A stretch of 64,000 bases of DNA from Cetorhinus maximus (Eukaryota), in the NCBI RefSeq assembly GCF_964194155.1, contig NC_135893.1, positions 65,596,001-65,660,000 of the forward strand. The letters run 5' to 3'. Shown in pieces: positions 1 to 64,000 of the stretch (its first letter is position 1; every line of letters begins with the position of its first letter). A program made the position numbers and the translations under genes. Under the pieces are notes generated by a model that was given only the letters and a program-made list of their open reading frames with translations, did not search any database and was not told the DNA's origin.

Positions 1-654
1 ATGACGAGCCTCTGGATTTGGCCTTCCAATTCATCACGGAGAGTCAGCAGAGGGCAAGGGAATATCATGCACAGCTGGTGGAAGCCATCAACAGAGTTGC
101 ACATAAGTCGGAGCATTGATGAAGTGGTGTCCACATGTGCGCGTATGGAGGGTCTCCATGGGAAGGATGGCAGACACCATGGAGACCTTGGTCCACCAGA
201 ACGTGGAGAAACATGCATACCTGCACTCCACTGCGGTAGCCATGGGCAAGTTCCTGCAGTGGCAACGCGAGGGGGAAACGGGGCACCTCAATACCCCCCC
301 AGGTGCTCCTTCCCCTTAAGGAGTCAGGCCAGGGCCCTCGGCCACCTGAAGGGAAGAGGAACAGCAGCTGGACATCCCTGGGTCATCCACTCAAGAATCT
401 CAGAGGCTGTCCCCTCCCTCCAATTCCCCTTTGCCTGTGACCCCCTCAACCTCATCCTCTGTCACTGCAGAGGGAGCAGCTGGCCCACAGGAGGACAGCC
501 AAAGCAAGCCGGGGCCCCCAGAGCTCGGCTCTCCAGAGGACCCATGCCAAAGTCATCAGAGGCAACAGGGCCAACCATTACACAGGCTGTCTCTGCCCCT
601 CCTGAGAATGTCAGGGCAGCACCTAGAAGTCTAAGGCATCACTTTACAATCTGA
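1..654 (+). pseudogene. Decayed C-terminal part of the Harbinger Myb/SANT-like accessory ORF
   Basis: DDEPLDL... and MGRMADTMETLVHQ... match SDDEPLDLVMSQ...TGRMTTTMETLVQD in ORF 55208-55681(-). Frameshifted. Confidence 0.7.
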
Positions 655-1629
655 AAATATATTCACTTTCACTTAACAATGTGTAATGGTGTCTTTCAGC
701 TTCATTTACAGGCTTCGCAAGCCCTCCCACTGCATCCCCCCGCCTCCAACTTGCAGTTCAGCTGCACGCAGCCGACCCACAAATAATTCTGGAGGGAGAA
801 GTGTGTGTGTGGTGGGGCATTTTGGAGCCTCGTGCAAGCACGTGGATCGTTCCCCCATCACACATAGGTCAATGTCCTGAGCATTTTCCATGCTGCCTAC
901 TATGGTTCGCTTTCAGTTGTCCATCTGAGCTGACCTGCATCCCCGCCCACCCACTGATCACACTCCCATTCTCACCCACCACAACTCTCGTTTCACGTTC
1001 GATTTAGCAAGCATGGCACGTTTAACATTCTTCAGGTATCCTGTCCTTTCCCCTCCCTCAGTAACCCATTTCCTTTCCCCCATCACTGTCAACCCTCAAC
1101 TCCAGTATCACCTTTCACTCCCCAATGCCACCTACCAGCCACAACCTTTCTCTTTCAAAGATGTCCAGGTGAACATGCACGTTCTCTTCCTTCCCGAAAA
1201 TCCCACCCCTATCCGCATTAACCTCCCCGACGACCTTCTTCCCACATCCAGGGTCTGTGTCTGCCTCCGAGTCCCCATCAACCACCCTCGCCATCCCTTC
1301 TACTGATACCGTTGACCCTCACCCTCCCACCCTACCGCCTCACTCTGCCCGCTGTCATTCTCGTCATTCCCTCCTACCATGCCCACCCTCAGCTCCCTCC
1401 ACAGGAGACAGTCATGGGACCATCAGACCCCTCCCTTGTACGTTCACCTTGTACGTCAGAACTCCTCCCACTTAGACCTTATCCTTTCCCAACTCCCTGC
1501 TACACCCTTATTTATTTCTCCTCCCGGAATCCTTCCACCACCCACCCCCCCGGACTCCTTCCCTTACACCTTCCTCCCCAGTTGCCATCTTCTCTCCCAT
1601 TAGCCCCTCCTCCCCCCATACTCCCTCCT

Positions 1630-1750
1630 CTCAACCTCAACCCCCTGACACCTTCGTTCCCCCCTCCCAACCTCAACCCCTGACACCTTCGTTCCCCCCT
1701 CCCAGCCTCACCCCCTGACACCTTCATTTCCCCCCCTCCCCGACACCTTC
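1630..1750 (+). repeat. Short tandem repeat (~35-bp unit, ~3 copies) inside a C-rich tract
   Basis: caacctcaacccc(c)tgacaccttcgttcccccctcc repeated. Confidence 0.75.
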
Positions 1751-2430
1751 ATTCCCTACTCCCAACACACCTTCCTCTCCCAGTCAAAACTAGACCTCCC
1801 TCTCCTAAACACAGGTGGACCTTCCTCTCCACCCCCTCGACGATCATCCATTGTGAACAGACCCTCAATGGTGGCTTTCCAACTTCCGTGAGCTGTTTTG
1901 TGGTGGAGCCATCTCCATGAGAATCCAACCAGCATGCGATGGACATTTCTCCAGAGTACCATTGCTGTCGGCTCCAGCTTCTTCTGCTCCTTGGATACCC
2001 GCAATGTGGGCAAGGCCCTGACGTTAAGTCCCGACTTCTGCACATCACACTTGTCAAGACTTGTTCTGCACCAGTGTGGTTTCCCGCTGATGTGCTCGGA
2101 TTATCCAGCATGGGCGAATGATTCTGGTGGGCTATGCTTATAATGATATGCAGATCTATTACAATGAAGTTCCCAACGTCCAACAATGGAAAACGCAGCC
2201 CACCACTGACAGACAGAGGAGCGAATGATTGCAAACTGCCGTTGTGAAACCAATTTCTGGCCTTCTTGCCAGATTGTCCACTCACATCACCAAACACCGC
2301 CCGGCGCCAGCGGGCACGGAAAATTCCGCCCCAAGTCTTGGATAAAACAAATTACTCTTACTACATCTTACAAATTGAAAGATAGTTTGAGCAATTTGTC
2401 AAAATTGCTAATTTGGTACTCAGTAACAAT

Positions 2431-3174
2431 AGGCGGAATCTTATACTCCTGCTGGTGGCGAGCTTGGAGACGGGAAAGGCATTAATTAGGCAGGATGGTG
2501 GCATATCAGAACCCTACCACCATCCCGCCTCTGTCCAAATTAAGTTCCATCTTCCTGCCCTGTCGCCAATTGAGGCTTTTAAATGGCCAATTAAAGACCA
2601 CTTAAGGGCCTCATCCCGCCGCCATTGGGATTAACCCAGCTGCAGGTGGCCTGTCACCATGTGGTGTGCGCAGCAAGTAAAACCACGTGGCCAGATTGTC
2701 ACATTGCGGGGAGATCCCTCAATTAAAGGCACTCAGTGCCTGATCCAGGCCCTGCCAGCCCACCCCAACCATTGCTTCAGACACCCCTGGCCCCCACTCC
2801 TCACAGCCCCAGCCCCGCAAAACCAGCTCCCACATCACTTAGCTTTATCCTGGGTCGCTCTGCAATCCTGGGACTCCAGCAGGTGTAGGGGGGGAGAGAG
2901 AGAGAGAGTGGGGGTGTTCTTCTGGCAACAGCCACGGCCTGCTCCATGCTCTTGCTCAGCACAAGAGCTGCTGGCCTCTGAATTGCTGACAGCTCTCGCT
3001 GGGTGGGACTTCCGCCCCCAGGGTCCTGATTCCAGCAGAAGGCCTGTTGGTGGCCTCACCACTGCCTGATTGGCATGTGGTTTGGCGGGCCTTCCCGAAA
3101 AGAGGCAGCGCAGGTTTCTCGCCAGCTCTCCAGCTGGCTGACGAGACCCCTGACGCCTCAACAAGATTCTGCCC
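2431..3174. mobile_element. Harbinger-type MITE, family B
   Basis: TIRs aggcggaatctt / aagattctgccc with an AAT TSD on both sides. Internal homology to 31013-31751 (gccaattgaggc..ttaa..tggcca/gcaatta..ccacttaaggg). Confidence 0.85.
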
Positions 3175-3242
3175 AATATACTTCAATGAACTGTACCTCC
3201 TTCCCTAAAAACTATAAAGGGTAGATTTTTGATAATGAAGCA

Positions 3243-3685
3243 AAGAATTTGTATTTATGTAGCGCCATTCACAATCCCAGGAACATCCCAAAGCACTCAC
3301 CGCCAATTAAGTCCTCTTGAAGTATAATCATTCTTGTACTGTAGGAAATGCAGCAGCCAATTTACACAAAGCAAGCTCCCACAACACCAATGTGATAATA
3401 ACCAATCTCTTTTAGTGATGTTGGTTGAGGGATAAATATTAGCCAGAAAACTGTGGAGAACTTTGCTGCTTTACTTCAAAATAGCATAATCAAATCTTTT
3501 ACATCCACCTGAGAGGAGAGGAGACCTTGGTTCTCATCATAAAGACAGCACCTTCGATGGTGTAGCACTTCATGCACTAGGAGCATCAACCTAAATTTTA
3601 TGCATAAGTCTCTAGAGTGAGACTTGAACTCACACAATCTTCTAACTCAGAGGGAAGAGTCCTACCAATGAGTTACAGTTAACAC
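3243..3685 (-). mobile_element. Deu-domain SINE (SacSINE1-like)
   Basis: Tail ttgtatttatgtagcgcc, body gcaaagctcccacaac...gttggttgagggataaatatt...ttttacatccacctgag, tRNA-like head near 3600-3685. Confidence 0.75.
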
Positions 3686-3934
3686 CATACAATTATATGT
3701 CCGTATGAGCCAGTATGCTACCTACAGGAGCTGATCTACTTGCACTGGTGTGTACAGCAAGGGCAGAGACTGAGACAGTACCCTTTGTGTAACAAAGTAC
3801 AGAGCCTCTTTGAACCAGCCACATACTTAATACATAAAAAAGGTTTCCAAAAGTCTGAAGGAGAATGCTGTGCATGGTGTGATTGGTTAGGACATTCACA
3901 GCCAGAACAGGCCTTGAATGCATCATTAAAGGAA

Positions 3935-4482
3935 CTCATCCATGCAATACTGACAGAGTGCTACATTGTCAGAGGTGCTGTCCTCTGAATGACAGTCTGC
4001 CTATTCCAGTAGTTATGCATTTGAAGAGCAGGGATTTTTTTTCCTGCTGTCCTGGGGAAATTCTTCCCTCTAACAACACCATCAAACATAGTTTCCAATT
4101 TGATCAGATTGATAGCAATTATGCTTCTGAGTCAGAAGGTTGTGGGTTCAAGTTCCACTCCAGGACTTGAGTCTCGGCTGATATGCAAATGCAGTGCTAA
4201 CTGTCAGAGGTCCTATCTTTTGGATGAACTGTTCATGCCCTGTTTGTCTGGATCCAAATGATTCCATAGAACTAATTGAATAAGAGTCTATGCAGGAGTT
4301 CTCCCATTATCCTGTTCAACATCTACACTCAAGTAATACCGCCCAAAGTAAATTAACTGACTATTCGTCCTGAAGTGGCTGCTGGTTTTGCCAAAAAAGA
4401 ACAATTCAAAAGTAATTAATTGGCCATGAAACACTTTAGAACATCCTGAGGACTTGAATGTACTGTATAAAGTCCTTTCTTT
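3935..4482 (+). mobile_element. Two adjacent Deu-domain SINE copies (fragment 3935-4095; longer copy 4098-4482)
   Basis: ctgagtcagaaggttgtgggttcaagttccactcca head, tgtcagaggt.ct.tc body, and aaacactttagaacatcctgagg...tataaagtcctttcttt tail. Confidence 0.65.
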
Positions 4483-4914
4483 GTTAGGATACATCTTCAT
4501 CTCAAACTGTCCATGGGATCACACCATGCAAACTGACTGTTGCATTAATGTACATCAGTGTTGTTTAATAGAAATTGCTGACTAGCCACAGGTGTGGCTA
4601 TGCCAAAACCATTTTAGCCCCATGCTCTTAATTTTAAACAACTTACAGACAAGATACAGGTAAATGTACTTCACATGCATATTTGCCCCACCATTCAGTA
4701 ACAAAGGGAGTAAAGCTTTCACAATGATCAAAAATGCAGCATACAAGTAAGATTTTTCCCCATTTATCAGGTCATATTTTAGAATTTTTAGAATATTAGA
4801 GGAATTCAAGCTTGATAGTTTGATGGCGCTGGATTATTATCCTAGATACAAAGTTATTAGCCCAAAATATATCTGTAATTTTATGTCATTCCAGATATGC
4901 ATTGAGCTCTCTCA

Positions 4915-5910
4915 TTAATCTATATTAACAACTTGGATGAAGGGACAGAGTGTATTGCAGCCAAATTCACTGACGATAAAAAGATAGGTAGGAAAGCAAG
5001 CTGGGAGGAGGATACAAAGAGTCTGCAAAGAGATGAAGATGGGTTAAGTGAGTGGGCAAAGGTTTGGCAGATGCAGAATAATGTAGGAAAATGTGAGGTT
5101 GTCCACTTTGGCAGGAAGAGTTAAAAGAATATTATTTAAATGGAGAGAGACTACAGAATGCTGCAGTACAGATGGATCCCGGTATTCTCAAACATGAATC
5201 ACAAGAAGTTAGCGTGTAGGTACAGCAGTAATTAAGAAGGCAAATGGAAAGTTAGCCTTTATCGCAAGGGGGATGGAGTATAAATTAGGGAAGTTTTGCT
5301 ACGACTATGCAGCGCATTGGTGAGACCACACCTAGGGTACTGTGTACAGTTTTGATCGCCTTAAATTGGAAGCAGTTCAGAGGAGGTTTACTAAGTTGAT
5401 TTGTGGGATGAAGAGGTTGGTTTGTGAGGAATGGTTGAGCAGGTTGGGCCTACACCCAACTGGGGTTTAGAAGAATGAGGGGTAATCTTATTGAAACATA
5501 AAAGATTCTGAGGGGGCTCGAAAGGGTAGATGCTTAGAGGATGTTTCCCCTTGGGTGGGTATCTAGAACAAGGGGAAAAAGTTTCAAAATAAGGTGTCTC
5601 CCATTTAAGACCGAGGTGAGGAGGAATTTCTTCTCTCAGAAGATCATTTATCTTTGGAATTGTCAAACTGAGAGAGCAGTTGAGGCTAGATCATTGAATA
5701 TATTCAAGTTTGAGTTAGACAGATTTTTCATCTACAAGAGAGTCAGGGATTATTGGGCAGGGTGGGGGGCGGGGGGGGAGGGGGGGGCGGTGGCATACAG
5801 ACAGTGAAGTGGAGTTAATGCCACAATCAGATCAGCAATCATCTCATTGAATGGCAGAGCAGGCTCAAGGAGCCAAATGGCCTACTCCTGCTCCTATTCA
5901 TATGTTCTTA
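4915..5910 (+). mobile_element. CR1 LINE 3' fragment (RT C-terminus + 3' UTR)
   Basis: Translation ECIAAKFTDDKKIG...LQRDEDGLSEWAKVWQMQNNVGKCEVVHFGRK and FKTEVRRNFFSQ; 3' tail cctactcctgctcctattcatatgttctt. Confidence 0.9.
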
Positions 5911-6084
5911 CACTATGAGGTTCAGTAATTTCTCTCAATCCATTGGATCAATTATTTCTTCAGCAAAGCTTGAAGAAAATTTAAAAACGAGGTCGAATCA
6001 GACTAAAAAGACAGCTGATTTCCACTGATTTTTTTTTTTAAACAGCACGGTGAATATACCTCCATAAAGCAGCATTGATAATGA

Positions 6085-6668
6085 AACTGCCTCTCTGCGC
6101 ACGCCTGACCCACTCGAGCGTGAAATGATGCGCATTGACGTCAGACGAGCGTTCCAACATCCTTGTGCAGTCGCACGGTAGTTCAGTCGGCGGGCACACG
6201 CCGGAGCCAGCAGCGCGCCCGCCAACAATTAAAAGGGGGCCAAGCGGCCTTTGCATTTTATGGAAACCTCATCCCCGGGCGGGATGAGGTTTCCAAAAGC
6301 AAATAAAAATAAAATGAAAACTTTAATTTTTCAGATTACCATGTCCCTGCTCATGTGAGGGGACATGTTTTATTACATTTTTATTTTCTGTGTTTTTTAT
6401 ATATCTCTTCATCTCCCTGAGGCAGCTCTGTAACTCAGGGAGATTGTGCAGCGCTCGCTCGCACGCATGCGTGAAGTTCACGCTCAGCCCGCTCACACTA
6501 CCCCACCCCTCTCCCTGCACAGACAGTGCACTGCCGCTCGCGTTTCACGCTGGGCGGGCCTTAATTGGCCCACCAGCGTGAAATCGCAGTGCGGGTGCCG
6601 ATCACTGGCAGCAATCGGCTTCCTGACCTAACCCACCGAGCCCGCTCGCCAAGGACAAAATTCTGCCC
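6085..6668. mobile_element. Harbinger-type MITE, family A variant (left end not resolved)
   Basis: Right TIR aaaattctgccc. Carries family A internal hairpins (ggaaacctcatccc..gggatgaggtttcc; atctccctgag..ctcagggagat). Confidence 0.75.
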
Positions 6669-7069
6669 TTTAGGTTCAGTAATCAATACAGAAAATCATT
6701 TCTCTTCCAACAGTATGCCATGTCAAGTTACATATAAGATCAACTGTCAGATCAGTTCCAAATAACATCAATGCTTCTAAGTCAAAATTTAAGTCCAATG
6801 CAACTGAGAGTTCAATTCCCAGCCCTCCTCACAGACCAGAGCAATTTATTAGATGCTCATGAGGTGGTTGCAATCACTTAGCAACAGGAAAAAGTGAAAT
6901 AATATCTAGCTATTCACTTTACTAATGGTGTGGCTAATGTCTCAAGCTCTGGAAATGCTTTCTTTGGTGCTTTGTTGCAGTGATAAGTATAGGAAAATCT
7001 ATGAGTCTAACCTATTAATTTTAATATGACTCCTTTGAGATGTCTCTGTTCAGTTCAATTGACATTCTC

Positions 7070-7466
7070 TCCTTATCAGCAGAGAAGGTTAAAGGGAGAT
7101 TTAATAGAGGTGCTCAAAATCATGAAGGTTTTGATAGAGTAAGGAGAAAAGTTCAGGTCTTTAACTGTGACTGGCAAGGTCAGTAACCAGAGGACATAGA
7201 TTTAAGGTAATTGGCAAATAAAATGGAGGTGTGATGAGAATTTTTCTTACACAGGAAATTGTTATCATCTCAAATGCACTGCCTGAAAGAGTGGTGAAGC
7301 AGATTCAGCTGTAGCCTTCAATTGGATAAATACTTGAAGGGGAGAAACTTTCAGGACTGTGGAAAAAGAGAAGGGAAGCAAGATTAATTGTACAGCTCTT
7401 TCAAAGAGCCGGCACAGGCACACTGAGCCGAATGGCCACCTTCTGTTTGTAAGACATTCAACTATA
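7070..7466 (+). mobile_element. CR1 LINE 3' end fragment
   Basis: agcagagaaggttaaagggagatttaatagagg...gagccgaatggcc.ccttctgt tail. Confidence 0.75.
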
Positions 7467-7739
7467 GCAATGAGTGCCCTCAATACTATCAGTTGAACTG
7501 TCTGGCAGGAATCTGAGCCTGACAATGAAACGGCAGTGAAGTTAACACTCAGTGGAATTAACATGCATAGTCAATAGGCTTACCAATCTGTAGAGTTTGA
7601 TTACATTCACGGGTATAATATTAGCTCCTTTACACAGTAACTCAGTTTACTTGAATAATTTGGGGAAGAGAAACCAAGAAATTGATAGAAATATACAGGC
7701 AATTTTGACAAATCCCTTCCTGGACAAGTCATTAATGAC

Positions 7740-8610
7740 ATCCTTTGTGACAACAACAGTGGGCTATTCCTGTTTGACCTTCCCCATCTTTCTGCTGCAA
7801 TCAACATAGTTGACTACTCCACCCTCTTCACTGTGGTTTACCTTCACTTGGTTCCACTCCTAAGCAGCAAATCTTCTACAATGGCTTCTCCTCTCATCAT
7901 GGGTCCCTTCCTATTATTCGTTTACATGCTGTCTCTTGGTCCACATATCCACACCATCTGTGAGGCAACCTATTTTAACCTCCATAACATCTCCCAACTC
8001 CCTCCCTGTTTCAGCTCATCTGATGCTGTACCCCTCATCCATGCCTTTGTTATCTCTCGACTACACTATTCCAACCAATTCGTAGCCAACCTCCCACTTT
8101 CTACCCTGTGTGAATTTGAGGTCATCTAAAACTCTGCCGCCTGTCTCCTAACTCCCACCAAGTCCTGTTCATGCATCACTCCTGTCCTCACTTACCTGTT
8201 TGGATCCTGATTAAGCAGTACCTCAATTTTAAAATTCCCATCCTTGTTTTCAAATCCTTTCATGGCCTCACCCCATCCTATATCTGTGACCTCCTCCAGC
8301 CCCACAACCTCCCAAGATATCTGAGCTCCTCTAATTCTAGCTTCTTGAGCATCCTCAACATTACTCTGTCCATCATTGGTGACCACGTCTTCAGCTGCCA
8401 AGGCCCTAAGCTCTGGAAATCCCTCCCTAAATCTCTCAGTTTTCTAGCTTTCTCTCCTTAAAACTGACCTTTTTGACCAATTTAAATCATCTGTTCTAGT
8501 ATCTCCTTATGTGATTTGGCGTCAAATTTTGTTTGATAATGCTCCCGTGAAGCACTTTGGAATACTTTAATATGTTAAAGATGCTATATGAAGACAAGTT
8601 GTTGTTGTTG
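7740..8610 (+). mobile_element. L2-type LINE 3' fragment
   Basis: YFNLHNISQL..CFSSSDAVPLIHAFVISRLHYSN and FKIPILVFKSFHGLTPSYICDLLQP...FSCQGPKLWKSLP; tail ctcccgtgaagcactttgg...aagttgttgttgttg. Confidence 0.8.
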
Positions 8611-9484
8611 GAAACAGCATCCTTGGGTATGTATCAGCCAGCTCTGTCTCTTAATTACTATCCTCGACTCCATTATGCTGTTTGGCCATTTAAGTTATAG
8701 ATGATCCAGAATATTGTGCCACTTAACCTAACAAGACTAAAACCAAATTGTTGAACTCTCAAAAAAACTTCAGTGAACTATGAAATAAGCCGACCCAGCT
8801 ACTCTCATAGGTAATGGTAAGCAACATAATTAAACCTGAACTAAGCTTCAAATTCCAATTAACTCCACAACATCGCCCAGCTCCGTACTGACTTCACCCA
8901 TATCTGCTGAAATTCTCCCCCATATTCAACACCAACAGGCTCAGCTTCTGCAAAGTCTCTCCTCCACCATACACAGACTTCACCTCATCTAAAATTCGGC
9001 CCCTCCACATCATATTTCGTTCTAAGTCTCACTCTGCTAATATCCCAACATCTATTGGCTTCTCAACTCAATCTGCATCATTACATGTCCACCATTATTT
9101 TGACCATTCTGACCAGAATTTATTTCTCAACCAACAGCAGCAATACAGGTTAACAGGTAATTGGTCTAACTCATGGTTTTGGCTGCATAGCAGCAGTGAT
9201 GATTTTCAAACGTAACTCCTTGCTTGTGAAGCACTTCCAAGACATCCTAGAATATGAAAGGTAAATACACAAATGCTCACTGTAAGTGGCCAGAATATTT
9301 TCTTGAAAGTAGTGTGATCTGATTGACTGGTAGCATAAATCCCTGATAGCTCTGTTCTATAAAATTAATTTAAATTCAGAAAAAATATGATTCAAATTGT
9401 TCGCATATTAAGACTTCCCAAAATCAAGCATTTAAAAAAATCTCGTGATCAGTCAGCTTGTTTTACTGGAAATGGTCCAATCAC

Positions 9485-9705
9485 AGTCGGAAGGTAATCA
9501 GTTTAAGTTCCACTTCATGACGCGAGCCCACAATTAAAGCTGCAGTACTGCGGTAATACAGCATTGTCAGGGAGTAGGGTGCTTGCTTCTAACGCGTGAT
9601 GTTAAACCAAGGCCTTTTCCAACGGGCATTCGGGATTCCACGACGCCAATCAATGCTGAGAAGGGAGTAGCTCTGGCAAATATTCCTCCCTCAACCACCT
9701 GTACT
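9485..9705 (+). mobile_element. Degenerate Deu-domain SINE fragment
   Basis: agtcggaaggt..., gcattgtcagg, gttaaaccaaggcc, tggcaaatattcctccctcaacca. Confidence 0.5.
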
Positions 9706-9714
9706 AGGAATTAT

Positions 9715-9918
9715 TATCTGGAATGCAGTACCTGAAAGGGCAGTGGAAGGAAGTAGGTTCAATAGTAACTTTCAGAAAGCAGTGGATATATACTTAAAAA
9801 GAGAAACAAAATGCAGAGCTATGAAGAAAGAAAAAGGAGTGGAACTAATTGGATAAATCTTAAAAAGCCAGCACAGGCACTATGGGTTGAATGGCCTCAT
9901 TGTGCTGTGAGATTCTAT
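9715..9918 (+). mobile_element. CR1 3' end whose (tatgattc) tail is split by the following MITE
   Basis: tggaatgca.tacctgaaaggg...gaatggcctc.ttgtgctgtgagattctat, resuming as tatgattcta at 10596. Confidence 0.7.
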
Positions 9919-10595
9919 GGGCAGAATTTTGCCCTCAGATGGCGTGTGGGCCCCACCGGCTCGGCGGCGGGCGGACAGCTGACCCCCGCCACCGAAACGG
10001 GGCCCACCGCCATTTTGAGTGGGCAGGCCAATTAAGGCCCACCCAGCGGCCTGCCTGACATGAAGCGTTATGCGTTTCCTGTGCGGGGGGTGGAGGGAAT
10101 CCCCATCTGTCAAAGTGCACTCTTTCACACATGCACACAAAAGAGTGCACTGCTCCCTGAGGCAAAGTCCTGAGAAATATGAAAAAATATTAAAATTATT
10201 AACATGTCCCCCTCATGTGGCAATATCACACGAGATGGGACATGTCAATAATAAACACTTAAAAGTTATTACATTTTTAAAAAACGGACATGAAACTTCA
10301 TCCCGCCAGTGGATGAAGCTTCATGAATAATCTGGAGCCCGCTGGGGCTCCTGGCCTGCCCACCAGCCTTAAGGTTGGATGGGCAGGTATTTAATTATCT
10401 TAACTAGCCTGTCAATGGCCTCAATTGGCCATTGACAGGTCGGCCAGCGGACAGCTGACTTCGCTGTCCGCCTGCCTTCCTAAAAATTTAAATGGCCCGG
10501 GATGACGTCGGGGATTCCTCCCGACGTCATCCCGCATCATTTTTCCTTCAGCGAGCGGGCCCCGCCCCCAAATCGCCGAGGGGAAAATCTTGGCC
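9919..10595 (+). mobile_element. Harbinger-type MITE, family A
   Basis: TIRs gggcagaatttt / aaaatcttggcc with a TAT TSD; internal hairpins shared with other copies. Confidence 0.88.
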
Positions 10596-10616
10596 TATGA
10601 TTCTATTTATTTCCTA

Positions 10617-11244
10617 GGCCAGAATCTTCAGGTCGCCGAGCAGGGGTGGGGCTTGCTCGCCGACGCATAAAATGACGCGCGGTGACATCGGGCATGCATC
10701 CTGACGTCACCACGCTTCATTCAGATCTTGAGTTCAGTGGGCACGCACCGGAGTCGGCTGCATGCCCGCCGAACTGTCAAAGGCTTATTAAGGCCGTTTA
10801 AACAGCAATTAAAATAATTAACTGAGCTGCCCGTCCAACCTTAAGGTTAGCGGGCAGGTGAAGAGCCAAGGCGGCCTTCGCATTTATCATGAAACCTCAT
10901 CCATGGGCAGGATGAGGTTTCATGAAGGTTTTTAAAATGTAATAAAAATTTTCAAAAAATTTCATAGACATGTCCCATCATGTCTTAAAATTTTATTTTT
11001 CCTTTATTTAAATTTTTAAATATCAAACTGATCTCCCTGAGGTAGCTCTGTGCCTCAGGGAGATTTCTGCGCTCTTCCGTGCGCAACGACGAAAGAGCAC
11101 AGGTCCTGACTCAGTCTACTCCCCCTGCCCGCACAGGGAGTGCTCAGCGCTTCCGGGTGCGTGTCACACTGGGCGGGCCTTAGTTGGCCCACTCCCACCC
11201 AACACCCCTCACCCCACCCCCTGACGGAGAGAAAATTGTCCGCC
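10617..11244 (-). mobile_element. Harbinger-type MITE, family A, inverted relative to the neighbouring copy
   Basis: TIRs ggccagaatcttc / gaaaattgtccgcc; CTA or TAG TSD; catgaaacctcatcc...ggatgaggtttcatg hairpin. Confidence 0.85.
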
Positions 11245-12339
11245 TAGTTTCTTTATGTGCACAAAATGGCTGCTACATTTACTTACATAAGTCACCATAT
11301 TTTAAAGCATATCATTGTGTACAAGACATCCAGGAGATAAAGTACCATATGAATATCTCTTGTTCTTAATAAATTATAATTGCTTCATGAAATATTCAAC
11401 ATGTTTTGTTTTGGAGGAGAATAACTGTGATCACCTGACCAAAGATTAGGTACCCAAGTGATGAAATTCCACTATGGCATTACAGTTAGAGGATGCGGAG
11501 AACAAGTTCACTTGGTGTGAGGCTACATCGGTGGTAGTTACCGAGCGGTTGCTAACGAATTGCATGTGTAAGAAGTGCCCAATGTGATCCTATACCCCAC
11601 TGCAATATACCACTCCAAGTTAGGTAGCTTCAATCCCAAGCCACGCTCCTGAAATATTCTTCCAGCAAAAAAAATTCTTCACCAATCAAATATATTTCCT
11701 GAAGTGTTATTGTAACAGCACTGATTTGGAACTTCTCTATAATTACTTGAGGTAGATTTACTCAAAATCATTTCTCCAGTCTGAGCACAAAACTAAATCT
11801 GGTTAACATGTTCTGACCCATAGATACCACACAGATGCAACTGCATGGTGAATATTTAATAGCAATGTAAACCTGTATATAGGTTAATGCTGTCCTGGAG
11901 GCAGATTTGCTCAAATCCTGCTCAGGTTTATACCAGTAAATGGGATAATGGATTTTCATGCCAGTTGTGATGCATTGGCCCATTGGCTGCTGTTGGTCCA
12001 TGTTACATTCGCAAAACCTTTTGTATGTGGTCCCACGAGGAAACCTTTAGTAATTAATCTTCATTGTCACAGAAAGCTTATTGTTATGGAACATAAAAGG
12101 TATGTGACCTACCCATGGGGTTATTTGTGTCTGCAGGTGTGTGAATGTGGGTGGCAGGGTGGAAAGAATAATCTATTTCCAATTTTGGAATAAAAAGAGT
12201 CAAGTTATCAGCGACACTCTGTGTTTAGGGTGGGTGTTTTATTTCTGCTTAACATTAAACAAATAAATTTTATTCTAAAAAAAAATTAATAAACCAAAGT
12301 GGCACAAGTTAACCCTTTGCAGTCATCCAAATGGATACT

Positions 12340-12690
12340 AAAGAAAGAATTGCCTTTATATAGCACCGTCTGCAATCTCAGGAACATCTCAAAGTGCTTT
12401 ACAGCTAACTACGTATTTTTGAAGCGTAGACACTGATGTAATGTCTGAAATGCAGCAGCCAATTTGTACACAGAATAGTCCCACAAATAGCAGTGAGGTG
12501 ATGACCAGATGATCTATTTTAGTGATTTTGTTTGAGGAATAAATATTGACCCGGATATCAGACTAACTCCCCTACTCATTTTTTTCCAATAGTGTCATGG
12601 GATCTTTCACATCTGCCTGACGAGGCAACAGGACTTCAGTTTAATATTTAATCTTAAAGCAACAGTAAAGGCATCGCATTATCACTCTCC
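12340..12690 (-). mobile_element. Deu-domain SINE (5'-truncated)
   Basis: aaagaaagaattgcctttatatagcacc...aaagtgctttacagc...atagtgtcatgggatctttcacatc. Confidence 0.75.
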
Positions 12691-13190
12691 CTCCCACCTC
12701 TCCAAAATATATATGACTTGAACATGGGGGAAAAAAGACTAACTACACTGACACCGGCACCAGATTCAGAGCAGGCATGATTTTAAGGGAATCCTGTGGG
12801 TATTGCTCATTTTGCTTCTAAAATTGAGAACATGCAGGGAGGTGTTTCACAGCAGCCCAACAAAAGGGAATAAAAGAGAAAATTAGCCAAAAAGGTGAAG
12901 GGGCAATTATATGATGCAATCAAATCAGTAGGGTAAACAAGTCAGTGTTACAGTTAACATAGTAGGCTGTTTTGTGGAAAGGTGGAGTACTTACCTTCTG
13001 GGGTCTGGCCAACTTGTAAGAGTTGTACTGGAGTAGTTTAGGCAGCACTGATCACAATAGCTCATCCAGCTATAAGTTACCTACTCAGGCAATTCTGAAA
13101 CTGCAGTGGTATATGACACCTGCTTTAAAGGAGGAATTAGTCACAAAATGGGTCAACCATTTTCTCATGGTTGAGCATCTTTGTCATGAC

Positions 13191-16100
13191 TTTTTTTTAA
13201 AATTCTTTCACAGGACGAGGCCAGCATTTTTATTTCCCACCCCTAATTGCCCTTAAGAAGGTGGTGGTGAGCTGCCTTCTTGAACCACTGCAATTAATAT
13301 GGTGTATGTAGGTGCACCCACAGTGGTGTTTGGAAGGGAGTTACAGGATTTTGATCCAACAACAGTGAAGGAACGGCAAATTAGTTCTGTGAGGATGGTG
13401 TGTGACTTGGAGGAGAACTTGCAGTTGGTAGTGTTCCCATTCATCTGCTGCTCTTGTCCTTCTAGGTGATAGAGGTCACGGGTTTGGAAGGTGCTGTTGA
13501 AGGAGCCTTAGTGAGTTGCTGCAGTGCATCTTGTAGATGGTACACACTGCTGCTACTATGCGTTGGTGGTGGAGGGAGTGGATGGTGAAGGTGATGGATG
13601 GGGTGCCAACCAAGCGGGCTGCTTAGTACTGAATGGTGTGGAACTTCTTGAGCGTTGTTGGAACTTACGCATCCAGGCAAGTGGAGAGCATTCCATAACA
13701 CTCCTGACTTGTGCTTTATAGATGGTGGACAGGCTTTGGAGAGTCAGGAGGTGAGTTACTCTCCACAGAACTCCCAGCTTCTGACCTGCTCTTGCAGCCA
13801 CAGTATTTATATATCTGGTTCAGTTCAGTTTCTGGTCAATGGTAACCCCCAGGATGTTGATAGTGGGGGATTCAGTGATGGTAATGCTATTGAATGTCAA
13901 GGGGTGATGGTTAGATTCTCTCTTGTTGGAGATAGTCAATGCCTGGCACTTGGGTAGCGCAAATGTTACTTGCCACTTATCAGCCCAAGCCTGAATGTTG
14001 TCCAGATCTTGCTGCATATGCACACGGACTGCTTGAGTACCTGAGGAGTGACGAATGGTGAACCTTGTGCAATCATCAGCAAACATCCCCACTTCTGACC
14101 GTATGATGGAGGGAAGGTCATTGATGAGGCAGATGAAGATGGTTGGGCCGAGGAGACAAGCCTGAGGAACTCCTGCAGTGATGACCTGGGACTGAAATGA
14201 TTGACCTCGAACAACCACAACCATATTCCTTTGTGCTAGGTATGACTCCAACCAGCAGAAAGTTTCCCCGATTCCCATTGACTCCGTTTTCCCTAGGACT
14301 TCTTGATGCCACACTTGGTCAAATGCGATCTTGATGTCAAGGGCAGTCACTCTCATCTCACCTCACCTCTGGAGTTCATTTCTTTTGTCCATGTTTGAAC
14401 CAATGCTGTAATGAGGTCAGAAGCTGAGACACCTTGACGGGACCCGAACTGTGCATCAGTAAGCAGATTATTGCTGAGTAAGTGCCGTTTGGTAACACAG
14501 TCGCTGACACCTTCCATTACTTTGCTGATAAGACTGATGGGGCGGATTGGCCGGATTGGATTTGTCTTGTTTTTTGTGGACAGAACATACCTGGGCAGTT
14601 TTCCACTTGCTGGGTAGATGCCAGTGTTGTAGCTATACTGGAACAACTTGGCTAAGGGCACAACGAGTTCTGGAGCACAAGTCTTCAGTACTATTGTTGA
14701 ATGCACAAAGCCTTTGCATTATCCAATGCCTTCAGCCATTTCTTGATATCATATAAAGTGAATCAAATTGGCTGAAGACTGGTATCTGTGATGCTCGAGA
14801 TCGCAGGAGGAGGCTGAGATGGATCATCCACTCGGCACTTCTGGCTGAAGATGGCAGCAAATGCTTCAGCCTTATCTTTTGCACCAATGTGCTGGGCTCC
14901 CCCATCATTGGGGATGGAGATATTTGTGGAGCCTCCTCCTCCAATGAGTTATTTAATTGTCCATCACCATTCACGACTGGATGTGACAGGACTGTAGAGC
15001 TTAGATCTGATCCGCTGGTTGTGGGATTGCTTAGCTCTGTCTATCGCATGCTGCTTTCACTGTTTGACATGCAAGTAGCCCTGCTTTGTAGCTTCACCGG
15101 GTTGACACCTCATCTGTAGGTATGCCTGGTGCTGCTCCTGGCATGCCCTCCTGCACTCTTCATTGAGCCAGGGCTGATCCCCCAGTTTGAAGTTAATGGC
15201 AGAGTTGGGGATTTGCTGGGCCATGAGGTTACAGATTATGGTTGTATACAATACAATGGCCCACAGCACCTCATAGATGCCCAGTTTTGAGTTGCTAGAT
15301 CTGTTCAAAATCCATCCCATTTCGCACAGTGGTCGTGCCATACAACACAATGAAGAGTATCCTCAATGTGAAGATGGGACTTCGTCTCCACAAGGACTGT
15401 GCAGTGATCACTGCTACCACTACAGTCATGGATAGATGCATCTGCGACAGGAAGATCGGTGAGGCCGAGGTTGAGTATGTTTTTCCCTCTTGTTGGTTCC
15501 CTCACCACCTGCCACAGACCCAGTCTAGCAGCTATGTCCTTTAGGACTTGGCTAGCTTGATCAGTAGTGGTGCTACTGAGCCACTCTTAGTGTTGGATAT
15601 GGAAGTCCCCCACCAGTCTACATTCTGTGCCCTAGCCACCCTCAGTGCTTCCTCCAAGTGGGGTACAACATGGAAGAGAATTGATTTATTAGCTGGTGGG
15701 GGGGTGGAGGGGTTACATGGCAATCAACAGAAGGTTTCCTTGCTGATATTTGATGGGCTTGAGACTTCATGAGGTCCAGAGTTGATGTTGGGAACTTCCA
15801 GGGCAACTCCCTGCCGACTGTATACCACTGAGGTGCCACCACTGGTGGGTCTGTCCTTTCGGAGGGACAGGACATACCCAGGGATGGCGATGGTGGTGTC
15901 TGGAACATTGTCTGTGAGGTATGATTTCATCAGTATGACCATGACTTGACTAATCCTCAAGACAGCTCTCCCAATTTTAACACACACCCCTAAATGTTAT
16001 TAAGGAGGACTTTGCAGGGTCAAGAGGGCTGGGTTTGCCATTGTCGTTTCCAGTTCCAGAGTGATCCATCTGTTTTGATTCCTTTTTGTAGACTTTGCAG

Positions 16101-16341
16101 CGGTTTGATACAACTGCGTGGTTTGCTGGGCCATTTCAGAGGGCAGGTTTCCTTCCCTAAAGGACATTGGTGAACCAGTTGAGCTTTTACAACAATCATG
16201 ATCACTATTACTGAGACTAGCTTTTTTTAATTCCAGATTTATTAACTGAATTTAAATTCTACCAGCTGCCATGTTCCCAGAGCATCTCAGCCTCTGGATT
16301 ACTAGTCTGGTGACATTACCACTAAGATACCAGCTCCCCCA
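13191..16341 (-). mobile_element. Near full-length decayed single-ORF non-LTR retrotransposon (APE endonuclease + RT, CR1/L2-group-like) with a tRNA-derived 5' head
   Basis: EN motifs: VILMKSYLTDNVPDTTIAIPGYVL..KDRPTSGG, VREPTRGKNILNL..SSDHCTV. RT motifs: LKTCAPELVVPLAKLFQYS, DAQFGSRQG, ALDIKIAFDQVWH, GVPQACLLGP, MFADD. A-rich tail at 13191. SINE-like head at 16155-16341. Many frameshifts. Confidence 0.9.
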
Positions 16342-17145
16342 TGGAAATAATATGAAGAAATTAGGTTACCATCTATGAATTGGTTAGTGACAATACTGTC
16401 TCACTTTGCTTTCAGGGCGAAGTTGAAAACCAAAGTAATATCCTACCCTGAACATAAACATCCCAGTTTACTCTGACACTTGTGTCAGTGATGCTTGTAT
16501 CCCCTTGTCAATCATATGTTCATGGCTCCCTCAAATTTTCCATTGGTACAGTATTGCTTCGAGCAGAACAGTATTAGTAGTAACTGCTATCAATTCACTT
16601 GAGCTTCTTTCTGAAGAAATGACTGCAGCGCACAAACAATTCTTGGGAGTTACTAGAATCATATCTGAGAAAATTTCACTGCTGCTTTTATAAGCATTCT
16701 CTTCTCCAACTCCGCCAGCAGGAGGGAGTACAACAGGGTGATTCAGTTACAAATCACTCCCTCCCAGTGCAGAAGCATCTGGCTTCCATTCAGAGCTCCC
16801 AAACAACATGGCAGAGATAGAAAATCCAAGAACATTCTTCGCTAATAGCCGAGACTTTACAACCACCTAGGGTCAATACAAGACATCCGCCCTTGTTGCG
16901 GTTATTGCCAGCTATCTCTGCCAAATATTATAAAAATGGGATGTTTGCTTAGACAATCCTGCAGGATAAATATGGATTTATAGTGCTCCTTATATAGGAT
17001 TTAACAGGGTCCATGAGATCAATTTCCAAATCCAACATCATTCTATTTGGATCACCATTGCTCTGTTATTTTAAAAAAAAAGAAACTTTATGTTTAAATG
17101 TTTTTTTTATCTTTGACTGGGCACCTGTCTTCATATCTCCTTAAA

Positions 17146-17205
17146 TAAAAGCAGAAACTGTTGGAAATACTTAGCAAATAAATTTCTGTGGAGAGAGAAA
17201 CACAA
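17146..17205 (-). mobile_element. Short Penelope terminal-repeat fragment
   Basis: aaaagcagaaactgttggaaatacttagc...tctgtggagagagaaaca, antisense to the repeat at 25060-25124 and 57805-57858. Confidence 0.5.
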
Positions 17206-17499
17206 ATCTCCTTATGTGGCTCATTGTCAAATTTTGTCTGATAACTCTCCTGTCAAGCACCTTGGGACACTTTACTATGTTAAAAGTGCTATATAAATCC
17301 AAGTTGTTATTATTGGTGGGTTATGATCAATTATCTATAATGCTGACACCCTTTCATTCCCCAAAATATGAACGAATGCAATACCATAACATCGCAAGTT
17401 AATAATGTGCCCTCTTGCCCCAACATCTGCTCCTTCTTGTCATTATTTAAGTCTTCTGTTGCTCTAAAATATTGATTGGCTGGGGGGTGGGGTGTGGAA

Positions 17500-17640
17500 T
17501 AATTAGTTCAGTTGACTAGATGATTAGCATGTGGTTCAGAATAACGCCAACAGCATGGGTTTGATCCCCAGTCTGGCTTTGGCAGACTTGGGACCTGCCT
17601 CCTCACCCTTCCCTGTAGTAAAATCAAGGCATAAGTTGTA
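17500..17640 (+). mobile_element. Possible old tRNA-derived SINE head
   Basis: A-box-like tagttcagttg and B-box-like gggtttgatcccc at tRNA-like spacing. Confidence 0.3.
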
Positions 17641-17849
17641 GTTTGGCAATCCTCGAACAATCAAGGATGGTACCTGGAGAAGGAGGAGAAGAATATAGAC
17701 ACCAGCCCACCATATTAAACTTTTCAAAAAGCACTTGACCCTAACGCTCTTCATCAGTGCCCATCGCAAACCCTATCAAGGATAAGTCTATAGAATCAAA
17801 CCATCACTGGGTTCTCCATCTTTAAAAAGTGCTGAAGGTGGAACTAGGG

Positions 17850-18025
17850 TGGAGTAGTTGAGGTGAATAGCATCAATGGAATTTATGGGGAAGCTCGATA
17901 AACGCATGAGGGAGAAAGGAATAGAAGAATTGCTGATAGGGTGAAGTGAAGTAAGGTGGGAGGATAAAACCAGCAGAAACCAGTTGGGCCAAATGGCCTG
18001 TTTCAGTGCTGAACATTCTTCATCA
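17850..18025 (+). mobile_element. CR1 3' UTR fragment
   Basis: gagtagttgaggtgaatagcat...gggaagctcgataaac.catgagggagaaaggaatagaag...ttgggccaaatggcctgtttc.gtgctg. Confidence 0.7.
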
Positions 18026-18559
18026 TTTGTAAAAGAAAATCGAAGTGCGAGTGTGTAAAATTTGATGCACAACAGGACTCAGTTGTTTTAGGAAAACAAA
18101 TCATCAAGTAATTTAGATCAGTGCAACTAGCTACATGCCATGCATTGATCTTTTTATTTACAAAACAATTTTTAAAAATATACATTTATGCACTACAGAT
18201 AATGTGAAGTAAGGTGCAGGTCATTATCATTACCGAGGAGTTCAGATGATGTAAATCAACATGACAACAGGTAATAAACATTATCTGTACTCCAAAAATA
18301 ATCACCGGTGTTAATTCATGTCATTTTCCTTATACAAAACAACTGTAGGCATCAATTATGAATTGCAGATTCCTTTCTAACGAGTGGCTATATAGAATGG
18401 TGCCAGTGATTGCCTATGAAGAGTAATTTATAAAATGGCAGATCGAATTTTGTGTGGATTTGTCAGTTTGAAACATGGGCTCCCTCAGTCTTACCATTCT
18501 CCAGCATGCAGGTTTTGAAAGCCTAAGCTTGCAACTGCTGTTACTTCTTGAGTTACCTC

Positions 18560-19665
18560 ATTTCCTTCTGTCAATTTTCAACCTCAAAAGTGTCTAAAAC
18601 TGCTTATATCTGAACTAACACCAAGGGCAGGATCTTCCGGTCGGCGAGCGGGGGGTGGGGGCCGCTCGCCGACACATAAAATGACGCAGGATGACGTCGG
18701 GCAGAACTCCCGACGTCACCCTGTGTCATTCCATTTTCAGGTCAGCAGGGGTGCAGCCAAACCAGCTGTGTGCCCGCCAACCTGTCAACAGCCTATTGAG
18801 GCCATTTAAAAAGTACTTAACATAATTAATGGACTTTAGGTTTGGCAGGCAGGCCTGGAGCCCTGGCAGGCTTAAGAAAAAGCATGAAACCTCATCCACG
18901 GGCGGGATGAGGTTTCATGAGGGTTTTTAAATATTTAATAAAGGTTTCACTAAAAGTGATGGACATGTCCCAACTCATGTGACAGTGTCACATGAGGGGA
19001 CGTCAGGGAAATTTTGTTTTCGTCTCTTTAACATTTTTAAATTAAAAGCCGATCTCCCTGAGGCAGCACTTAGCCTCAGGGAGATCTGTGCACTCTTCCA
19101 TGCACATGCGCAAAAGAGCGCACTCCCGGCTCAGGGAATTCCCCCCCCCCACCCCACCTGCCCGCACAGGGACTGCATAGCGCTTCCTGGCGGATGTCAC
19201 ACTGGGTGGGCCTTAATTGGCCTGCCCACGTAAAATGGCGGTGTGCCCCCGATCAGAGGCGCGCCTGCCCGCATCCGCTCCTGCACTTTCCCCCAATGGG
19301 GGGAAAATTTTTCCCCAAGTCCCGTTTACCCATTAACCCTGTGCTTACTGATCTACATTGGCATCCAGTGCAGCAATATCTCAATTTTGAAATTCTCATC
19401 CCTAATTGTTTCCAAATATCTCTGTGGCCTTATCCCAACCATTCTTTGTAAGGCCCTTAAGCCCCACAACTCTGAGATCTCTTCATTCCTCCAACTCTAG
19501 CCTTTTGTGCTTCCCAATTTTAATTACTCCACTGGTGGCAGCCATAAACTCTGGAATTCCCCACTGCCTCTCTATTACAATCTCCTTTTAGCTGTTCTTC
19601 TTTAGCCACCTGTCACCTGTCCTAATATCTCCTTCCATACTTTGGTGTCAAATTTTGTTTGATAA
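18560..19665 (+). mobile_element. L2-type LINE 3' fragment interrupted by a MITE
   Basis: ctaacaccaa|gtcccgtttacccattaaccctgtgcttactgatctacattggc rejoins across the MITE; homologous to 8130-8540. Confidence 0.7.
18625..19315 (-). mobile_element. Harbinger-type MITE, family A
   Basis: TIRs gggcaggatcttcc / ggaaaatttttccc with a CAA TSD; four internal hairpins. Confidence 0.9.
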
Positions 19666-19681
19666 CATATAAATAGGAACA

Positions 19682-19998
19682 GGGGAGCCGATGGCATAGT
19701 AGTATTGTCACTGACTAGTATTCCTGAGACCCAGGGTAATTCTCTGGGGACCCAGGTTCAAATCCCACCACAGCAGATTTAATAAAAATCTGGAATTAAA
19801 AGTTTGATGACGACAACCATGAAACCGTCTGGTTCACTAATGTCCTTTAAGGAAGGAAATCTGCCGTCCTTACCTCACCTGGTCTACATGTGACTCCAGA
19901 CTCACTCTTAAATGCCCTCTGAACAAGGACAATTAGGGATGAGCAATAAATGCTGGCCTAGCCAGCGATGCCCACATCCCACAACGAATAAAAAAAAA
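19682..19998 (+). mobile_element. tRNA-derived SINE composed of the 5' and 3' ends of the 13191-16341 LINE family
   Basis: A box tggcatagtag, B box ggttcaaatcc, body ctggttcactaatgtcctttaaggaaggaaatctgcc, tail aattagggatgagcaataaatgctggcc...aataaaaaaaaa; inserted into a CR1 tail. Confidence 0.85.
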
Positions 19999-20335
19999 GT
20001 ATGCCACTCAGCCCCACGAGCCTGCTCCGCCATTCAATAAGATCATATCTGATTGTAATCTCAAATCCACATTCCCGCCCGCCCCCGATAACCTTTCACC
20101 CCCTTGCTTATCAAGAATCTATCTACCACTGCCTTAAAAATATTTAAAAACTCTGCTACCACTGCCTTTTGAGGAAGAGAGTTCCAAAGACTCACGACCC
20201 TCCGAGAGAAAAAATTTCTCTTCATCTCTGACCCCTTATTTTGAAATAGTGATCTCTAGTTCTAGATTCTCCCACAAGGGAAAACATCCTTTCCACGCCC
20301 ACCCTGTTAAGACCCCTTGGGATCTTATACGTTTG
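19999..20335 (-). mobile_element. CR1 3' end
   Basis: gcctgctccgccattcaataagatcat...gagggaagagagttccaaagactcacgaccctc.gagagaaaaaatttctc. Confidence 0.8.
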
Positions 20336-20674
20336 GCTCCTGCGAAGTTCCTTGGGATGTTTTACTACACTAGTACAAGTTGTTGTTGCTGCTGCTTTCC
20401 TACATCCTGAACTTAATTAATATTCACTTATATCCCTCAGTTACAAGAAAATTCTTATAGTTTATCTGAATAAGTAACTTGAGGATGATATGAGGTCTGG
20501 TGTTTCTAATGCCTGTATTTATAATGAATTCCGTTCTGCTGCAACTTGGAAGGTAGTGTCAGGAAGACAAGCGGTCTGTAGTATGACACAAATATAACGT
20601 TGGGTGGAAATATTTGACCTGAAGGTTAACAGCCCCGAGATAACGTGATAGAGATTTTAAGGGACCAACAAATA

Positions 20675-21050
20675 GAACTTCAATTTATATAGTGCCTTTC
20701 ACAACCTCAGAATGTCTTTAAGCACTCTGCAGCCAATTAAGTCATTGTTGTAACGTAGAAAACATAAAGGCTAATTTATGCACAGCCAACGCTCTCAAAC
20801 AGCAATGAGATAAATGACCAGCTCGTCTGTTTTAGTGATGTTGGTTAAAGGAAAAATATTTGCCAGGACACCAGGGAGAACTCCGCTTTTCTTTTAAATA
20901 GTGCCATGTGACCTTTCATGGTCAACTGAGCAGGAAATGAGGCGTCGATTTACCATCTCAACCAAAAGATTGCATACGTCCGACAACAAAGCTCTCCCTC
21001 CATGCTGCATTTCGGGTGTTAGGCTGGATTTCATGCTCAAATCTCTGCTT
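20675..21050 (-). mobile_element. Deu-domain SINE
   Basis: atttatatagtgcctttcacaacctcag...tgccaggacaccagggagaactcc...aatagtgccatg. Confidence 0.75.
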
Positions 21051-21770
21051 TTCAGTAATGAGTACAAATTAATAAACTGCAAAGTTTATAAAAGGGGCAT
21101 CATACCTATATCAGTATCAAACATATGCTCCTAAAGAGGGCAGCATTGTATACATTCACTGCTCTTATTCAATGAAGTTGTAAAAACAATTTCATTTGGT
21201 TATATAAAATGGCTCAGTTTCAGAAGATTGAAAGACTGAGCATGCAGCCTGGTTAGCAATGAGATATGAAGCTGTCCATTTAAATGAACAAAATTCAGAT
21301 AACCAATAGAATAACTTCAGTCTAACCCACATTTTGGTGCTGTCCCATGTGAGTGGGATAACTAGGCGCAGTGTTTTTTTTCAAATCAATGTTCCAGTTT
21401 TCATTTGAAATCTTCCCCAAACTCTAAACTATTCTGTGCAGCGTTATTCAGAATCCAGCTTCAAAGCCAAAAAGCACATTTGTCTTATACTTAAGAAAGG
21501 AGAATAAGTTGAAGTTCTCCACTATAACTGTCAATTTACTATAAACACTGGACAAAAGTTATCAATTCCCTTATGCCTGATTATATACAACTTCACACAT
21601 ATCTTAATGGCAATTCTTGTATAAGTGTGCCTTGAAGCAGATAATACATATACCCATCATCACTGAGGCTTCCTGTGAGAAAGATGCAGTGTGTTAAATG
21701 GTTGAGCCAGTATTTCTTTTTCAGTTGTGGCAGCCACATATTATTGGCATGCATCCTTAGTAACAGTATA

Positions 21771-22061
21771 TGTTATGTTTTGACTATGAGTCGCTTTGCT
21801 CGTGAACCAGTTGCACGCTTATTGTCGGCAGGCGAGTCGATTACAATATACGGCAGACGCAGAGACCGATATGAAATGAAGCACATGCTATTTATTTACA
21901 CAAACAACAGAGCATTAAAATGATGTGTGCTTCTCCAGCCAGACCTTACTCTAGACTAACATTAACATGGTAGCCTGCGCTACGCAGCTCTTGGGTCTTA
22001 CAGTCACGTGGTCAATCTACTCACAGTCTCTTAAAGGTGTATTACGCCTCAGATTACCACA
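21771..22061 (-). repeat. Gypsy 3' LTR
   Basis: tgttatgttttgactatg...cagattaccaca; direct repeat of 25939-26197. Confidence 0.93.
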
Positions 22062-22074
22062 TCCCTTCCTCTTT
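22062..22074 (-). promoter_or_regulatory. Polypurine tract
   Basis: Minus-strand aaagaggaaggga immediately before the 3' LTR. Confidence 0.85.
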
Positions 22075-22299
22075 ACTTGAAAATACATTTTACAATATAT
22101 TATCTAGTTACAAAAATGAACTATTTAGAAATTTAGTTTCTCAGGAGGCTTTTTCAAATGTGTTGGCCATTGTAGTTCTATGACTTCAGATGGTTTATCT
22201 GAGGCCTTCCTCTCAGGAGTTATCTGTCCACTAGGCTCCCCAGTAGGAAGCAGCAAGTTTGCCTGTTCAACTTTCAGACTCAACAGGTTCTGCAGGTAC

Positions 22300-24830
22300 T
22301 TCCAAAGCAAGAGGAGTTCCTTCTACATGTGGTGTAACTCCAAAGGGAATGCTTGGTGCACCTTTTCTTGTGGATTTGTTTCCCATTTCCTGAGGTGATC
22401 TATATGCCTCCTGGTTATTTGACCTTCAACTGATATATGGTAGGACAGGGGTCCTGTCACTGCACTGTCTTCACCTGATAGCCATTTGGACCAATCTCCA
22501 AAGTTCTTCACGAAAACAGCTTCCCCTACAGTGAAGTTTCTTTCATGACTGTGGTAACCATATTCATTTTTCTGGGCCTCCTGACTTCTCTTTACCCCAC
22601 CCCCCCGACTAGATTTGGCCTTATGAGGCTTAACCATGTCCTGAGATGTCTCTTCTTTAATACCCCTGGTGTGTATCACAAAACTCTGACGCAATCTGTC
22701 TATGGTGGCAGCAGATGTGGGTGATCTCACCTTGTATACATCTATCCATTTGGAATGGGAGTTGATAAGTAAGAGGAACATTGTGCCTCACGTAGTCTTC
22801 CTGGCCATTCCCAAGGATGCAGCAGAGCAGGAGGAGGCAATTTCTGCACCTGTTGGCACTGCATGTTTGACCATGTTTTCGATTTCAGTGTCCATCCCTG
22901 GCCACCATAAGTAGCTGCGCGCCAATATTTTCATTCTGGAAATGCCGGGGTGAGGGCTACGCAATTCTATCAATAATGGTTGTCTTCCTCTGGGAGGAAC
23001 AATGACTCTCGTTCCCCACAGTAAGATGCCATCCTGGCAGATGAGCTCATTTCTCCTGTTAAAATATGGCTTCATTTTGTCCAACTTTGGCTCCTTAGAC
23101 CATCCCTGCAAGACTTGGACCCTAACATGAGACAAAACTGGATTGCGGTTGTTACATTCTCTGATCTGTTTGCATTCACTGTTGATGAATCCAAAAAATT
23201 TAATAACAAGGCATGTTCTTGAGGGATGGGGACATTCACAATGCGGTCCTTCAGGGGTAGTTGGCTCAGCACGTCAGCATTGACAATCTGGCTTACCAGC
23301 AGGTGGATAAAAGTATATTCGTAAGCAACTAAAATCAGCGCCCACCTTTGGATGCATGCTGAGGCGTTTGGGGGTTTGCCTTATCTTCCCCAAACAAGCC
23401 TAGTATTGGCTTGTGGTCAGATACTATGGTGAAGTGGCAACCATGGATGTGTTGGTGGAGTTGCTTAATGCCAAATACGATAGATAAGCCTTTTTTTACT
23501 TGTGAGTATTTTCATTCTGTCTCACTGATTGTTCTTGAAACGTAGCCAATGGGCCGTTCAGAACCATCTGACATCCAGCTGAGTGCTGCCCCTACTCCGT
23601 AAGGGGATGCATCACAGGTTAAAATCAATTCTTTCTTTGGATCAAAATGTACCAACAGGGCCGATGAGCGTAGTAACTACTTCACTGCCATAAAAGCCTG
23701 TTGTTGTGGGGCTTGCCAAGTCCACCTGTGGTTTTTCTTGAGTAACCCGTGTAATGGAGCCAATATTGTTGACAAATTTGGGAGAAAACAACCATAGTAG
23801 TTAACCATTCCCAAGAAGGACTTGAGTTCTGTGGAATTTTTTGGGGCTGGCACCTCACAAATAGCTCTCACCTTGTCTTCTACTGGGTGAAGGCCCTGCG
23901 AGTCGACCCTATCACCAGGTAAATCACTTCTTTTGCTTGGAAGATACATTTTTCCTTTTTCAAGCATATTCTGGCTTGTGAGAAATGCTTCAATACCTCT
24001 TCCAAGTTAGCCAGGTGTTCTTCATCAGTTAGTCCTGTTACTAGGACATCGTCGAGGTAAACCACTACATGGGGTAGACCTTGGAGCAAATTTTCCAAAG
24101 TCCATTGGAAAATGGCACAAGCCGATGAGACTCTGAAGGGTAGCCTGGTAAACTGGTATAACCCCATATGTGTGCTGACAGTCACAAAATCCCAAGAGGC
24201 CTTTTCTAGCTGAACTTGCTGGTAAGTGTGGCTCATGTCGAGTTTCGTATATGTGGTTCCCCCTGTCAGCTGGTGTACAATTCATCAATTTTTGGTATAG
24301 GGCGCCAATCAAGTCTGGCTACCTTAACGGTCAATTTGTAGTCCCTGCATATTCGCACACTCTGGTCAGGCTTTAGAACTGGATCCACATGGATTTTAGC
24401 TTACAACTCCTGAGTCTTCCCGAGCTCTTCCCTGAATACAGGGGCATATTTCCGTAATAATTCTTGTAGGGTTTTCATTCTGAGTTGAAAAATCTCAGTC
24501 CACTCCAACTTTATTTTCTTAAGCCAGTTCCGACCAAGTAGAGTTGGACCGTCCCCTGCTACCACTATCAGGGGTGGTTAGTAGACTGGCCTCCGTATTA
24601 TACTGGAACCTTGCATATACCTTTCACTTGTATATTTTCACCAGTACATGTCTTTAGTCTGGCAACTGAGTTTTCTAGCTTTAGTGAGTGGCCTCCTCTG
24701 TTCAGATACTTAAACGTGTGTTCTCCTATAACTGTCTATATGGGCCTGTATCCACCTCCATTTGAAGGGGTTTTCTGTTGACTTCTTACTGTCACGTAGA
24801 TTGGCTGTTTTACCCATTTTTAAATTGTGC
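22300..24830 (-). pseudogene. Gypsy pol (protease, RT, RNase H, integrase), frameshifted with deletions
   Basis: RT: GLYQFTRLPFRVSSACAIFQ, VVVYLDDVLVTG, ELKSFLGMVNYY. RNase H: LTCDASPYGVGA. Integrase: HPGISRMKILARSYLWWPGMD, FLLLINSHSKWIDV, and a GP-SY-like motif (VTGPLSY). Confidence 0.9.
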
Positions 24831-25024
24831 AGGGAGTAAATATCTGACTGTTTCTTCTGGCTCTTCCATGATATAAATTTCACGACTTCTGCCTTTTTGT
24901 TTGAACTTTGGCCTCAATCTTTCTTTAGAATATCGCATGATATGCCCATTGCGATGACAGTAGGAGCACTCAGTTCTTTTAAATTGTTGTTCGTTTGTAG
25001 GCTGTCTGGTTCCAATCCTGCTAT

Positions 25025-25061
25025 GTTCTGCTGAAGGGTCATGAGGACTCGAAACGTCAAC
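25025..25061 (+). ncRNA. Minimal type I hammerhead ribozyme motif (core variant CUGCUGA)
   Basis: gtt-CTGCTGA-a-gggtc/gactc-GAAA-cg-TC-aac: stem I gtt/aac, palindromic ACGT stem III, GUC cleavage triplet. Confidence 0.6.
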
Positions 25062-25124
25062 TCTTTTCTTCTCCGCCGATGCTGCCAGACCTGCTGAGTT
25101 TTTCCAGGTAATTCTGTTTTTGCT
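25025..25124 (+). mobile_element. 100-bp Penelope-type terminal-repeat insertion carrying a minimal hammerhead motif, nested in gag
   Basis: Flanked by 7-bp direct repeat CTGCTAT (25018-25024 and 25125-25131); homologous to 57772-57858. Confidence 0.85.
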
Positions 25125-25925
25125 CTGCTATTATGAATGTAGTTTTTATCCGTTAAGCCATTGATTTTTGTTGGTCTGTTAATGGTGGCTGTTTCCCACC
25201 TTTCCTGCGCTTCCGCACCATTTCTAGCCAGTGACTCCCTCCCGACGTGAAGAACAGCACCATTTTCTGCTCCTCTAATTTCTTCTGAGTCCCTGACGGC
25301 ACTTTCCATTGCGAGCATCAACTCCAGGGTTTTACTGAAATCTCAGACAGCAACCTTTTTGGAATGGCGCCTTCGTTAATTCCACGCTTTAATCGGTCTC
25401 TTAACATGTCATTAATAGATGTCCCGAACTCTCAGTGTTCTGTCAACTGTTTTAAGGCTGCTACATAGCAAGCGACTGTTTCTCCAGGGGCGCGGCACCT
25501 CGAATTGAATTTAAAACGCTGCGTTGTCACTGAGGGTTTCGGTTGAAAATGGCCTTTCATTAGATTCACCAACTCATCAAAGCTCTTGGAATCTGGGGCA
25601 TTGGGTGATGACAGACTGTGAATTAGGCCGCACGTCTTATTGCCACATGTCGACAAGAGGATTGCCCTCCTCTTCTCCTCCCCCGTTATGTCGTTGGCCA
25701 GAAAGAAAAACACGAGGCATTCAATATAATTTGTGACCAGTTATCGGTGGTCTGATCAAACGGTTTAATGCGGCCAAATTATGACATATTGGAGGGCGAT
25801 GGCTTCGATGACTATGGTGAGGGTTTACAATTGTATTGTACTTACAATCGGCTTGCAGGCATGGCTACATCAGTACTGTTGAGTTTTCACGGTTTTTCTT
25901 GGTGTCGTCAACTGACAGTGTTTTG

Positions 25926-25936
25926 CCTCGTCGCCA
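25926..25936 (-). promoter_or_regulatory. Primer binding site, probably tRNA-Ser(GCU)
   Basis: TGGCGACGAGG on the minus strand, 2 nt inside the 5' LTR; complementary to the ...CCUCGUCGCCA 3' end I recall for vertebrate tRNA-Ser(GCU). Confidence 0.8.
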
Positions 25937-25938
25937 GT

Positions 25939-26197
25939 TGTTATGTTTTGACTATGAATCGCTTTGCTCGCGAACCGGTTGCACGCTCATTTGTCGGCAG
26001 GCTAGTCTATTACAATATACACAGAGACCAACATGAAATGAAGCACAAACAACAGAACATTAACATGATGTGTGCTTCTCCAGCCAGACACTACTCTAGA
26101 CTAACATTCACTTGGTAGCTTGCACTACCCAGCTATTGGATCTTAAAGTCACGTGGTCATAGTCTCTTAAAGGTGTATTATGCTTCAGATTACCACA
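25939..26197 (-). repeat. Gypsy 5' LTR
   Basis: tgttatgttttgactatg...cagattaccaca; PBS adjacent. Confidence 0.93.
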
Positions 26198-26484
26198 GTA
26201 TAGGTCTCCTGAGTAAGCGGAGTACAGTTTCCATGTAATGAAGCTACATCTCAGTTTTTCCATGATGGATATGTATCTTAAATTATCACTGTTAATATCT
26301 CAATAACTATATAATGCAATCTACAATCTGTTAAAACATTCTTAGATGGTTGTTGTTGGTAGTTTCTGCCCATCCTTCTCTTTTCAGTTCACAGCTATTC
26401 ATTTGGATGCATCCATCTAAAAGAGAAATTAAGCAAACCAAATTGCGATTCATCAACTTTCCAGCATCAATCTGTTCAAAGGCA

Positions 26485-26870
26485 TTGTTTTTTTCATTCA
26501 TTCTGGGAATATAGGTCCGGTTAACAAGGTCAGCATTTATTGTTTATTCCTGCCCTTGAGAAAGTGGTGGTGAGCTGCAGTCCATGTGGTGAAGATGCTC
26601 TCACAATGCTGCTGGGTAGGGAGTAGTGGAATTTTGACCCAGTGATATAAAGGGATAAAGGAAAGGTGATAAATGTTCAAGTCAGGATGGTATGTGATTT
26701 GGTGGTGATGGGGTCCCCATGCATCTGCAGATCCTTGGCCTTCTCGATGATGGAGATCACAGGTTTGGAAGGTCCTGTCGAAAGAGTCTTGCTGCGGTGC
26801 AGCCAATAGCTAGGATACACTGTGGTGCAAGGAATGGATGTTTCAGGTGGTGGACTGTGTCAAGTTGAGG
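26485..26870 (-). mobile_element. 3' fragment of the 13191-16341 LINE family
   Basis: ttcattcattc..cagcatttattg..gcccttgagaa.gtggtggtgagctg..caggtttggaaggt. Confidence 0.7.
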
Positions 26871-28641
26871 CATACTAATATGGAGCAAACAGTTACAAAT
26901 GTTAATTTTCATGACCTTGCCTCCAAATAAGCGGTGGAATTCCCAATTCCCCAAATAAAAAGAACGGCCAGCACTCTCAGGCAACCCGGTGTCATTCCAA
27001 AGAAAATGGAAGTTTCTCCAAGGCTAGTGACTATATAGGTATATATTCATCATGGGATCTGGCAATGGTAACCAACAAGATTATGGTTCGTGTTGCAGTT
27101 TATTCATTCAGGTCTTCATACTATATTACAGCTATTTTCCTTGCATCTTGCGCATAATCACACCTCAGGAGAACAAGATGTAACATTCAATAAAAAAAAT
27201 GACATGCTCACATCTACCAAAAGTTTCAAGTTGCTGACACCCTGCAGATTGGGAAATGCTCCAATATGGTGATATTAGGCAGTAGAGTACCCAATATTGC
27301 TGTGCTAGTTGAGATTAACCCATAGAAATACAAATTAAGCTAAGTAATGGTTGTGCACCAGAGATGACAAGTAATGGGAGAGAAATTCGTTCGCATAGCA
27401 CCATTTCCATGCAAACAAATTATATAATCAAAAAAGGCCTCACAGGTAGCAGCCCACAGCACTGCCTCGGGAGAATCAAGATAAGTCTGCAATGTGAACA
27501 AATTACTGCCCCAATATGTCTGTTTGCACTTACCAAACAATTGATTTTAAAAAAGGCCAATAAATATTTTTAAAATAGCCGTCAGTTCTGTTATTTCATG
27601 CGATAGTATAACGTGATACACCAAGAAACAGAAGTACAATCATATAAGTGAAAAAAAAGATAATCCCAAATTTAAGATTATATGAAACAGAACAAGTTCA
27701 CAAGTCAAACAGAGAAAGAGGGGGAGCTGCTGAAAGTTGCTTCAGCTGAACTGGTAGATTTATAGAAAAGTCATTGTGTTTGTTCAGACCATTGAGAACT
27801 TTGCAAATCCAAATATCAGTGTTACTGAATGCATGGGTTTACTGTTTCAAAACAACAACAACAATAAGTATTTTTCTAGTTTTCTAATGATTACTGTGAA
27901 ATGAATTAGTGAACACTAAATAAACCATCCTTTCTTTTAATAATCCGCTGTATCAAAATATTAACAAAGTAAAACTTGCATTTATATAGCAATTTTCATG
28001 ATTACCCAATGCTCCAAAGTGTTTTACAGCCAATAAAGCACTTTTTGAAGTGTAGTCACTGTTGCAATGACAGTTAACAGTCTTGTTCTGGTCAAAACAC
28101 CACATTGTATTACCTAAGGGGTTAATCAATGTTTTTCATGCATTGTAGCTTCCAGTTTCTCTGCAGACATTCACAGGCTAACCACCAAATGAGGCCAGAA
28201 GGCACATTTTACTGTAGTGGACTCTCAAGCCACTTGTGCACTGGTTTCGACAAGGCAACAAAGCTGTTCCTGCTGCTCTGCGGAGCTCAAGTTGATGGGA
28301 AACAGTGACAGAGCTGTAGAAGTGAAACACCCAAGAGCTGAGAGGTGAGGGAGTGTTCCACACCCGAACTGCAGATCTTAGACCACAGTGTAGCCCTGGT
28401 GTTCTGCAGCTTGAGTCCTGAGTGCACAGCGGGCAGGTAAAATTACAAATTTAAGAAATTATGTGTCCTTCCTAGGATAATATGAGATCTACATTTTATT
28501 GCTTGTAAATTTTACTAACTGCATTGTGTTGTGACTTTAACATTCCATGGAACAATAAATTCAACAGCATGGGGTTTTGGAGAGACTAAATCTGAGGAAA
28601 CTCAGAAGCAATTAACTCTTGGTTCACTTGGTGCAGTAAAT

Positions 28642-30036
28642 CGGCCCAGACATGTTCAACTCACTAATTTGCTAACACTTACTGTGTCAAACTAATCTCG
28701 ATGGTTGAAAAAAGGTAATGGGCCATAACTTGCAAGCTCCCCAGTATCGTATTGGGGGTACCCCAAAGGTGCACGGGCAGGTACCCCAAAGATGCACTTG
28801 GGAAATCCCCTTCAGAAGTTCCCAGGTAAAGTTTGCACGCCAACGCCCAGAAGTCCAAATTTCCCATGGGCAAATGTCCTGCACTGGGAACCATCCAAAA
28901 ATGCGATTTAAATCGCAAACTTCAGATGGTTCCACTGGGTTACATGAATTGTTAACCAGAATAAGTTAGAAAGAATAAAACCACTTCTTACTTCTGGGTA
29001 ACTATTGTACAGACCCACTGGACACTCCGACCATCTCCCTACCCCTCTGGACTACCCCTACAGCCCCCTACAACTGGCCAGGGGTCTACCCCATCCCCCC
29101 CTGACCCACCAGGGGTCTACTGCCATCCCCCAAAAACCCCCAACAGGGGCCTCCCCCAAACCCCCCAAGGTTCTCCCTCGCCTCCCTCGCACCCACCCCT
29201 GCCCACCTCTGCCCCCACCCCCCCCCCCCACTCCCCCCCCCCCCCCCTACCCCTCCCCCCACCCCACGGTCTCCACCCACCCCTCAGGACTACAACCCCT
29301 GACAGGGAGTCCCCAACTCATGGGGACTCTTCCACCCCATCGCCCACCACTGCCAGGCCCGACTCTCACCCTCATCACATCACCACACCCCGAACCCTGA
29401 CCCCTTCCGACCAGCCCCCAAAGCCCAACCCAATCCCCAACCTCCCCAATCTCTGCCACCCTCCCGTCAAGGTCCGACCTGACCCGCAACTTCCTCCCTC
29501 CGACCCCACCTCCAACCACCCACCACCTCCGAACCCCTGACCAACCCACACCTCTGACACCCCCCCCCCAACCTCCAACCAAACCACCGACCTCTGACCA
29601 ACCCCCCTAAGCTCCGACCCTTGACAACTACCCCCGACCTCCGACCACTACACCTGCCACTTTCCACCCCGGCCTCCAATCCAGTCGCTGACCTCCGATT
29701 ACCCCCCACCCCGACCTCAAATTCTAGCCCCCCACGACACCCCTCCCACTCCTCCAAATCCTATCCAATTACCTTAGACACTTACCTTCCCCCTGACAGG
29801 TCAAGGACCTTGAAACTTCAACGGACCTTTAACTTAACTGATTTAGGCAGCTAGTGTTGTAAAAAAAGGGGATATGGCCTCCTTCGCTTTGACTCAGCTG
29901 CACTTTGACACTAGGCCTCGGGAATGCGGTCTAAGTCGGAAGGTCAGGTGTAATAGGTTCAAAAAAAATTAAGGTAAGAAATTGGGCACAGCGTGGCAAT
30001 CAGACGTTGATTGTCACTCCAAGGAAGTTCAGGCCC
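28642..30036. mobile_element. Non-autonomous Harbinger-like element, family C, with a C-rich core
   Basis: Right end ggaagttcaggccc|aat; possible left AAT|cggccc. Subterminal blocks match 62590-62700 and 63130-63346. Confidence 0.6.
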
Positions 30037-30374
30037 AATATTTCAAATCTAGGTTTTGTGTTGTCATCAAATTTTTTAAAATGCTAAAATCCTAGATAAA
30101 ATAAATTAGTATGTAGTGTAACTGATAAAAAAGATTTGCTTCATAACTCGGTCGCATGAATTTACTGATGCCAGCGCCCAGACCACAGATAATGTCTCGG
30201 CTTCAAATTGGCTACTGGCTGAAATACTTTGAAACGATAAATTATTAGACTCTGTAAGCAAAATCTACAAGATGATTTGGTCTGTTGGAAATTGGTCACA
30301 ATAAAGCCATGCCATTTTGCAGGTGACAATGAGATTTGCAAGTTTAAAGAATAAGTGCAAATCAAAATGCATGA

Positions 30375-30870
30375 ATTATAGAATCATAGGTTCATACAGC
30401 ACAGAAAGAGACCATTTAGTCCTTTGTGTCTGTGCTGACTCTCTGAAACAGTTATCTAATCAGTCCCACTCCCCTGCCCTTGCCACATGGCTCTACAAAT
30501 TTTTCAATTTCAAGTGTTTATCCAATTCCCTTTTGAAAGTTACTATTAAATCTACTTCAATGATCTTATCAGGCAGTGCAATAAAGAGCATAACAATTCG
30601 CTGTTAAAAAAAATTTCTCTTCATTTCCTCCATGGATTTTTTGACAATTACATTAAATTACGTTAAATCTGTGTCTTTGGTTACTGACCCTCCTGCCGGC
30701 GGAAAAAATTCTCCGGTGGCTACCCTATCAAGACCGCTTATAATTTTGGACATCTCTGTTAAATCTCCCATTAACCTTTCACGGCTCTGAGAGCAATCCA
30801 AGTTTCTCTTGTTTCTCCACTTAAGTGAAGTCTCTCATCCCCGATACCATGCTGCATCTTCTCAAGGCCT
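30375..30870 (-). mobile_element. CR1 3' end
   Basis: atagaatcatagg.tcatacagcacagaaagag.ccatt...ttatccaattcccttttgaaag...aaatctccccattaacctt. Confidence 0.75.
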
Positions 30871-31012
30871 TGAACCAAGAATCCTCATGAAGCCATAAGC
30901 TATGATGGTTATGGAAGAAGTGAATGGGCTTAAAAAAGACCAGGGTTCCAATGCAATTTGGTATATAATATTTCTGATACTTAGACCTCCTTTTGCTGTG
31001 CTTTGACACAAA

Positions 31013-31751
31013 AGCTTAAATTTAATGCTCTCCCCGAGGCGAATTTTGTATCAGGAGGTCATTTAATCGGGATGAAGGATGGTGGGTGAAGCCCTGTCGC
31101 CCTCCCACCTCTGCCCTGATTAAGTTCGTGGTGGGAAGGCTCGTGGATGGCCTTCCCATCCCACTACCAATTGAGGCCCTTAAGTGGGCAATTAGTGCCC
31201 ACTTAAGGGTTTCATCCAGCTGCTGCTTGCATTCACCAGCAGCCAGTGAGGGATTCGCCATGCGGGAAGCAAACCCTGGCTGATGTTGCTTGCAAGTTTC
31301 TGGATGGTGGGAGGTAGGTCCCTCATTCAAAGACACTCAGTGCCTGATTGAGGAACCTAGCATCAGGAAAGGAGGGCCAACTGAGAGAACCCCTCTGCCC
31401 TTGCTACCGACCCCCTACCAGCCCTCTCGACCTCCACCAAGCAATACTGCTCCTGCCATCACTTATTTGTGGCCAGGGTCCCTCTGCAATCCTGGGCCTT
31501 GGTGGGTGCACTACCAGCAGCAGCCACTGCTGCCCTGGTGGCACTACTGAGCAATGAAGAGCTGCCGATCTCTGACTGGTCGACAGTTCTCAGCAGGCAG
31601 GATTTCCACCCCTGGGGAAGGCCCAATATTGCACAGTTAAGAGCTTGATTGGTGCTTAGTATGGCCAGCCTTCCCAATAAAAGGCCGTGTGGGACTCTCG
31701 CTAGCTCGTGGACGAGATCAAGATCCCAGTAGCCTACGTTAAATTCTGCCC
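31013..31751. mobile_element. Harbinger-type MITE, family B
   Basis: Right TIR cgttaaattctgccc; degraded left TIR; internal homology to 2431-3174. Confidence 0.75.
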
Positions 31752-32404
31752 AAAGAGTAACTAAGAGTTGGATTCAGCCTCAGGGGAGGCCCGTAGCAAA
31801 AATTTGGCTGTCATTTAAGAGACAAATACATACTATAATGGGAAGACCAATTGCTTTCTGGATGGATGAGCTAAAATGGAGCATCAATCTCTATCTTGTC
31901 ATCTTGTCTTGTGAAATGCCATCTGTCATACCCACAAAATAAAATCTGCACATTTTATAGCACATTAATGCCTGCACCAATCCAATGCTTTTTGGGACGT
32001 ATTGGAGTGCTGATCATTATTTCTGATCAATCACTGCATAATTCTGGCCAAATCCTTCATCCAACCTCAAAGTCTAAAAGACTTCTGTGAAGATAAATTC
32101 TTCACAATAATAAAACAAAAAGAACAGCTTGCATATCAAACACTATCAAATTCTATGCAATGACAGTTGTGCTGTAATGCAAACTTGCTTATTTGCCTAT
32201 TAAAATTACCGAGTTATTCCATGGTCATGAACTCAGGGCTCAGATAAGTGACAAATTGTACTAAGTTACAGCATATACAAGAGTGAAGCTGATGTCCAGA
32301 ATGCTTGTTGAAGCCCAGGGAAAGCATGAAGAAAGATAGAACTTATAATTCTTGCACAGAAGGTGAGCACATTCAAGGGAATCTGTGAACAGAATATTAT
32401 ATCG

Positions 32405-32560
32405 AACTTACAGTACAGAAACAGGCCATTAAGCCCAACATGTGCAAACTGGTGCTCCACATGAGCTCTTTCCACCCCTCTTCATCTAACCCTAGGAGTC
32501 TAATTTTTCTATTCCTTTCACCCTCCATCTGTTTATCTCGCTTCCACTTAAACGTATTAT
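32405..32560 (-). mobile_element. CR1 3' UTR fragment
   Basis: ttacagtacagaaacaggccatt.agcccaac...tctattcctttc.ccctc. Confidence 0.6.
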
Positions 32561-32823
32561 TAAGAAAGCTGAACTTTATAAGACGATTAGGTTTTAAAGT
32601 GTCCTTTTAACTTAGCGTAAAACAGAAAGCTCTGCAAAGGAGGTGTAGTGAATTCCTGGTAAACAGCTCAGTTCTAATAAATACCCATGGGGAAAGAAAC
32701 TCAGATAGAAATCTATTGAGGTGTTAAGTGGCAGTTTTAGCACCTCTCTCAGGGGCACACAGGACAAAATAAAAGCTGCTGCTGAGACAAAAAGCTGCTG
32801 CGGGGACAAGCAGGGAAAACATG

Positions 32824-33437
32824 GGGAAAAATTTTCCCTCTGTTGGAGGGGGAAGTGCGGGAGCAGGCGTGCCTCTGATCAGCGCCCCCAATTGGGGACA
32901 CGCCATCATTTTACATGGGCAGGCCAAGCTATGCGCTCCATGCAGGTGGGGGGGGATTACCTCAGCTGGGAATGTGCTCTTTCGCACGCGAAAGAGTGCA
33001 CAGATCTCCCTGAGTCTAAGTGCTGCCTCAGGACCATCGGCTTGAAATTAAAATTTGTAATACAAATAATAAAAAAAATTCCCTGGCATGTCCCATGTGA
33101 CACTGTCACATGAGTTGGGACATGTCCATAACTTTTACTGAAACCTTTAAATATAAATTTAAATACCCTCACGAAACCTCATCCCGCCCGTGGATGAGGT
33201 TTCATCCTTTTTCCAAAGCCCTTAAGGTTGGGTGGGCAGGTCCATTAATGATCTTAATTAGTTTTTCAATGGCCTCAATAGGCCGTTGACAGGTCGGAGG
33301 GTGCACAGCTGACTTGGCTGCGCCCCCGCCGACCTGAAAATGGAAATGACACGGGGTGTCGTCGGGAGTTCCACCCGACGTCATCCCACGTTGGCGAGCA
33401 GGCCCTGCCCCTGCTCGCCAACCGGGAGATCCTACCC
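32824..33437 (+). mobile_element. Harbinger-type MITE, family A
   Basis: TIRs gggaaaattttcc / ggagatcctaccc with an ATG TSD. Confidence 0.88.
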
Positions 33438-35499
33438 ATGGTGAGCCTTGCTGGTGATAGTCGGATGAGAAATTTCAGGCAGAGTGTAATGACTGTCGAA
33501 GGATGCTGGAATTTTGGCTTGGCATGGTGGGATGAGGTGAACCTCTGCTGGAGAGCTGGGGGTGACTTTGAAACTGTCCCTTTAATGCTACATATCTGCC
33601 AGAAGCATGGCATAGAGTAAAAGCATTTCGTAAGCCATATGTGGAGTTGGTCAGTCAAGACGGAATTTATCTATTTCTTTAGTTTTATGTATCAGTCGCC
33701 TGTAAATTAATGTTTTATCTTTGTTGACTAATTTTTCTATTACAGCAAAAGTCCTAAAATGTGAAATCTTGTCCTTCGGATATTTCCATTGGTCTTTTGG
33801 GAAATCCATCTCTTTTAAAAAGTTTTCGGTCTCTAAGGGGACCATAATAGCATCAACGCTATTCCCCTCAACAACTCCACTGTGGTAACAAGTTCCACAT
33901 TCAGTTCTTCTTAAGGATGAAGAATTCAATAATGCTTAACTTTGTTGACTTACCATTGATGCAAAGTTCAACATTCTAACCAGAGGACATATGCCAGACA
34001 CTTGCTGCATACAATATTAATCTGTTTGACTATGTAAGACAGGCAATGATGTCCAAAGTGTATAACAACAGGTCACCTAGTTATAAAAGCATCATATACT
34101 GTTGGCTCTAAATGTGTTTTTGGTTCGTAATTGAGGATAGTTTTACAAGTATGCATTGGCAGCTTGTAACCTCATCTGCAAACATACATCTCAGAAAATC
34201 GCCTCCATATGTACAAACAGAACAGAACTACAAAGGTAAATGAGAGGCATCCTCCTTCACAGCCCACAGTGCAAAATGCATTTATTTGCTATTTTCTCTC
34301 TAACCCCATACCAAGATGGAGTTACTGTTCTACTCCAATTGTGCCAGGAAGCTAGTAACATACTATGCAATGTCCTTACTCAATGAAGGAGCCATCCAGC
34401 AAATAATCTCACGTCAGCTATTTCACACTTTATCATGTCTAAATTTCATCATATAATCTGATTTATTCCGAAATCAGACAGTGGCAAGATCAGCCAACAT
34501 AGACTGGCAGCAGTCAAACTGGGCAACGCGATCAGTGTCTATTTCATTTGTCAGCACTTATTGATCAAGATAAAACAGAGTTTCAGACATCAACCTGTTG
34601 CCTTGTTATCACCATCATCAGGCATTACCAATGAGATGCATAATATCAGGCAGTTTCTAAAATGGGTGTTTAATACTTACAATTTTAATAATCAGTAACC
34701 TTTAAATTGAGAAGGCAATCAGTATAAGTAAACAGGGTAATCAAGAGTTAAGTCCACATGTTGGGACTATCCCACTCATCTTAACAGCAATACAATAAAG
34801 CTTTAAACTCCATATATACAGTTTGATTTCCATTTTAAAAAATTACTACAGCAAAACAGTAGGCCTGCCTATCATCAAATACTAAGTTAATTAAATTGTG
34901 TAAGCCAGAGAAAGCGCCAGAGATCCATCATTCACTCATTGATCACTTTGGTTATTGCTCTGCACATATGACTTTCAACAAAAAAAATGATAAAACTGGG
35001 CACATGTGCTTCTGTAACCAGTTCTGCACTGCACATTCAATAAAATTAAAGAAAATAAACAGCACCAAGTTAAAAAAAACACTGTGGAAGCCAAGATACT
35101 TATTTAATTACGGTACATTCTAATGGAGAAAAACATTTCTTCAGGATATAGTCCAAATGCTAATTTTTCCACGTTGGAAACTAGAGCATTCAGGACTGTT
35201 CAAAAAGAACAAATTATGGAGCCTTTTACGTTTTTCAATTGAAATAAACTTTTCTGAAGTGAGTAGCAAAGTTTTGTACAGTTAAAAAGCTGTCAGCTTG
35301 AATGTGAAGTAACAGATGGCTAACGTTGTGTTACATGGCCACAATCACCTCAGGGATTATGATGATGCCATATGACAATGAAGGTCAAGTTCTTTCCAAA
35401 AATCATGCAGATTTGATGTTGAATTGTGGTTTCTCGTGCTTTGAGGAGAGGCAAGCAAGCTGCTCCTGGACTTCGTCAATTTATCTTTGCATTAACAGG

Positions 35500-36185
35500 C
35501 ACTGAAGGTGGTGCAAAAAAGATATACAAGGACGATACTAGAACTGAGAGGCTATAAGTATCTGGGAAGACCGAGCAGGTTGAGGCTCTTCTTCAGAAAA
35601 GACAAGCTTGAGGTGCGGCCTAACAGAGATCTTTAAAATTATGAAAGGGTTTGGTAGCATTTACATGGATGTTTCTACTTTTGGAGGAAATCCATAACTG
35701 ACGGATATAAATTAATGATAATAAATCCAGGAAAAACTGTTTTATGTTGAGGGTGGTTAGAATATGAAACTTGCAACCACAGAATTTACTAAAGCATAGA
35801 AAGAGGCTACTCAGCCCATCAACTCTATGTTGGCTCTTTCACAGACAATCCAGTTAGTTCCACTTCCCAACTCTTCTCCCATACCCTACATTTTATTTTC
35901 CTTGAAGCAATTATCCAATTCAGTTTTGAAAGCTACCACTGAATCTGTTTCCACCATCCCATCAGGCAATGCATTGCAAAGCACTCAGTGCGTAGAAGTG
36001 TTTTTTTTAAAACAGAGTTAATGAGGTGAATACCATGAATGCATTTTAAGGGAAGTTAGACAAGTACACAAGAGAGAAAGGAGGAGGAGGATATGCTGAC
36101 AGGGCTAGAAGTAGTAAGGTGGGAGATGAACCAGATTGGCTGAATGACTTGTCTCTGTGCTGTAAATTCAATGTAATTATATGCA
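35500..36185 (+). mobile_element. CR1 3' fragment with a nested antisense CR1 tail (~35790-35990)
   Basis: gaaggtggtgcaaaaaagat.tacaagga...tttaaaattatgaaagggttt...gggaagttagacaagtac..gagagaaagga...tctgtgctgtaaattc. Confidence 0.7.
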
Positions 36186-36324
36186 AGAAAGTAAAGACGC
36201 TGAAATTAAACATCATCAAAGATCTGATTAGGAAAACATAACCTTGAAGAAATGAAAATAAATGTTTTATTGTAGGCTGCTACTGTGGACAAATTGGTGT
36301 ATTTAAAAATATTTCTTTTCTCAT

Positions 36325-36605
36325 TAGTAAAGAAAGCACTTGCATTTAAATGAGGTGAATACCATGAATGTATTTTAGGGGAAGTTAGACAAGTACATAA
36401 GAGAGAAAGGAGGAGAAGGATGTGCTGACAGGGCTAGAAGTAGTAAGGTGGCACCGCCAATTTTGACAGCACCGCCGTCAATTCAGGGCTCAGTATAGCA
36501 CTGGAATGTCAACCTAGATCATGTGCTCAAGTGCCTGGAGTGGCATTGAACACCTGAGCTTCCAACTCAAGTGAGAGAGTGATATTACTGAACCAAGCTG
36601 ACACT
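36325..36605 (-). mobile_element. Deu-domain SINE whose middle is replaced by a local templated duplication
   Basis: SINE tail aagaaagcacttgcattt and head ctcagtatagcactggaatgtcaacctagat...ccaagctgacac flank a copy of 36020-36122. Confidence 0.65.
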
Positions 36606-36999
36606 AATATGCTTATTTATTTTTCATGACTTTCACTATTTCATCACAATTCTTGTGAGTTTCATAAACTATTACTGTATTGTCTTGAATATGTGCCTTT
36701 TTAAAGCAAAAAAAAATATTCAGGGGTGAGCTATATGAAAATCAATCTAGCGTGCCTTTCTTTTCCTCAATATTCACTAAATGCACTGTTGAAATGTAAT
36801 GGCCCAAAAGATTTTATGGGTATTTGTATGGTCTCTTGCTCTAACTCTGGGTGAGATCGTTGAGATCCGAAAGAAATCATAGAGTCATGGCAGGAACTAA
36901 GAGAAACCCCCACCCCGGCCCATCGAATGAAATTTCAGGGCTATTATTTGTAGTTGAAGATAAAACTTATTAGTTTTTCTCTTGCTTCCAATCCTAGAA

Positions 37000-37382
37000 T
37001 GTCCCAGAACACTTTACAGCTAATGCATTTTAAATGTAGTCACTGTTTTTAATGTAGGAAACACATGAGCCAATTTGTGTAAACTCCCGCAAACAGCAAT
37101 AAGATCAGTGACTAGTTAATATGCTTTAGTCAAGTCGGTTGAGGAGCAAATATTAGCCTGAACACCAGGGAATACCTTCCTCCGCTTCTTTGAATAGTGC
37201 TATGTCCACTCGAAAGGCGGACAGGGTTTTGTTTAACGTCTCACTCACAACTTGGCACTGCCAACACTCCCTCAGTATTGTACTGAAGTGTCACCCTAGA
37301 TTTTGTGCTTAAGTCTATGGAGTAGGGCTCCAGAGAACCCCTTTTGATTCAGGCCTGCCATCATTGAGCCACAGCTGACACT
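37000..37382 (-). mobile_element. Deu-domain SINE
   Basis: cactttacagc..tgtagtcactgtt...cttctttgaatagtgc...ctccctcagta.tg.actgaagtgtca...tgagccacagctgacac. Confidence 0.75.
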
Positions 37383-37949
37383 GGGAATAAATAGATTATT
37401 GGTAGTCCAAATGATCCAATATGTAGGTAGCTGTGTGGGAGTTCACCAACCATCTTAAAAGAAAGACTAATGGAAAAATCATCCTAATTTCAACTAACAT
37501 GCTCACTCAGTATTTATACATTTAATTATTAGAGTCTTATTTAGGCACATAGACAACCGAAATCAGCTGAATGCCTTAAGACTGTAATCAATTTTGAAAT
37601 GCCCTAAAGGGAGAAAGGTTAAAGATGTGCAGTGCAATTATAATAACCACATGTCAGCAGGAGATGGAGCCCTTTTAGGAACCCCGGCTAGAGCAATCAG
37701 ACAGTAGAGAAATAGACTATCATGTCTGCAAACCATCAAACTATCAAGTGATTTGTCACTCAAGTACAGAGAAAGAGAAACACACTGATGTAATGCAGCC
37801 CAATGGCAACAAGTATTGACTAATGACCCGCAAAATATACTTCATGACTTTGCACAATGTGTTTTTCTGAACTAGGCACCTGAATAAAATTTAAAGGAGC
37901 TCCGTCACTGGAGGAATTCTGCATTATGAGACACTCAGGGATAGAAAAT

Positions 37950-38105
37950 AAGAACATAAACCCTTGACTCACTTGTCAATCAAAAATCTGTCCAATTCAG
38001 TCTTGAACACATTCAATGACCCAGCCTCCGCTGGGGAAGGGAATTCCAAACACTAACAGCCCTCTGAGAGAAGAAATTCCTCCTCATCTCAGTCTTAAAT
38101 GGGAA
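37950..38105 (-). mobile_element. CR1 3' fragment
   Basis: Encodes FKTEMRRNFFSQRAVSVWNSLP. Confidence 0.7.
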
Positions 38106-38402
38106 AACATTTTTAAAAATCTGCTTTTGGAATAACAATAAATACAAAATGTTATTGTACAAAGCAATTGAATACTTTGTCTGATAAAGGTTTAATACTT
38201 TTGTATTATACATGTAGACATCCTTAATCTCACCTAAACCAAAATCATCCACTAGTATTCAAGCAACAGCTAAAATATAGGGCCAATGTCCACAGAATAC
38301 AGATCAGCATAGTGAACCCAAACAGTAATGAGTTGACTAGAAACAATAAGCATTTATAGACAAATTTTCCTCTTCCTTACGTCAAGGAAATACTCATTTT
38401 TC

Positions 38403-38550
38403 TCTTTTTTAAATTCATTCATGGGATGTGGGCTTGGCTGGCTGGGCCAGCATTTATTGGTCATCCCTAATTGCCCTTGAGAAGGTGGTGGTGGGCTGCC
38501 TTCTTGAACTGCTGCAGTCTATGTGGTTTAGATACACCCACAGTACTTCC
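38403..38550 (-). mobile_element. 3' end of the 13191-16341 LINE family
   Basis: ttttttaaattcattcatgggatgtggg...ccagcatttattg..catccctaattgcccttgagaaggtggtggtg. Confidence 0.75.
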
Positions 38551-39025
38551 TGGATTGGGGGATGTGGGGAGGATATAGATTAGCTCCTACAGCAGACCTG
38601 CGCACTTAAATGGGGATCTAAGGAGGAGCTGGGAGCAAGATCCTGATGGCATAAAACAAATTGGTTTACCACTACCTTTTTCCAAGCCCTGCTAAGAGCA
38701 CTGGGGCTGCAGGCAATGATCATGGCTCTGGAAATCAGGGGCTTACACCTAATCCCATATGGTGCACTTTTTGGTGTGGGGGGGGGGGGGTGGCGTTGAG
38801 GGGAGGGGATGTGCATAGGGGATTGAGGAAGAAACCATTTTACAAACTGCCACAGGTCAAAATTTGAGCACTTCAGAGAAGATCCACCCACAACATTAGT
38901 CTTGCTCACAAAGACTGAGCAGCCTCAATAAAAGCCTCTGACAGCTTCTACATCTTTGTTACCTTTCAGTATTTTGCACTTTGCCTTTTTGTCTGCACAA
39001 TCATTATTTTTCCTATGCTAACTTA

Positions 39026-39668
39026 GGCCTGAATTATCCCGTCAGCGACGGGAAAATGACGCGGGATGATGACGGGAGGAACCCCCGACGTCATCTCGGT
39101 CCATTTAACTCTTTAGGAAGGCGGGCAGACAGCGAAATCAGCTGTCCGCCCGCCGACCTGTCAACGGCCAATTGAGGCCACTGACAGGGTAATTAAGATA
39201 ATTAAAGACCCTGCCCGTCCAACCTTAAGGTTGGCGGGCAGGCCAGGAGCCCCAGCGGGCTTCTGATAATACATGAAACCTCATCCACTGGCGGGATGAG
39301 GTTTCATGTCCATTTTTAAAAACTTTAATAAATTTTACGTGATATTTATTAACATGTCCCATCTCGTGTGACATTGTCACATGAGGGGGACATGTTAATA
39401 ATTTTTTTATTTTCTATTTTTTAACTTTGTAACACTTTCACTGATCTCCCTGAGACAGCACTTAGTCTCAGGGAGCAGTGTGCTCCTTTGCGTGCATGCG
39501 CGAAAGAGCGCACTTTGACAGATAGGGAATCCCTCCCCCCCAGCAGAGGAAGCGCTTCCCGTCGGGCAGGCTGAAGGGCGGGCCTTAATTGGCCCGCCCA
39601 CTTAAAATGGCAGCGGGACCTGCTTTGGTGATGGAGTTCGGCTGCCCGCCGAGGGCAAACTTCTGCCC
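39026..39668 (-). mobile_element. Harbinger-type MITE, family A
   Basis: TIRs ggcctgaattatcc / ggcaaacttctgccc with the canonical TTA TSD. Confidence 0.9.
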
Positions 39669-40649
39669 TTAGCATTTGAAGTGGCAACTAGCTTCAACAA
39701 TACAAGTTGAAACTAAAAAGGTTGAGAGGATAGGAATTATTGTGCCAATTGAAGAACATTTTGATGTAAAGACACCTCAAGCACTCTATGTGCTCAGACA
39801 AGTTTCTTAGCTATTGTGATATGGACCACAGCACTCCAAAGAGGCATGTCCAAAGAGAATCATTTCTTAATACGCTCTATTTCACTAGAATCATAGAATG
39901 ATACATAAACACAGGAAGCCATACTGTTTATCTTACCTGTACTGACTATTTGAAAGAGCTATCCAATTAGTCCCACTCCCCTTGCCCAAAGACCTGCAAA
40001 TTCTTCCCCTTCAAGCGTTTATCCAATTTCCTTCGAACCTAGCCGACCTTTCCTTTCCAATCTAGAACTGAAGTGCGACCTCAATAGAGCACTGGGAGTT
40101 TGGTGAGTTGAGGGAGCATTAAATCTCTTTCTAAATATCTAATATTGTTTGTATTTAACATTTAACAATTTACTGCAAGTACTGTTTAAATTCTAAATCT
40201 CACCCTGGGGCCCAATCAGGGAGATAGAAGCTATCCATTGGGGAGCAGCTGAAGATAGCTAATTAAGAAACTAGCTTGAACTGTTTTTCTGTACCTGGGC
40301 TCAGCTAGTGCCTTTATATCTACAGTATATAAATTCAGACATTTCAGTGTGACCTAGCACTGGAGTGCAACCTCAACAGAGTGCTGGGAGTTTTGTGAGT
40401 TGAGGGAGTTCAGTGAGGAAGGGGGGAGGTGCTCCTTTGCTTGTTCTAACTTTTTCACCCTGTAGGAACTAGTTCTTGCTCTACTACAGGGGATGAAGTT
40501 AGCTGTTTGGTGAATATCTGGTAAGTATCTGGTGAGTGGTTAAGGTCTATTCTATTCCTAAGGTTTAAAATAGTACAGAAATTTGTGGTAGGATTAATAG
40601 AATACATAAAATAAATAATTAAGTAGTTAATTAAAACACATAAGGGTAT

Positions 40650-41548
40650 GATCCAGGGCAAGCACATTTGCAGTAAGTGTCTGTGGCTCGAGGAGCTTCA
40701 GCTCAGGGTCATTGAGCTGGAAGCCGAGCTGCAGATACTGCAACACATCAGGGAGGGGGGAATGTTGCCTGGACACTTTGTACCAGGAGGCGGTCACACC
40801 CCTTAGGATAGAGTCTTCTGATTTGGAAGGTGGTCAGACACAGGAGGGTGTGACTGCAACTGAGGCAGGTAAGGGGACCCAGAGGGCAGGAGTGCAGAAG
40901 TATCAGCCTCTGCAATTGTCCAACAGGGCTGAGGTTCTTTCAGCTTGCTTGGATGAGAGTGGGGGCTGCACAGTGGGTGAGCTGACTGACCATGGCACCG
41001 TGGTACAGGAAACCATTCAAGTGGGGAGAGCAAGAAGGAATGTGGTGGTAGTAGGGGACAGTGTAGAGAGGGGGATTGACACTGTTCTCTGCAGCAAAGA
41101 ATGAGAGTACAGACAGCTGTGTTGCCTACCCGGTGCTAGGGTTCGAGACATTTGCTCAGGGCCGGAGAGGAACTTGCAATGGGAGGGGGAGGATCCAGTT
41201 GTCGTGGTCCATGCAGGTACCGACGACATAGGCAGGACGAGGAAGGACGTTCTGCATAGTCAATGTGAGGAGCTAGGCACCAAATTAAGAAGCAGAACCT
41301 TAAAGGTAATAATCTCAGGATTATTACCTGACCCATGTGCAAATTGGCATAGGGCAAATAAGATTAGAGAAATGAATGCATGGCTCAAAGACTGGCGTGT
41401 AAGTAGTGGGTTTCAGTTTGTGGGGCACTGGCAACTGTACTGGGGAAAGTGGGGGTTGTACTGTTGGGATGGTCTACACCCGAACATTGCTGGGACCAGT
41501 GTTCTAGCAAGCCGTGTAATCAGGGAAGTAGAAAGGGCTTTAAGCTAA
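40650..41548 (+). pseudogene. CR1 ORF1 with SGNH/GDSL esterase domain
   Basis: HICSKCLWLEELQLRVIELEAEL; VVVVGDS; CCLPGARVRD; VVVHAGTDD; DGLHPN; contains a stop and a frameshift. Confidence 0.85.
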
Positions 41549-41704
41549 ACAAGGGGTGAGAGATCAAGCTTGGGTAGATGTTGCAAATCAAGGGATAGTG
41601 TCAAGGGAGGAGAGAAAAATAGTAATATGGGAAGTGAGGGTCAGAGAATGGCAGGAAAGGACAGAGAGAAAAAAACCTAAGAATACACCAACAGTCAAGG
41701 CTAG

Positions 41705-41830
41705 GGGCTGAATTTTATGGCCCCCGTCGTGGTGGGGGAGGGGCTGTAAAATGCAGAAAGCTGTTCAAAAGTCCAGACTTCAGCAGGATCGAAAAATCTC
41801 GCTGATGGGAGGGGCAGTAAAATTCCACCC
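41705..41830. mobile_element. 126-bp Harbinger-type mini-MITE
   Basis: ~20-bp TIRs gggctgaattttatggcccc / ggggcagtaaaattccaccc; inserted between CR1 ORF1 and ORF2; TSD imperfect. Confidence 0.75.
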
Positions 41831-42450
41831 TCAATGTTACAGACATAACAAAAAGACAAAACTAAAGGCTCTGTATCTGAATGCGCGCTGCATTCATAAC
41901 AAAGTAAATTAATTGATAGTGCACATTGAAGTAAATAAATATGATTTGATAGCCATTATGGACACGAAGCTGCAGAATGACAAGGATTGAGTCTTGAATG
42001 TTGAGGGGTATATGACATTCATGAAGAATAGGAAGCTAGGTAAAGGTGGAGGAGTAGCACTGTTAATCAAGGATGGCATTGGTGCAATAGCTAGAGATTA
42101 CCTTGGTTCAGGAGATCAGAATGTAGAATCAGTTTGGGTGGAGATTAGGAATAGTAGGGGAAAGAAGTCATGAGTGGGAGTGGTCTACGGGCTGTAACCC
42201 CGAACTGTATACACAATGTATGCCAAATTGTACAAGGAGAAATATTGGGTGCCTGTAAAAAAGGGTCGGCAATAATCATGGGTGATTTTAATCTACATAT
42301 AAATTGGAAAAATCAGACTGTCAGTAGTAGACTGGATGAGGAGTTCATAGAATGCTTCTGAGATAGTTTCTTAGAGCAGCACGTTCTGGAACCAACCAGA
42401 GAGCAGGTTATATTAGACTTGGTATTGTGTAATGTGACAGGATTAATTAA

Positions 42451-42803
42451 TTTTTTTTTATTCATTCATGGGATGTGGACATCACTGGCCAGCATTTATT
42501 GCCCATCCCTAATTGCCCTTGTTCAGAGGGCATTTTAAAAGCCAACCACATTGCTGTGGGTCTGGAGTCACGTGTAGGCCAGACCAGGTAAGGACGGCAG
42601 ATTTCCTTCCCTAAAGGACATTAGTGAACCAGCTGGGCTTTTACAACAATCGACAATGGTTTCATGGTCATCATTAGACTTTTATTGAATTCAAATTCCA
42701 CGATCTGCCATGGCAGAATTCGAACCCGGGTCTCCAGAGCATTACCCTGGGCCTCGGGATTACTAGTCCAGCGACAGTACCACTAGGCCATCGCCTCTCC
42801 CCG
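42451..42803 (-). mobile_element. tRNA-derived SINE (same family as 19682-19998), nested in CR1 ORF2
   Basis: Minus strand: A box tggcctagtgg, B box ggttcgaattc, junction gccctctgaa|caagggcaattagg, A tail. Confidence 0.85.
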
Positions 42804-43469
42804 TCAGAATAAAGGCACCCCTAGGTAGCAGCAACTACAATATGATTGAATTTTGCATCCAGTTTGAAAGGGAGAAGTGTGGGTCTAAGACTAGCATTTT
42901 AAACCTGAATAAGAGCTACTATGTGGGCACAAAAGCTGAGCTAGCTGCAGAGAACTGGGATACTAGGCTAGAGGATAGATTAATAGAGAAGCAGTAGCAG
43001 AATTTAAGGGGATATTTCACAATACTCAGAATAAGTATATTCCTACTATAAAGAAAAATTCTAATTTTTTTAAGAACAAGGGACAAAGCTTCCATTGGGT
43101 GTCAAGGTTCCTTTGAAATGTAAAGCAGTAGACAGAGCTTTTCATGTCACACCCATGGGCAGATGGTTCAAGAAGAGGATTTTCCATCACCTTCTCAGGG
43201 TAACTGGCAAAGAGCAATAAATCTTGCCAAGAACGAAGTATTGCCAAAATTATTCCCTTTGTTTTTTTTTGTTTTTTAACTTAGTCCCTATCTGCTTATG
43301 CTCCCTCAGCAGAGACTCTTTCTTTGTCCTACCTATGCCCCTGGTACCCACATGGAACAAGACAACTGGATCCTTCTCCCACTTGACTGCCAACAACACA
43401 CAATAGAAATATATTAACTTGCAATGTTTTATTGTTTTAAAAGATTTTTACACCACACAAAGCAGGTCA

Positions 43470-43670
43470 TTGAGTGTCATTTAATTGCGTGTGTCCCTCC
43501 ACCCCATCACAGATCTTTCCCCTTAGTTCTTTCCTCCACTTCCCCACCCCACCTTTAACTTTGTCCCTGGCTGAATACAAAACTGAAACATTAACTCTGT
43601 TTCTCTCTCCTAATATACTGCCTGACCTGCACAGTATTTCTAGTATTTTCCGCTTGTTTTTCATTTTTCT
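43470..43670 (+). mobile_element. Degenerate Penelope terminal-repeat fragment
   Basis: tgtcatttaat...ccccatcacaga...ctgaaacattaactctgtttctctctcc...cctgacctgc..agtatttctagtattttc; parallels 57670-57858. Confidence 0.6.
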
Positions 43671-44179
43671 GTGTATTTGAACATATTTTATTATGTCCCA
43701 TATTAAGTACTTTAGAGATGAACAATTTATTTCAAATTTTTTGTTTTAGGTTTCAATTTTTTAATTTCAATTTGCCCAAGAGGCAGTCCGACTCCTGCAA
43801 ATTGAATATTAGGGCAACATCACTTCATAAACCAGCAGCACGGCCCAAAGAGATATGTGTATGAGATAGAGACTTTAACTTGGAATTTGCTACCCTAATG
43901 TGTTTTCTGCCTCTGAAGTGATGACGCTCCTTTATTAAAGTTATATTAGATCCTGTAGGATCCTGTACAAGACTATCGAAAGAAGATAATGTTGATTCTG
44001 GGTTTTCTGTGCTGATCTAGCTTATCATAGCCAGGACATAAAGTTACAGAAGTGTTAAAGATATAGTTAAAGGAATTGAGGAGGTAAACTGGAATATCAT
44101 TTTAAATGGCAGAAAGCAGACAAGCAGACTTAGATTCAAGCTAACAATATGGACTCTTGAGCAACCCAATTTTCATCCC

Positions 44180-44410
44180 AGGCGGCCTTGCCTACAGTTG
44201 CCTCGCCCGAAGCTCTGAAATTCCCTCCTTAAATCTCTCAATTTCTCTCCTCCTTTAAGATGCTGCTGAAAATCTACCTCTTTGAAAAGTTCTAATTCAC
44301 CTATTATGATATCTCCCCATGCAACTAGTTGTCAAACTATGGTTGATAATGCTCCTGTGAAGCACTTTGAGATATTTTGCTGCATGAAAGGCATTATACA
44401 CACTAGTTGT
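44180..44410 (+). mobile_element. L2 3' end
   Basis: aagctctgaaattccctcc.taaa...ctcctgtgaagcactttg. Confidence 0.65.
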
Positions 44411-45239
44411 TGGAGTGAGTGAAAAAGGAGTTTGGGGGCTCTTTTGCAGAGTGTCCATTAACAATCCCTATAAGGGCAGATTAGGCTGGTCAGAGCCTGG
44501 TACAAAATGGGCATAACCTCTTTTGCACATGTTCCACTCATTTATACGAACATACAAATTATCGGCCCCTCCAGCCTGCTCTGCCATTCAATAAGATCAT
44601 GGCTGATGTGATGGCGGCCTTAACTCCACATTCTGCCTAGCCCCCGATAGATTCTTGACTAACAAGGGAGTCAGAGGTTATCTACCTCTGCCTTATAAAC
44701 ATTCAATGACTTGCCACCCCTACCAGGAAACTTTGACAGAATTCTGCGCGCAACAATGTTAACTTGAACTCATTTGCGAAATTCTGTGTTCTAAAGCGAT
44801 TTTTAAATGATCAGTTGAAATCTGAAAGTAATCAAGTGAAGGAGCTGACCTGAAACCACATCAACTGCGAACATTTATTTGCTTGCAACCATAGAAACCA
44901 CATCAATTCCAAACAGCAACTGTTCACCTGACATCATTGGTGTTAAACCCTCATGGATCAGTGATCGGCTAGCTCCAAAGTGTGCTCACAGCAAGTGCTG
45001 GCCTGTTTAAGCACTCACAGATTGAATGTTGTTAGAAATTAACTAAATCCCTAGAGCTAGCTGCAGCATAGATATAAATTGTTGTTGTAAATTAACTAGT
45101 CCCTCATGCAGCCCGCACACACACAGACACACAAACAAACACACACACCCCTGAATTTAAAGACAGCTGAACTACTTCTGTGTTTAGAATTAAAACATTT
45201 CAGACAGAGGTACCAGATATGGACTAGTATCAAGCCTAG

Positions 45240-46540
45240 TGGGGCAACTCACTGCCACCACCCACCACCACCCCCCACACCGCCCCAATTCTCCGATGCT
45301 CAACCCCACCCAAAACCCCCATCTAATCCTTCAACCCCATCCTAGCCACCATCCCCTACCCACCACCCTTACACCAAACTCCCTCTACCCCCCCGCATCC
45401 CACAGCCCACCCCCTCTATCCCACACCCCCGTCCTAGCCCCCACCCCCGTACCACACAAATGCCCAAAACCTACCACCCACTGCCCCGACCATGTTTCCT
45501 CAGCCCCCTCCTACCACCGACACCCCCAGTGCCCACCCCTCTACACCCCAATGTGCCAGCTACCCCACCCTCCTCTACACCATCCACCCCCCATAACAGC
45601 CCCCCAGCCTCTCTACTCCCTACCAGCACCCCAACACCCTCTACACCTCCCCAGCACCCCCACCTCCTCTACACCACCTCCACAGTCCCCCACCAACCCC
45701 CTCCACAAGCAGACCAACACCCACCCACCCTCTCCACAACCAGCCCCCCACTCCCCCACCCCCCAACAACCATGGCCCACCCCCTCAACAACTAGACTCC
45801 ACCCCCCTCAACAACCAGCCACCAAGCCCTCCAGCCCCACTTGAAAACCAGTCATCAAGCACTCTAACCCCTCAACAACCGACAACCACACCCCTAATCC
45901 CCATCCCCTGACAATCACCCTCCAACCCCTAATCAACCACCCCCCGCTCCCCCAACCCCCTGACAACCACACCCAGCCGCCCACCCCCAACAACCAGCTC
46001 CCTCGACAACCACCCCCCTAGCACCCCCAACCCCCAACAGGTAGCACCCCAGTCCCCAGACCCCAACCACCCCCCAGCCCTCCACTTCCCCGACAACCAC
46101 TCTCCCTCCAACAACCACACCACTGCCCCCACCCCCAACAACCGACAACCAGCTCCCGACCCCCACCCCTACGACAAGCACCCCCCAGCCCCCACTCCTA
46201 CGACAAGCACCCCCCAGCCCCCACTCCTACGACAAGCACCCCCAAGCCCCCACCCCTACAACAAGCACCCCCCAGCCCCCACCCCTACGACAAGCACCCC
46301 CCAGCCCCCACCCCTACAACAAGCACCCCCCAACAACCACTCTCCAGCCCAACAACCCAGTCCCTGACAACCACACCTCCGCTCCCCAATCCCCACAACC
46401 ACCCTCCCAACCCTACAATGAACCCCCCAGCCCCACAACCACCACCCCAGCCCCACAACCATCCCCCCCGCCCCACAACCACCCCCACCCCCCCTCCCCC
46501 ACCCCCCCGCCCCCCCAACCACCTCCCCCACCTCTCAATC
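45240..46540 (+). repeat. C/A-rich low-complexity tract containing a 29-bp minisatellite (~46160-46330, ~6 units)
   Basis: Unit cccccac(c/t)cctac(g/a)acaagcaccccccag. Confidence 0.85.
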
Positions 46541-47635
46541 CCGAGAGAGAGAGAGAGGAGAGAGGGAGAGGGATAGAGAGGGGGAGGGGGCAGAGAGAGA
46601 GACAGAGAGAGAGGAGGGAACGGTAGAGAGAGGGAGAGGGAGGGGTAAAGAGAGATAGAGAGGGAGGGATGGGAGGTAGAGAGAAAGAAAGAGAGAGAGG
46701 GGGGAGGGAAGGAGCGGGTAGATAGAGAGGGAGGGAGGGGTAGAAAGAGGAGGGATGGAGGGGTACAGAGAGAGGGGAGGAGGGGTAGCGAGAGAGAGAG
46801 TGAGAGTTATAGACAGAGGGAGAGGGAGGGAACAGTATAGAGAGAGGCAGAGAAGTAGAGGGAGGGTGGGAGGGACGGAGGTGTAGAGAGGGAGGGAGGG
46901 AGGGAAGAAGGGGTGGATATGGTGAGGGGAAGGGAAGGTTGGGTGGAGAGGGAGGGATGGAGGAAGCGGTATAGAGAGAGAGCTGGAGGGAGGGGTACAT
47001 AGAGAGAGAAAGAGAGAGAGGGGGTGGGAGGGAGGGATATAGAAAGAAAGAATGAGGGATGGGTATTGAGAGAAAGAGAGGGGTATAGAGAGAGAGGGTG
47101 GGGTATAGATAGAGAGGGAGGCAGGCAGGAAGTGCTATAGGGAGACAGGGGAGGGAGGGAGGGAGGGGTATAAAGAGAGAGGGGGAGGAAGGGGTAGAGA
47201 GGGAGGGAGGGATATAGAGAGAGAGGGAGGGAGGGAAGGCTATAGAGAGATAGGGAGGGGTAGAGAGGGATTGGGAGGGAGAGGTACAGAGAGAGAGATA
47301 GGGAGGAGTATAGAGAGAGAGAGATGAAGGGGTATAGCAAGAGAGACGAAGGGGTATAGAGAGAGTGGGAGTAAGAAGGGAGCAGTATAGAGAGAGAGAG
47401 AGATAGATAGAGAGAGTGAGGGAGGGGTATAAAGAGTGAGAGGGAGGGAGCGGTAGAGAGAGAGGGAGGGGTATAGAGAGAGGGAGAGGTATAGAGATAG
47501 AGAGGGACGGAGGGAAGGAGGGATGGAGGGAGGGGTCAAGAGGGAGGGAAGGAGGAGTGGAGAAGGAGGGAGAGGTAGAGAGGAGGGAGAGAGAGTGAGG
47601 GAGGGAGAGGTAGAGAAGGAGGGAGGGTAGGAGGG
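46541..47635 (+). repeat. Polypurine (GA/GGA-rich) low-complexity tract
   Basis: ~1.1 kb almost entirely G/A with recurring ggggtatagagagagagggag motifs. Confidence 0.9.
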
Positions 47636-47902
47636 CTGTAGGCTGACTCACAGTCCCCTGTAGGTACAATTTCAGCAGGCTCGAGGGGAAGCAGAAGGGT
47701 CCAGGCCATCAGCGCTGGGTGCTGGGTGTTGCTGGCTTACGGCAAAGGAAGTGGGATCTGGGAAGAGCTGGGGCAGGTTGGGTGTACCACAAGGTTGTTG
47801 CCATGCATTGGGCAATATATTGTTTTCTTTAAATTTTTTTATTCGCATTATATTTTTACCTTTTTCTGATCTTTCACTTTCAGGCATAAAGCTGGGATGT
47901 GT

Positions 47903-48122
47903 AGTTTTATTGGGCAGGCACAGCCTGGATGTGGGAGAGGACCCCTCCCTAGGCTATGGGGACTCCTCCCGGCTGCTTGTTGAGCTCCTATCATTGCTGA
48001 TGATGAGCTGCAGGTGGTGGAGACTGATGCCAGGCCTCATTGTTGTCCCAGGCCTTATTGCCCGCCAGCTCCTGGATCTCGGCGATCAGGTACTCAAGAA
48101 CAGCGGCCAAGTAGACAGGAGC
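47903..48122 (-). pseudogene. H2A: Histone H2A pseudogene fragment (C-terminal half of the histone fold and docking domain)
   Basis: Minus-strand translation with frameshifts: [70 protein letters not shown]. Canonical H2A: [74 protein letters not shown]. Confidence 0.92.
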
Positions 48123-48305
48123 TGTTAGGAAGGGAGTTCCAGGATTTTGACACAGAGACAGTGAAGGAATGGCGAGTTAGGATGGTGTGTGGTTTGGAGA
48201 AGAGCTTGCAAGTGGCGGTGTTTCCATTTATCTGCTGCCCTGTCCTTCTAGGTGGCAGAGGTTGCGTGTTTGGAAGGTGCTGTCGCAGAGCCTTGATAAG
48301 TTGCT
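48123..48305 (-). mobile_element. Fragment of the 13191-16341 LINE family abutting the H2A pseudogene
   Basis: tgttaggaagggagttccaggattttgac...gtttggaaggtgctgtc matches 13327-13520. Confidence 0.8.
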
Positions 48306-48734
48306 AGCCTTTTTATTTCGTTATATACTTTAAAATTTAATTCCACTGCACTGTTAATGCTCAATGGTGCCACGTTTACTTTGTTACTTACAATGTTGAC
48401 TATTTCTTTACCGCACAACCTCCCCCATCCCAGGCCCTTGTTTTTTCCCCAGAGTTGGTGAAGGCCTATGTTCCCTTGCATTCCCAAGTACTTCAAATTA
48501 CTAATGATCGCCTCCAAACACAGATTGCTTCTACAACCTTGACAAGCACCAATGTCTCTCGCGTTTTTGAGTGCTTTTAATGAATCCTATAGTGCAGGAT
48601 CATGTTTTTGAGAGCTTCAATACTAATTCCAAATTACACCATTTGAAGTCAGATCAGTAGTGATTGCTTACCAACTTCTATAAACGCTGAATCGATGTCA
48701 GATTTTTCAGGTAGGGTCCACTGTTCTCGGGGGA

Positions 48735-49270
48735 AGCGAGTTCCAAACACACTCAACCCTCTAAGAAAAAAAATTCTAATTTCCGACTTAAATGGGAGAC
48801 TCTTTATTTTTAAACTATCCTCTAGATCTAGTCTCTCTCACACGTCCTTTCAGCATCCACCCTGTCAAGTCCCCTCAGGACTTTATATGTTTCAATAAGA
48901 TCCTCTCTTATTCTCCTAAACTCCAAAGGATATAGGCCCAAACTGTCCAACCTTTCCTCATAAGATAACCACCCCTACCATCCCAAGGATCAGTCAAGTG
49001 AACTTTCTCTGAACTGCATTTATATCCTTTCTTAAATAAGGAGACCAAAACTACACAGGACTGTAAATGTGGTCTCACCAATGCTCTGCACAACTGTAGC
49101 AAAACATCCCTAATACTATAACCCATTCCCCTTGCAATAAATGACAACATTCCATGTGCCTTCATAATCACTTGCTGTACCTGCATTCTAACTTTTTGTG
49201 ATCCCTCTGTACCTCAGAGTTCTGCAATCTCTTCCCATTTAAATAACATGCTGCTTTTCTATTCCTCCTG
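48735..49270 (-). mobile_element. CR1 RT C-terminal fragment
   Basis: QVQQVIMKAHGMLSFIARGMGYSIRDVLLQLCRALVRPHLQSCV. Confidence 0.85.
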
Positions 49271-50403
49271 TTCCTCAAAATTGTAATCAGGACCCTGAAA
49301 GGCATAAGAATCTAGTTTATATATTTAAAAGCCTCCCCATTGAAACTGGTGGGCATACTGCGCACCTTGTACAGGCCACTTGAAACTGCAGCTTGGGTGC
49401 CCAAGGAGTAGATATGGTTCCCCCACCAACTAAAACCCAACTTTTCTCCACAGGTCATTTATTTTTGAGTTGAAAAATCATCCCAACATGAGAAAGTGTA
49501 TCGATGACTTTATTTTGTCCTCTCCTCCAAAATCAAGGTGTAGTTCTCTTTCATCTCGATGTAGGTTAGGGACCTAACTGAGAACTGATGGATTCCATCT
49601 CAATTGTTGCAACTGAGATTTTAATGAGAGTTCAGTGTTATGAAGTTATATTACCAGTACCAAAACAAAGGTAGCAATCTTCCTCAAGCATAGCTGGTTA
49701 TGTGGAATGTCATTCATATCCCTTCCTGATTAACATCCTTCAAAGCTGAATCTTCAACAACTGAGACATTAAGTTCACCACCCAGGATTTCCCACACTGT
49801 CTTGAGTCTGTGCAATGTAAATGTCCGTACGGTTTATGTTGTGACATAAAGTATTCCACAATGTCCCACCATTACGTAAAAATAACAGTAATTCAAATGC
49901 AGGGCATTTATTCATCAATGTTTTAATGCAAATTGAACTGACAGTGACTGGCATTTAATAATAAATGTTTACTCATTCAACCTTTTTCAAAACACCTAGC
50001 GTTTTACCTTGAAATTTGTTGAAACCAAATACTCTGTAAATATTTTCTGGTCCCCAGAGAGATTCTAGTCAATCAAAGAACATTGCATCATGAAAAATGA
50101 CTCTCCATGTGGACAGCCTCAGGCCCTGAACAACTGCTGATATTTAGAACAACATCACATGATGCTAACTGAAGTAGGCCACATTCTGCAACTTCACACT
50201 AAATGACATGACCTACTTCTGCATTTCCACCCTCCACTTCTATTTCATCACTTCACTAAAGTATTATTTCCCCGATTCATTGGTATGTTCTGGCTCTTCT
50301 CATTATATATAAGAGAGGTTGTATTTCTTTTGTTGGTGTCAGTTGAAGTTACAGCATCCCTCTTGGATTTATTTAAAAGTTATTCAAAATATGAGACATA
50401 TGC

Positions 50404-51089
50404 AGACGTCCATCTCAAACAAAGGTTTTTATCTGAAGCATTAAACCTTAAAATTAACACTTTCAAATTCCTTTATGCACTGAAGTGGTAAAATGAGGCA
50501 AGAATTTAAAATGAGAAGTATTTGTTCAGAGGACATGGAAGTGGTGTGGGGAAATCAAATCTTCACATGAAAGTCAACATCAAGAATGGGGAGGAAATCA
50601 TCTAGAAATTTCAAGATTCCACTTTTGCCTTAACCAGTAGCAAATCCATCACTGTTCTCTTTCCTGTCTGTATCTTGAAATAATTATATTTGCACAATGC
50701 TTAAGGCAGACAGAATATTAGTTTCTTATGTGGCTCGGTGTCTATGGTTGATAATGCTCATGTGAAATGCCTTAGGAGGTTTTACTACATTAAAGGCACT
50801 ATGTACATTTCATCCAGGATGAAATATTGTCTTGTGACCTATTTATACCAGTGCCACCACTACACCAGAGATCCCAGATGAACACTGAGGTCACTTTGAC
50901 CCACTTTGCATGCCTTTACACAGCAGAGGACACAAGCATCAGGAGAAAGAGACGTCCACCTCAAACAAAAGCTTTTATTTGAAGCATTAAACCTTAAAAT
51001 CAACACTTTCAAATTTCTTTATCCACTGAAGATGTAAAATGAGGCAAGGATTAAAATGAGAAGTATATGTTCAGAGGACATGGAAGTGG
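50404..51089 (+). repeat. ~140-bp dispersed direct repeat (50404-50544 and 50950-51089)
   Basis: agacgtcca.ctcaaacaaa...gaagcattaaaccttaaaat...gttcagaggacatggaagtgg present twice. Confidence 0.85.
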
Positions 51090-51149
51090 ACAATTCGAGA
51101 TGCAGCGGGACACAGCACACTGTTTTTAATTGATGGGAGAAAAATTACG

Positions 51150-51410
51150 AGAAACTATGGATTGTTGTAAAAGCCCAACAGGTTCACCTTGAGGGCCTAC
51201 AGGGAGGGAACTTGCCATCCCTACCTGGTCTCACTTTCAATGTGACTCCGGTCCTGTCCTATATACTTGATTCTTAATGCCCTCTGAAGTGGCTGCACAA
51301 ATCACTCATTTGTAAAGTTTGCAGTCCAGCGCCACTTCAGGGCACAAAGGAATGGTCAAATAAGTGCAGCCACATCAGCAGCACACATATCCAGAGATTT
51401 TTAAGAAACA
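51150..51410 (+). mobile_element. Older variant of the LINE-end-derived SINE
   Basis: ggattgttgtaaaagcccaac.ggttcac...tacctggtc...gtgactcc...aatgccctctgaagtggc, then a degenerate tail. Confidence 0.6.
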
Positions 51411-52170
51411 CTTCACATTTATTAAAATGCTGTATATTTATTAATAACATATGGATCATGCAATATAGATATGCACCAATATAATGCCCTCATTCATCTC
51501 AAAAACCAAATCCTGGGCACAAGGTCAATTTACTGGTGCTGTTTCACTTGTAGTCTGACAGTATGAACTCATATTCCAATTCTTTTGCTGTTTCTTCTTC
51601 TGCCTTTCCATTCCTGAAGATGAAACCCATCCTGGGTTACAATACTGAGCTATAATTCCATCAGTCTGATCTTGATGACACAACAGAGGATCACTGTCTG
51701 TGTGTACTGAGCCTGAATTTGGAACACCAGTGAGCTATTTCAGTAAGGGTGTTACACAGCTAAGTCCAAGTCTGTCCTCACAAACATCACATGTATCCAC
51801 CCCCAGAAAGGGGTGACTAGGCATTTCCCACCATAAACCAACAATGTTGATCAACCAAAAAAAGAGAAGCCTCATTTTAACGTAATGACAAAAGTAACAT
51901 GGGATAGAATCATCTGTGCCCGCTGGCGTCGTGTGAGCAGACATGATGAGAAGGCCAAAAATCAGTTTCACGACATCGTGAAACCAGATTGCGATCGTCC
52001 GCTCCTCCCACTGCTGGCATGCTGTGTTTCCTGCCATCAGACATCAGGAACCTTATTGTAATATATCTGCATACTATTATGGGCCCAGCCCACCAGAATC
52101 GTTCCCCCCGCCTTGCTGGATTGTCCACCCATGTCGGCGTGATTGCACGCCGACGTGTTTCACAACAGCA

Positions 52171-52218
52171 TATAAAAGGCGTGCACTTGGCGGGCTGCAC
52201 TTTGAGGGGAACTCGGAG
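52171..52218 (+). promoter_or_regulatory. Putative transposase TATA box and short non-coding first exon
   Basis: tataaaagg at 52171; donor gag|gtgagt at 52218/52219; acceptor ttcattcatcctgcag at 53041, 18 nt before the ATG at 53060. Confidence 0.55.
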
Positions 52219-53059
52219 GTGAGTACATTGTAACGTTGTGGAGCGCTCGCCTGGGACGCCTGTTGGACTTCAAGGTTGAGGCGTGTGGACTGCCCTGCGG
52301 TTGAGGTGCATTGGGTGGAGGGGCAAGGGCTGCCCTGCGGTTGAGGTGTGATGGGGGGGCGGGGGGCTGCCCTGCGGTTGATGGTGGCGCAAAAGCACGT
52401 GCAGGGTGGAGTAGGGGGCACTGTGGGCAAGGGAAGTGGCCGCGTATTAAAGAAACCTTGTACAAAGTGACCATTCCTCTGCAGCTGAGACAGTTCAGGT
52501 GCAGCCAAATTGATATGATGGGAGCTGGGCCTCTAGCTTATCTGCCCATTCAAACAATGCAGAGGCATCAAAGTGCCACCAAGTGCTCCAGAGATTTCAC
52601 CCCTCGGGCACAGAGTAATGAGCATTTTAGTGGGCTGCAGAACAGTTGGACGACTGGCTACATTGTACAATCTCCTTGCTAAAGCAGGCCGTGGAGCAGT
52701 CACTGGTGGAGCTGCTCACAGCCCCTTGCAATGTTGTCATTCCAGTTTGGACCTGTCTCCCTCATGGTTCAAGCTAACAATGCAGCCTTGTAGCACAGGT
52801 TAGGAGAATGCCTGCCCTTGAGCTGATAGCATAAAATGCAGTCCAAAGCAAAGCTGCCATCAATCGGTCGGGTGAAGTGGGGCGGAGGTGAGTGGGGTTT
52901 CAGGCAGCCATTCAGCACACTAAACTCTGGCCATCCAACTGGTGCCAGCACTCTCCAGAATGTGTTCAGGGGCCTTCAGACTTCAGCAAGATAGGTTCTA
53001 ATACACCCATAACCCATATATCTCTTTCATTCATCCTGCAGGAGGGGTACATCTGGATC

Positions 53060-54260
53060 ATGGAGCCTGGCGACTTAGCTGTATGCCTCGTGGCATGCAG
53101 AGAGCAAAGACAACTGAGAAGAGAGCAACTGAGGTGCCTGGCTGCTCAGAGGGAGGAGCAACACCCTCTGGAAGAAGGGGCGGCTGGGGCTCCCACACAG
53201 TCGAAAAGCCACAGCGAGCCGTCGCTGGTTGGTGCCTAGCTAGACCCAGGCTCTATAGAAGCCGCTTTTCATTCCTGCAGATGACCATGGACCAGTGTCG
53301 CTGAAAACTGCGCATGTCTAGGGAACTGGTCGGTCACATCTACCAGCTGCGGCAGGATTTGGCACCACAGGGACATGGAGGGCATTCACTACCAGTGGCC
53401 GTGAAAGTGACTGCGGCACTCAATTTCTATGCCATTGGCACCTTTCAGGGCTCCACAGATGACTTCTATGGGATATCACAAGGCTTCACCCACAAATCAT
53501 CCATGGGGTCACCTTCGCGAGGGCACACAACTTTGTGCATTTTGCCCGGGACCAAGACAGCCAGGATGCAAAAACAACTAGATTAGTCCAGCTCTCAGGT
53601 TTCGCACAGGTGCAGGGTGCCATCGACTGCTCTCAATTGCTGCTCAGATCTCCGTCGCAACACGCAGTCAACTATGTCAACTGCAAGGGATTCCATTTGC
53701 TAAATGTGCAGCTGGTCTGCGACCACCACAAATGCATCCTACAGGTTTCCAGGGAGTGTGCATGACTACTGAATTCTCAGTCGATCACAGATCCCTGCAG
53801 GCTTCCAGGGTCCACAGAAGCTGCAGGCTTGGCTCCTGGCAACAAGGGCTACCCACAGAGGATGTGGCTAATGACACCCGTGCGGCAGTCTCAGACTGCA
53901 GCTAAGCGAAGGTTTAATGAGGCTCATGCTACAACTCACAGACCATTGGGATGCTGAAGATGAGGTTCCGCTGCCTGGACTGCTCTGGTGGAGCCCTGCA
54001 ATATAGTCCAGAGGGTGTCATGCATCATCGTCATCTACTGCACCCTTTACAACTTGGCACTGCAATGGGGGGAGGAGCTGGCTGAGGGGGAGCTGGAAGT
54101 CTCCTCCAATGAGGAGGATGCCGATGGGGATGAGGGTGAGGAGGTTCTCGAAGGCGACGATGACGGGGATGAGGCCCTTGCACTGGCTAGATGAGGCAGG
54201 AGCGCTCAAGAGGCCCTCATAGAGGCTAGATTTATGGAGGAAGACGATGACATACAGTGA
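53060..54260 (+). pseudogene. Harbinger (HARBI1-like) DDE transposase, decayed
   Basis: LPVAVKVTAALNFYAIGTFQ; VQGAIDCSQ; YVNCKGFHLLNVQLVCD; FPGSVHD; KGYP..WLMTP; FNEAH..TIGMLKMRFRCLD..ALQY; acidic tail; stops and frameshifts. Confidence 0.92.
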
Positions 54261-54959
54261 AGAGACACCATAGATCCTCACATTGCATCTATGGAAGTTT
54301 GACTACAGTCTAGCTTATGACAATGCACATACCCTCTGTGATAATGATCCAGCCATGGAGGCCCTAATAGTCGTTCGATGCCAGGACAATGATGACGACA
54401 TGCAGTGAGGACACTCCATAGATCTTCACATAACCTCTGAGGACGTCTGACTCTTGTCTGACCAAGGGCAGCTCGAATACTCTCTGTGATCAGGGTCATA
54501 TCATAGAGAAATAGCCATGAAACTTTAAAAGCATCTGATCCTTTGTCTACCTTCAGCACCTGAGCCTTTCAGGAGCACAGCATCACTGGCCACAGATGCT
54601 GAAGAGATGGGGGCCAGCTCCACCTTAAAGGTGCTGAGAGCACAAAGAGTGAATGATGGAACTATGTGACGCCTTCCCACAACATTCTGGCAGCAATGAT
54701 AAGCACTGTCGAGGTGCAGGCATCAGCACTGCGTCCAGCGAGTGTGAGGCCGTAAAATCACTTTGGTCTGAAGCTGCACAAAGCACAGGGATTAAGACAC
54801 CTGCCTTTATTTTGTAAAGAAAGGTTTCACATCTGAGTGACATGAACACTGCTCATTATAACAAGGAGCCACAGGCAGGGAGACATTCTTGGGAGTTTAT
54901 TGACAATAGTGAACAGTGTGTACAAGTGATTAGCACCTGTGCCCAGGCTGTGCATCTTA

Positions 54960-56573
54960 ACTTTCCTAATCCTGCCATTATGCCTTGGTTCTCCCTGGCC
55001 ACCCACAGCAAAGGTGGAGGCAGCCTGCTGACTGCTACGCCCTGTCTGTGATGACCTTCACAGGCGTCCTCTGGAGGGCCAAGACCTGGAGGGCCCCGGC
55101 CTGCTTTCGGGGTCCTGCTGTTTGGCAGTGGCACCCTCCTCGGCCTGTGGAGCTGGAGCTGCTGAGGTCACAGGAAGAGGGGACAGATGGGCTGGACATT
55201 CCTGAAGTCACCTGGATGGGTGGCCCTGGGGGTACACCTGCTGATCCTCCTCCCAATGGGTGCCCAACTGCCCCTGGCTAACTCCTTGAGAAGGGGGAGC
55301 TGGAGTGAGATCAAGCTGCCCCGCACCCCTCTCGCGTACGCACTGTTGGAGGCCAACTATGGCATCAGCGATGGAGTTGAGCCCAAGCTGCAGTGCAGGA
55401 GCGACGTCCTGGACCAAGGTCTCCATGGTGGTCGTCATCCTACCAGTGTTGACCTCGGTGTGTTGACATGCCAGCGCTATCACCTCAGCCTGAAGGCGGA
55501 CGGACTCCTCCATCGTGCCTTGTAATTTGAGGAGTGCAGCAGACATCCCTTCCTGATGTTCCTGAGCTTCCCTTTGCAACTCCAGCAACTGTGACATGAC
55601 CAAATCCAGAGGCTCATCATCTGACTTGGACTCGGGCTCAGCAAATTTCTGGCCTCCAGCAGTCCTCCGAGTGCCGGACACCTACGAAGTGTGTGCCTCT
55701 GCACTGGTGGAAAGTGTACGTGATCGCTGTTATGGGACACGAAGGTGAGTGCCTCCAGATTTCTCTTCAGAGGTTTCTTCAGGGCTTGATTGGAGGCCTT
55801 GGGTCGTGGACTCCCTCAGCTGTTTCCCAGATGTGACTGCGAAAGCAAGGAGAGATAATTAGTGCATGGCAGTGGCCTGTGAAAGAGGACACATCACTCA
55901 CAGCATGATTGTCTGATGGATGTTGCACTGCTGGATCCTCGCTTTGTAGAGCACCGCCAACCTCACCATCAGCACAGGGATGGTCCAGATCCTTGCCGGC
56001 CAGCTGGATGGCTCTGTTTTCAATATCCATGAGGACCTTGATTTCAGGCATTCCTCCACCGGTCTCTGACCTCTCCCTCTTGTTGTGTGCCAGCTTACAC
56101 TGCATGAATAGAGATGGAGAGAGTGTAATCAGGATGCCTGCCAGGCCATATGATAAGTATGCCTGGCATGTGTGTGTGGTGAGTGGTCCCATAGACGGGA
56201 TGAGAACAACAAAGGTATGTGTGAGAGAGTGAATGGTGATGTCCCTTGAACAGGCAGTAAGTGAGGACCTTGTGGATGTGTGATGGACTTGTGAGTGTGT
56301 GAATTGAGAGTGCTGAGAAGAGTGACTTACCCTGGTGGAACTGAGGAGATCATTCATCCTCTTGGGGCACTGGGTGGCTGTCCTCTTTTGAAGAGCGTTC
56401 AGCGCTGACCACCACTGCCACTGGCTCCCAAGCCAGATTGGTAATGTTGCTGCATGTCCTGCAGTCAGAGCTGGGGTAGAGGACATCACGCGGGCCTTCA
56501 CTGCGTCCAAATGGCACTCAAGGGACGCGTCATTGAACCTGGGGGCTGCAGTCTTTTTTTCTTTCAGGGCCAT
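54960..56573 (-). pseudogene. Harbinger Myb/SANT-like DNA-binding accessory protein, 3 exons, decayed
   Basis: MALKEKKTAAPRFNDASLE...W..VA...KRTATQCPKRMNDL|CKLAHNKRERSETGGG; GT-AG introns 56330-56100 and 55901-55837; TATTTAAA at 56638-56631; 3' end approximate. Confidence 0.85.
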
Positions 56574-57204
56574 GTCTTCTTTGCAGCAGTCATGGGCTGG
56601 AAGCACTGAGAGGTGTGCGTGCAGCTGGACTTTAAATATGGCGCCCGGTGTGCTGAAGCGGCGAATGAGAGCCCGCCTGCCATGGAAATGGCGCATTTCC
56701 AGGGAATGCATAATTAATATGGCGGGCTTGGGACAATATGGCATGAAAAGCTTCTATTGCAGCCGGCTGCTACCGCGCTTGGTGCAAACCTGGGAAGATT
56801 CCACCCATGGTATTTATAGTGTTTAAAAACATAATTATTTTGTAAAATAAATGCTATATTTAGAGTAGTCCAGCAGATATTTTTTCTTCTCTACCCATAA
56901 TTAAAATTAAAGCATTACAGCAGCTGAGATCACCATTCCTCACTGGCACTACACAAAATGGAAACTTCAGTATCTGAAAAAGAATATAATCCGATTGAAG
57001 TATCTCCATTGTACTGACTTGTGAAGAAATACAACATTTATGTGCAAAGTAAGAACAATTACAATTTTAAACCAGTTTAAGCAGGTTAAATCACCGCCTT
57101 AGAATAACAAAGGCAGTAGATGCATGGTAATACCATCACCTACCAAGTTCCCCTCCAAGTCACACACCATCCCTACCTGGACACATGTCACTGTTCCTTC
57201 TTGA

Positions 57205-57858
57205 ACTCGTACTTATTTCAATTTGATATACTATAATCACCTGTTCACGATATGATGTCCTTTACCCTGGGATGACCACTTTGTAAAACACCTCAGTTCT
57301 GTTCGCTAGTGTGACCCCAGGCTTCCAGTCGACTGCCATTTTAATTCTCCACCTTGCTCCCGCTCTAAGCGTTCTGTCTTCAGCCTCCTCCAGTGTTCCA
57401 ACTAAGTGCAACCGAAGTTGCACTTAGGTACAGCACTTCATCTTTCAATAAAGCAGCCTTCTAGTCTCAACACTGAGTTCAAAAATGTCAAATCATAATC
57501 TCTGTCTCCATTTTGTTTCCTTTTTTGTTGCTGGTTTCTCTCTCTCGTTTTTGTCTCTTTTTGCTTTTGGACAGCAGCTGTTCATGATTCTGCCATTCAC
57601 ACCTCCTCCAGACACTTCATTTTTTCACTTGTTACCACTCCCTTTGGCCTTGCACCAATAACCTTTTTGTCATTTAATTCCTCCTGCCTTACACATTATC
57701 ACAGATCGTTCCTTTTTTTTTTCTCACCCTCCCCCATTTCACTTGCTCAGAAACTATATCTAACTATTCCCAGTTCTGATGAAAGGTCATCGACCTGAAA
57801 CATTAGCTCTGTTTCTTTCTCCACTGATGCTGCGAGATCAGCATTTTCTGTTTTGATA
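57205..57858 (+). mobile_element. Penelope-like element 3' part (GIY-YIG endonuclease remnant + terminal repeat)
   Basis: Degenerate FNLIY..CSR...LY.G...H...V...DP.LPV.CHFNSPPCS...LLQCSN...QHFIF..QPS.LNTEF, followed by a pyrimidine-rich UTR and a hammerhead motif. Confidence 0.75.
57772..57808 (+). ncRNA. Minimal type I hammerhead ribozyme motif
   Basis: agtt-CTGATGA-a-aggtc/gacct-GAAA-ca-TT-agct: canonical core, stem II and stem I; stem III CpG decayed. Confidence 0.65.
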
Positions 57859-57859
57859 T

Positions 57860-58043
57860 CACTGTTCCTTCGTGGTCGCAGGACAAAATCCTGAAATTTC
57901 CTACCTGAAACCAATGTGGGAGCGCCTTCGCCACACGGACTGTTGCAGATCCACATGTGTGCTGACCTTCTCCAGGGCAACTAAAAGATGGGCAACAAAT
58001 GCCAGCCCTACCAGCAACACCCACATCCCAAGAATTTTTTTTC
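57860..58043 (+). mobile_element. 3' end of the 13191-16341 LINE family (old copy)
   Basis: actgttccttcgt..tcgcaggacaaaatcctg...ccttctccagggcaacta..gatgggcaacaaatgc...cccacatcccaagaat. Confidence 0.65.
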
Positions 58044-58794
58044 AAATGGGCCCTGTACTGAAAATTCCAGCATTAAAAGGTGTATTTAATAGATTTCCAA
58101 ATATACAACCTTTAGTGTTCTATTTTGAATGTATTTAGTAAACGGAAAGGAAAAAAACTACGATCCCGGTTGATATGTGGTAATGAACCTTAAACAGAAT
58201 AGGGTCCTGTATTGAAAGATGGGTTTCATATGTTTCCAAATGCACAACCTTTGGGCTTTCATTTTTTTTAAAAAAATCTATATAGTAAACGGAAAGAAAA
58301 TATCATTATTACGATAATTGTTGGGACATGTGGCAATCAGCCAAAGAATAAACGTAAATATTTACCTTAAAACTGTAGGGGAATTACAACAGGAATTACT
58401 GCATTGCCTGCAGCGAGGCAAGAAACTCTACCATATGTCTTTCATTTTTCAATTGTGCATCCGACAAGAAAAGCCATCTATATGACACAGATCTGCACTT
58501 CACACTGTCAGCTGGCCTCTCAAACAGCAGTGTATCTAAACACCTACTGGTCAAAGTAATTAATGGGAAATTCAGACTGCTAGTCATCTAAACAGATCCA
58601 TGCTCTTTCATTAAAAGGTGCCTTCACATGTTTTTTTTATTAGAATTTAGAAAGAAATCTCTTTTTGAGGATATGCTACCTGCTTTGTCTTCAGGTTTTC
58701 TCCCTTCATTAATCTCTTCACGTGCACCATCTGTCCTGCAGCCCACAGCAAGTAGGGAGGAGGGAGGAAAACAGCATTCCAAGCCAGCATGTAG

Positions 58795-59170
58795 AAGACT
58801 TGCATTTATATATTGTCCTTCATGACCTCTGGAACCCCAAAAGCATTTTACAACCAATGAAGTACTTTTGAAGTGTAGCCATTTTTGCAACATAGCACAA
58901 CCCATTTGCGAACAAAGATTGCTACAACCAGCAATGAAATAAGTGATAGGATCACCTGCTTAGTGTGTTGTGTAAAGGGATAAATGTTGACCAGGACATC
59001 TACAGAAATCTCCTGCTCTTCTTTGAATAGTGCCATGGGATCTTTTATGTCCACCTGAGAAGGTAGATGGTTTAATGTCTCATCCAAAACATGACATCTC
59101 CAATAGTGCAACACTCCCTCAGTACAGTGCTGGAATGTCAGCCTAGATTTTGTGAAGTCTCTGGTTTGGG
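58795..59170 (-). mobile_element. Deu-domain SINE
   Basis: agacttgcatttatata...ccaatgaagtacttttgaagtgtag...cctgctcttctttgaatagtgccatgggatcttttatgtccacctgag. Confidence 0.8.
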
Positions 59171-59409
59171 TATGAATACCAATTGGGATGAGACTCACTA
59201 GGGTATGTGTGAATTTCCAGGTAATCAAGAGTTTGGGTTAGAAGATGTTAAAATAAAACCTTGAGTACAATAGCTTAATCAACAGGTTGAGACAACAGTA
59301 ATGCTAACAATCATATTTGCAAGAGTTTCAATGTCTGATATTCCAGACTTAGTGCTTCTCAGAAATTAGACAGCCCTGTAAACTGTGCTTAGCTGGGTCA
59401 AGTCACTCC

Positions 59410-60986
59410 TGAGATTTGGTGGACCGGGCCAGGAAAATGGTTCAGTTCCATGATGTGCAAGGGTGTTGTGCTAGAAATGGGGTCTCTGTGGGCCTCCAAG
59501 TATGAAAATCCAATTAGCACAGTTAAAAAGCTAGTTAACTTTTGGCCTGACCCCCTGAGACCCTTTGATTTTCAATACAAGTCCCACCACCATTCCCTTC
59601 AGACAGCCTGCATCTAGATGCCAACCTGGCTGAGTAATGGGGAAGTGAGGCGCCCTGCTCCCTTATTTAAGTGGGAGCACCTATTGCAAGTGGCGGATCT
59701 GTTTCGCCCCTCAGAAGGAACCCTGGAAATCACAGGCTTACATAAAGCAGGCAGAGACAGTTGTTCATGGAGACAGCTGCACATGTTAAAGTGCAGCTGC
59801 CTTCAGTGAGATCTGATTTCCATTAGTGGGATGTCCAAAACATGACTTGTGCACTTTAGACCTAGCAGAAGAATGTCTAAACTTACCAGAGTTCTTTGGA
59901 GAGGTAGGGTACTCTTTTGGAGATGTAAGGTACTCTTTTGGATATGGCCTCGGGCTATCTTTGGGAGAGGAAAGCGGCCCTTTGGGATTGTTGGGAAAGT
60001 AGACATGAATGTGCATAAAAAGTGCACAAACTCAGGGGAACTGTAAAGTTCATTGGAACTATCAAAGAGAGCTATCAAGCATCAGGGAATTTAAATTTCC
60101 TGCCCTTGAAATATTTGAAAACACTGGCTGCAGTGTTGAAAAAAATCAGTGCTTGCTATTTCACTCTTAGGGGTATTATTATAGGCTTAGTGCTGCATGA
60201 CTGATTTCATAAGCAATCATTATCACAGTGGCATGCCTGTCAGCTCAGTTTGATTGACAGCTTCAAATGCTTATAAAGTATTTGAAGTGAGACTATGCAT
60301 ATAAATGCATGTTGTTAGAAGGGATTAAAGGAAGTTAAATGTAATCAATGGGTTTTTATCTAAGTATTTTTTCAATAGTGAATTCATCAATAGACATTTA
60401 AGAAATTTATTTAATCTCAACATGGGTCCTGAGGTCTGCCCATGGTAGATACTGGGTGAGTTGGCATAGAGGGTGGAAGGCAAAGGATGGTGGGTGGGAG
60501 AATGAGTTGGCATGATTTGGCAATTAGTTGGCATAGCAACTATAAAGGGCCACTTGGGGTAGGTAGAGAGATATAGGTTAGCATGGAGAATATGAGGGGC
60601 CATCGGGGTGGGTAGAGGCATTTAGGTTGTCATGGAGGATATGAAGGGCCATGGGGAGTAGGTGGGAGCGGGCATCCATGGATAGGGCATGGGGAATATG
60701 TAGGGGGGTGAGGGGATATGAGGGGTGAGGGCTGGAGGACTGTGTTTTGTTTTTTTCCCCATATTGCTGGAGCACCAAGGTGAGCCTTTCAACAGCCCAT
60801 CTCTGCACCCAGCAGCCCATGGCTACCTCAGAACTCCTTCCAGGGGCCACGGGCCCAACTCCCATTTCACACCTCCACACCCCGGAACAAAACTCCAACC
60901 ATCCAGGGCACTTCTCCTGGTCAGATGTGTGTAGTCAGGAACTGTCCAAAATCTGTGCTCCCAATACAGGAGCAAAAATTCAGGCC
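59410..60986. mobile_element. Probable non-autonomous Harbinger-like element, family D (left end uncertain)
   Basis: Right end aaaaattcaggcc|tat resembles the other MITE TIRs; internal G-rich repeats with gggcat motifs. Confidence 0.4.
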
Positions 60987-61104
60987 TATATATTTTTCAT
61001 CCTGCGATTGAACATTTAAAAAGTAAAACGCTCTTCATTTACCTCCAGTCCTTAATAGCAATCCAGCCCAGGCTGATGAAATGAAGTTTGTTTGTCCTGC
61101 TTCT

Positions 61105-61735
61105 TTTTTTTGTTCTTTCATGAGTTTTGGGCATCGCTGGTGAGGCCAGCAGTTACTGCCCATCCCGAATTGCCCCAGAGGTGATGGTGGTGAGCCACAG
61201 TGCTATTAGGAGGGGAGTTCCAGGATTTTGACCCAGTGACAGTGAAGGAACAGTGATATCGTTCCAATTCAGGATGGTTGTGACTTGGAGGGAACATCCA
61301 AGTGGTGGTGCTCCCATTCATCTGCTGCCTTTGTTCTTCTAGATGGTAGGGATCGCAGGTTTGGAAGGTGCTGTTGAAAGAGCCTTGGTGAGTTGCTGCA
61401 GTGCATTCTGTAGATAATACACACTGCTGCTACTGTGCATCAATGGTGAAGGGAGTAAATGTTGAAGGCGGTGGATGGGGTGCCAATCAAACGGGCTGTT
61501 TTGTCCTGGATGGTGTCGGGTTTTTTGAGTGTCGTTACAGCTGCCTCATCCAGGTAAGTGGAGACTATTCCAACACATTCCCAACTTGTGCCTTGTAGAT
61601 AGTGGACAGGCTTTAGGGAGTCAGGAGGTGAATTACTCTCTGCAAAGTTCCCAGCTTCTGATCTGCTCTTGTAGCCACGGTATTTATATGGCTAGTCCAG
61701 TTCAGTTTCTGGTCAATGGTAGCCCCCAGGCTGTT
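61105..61735 (-). mobile_element. 3' fragment of the 13191-16341 LINE family
   Basis: Colinear with 13200-13860 (gggagttccaggattttgacccag...cagttcagtttctggtcaatggta.cccccagg). Confidence 0.85.
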
Positions 61736-61783
61736 AGTAGTCTTGCTGGTTGCAAGAGTTCTAATGAATTTAGGCCAGGGTAG

Positions 61784-62560
61784 TGTTATGTTCCAGTTTT
61801 TTATGAACTTTTAGGCAATACTTTTAAAATTTTGGACACAAAGTCTGTTAAAATGACCCCCGTGAATCATATGACCTTTGGCATTTGAGCCAGGCCGTCT
61901 TGGGTCTCAAACAAATACCTAATGAAGTATGGACATTAACAGCCAGCTGGGAAACTCACACATCCCTTTGTTTAAGGATGAACCATCAACAACAGGACTA
62001 CAGCATTGCAGCTAACTCATCTTTCTGTTTCACCATGAACAAAGGAAACATGGTGAAACAGAAACTCAATGTGTGTTAGTCAAATGTGAAAGGGATCTCA
62101 TCTATTGTATTTTGATGGTGTTTCCCTCATCCAAACTAGGCAGGATGAATTTCAACGACAACACCAGATGTGTAATCAGCATACCACCTTTCTTTGGACA
62201 AAGAAACTTTGAATTTGTACAGGTCACATGATGAGCACAGCCCTGTTTTATGCCTGTTTTTAAAACAGCAAAAGCAGCTTGCAGAGACAGAGTTCTATCC
62301 GAGTCCATCAAAAAAACCATTGAACCAGCAGCAGGTCAACTACACAGTTAAGGTAATAAACAGCAATACCTTGAAAGTGGAAGACAGACTCTCTCCAACC
62401 TGTTCAAACTTCAAGTTCACGAGAGAACCAACTTCCTGGAAATTCAACTACAAGCAGCCTCACAGCTTACTGAGAACCCTCTGCTTACAAGACCTTCACT
62501 TTAACTAAAAATGTCGACTAATCTAAGAAATTTCAGGCCTGCTACGAAAGAGAGACTGAG
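61784..62560. mobile_element. Possible solo or truncated LTR
   Basis: Starts tgttatg exactly like the Gypsy LTRs in this window; no partner LTR or CA end found. Confidence 0.3.
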
Positions 62561-62564
62561 GCAA

Positions 62565-63346
62565 TTACACTTCTGTTGAACAATTACTCTGCACTGGGAA
62601 CCATCTGAAACTCTGATTTAAATCTTTGGATGGTTCCAACTGTCTTACAGGAATAGTTAGAAAAATTAAAACCACTTCTAACTCCTGGGTAACCATAGTA
62701 TTGAACCCCCACGGCACCCTGACTGCCCTTCCCAACCTCCAACTAACCTCCACTAGCCCCCCACGCCCCCCCCACCCCTCCCATAACTACATCCCCACCC
62801 TCCACAGCAGTCACCCACTACTGTCCCATCCGACTATCCTCCCACCCCCTACGCGACCCCCTGACCATCCCCCCACTGATCACTCATGCGCCCCCCCCCC
62901 AAAAGGCCATGCCCCCCCACTGATCACCGACCCCCCTTACCAAATGCAGTCAAACTCCTACTGATCACCCGATTCCCCCACTGACCACCCCCACCAATGA
63001 ACCAACCCCCCACTGACCATCCGCGGCCCTGTTCACTACCCGTGTCCCCCTCTACGGGCCACCAACCACACCTCCCACCACTGGCCACCTACTGACACCA
63101 CCCGATCTCCCCAACCCCACATCCTACTCACTTACCTTACACACTGGCTTCTCAAAGTGGCTGGTCCTTTAAACATACCTGCTTTATAGCAGCTAGCGTT
63201 GTAAGAACGGAGTGTGTCCTCCTTACCCTCGACTCTCCTGCACTGCACTATTCTCATCCGACCTGAGTCAGAGGGTCGGGCGAGAAAAGTATGGCTGCAT
63301 TTCAGTCTAAGTAATTAGGAGGGGAGTGGCATGGAAGCTATGGCCC
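62565..63346. mobile_element. Non-autonomous Harbinger-like element, family C (left-truncated)
   Basis: gcactgggaaccatc.gaaa..gatttaaatc...aaaccacttct...gggtaac and gcagctag.gttgtaa blocks match 28880-29900; ends ggaagctatggccc. Confidence 0.6.
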
Positions 63347-64000
63347 ATAAATTTGTCCGTGACAACAGTCATAACTGATTCTCTTTTTCACTGGTTATGA
63401 GCAATTTTCCTTTAAAATTTAACTGTTGTGTGTAGTCAGTTTTTCAGTCTGCAATCCATTTCAAATTTTTGCAGTCACACATATTATTTGTCAGGGAACA
63501 AGGCCTGTGTGGCATCTTCCGGAATGCTGCACCGTGTGCACACATACAGCTTAGTAGGAACCTTGGTTAAAAATCCATACCATAAATCTGCAGATAATTC
63601 AGCCTAATTGGGCTTACACTATCTTACTCCCAGTATAGGATGAAACTGGTGTTCCTGGCAATTATAATGCAATAAAAAGCACAGGTATAAAACAGGTTTT
63701 CTTCACTGAGAACTCACTCTGACTTCTCCATTAAATTAGAGAAGACAGCATTTTGACCCCAAGGTTAGTTGGTATGGAAAATGTCACAGTGACATATTGG
63801 TGGGAGGGAATACTCTCCCAATGCCACAGTTAAGGTGCATTATCAGGGAAGTGTTGAGGGAGTTTAACACCACATGTTATCCATGCAGCAAACAACCTTG
63901 GGAGTGATTGATATTCAAAAGCCTAGATTTAATATCTTTAGTTAAATGAGCACAAACAAATTCAGCCATTAAAAAAGATCAAAAGACTTTACTTGAAGGT

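Follow-up and report, generated by a model that had tools for sequence, protein, structure and literature searches.

A tRNA-like head at the 5′ end of elasmobranch Zenon LINEs and the probable origin of shark SINEs by deletion from them

In this work, we analyzed a 64,000-nucleotide stretch of Cetorhinus maximus DNA (hereafter, the window) and found in it a decayed LINE belonging to a family with a tRNA-like head at its 5′ end. The head belongs to the element in both of its subfamilies and in five published elasmobranch consensuses, as seen in their first 400 nt, and the reality of this headed-LINE architecture is practically beyond doubt. The explanation that we consider probable as a whole is that the head is integral to the LINE, that Pol III transcribes the element and that SINEs arise from it by deletion. 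A more far-reaching reading, towards which we lean with somewhat less conviction, is that of a protein-coding lineage of LINEs, retained in both sharks and rays, which would be transcribed by Pol III end to end from a tRNA-derived promoter, purged of T-run terminators down to its choice of codons and amino acids, translated without a cap or an AUG, and able to give rise to new SINE families by simple deletion.

Family assignment

The LINE can be assigned to the elasmobranch Zenon family (CR1 group), catalogued in 2026 (PMC13343379). The assignment rests on a comparison by eye, in which the first 400 nt of CarCar_Zenon-1 were nearly identical, and the lengths are 3,288 nt for CarCar_Zenon-1 and 3,282 nt for the majority sequence of our element. 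According to the accessible parts of that study (Stuart et al. 2026, PMC13343379), elasmobranch Zenon elements all lack ORF1 and end with poly(A) tails, and such tails are likewise present on the copies analyzed here. As Zenon is catalogued and all its members are ORF1-less, the LINE is a known one, and the lack of ORF1, which the initial annotation pointed out, is real but ordinary. The question of an earlier description, raised there, has to be divided in the same way: the LINE was already available as CarCar_Zenon-1 and its relatives, but the term tRNA occurs 0 times in the accessible text and supplement of PMC13343379, in which no tRNA, promoter or derived-SINE reading of Zenon was found (SINE as a word start occurs once in the text and twice in the supplement, both times in a species name). 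A whale shark preprint, in its accessible part, names CR1-Zenon once (10.1101/443036). In the literature searched, no account was found of a Zenon with a tRNA head or with Pol III transcription, and relative to it the presence of A and B boxes in a tRNA-like head at the Zenon 5′ end is new; since Repbase, Dfam, SINEBase and most subscription papers lay outside the search, an earlier description is possible.

The LINE and its relatives in the window

Element coordinates (nt) refer to the 3,282-nt majority sequence built from 30 copies, which has a single 975-codon frame encoding an endonuclease (EN) and a reverse transcriptase (RT), an A tail and no ORF1. The following features were distinguished in the window:

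13191..16339, minus strand: decayed full-length headed Zenon LINE, subfamily B type
16267..16339, minus strand: tRNA-like head of this LINE (A box 16329-16319)
16135..16266, minus strand: 5′ UTR body common to the LINE and the SINEs, with copy-specific 12-nt and 66-nt deletions
16008..16134, minus strand: leader, ATG-GCC-(TAG in most copies; CAG in this one), then a CpG-rich stretch
13243..16007, minus strand: broken EN-RT frame with 16 frameshifting indels; Pfam RVT_1 at 13820-14359
13191..13242, minus strand: 3′ UTR with AATAAA (~13234-13229), a short T-run and an A tail
61104..61741, minus strand: 5′-truncated copy (3′ end) of the same LINE
38405..38544, minus strand: 3′-end fragment of the same LINE
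48123..48305, minus strand: fragment of the same LINE
26713..26803, minus strand: fragment of the same LINE
57100..57172, plus strand: fragment of the same LINE
19682..19998, plus strand: SINE type I (nt 1-292 joined to 3217-end); A box 19692-19702, B box 19755-19765, junction 19923/19924
42451..42803, minus strand: SINE type I; A box 42790-42780, B box 42726-42716, junction 42522/42521; apparently lies within a CR1-like element
51151..51410, plus strand: old 5′-truncated deletion derivative (nt 152-318, then ~3197-3270)

The full-length LINE copy is ~88% identical to the subfamily A majority overall, and its first 1.9 kb is closer to the B majority (89.7%) than to that of A (87.6%). It is dead, with 16 frameshifting indels in its frame, a 66-nt deletion in its body and no B box, the latter removed by an 18-nt deletion between 16276 and 16275. 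The initial annotation equated its 5′ end with the head and body of both SINEs, and the matching pieces are indeed 79–92% identical (E 1e-6 to 1e-18); they are, however, not contiguous with the SINE head, as the LINE copy has lost 18, 12 and 66 nt. Likewise, the tRNA head with A and B boxes described there exists in the family majority and in both SINEs, but its B box is missing from the LINE of the window. The claim that there is no room for an ORF1 was borne out: the EN motif lies only ~140 nt past nt 292, so ORF1 is absent from the element. An ORF1 in other copies, named as a possible refutation, was found in none of those examined. Pfam Exo_endo_phos_2 and RVT_1 were matched in natural copies of the element, the endonuclease domain being found in copy L043.

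It is also worth mentioning that in one copy (L067) an internal ~700-nt LINE segment is repeated in tandem, and that pieces of the LINE ORF are contained in predicted shark gene models (P0040, P0041, P0043, P0046, P0056, P0063, and P0071), where they are probably annotation artefacts or cases of exonisation.

The tRNA-like head

In the majority sequence the A box occupies nt 11-21 and the B box nt 75-85, and the element start is fixed 10 nt before the A box. ARAGORN run at a relaxed threshold read the majority head as tRNA-Thr(AGT) with a long variable arm; at default settings it reported 0 genes in the 64-kb window. Compared with 22 tRNA sequences of five types from the same genome (Ser and Leu not among them), the head was best matched by Thr(TGT) (z 7.9), and on these matches the donor isotype can be named only provisionally. 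Rfam searches with eight decayed copies matched neither a tRNA nor a ribozyme. Pairing is poor in the acceptor and T stems of the head; the anticodon-arm and variable-arm hairpins look conserved, by eye, among the five elasmobranch consensuses. Judged by these sequence features, the head is tRNA-derived and is not a tRNA gene.

The head as an integral part of the LINE

A head-free query (leader plus EN start) gave 5,576 candidates in the genome, 40 of which were scored. As the initial annotation predicted, other copies carry the head: all 39 scored copies other than that of the window have head sequence at the same junction. Nineteen of the 40 start no more than 16 nt from the first base of the element and the remainder are 5′-truncated or have deletions, and in a second set, collected with a query including head sequence, 25 of 30 starts were complete. 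The flanks upstream of the scored copies do not align with one another. On this evidence, the head belongs to the LINE. The leader pattern had 2,859 exact matches in the genome (reversed control, 0).

An unbiased census was made in an 844-kb fixed-position sample (780 kb plus the window), in which 93 elements made up 6.3% of the bases. Head sequence was present in 30 of them, namely 8 continuing into the LINE, 8 SINEs of the 292 type and 2 of the 315 type, 6 elements with other breakpoints, 2 with shorter deletions, and 4 fragments; in none of the 30 did the head lead into a foreign tail. All eight LINE copies extending upstream of nt 300 have the head, and 61 of the 63 elements without a scored head start at nt 747 or later. 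By eye, the head also starts the CarCar, RhiTyp, ScyCan, SquAca, and HypSab Zenon-1 consensuses, as judged from their first 400 nt.

No head was found within the visible first 400 nt of the hagfish and coelacanth Zenons, and L268, the nearest relative lacking the head, is a further headless Zenon. Therefore, the head was gained at some time, and one ancient capture by a Zenon is the likely origin of the LINE structure; the head would probably have been taken up a single time in an ancestor of the elasmobranchs, its source being a tRNA or an older SINE.

Reading frame and translation start

Coding constraint acted on the single EN-RT frame during its evolution: of 26 lineage-level variants from nt 431 on, 18 fall at third positions. 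The same variants gave no coding signal in any frame in nt 302-430, and the CpG-rich stretch of the leader is without coding signal across the family. ATG-GCC-TAG is conserved at nt 293-301 and is in frame with the ORF in most copies. Codon 73 is ATG in 17, ACG in 11 and ACA in 2 of 30 copies, a CpG-decay pattern, and because it is such a mixture, the first solid in-frame Met is codon 291, past the EN start, with no open in-frame ATG earlier. In the headless L268, an ATG shortly precedes the EN motif and the upstream DNA is T-rich.

The lack of an open in-frame ATG before the endonuclease would fit an uncapped RNA. By analogy with R2, we infer non-AUG, cap-independent initiation near the EN motif, which is the weakest step of the proposed scheme. 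The need to translate a 3.3-kb uncapped RNA counts against the explanation as a whole, and so does the leader, with no coding signal in any frame. Two other starts were considered. Read-through of the TAG is not favored: a sense codon replaces it in 13 of 66 copies, but a second in-frame stop occurs in 10 of 66, the leader lacks synonymous bias, and two published consensuses look, by eye and in the part visible, out of frame. A frameshift from the ATG at nt 348 was rejected, as all eight non-CpG lineage variants are non-synonymous in that frame.

Within nt 293-347, the visible part of the five elasmobranch consensuses shows conservation of ATG-GCC-TAG together with the 15 nt after it, though this block is apparently non-coding, and the spacer that follows the block has two common lengths, 27 and 24 nt.

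T-runs and transcription of the LINE

The shortest Pol III terminators are TTTT and TVTTT, as given in the accessible part of PMC8466645, and because Pol III stops at them, the sense strand of a LINE transcribed by this polymerase should lack them. The sense strand of the 3,282-nt majority contains 0 TTTT, 6 TTT, no TVTTT and no interrupted T tract, compared with 47, 49, and 41 runs of three or more A, C, and G, respectively. Within the ORF, 4 TTT were observed, whereas shuffling of synonymous codons gave 13 (as few as observed in 0 of 2,000 shuffles), and Phe, mostly encoded by TTC, makes up 1.85% of residues. TTTT depletion alone, tested against the codon shuffles, was not significant (P of 0.07–0.08); the signal rests on TTT, Phe content and outside controls. 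No TTTT occurs in the first 1.85 kb of subfamily B, and even the decayed LINE copy of the window has just one.

A same-genome control was the CR1 family of the fragment at window positions 48880-49220 (minus strand; 7,206 candidates), whose majority, built in the same way, has 16.7 TTT/kb (1.4 in the element), 3.9 TTTT/kb and 3.8% Phe; among natural open frames of the same genome, the medians were 6.0 vs. 15.8 TTT/kb (8 vs. 9 frames, p = 0.0003). As further controls, 80 metagenomic non-LTR loci were used, of which 16 were excluded from the T-run count for want of a long clean ORF. None of the remaining 64 ORFs is as low as the element in TTT/kb, TTTT, Phe percentage or observed/expected ratio, and all have some TTTT (medians: 21.8 TTT/kb, 7.4 TTTT/kb and 5.0% Phe; minima: 3.7, 1.2 and 2.6), the comparison being one in which the nearest control is only 37.5% identical to the element, the controls are not phylogenetically independent and none is a close headless Zenon. 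The element is T-poor overall (20%), and the one control of 64 that is similarly T-poor (L270) has 3.7 TTT/kb and 1.9 TTTT/kb. An A/B-like box match in a single control of the 64 (L319) was taken as chance, the locus being T-run-rich. Four presumed-RNA contig sets cover the head and ORF; as contigs carrying no strand, start or level, they count neither way.

The lack of T-runs is likely the expected footprint of Pol III transcription, and we judge that Pol III probably transcribes the LINE. The polymerase would start at nt 1, which lies ten bases ahead of the A box, and would read through the LINE because the terminators were purged; the uncapped RNA may then be translated from a non-AUG codon close to the EN motif, and the LINE protein would recognize the 3′ tail and insert copies by target-primed reverse transcription.

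Against this stands the view, expressed in the accessible part of Kojima (2024, PMC10886601), that Pol II serves non-LTR retrotransposons whereas SINEs depend on Pol III, which restricts their length. The strongest alternative, which we regard as unlikely but of real weight, accordingly retains an integral head and has Pol II make the full-length LINE RNA from an internal promoter or by read-through, the tRNA-like fold serving RNA processing, stability or translation and Pol III mattering only for the SINEs. It agrees with the general treatment of LINEs as Pol II transcripts (PMC10886601 and PMC5786205, in the parts available) and with the conserved-looking anticodon-arm and variable-arm hairpins, which point to a role at the RNA level (five consensuses, by eye). 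The AATAAA before the A tail suits it as well, although this motif also occurs in Pol III-transcribed SINEs of the T+ class (PMC8466645, accessible part). What it does not predict is the T-specific depletion of sense-strand runs across the ORF, the start fixed 10 nt before the A box, or the loss of an in-frame ATG.

Origin of the SINEs

The SINE families consist of LINE nt 1-292 or 1-315 followed by the last ~66 nt. As first described in the initial annotation, both SINEs of the window jump from LINE 5′ sequence to the LINE end (nt 1-292 to nt 3217); the older copy at ~51 kb does have another breakpoint, reaching nt 318 and resuming at ~3197, but it starts at nt ~152 and is without the tRNA part. 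In the genome, at least 3,047 exact junction matches were counted for the 292-type SINE, at least 2,587 for the 315 type including its sub-variants, and at least 19 for later breakpoints, some of which recur; rare SINEs keep still more of the LINE leader and more of the ORF end. These elements share their tail with the partner LINE, are non-coding, measure a few hundred nt and exist in many copies. They consist only of LINE 5′ and 3′ ends, as SIDEs do, but, unlike SIDEs of the Persaeus type, they have a small-RNA-like head and a putative Pol III promoter.

In a tree of 84 heads, group A gathered all 30 SINE-I, 25 of 28 LINE and 4 of 26 315-pattern (type II) heads, and group B 22 of 26 315-pattern and 3 of 28 LINE heads, the window copy among them; the A/B split had support of 99/100 in a bootstrap that was not fully converged. 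Thus, the large SINE families pair off with separate LINE subfamilies, each with its own. Most differences between the LINE majorities of A and B lie at third positions (25:7:8 at codon positions 3:2:1), so both subfamilies were coding sources. The several breakpoints and the subfamily pairing uphold the proposal that the SINEs are deletion derivatives of the LINE; repeated deletion is the simplest reading of their sequences, and we hold it to be very probable. Since a deletion retaining nt 1-~300 and the last ~66 nt would keep both promoter and tail, its product should work as a SINE at once.

Shared target-site duplications, expected at complete copies in the initial annotation, are mostly absent: duplications of at least 5 nt were found in 2 of 47 complete SINE and LINE copies vs. 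0.8 in shuffled pairings, which is no clear excess, in copies that are ~10% decayed. According to the accessible part of PMC11481361, not all curators demand target-site duplications of SINEs.

The reverse order of events, in which ordinary tRNA SINEs with a Zenon tail came first, LINE subfamilies repeatedly captured heads by template switching and the present SINEs are the donors, has in its favor that module exchange among SINEs is well described (PMC4824008 and PMC5499810, accessible parts), that headless Zenons exist (hagfish and coelacanth in the first 400 nt, and L268), and that the SINE-I and SINE-II junctions show no clear microhomology. It is nevertheless quite improbable, because SINE-I lacks nt 293-315, which both LINE subfamilies kept, and so cannot have donated the head of LINE-A; moreover, rare SINEs hold more of the LINE leader and ORF end, and the census revealed no head with a foreign tail. 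Weakest of all, the chance insertion of a SINE before a truncated LINE at this one locus, for which the window copy's head being more broken than the SINE heads could be cited, is rejected as next to impossible in view of the junction common to 39 of 39 other copies, the 2,859 leader matches and the head in the visible consensuses of five species.

Other elements of the window

A decayed Gypsy-type LTR retrotransposon remnant occupies ~22300-25750 (minus strand; Pfam RVT_1, Integrase_H2C2 and a weak PNMA (gag-like) match). The CR1-like element at ~40650-43000 (plus strand), in which the SINE at 42451-42803 appears to lie, has a GDSL esterase ORF1 remnant at 41105-41548, and the fragment at 48880-49220 (minus strand) is from an abundant CR1-like family. 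A Harbinger/PIF-like transposon remnant was distinguished at ~52900-56800, with a weak DDE_Tnp_4 match at 53463-53762; the long frames near that match had no Pfam match. What looks like another SINE family is present at ~58850-59240 (minus strand), and we presume it to be SacSINE1/Deu-like. Long C-rich low-complexity tracts at ~45200-47700 and 28950-29600 yield many spurious ORFs.

Significance

If true, the favored explanation would break the working division into Pol II LINEs and Pol III SINEs and would provide a natural case of a translated 3.3-kb Pol III RNA; should both Pol III transcription and translation be demonstrated, it would come near to a new category. It also offers a one-step, testable SINE birth, by deletion from a head-bearing LINE and not by fusion of a tRNA with a LINE tail. 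With 6.3% of the 844-kb sample occupied by these elements, their heads must also be taken into account when repeats and tRNAs are annotated in sharks and rays. Counting T-runs is an inexpensive way to look for further Pol III LINEs, with RTE-1_DAn as the first one to try.

Comparison with known systems

R2 retrotransposons produce an uncapped non-Pol II RNA that is translated without a canonical AUG; they are site-specific, and a ribozyme cuts their RNA from a Pol I rRNA co-transcript. The uncapped, non-AUG translation proposed for the shark LINE would resemble that of R2, which differs in the Pol I co-transcript, the ribozyme and the site specificity.

The closest known elements, as far as the accessible sequences go, are the elasmobranch Zenon LINEs themselves (CarCar_, RhiTyp_, ScyCan_, SquAca_, and HypSab_Zenon-1; PMC13343379), which are of the same family. 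The tails of the shark LINE and SINEs, with AATAAA (often AACAAA in SINE-II), a variable T-run and an A tail, resemble those of the mammalian T+ SINEs B2, Dip, and Ves (PMC8466645, accessible part); however, T+ SINEs have been reported only from mammals and are non-coding, and TTTT or longer occurs in only 14 of 80 shark LINE and SINE tails, many SINE-II having AACAAA. Named shark SINEs include HE1, SacSINE1, and CmiSINEs, the latter two with L2 tails (PMC4824008 and PMC5499810, compared by the accessible descriptions only), and SINEs of bivalves use Zenon tails (PMC11481361, accessible part).

Retroelements with Pol III promoters derived from small RNAs are also known in Cassandra, Helenus, and Ajax (PMC10886601, accessible part), which, unlike the shark LINE, are LTR elements not exceeding ~1.3 kb, non-autonomous and devoid of protein-coding capacity. 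A possible precedent is a LINE containing a tRNA-like sequence, RTE-1_DAn with its relatives, mentioned in the accessible part of PMC5786205 without position or function; it belongs to another clade, and the literature search found no paper describing the tRNA-like sequence in it.

Short elements built from Zenon 5′ and 3′ ends, which arose several times, were described as Persaeus, a SIDE of lepidopteran Zenon (Wang et al. 2019, PMC6740152). In the accessible part of that paper, Persaeus has neither tRNA homology nor a Pol III promoter, whereas the shark deletion product is, by its structure, a canonical tRNA SINE. The same order of parts as in the shark SINEs (tRNA head, LINE 5′ part and LINE 3′ part) is found in the bipartite RTE/Vingi-derived Bov-tA, CoeSINE4, and SINE2_Gav (Kojima 2018, PMC5786205, accessible part). 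In the model given there, template switching adds the head to an already deleted element, whereas in sharks it is the autonomous LINE that bears the head.
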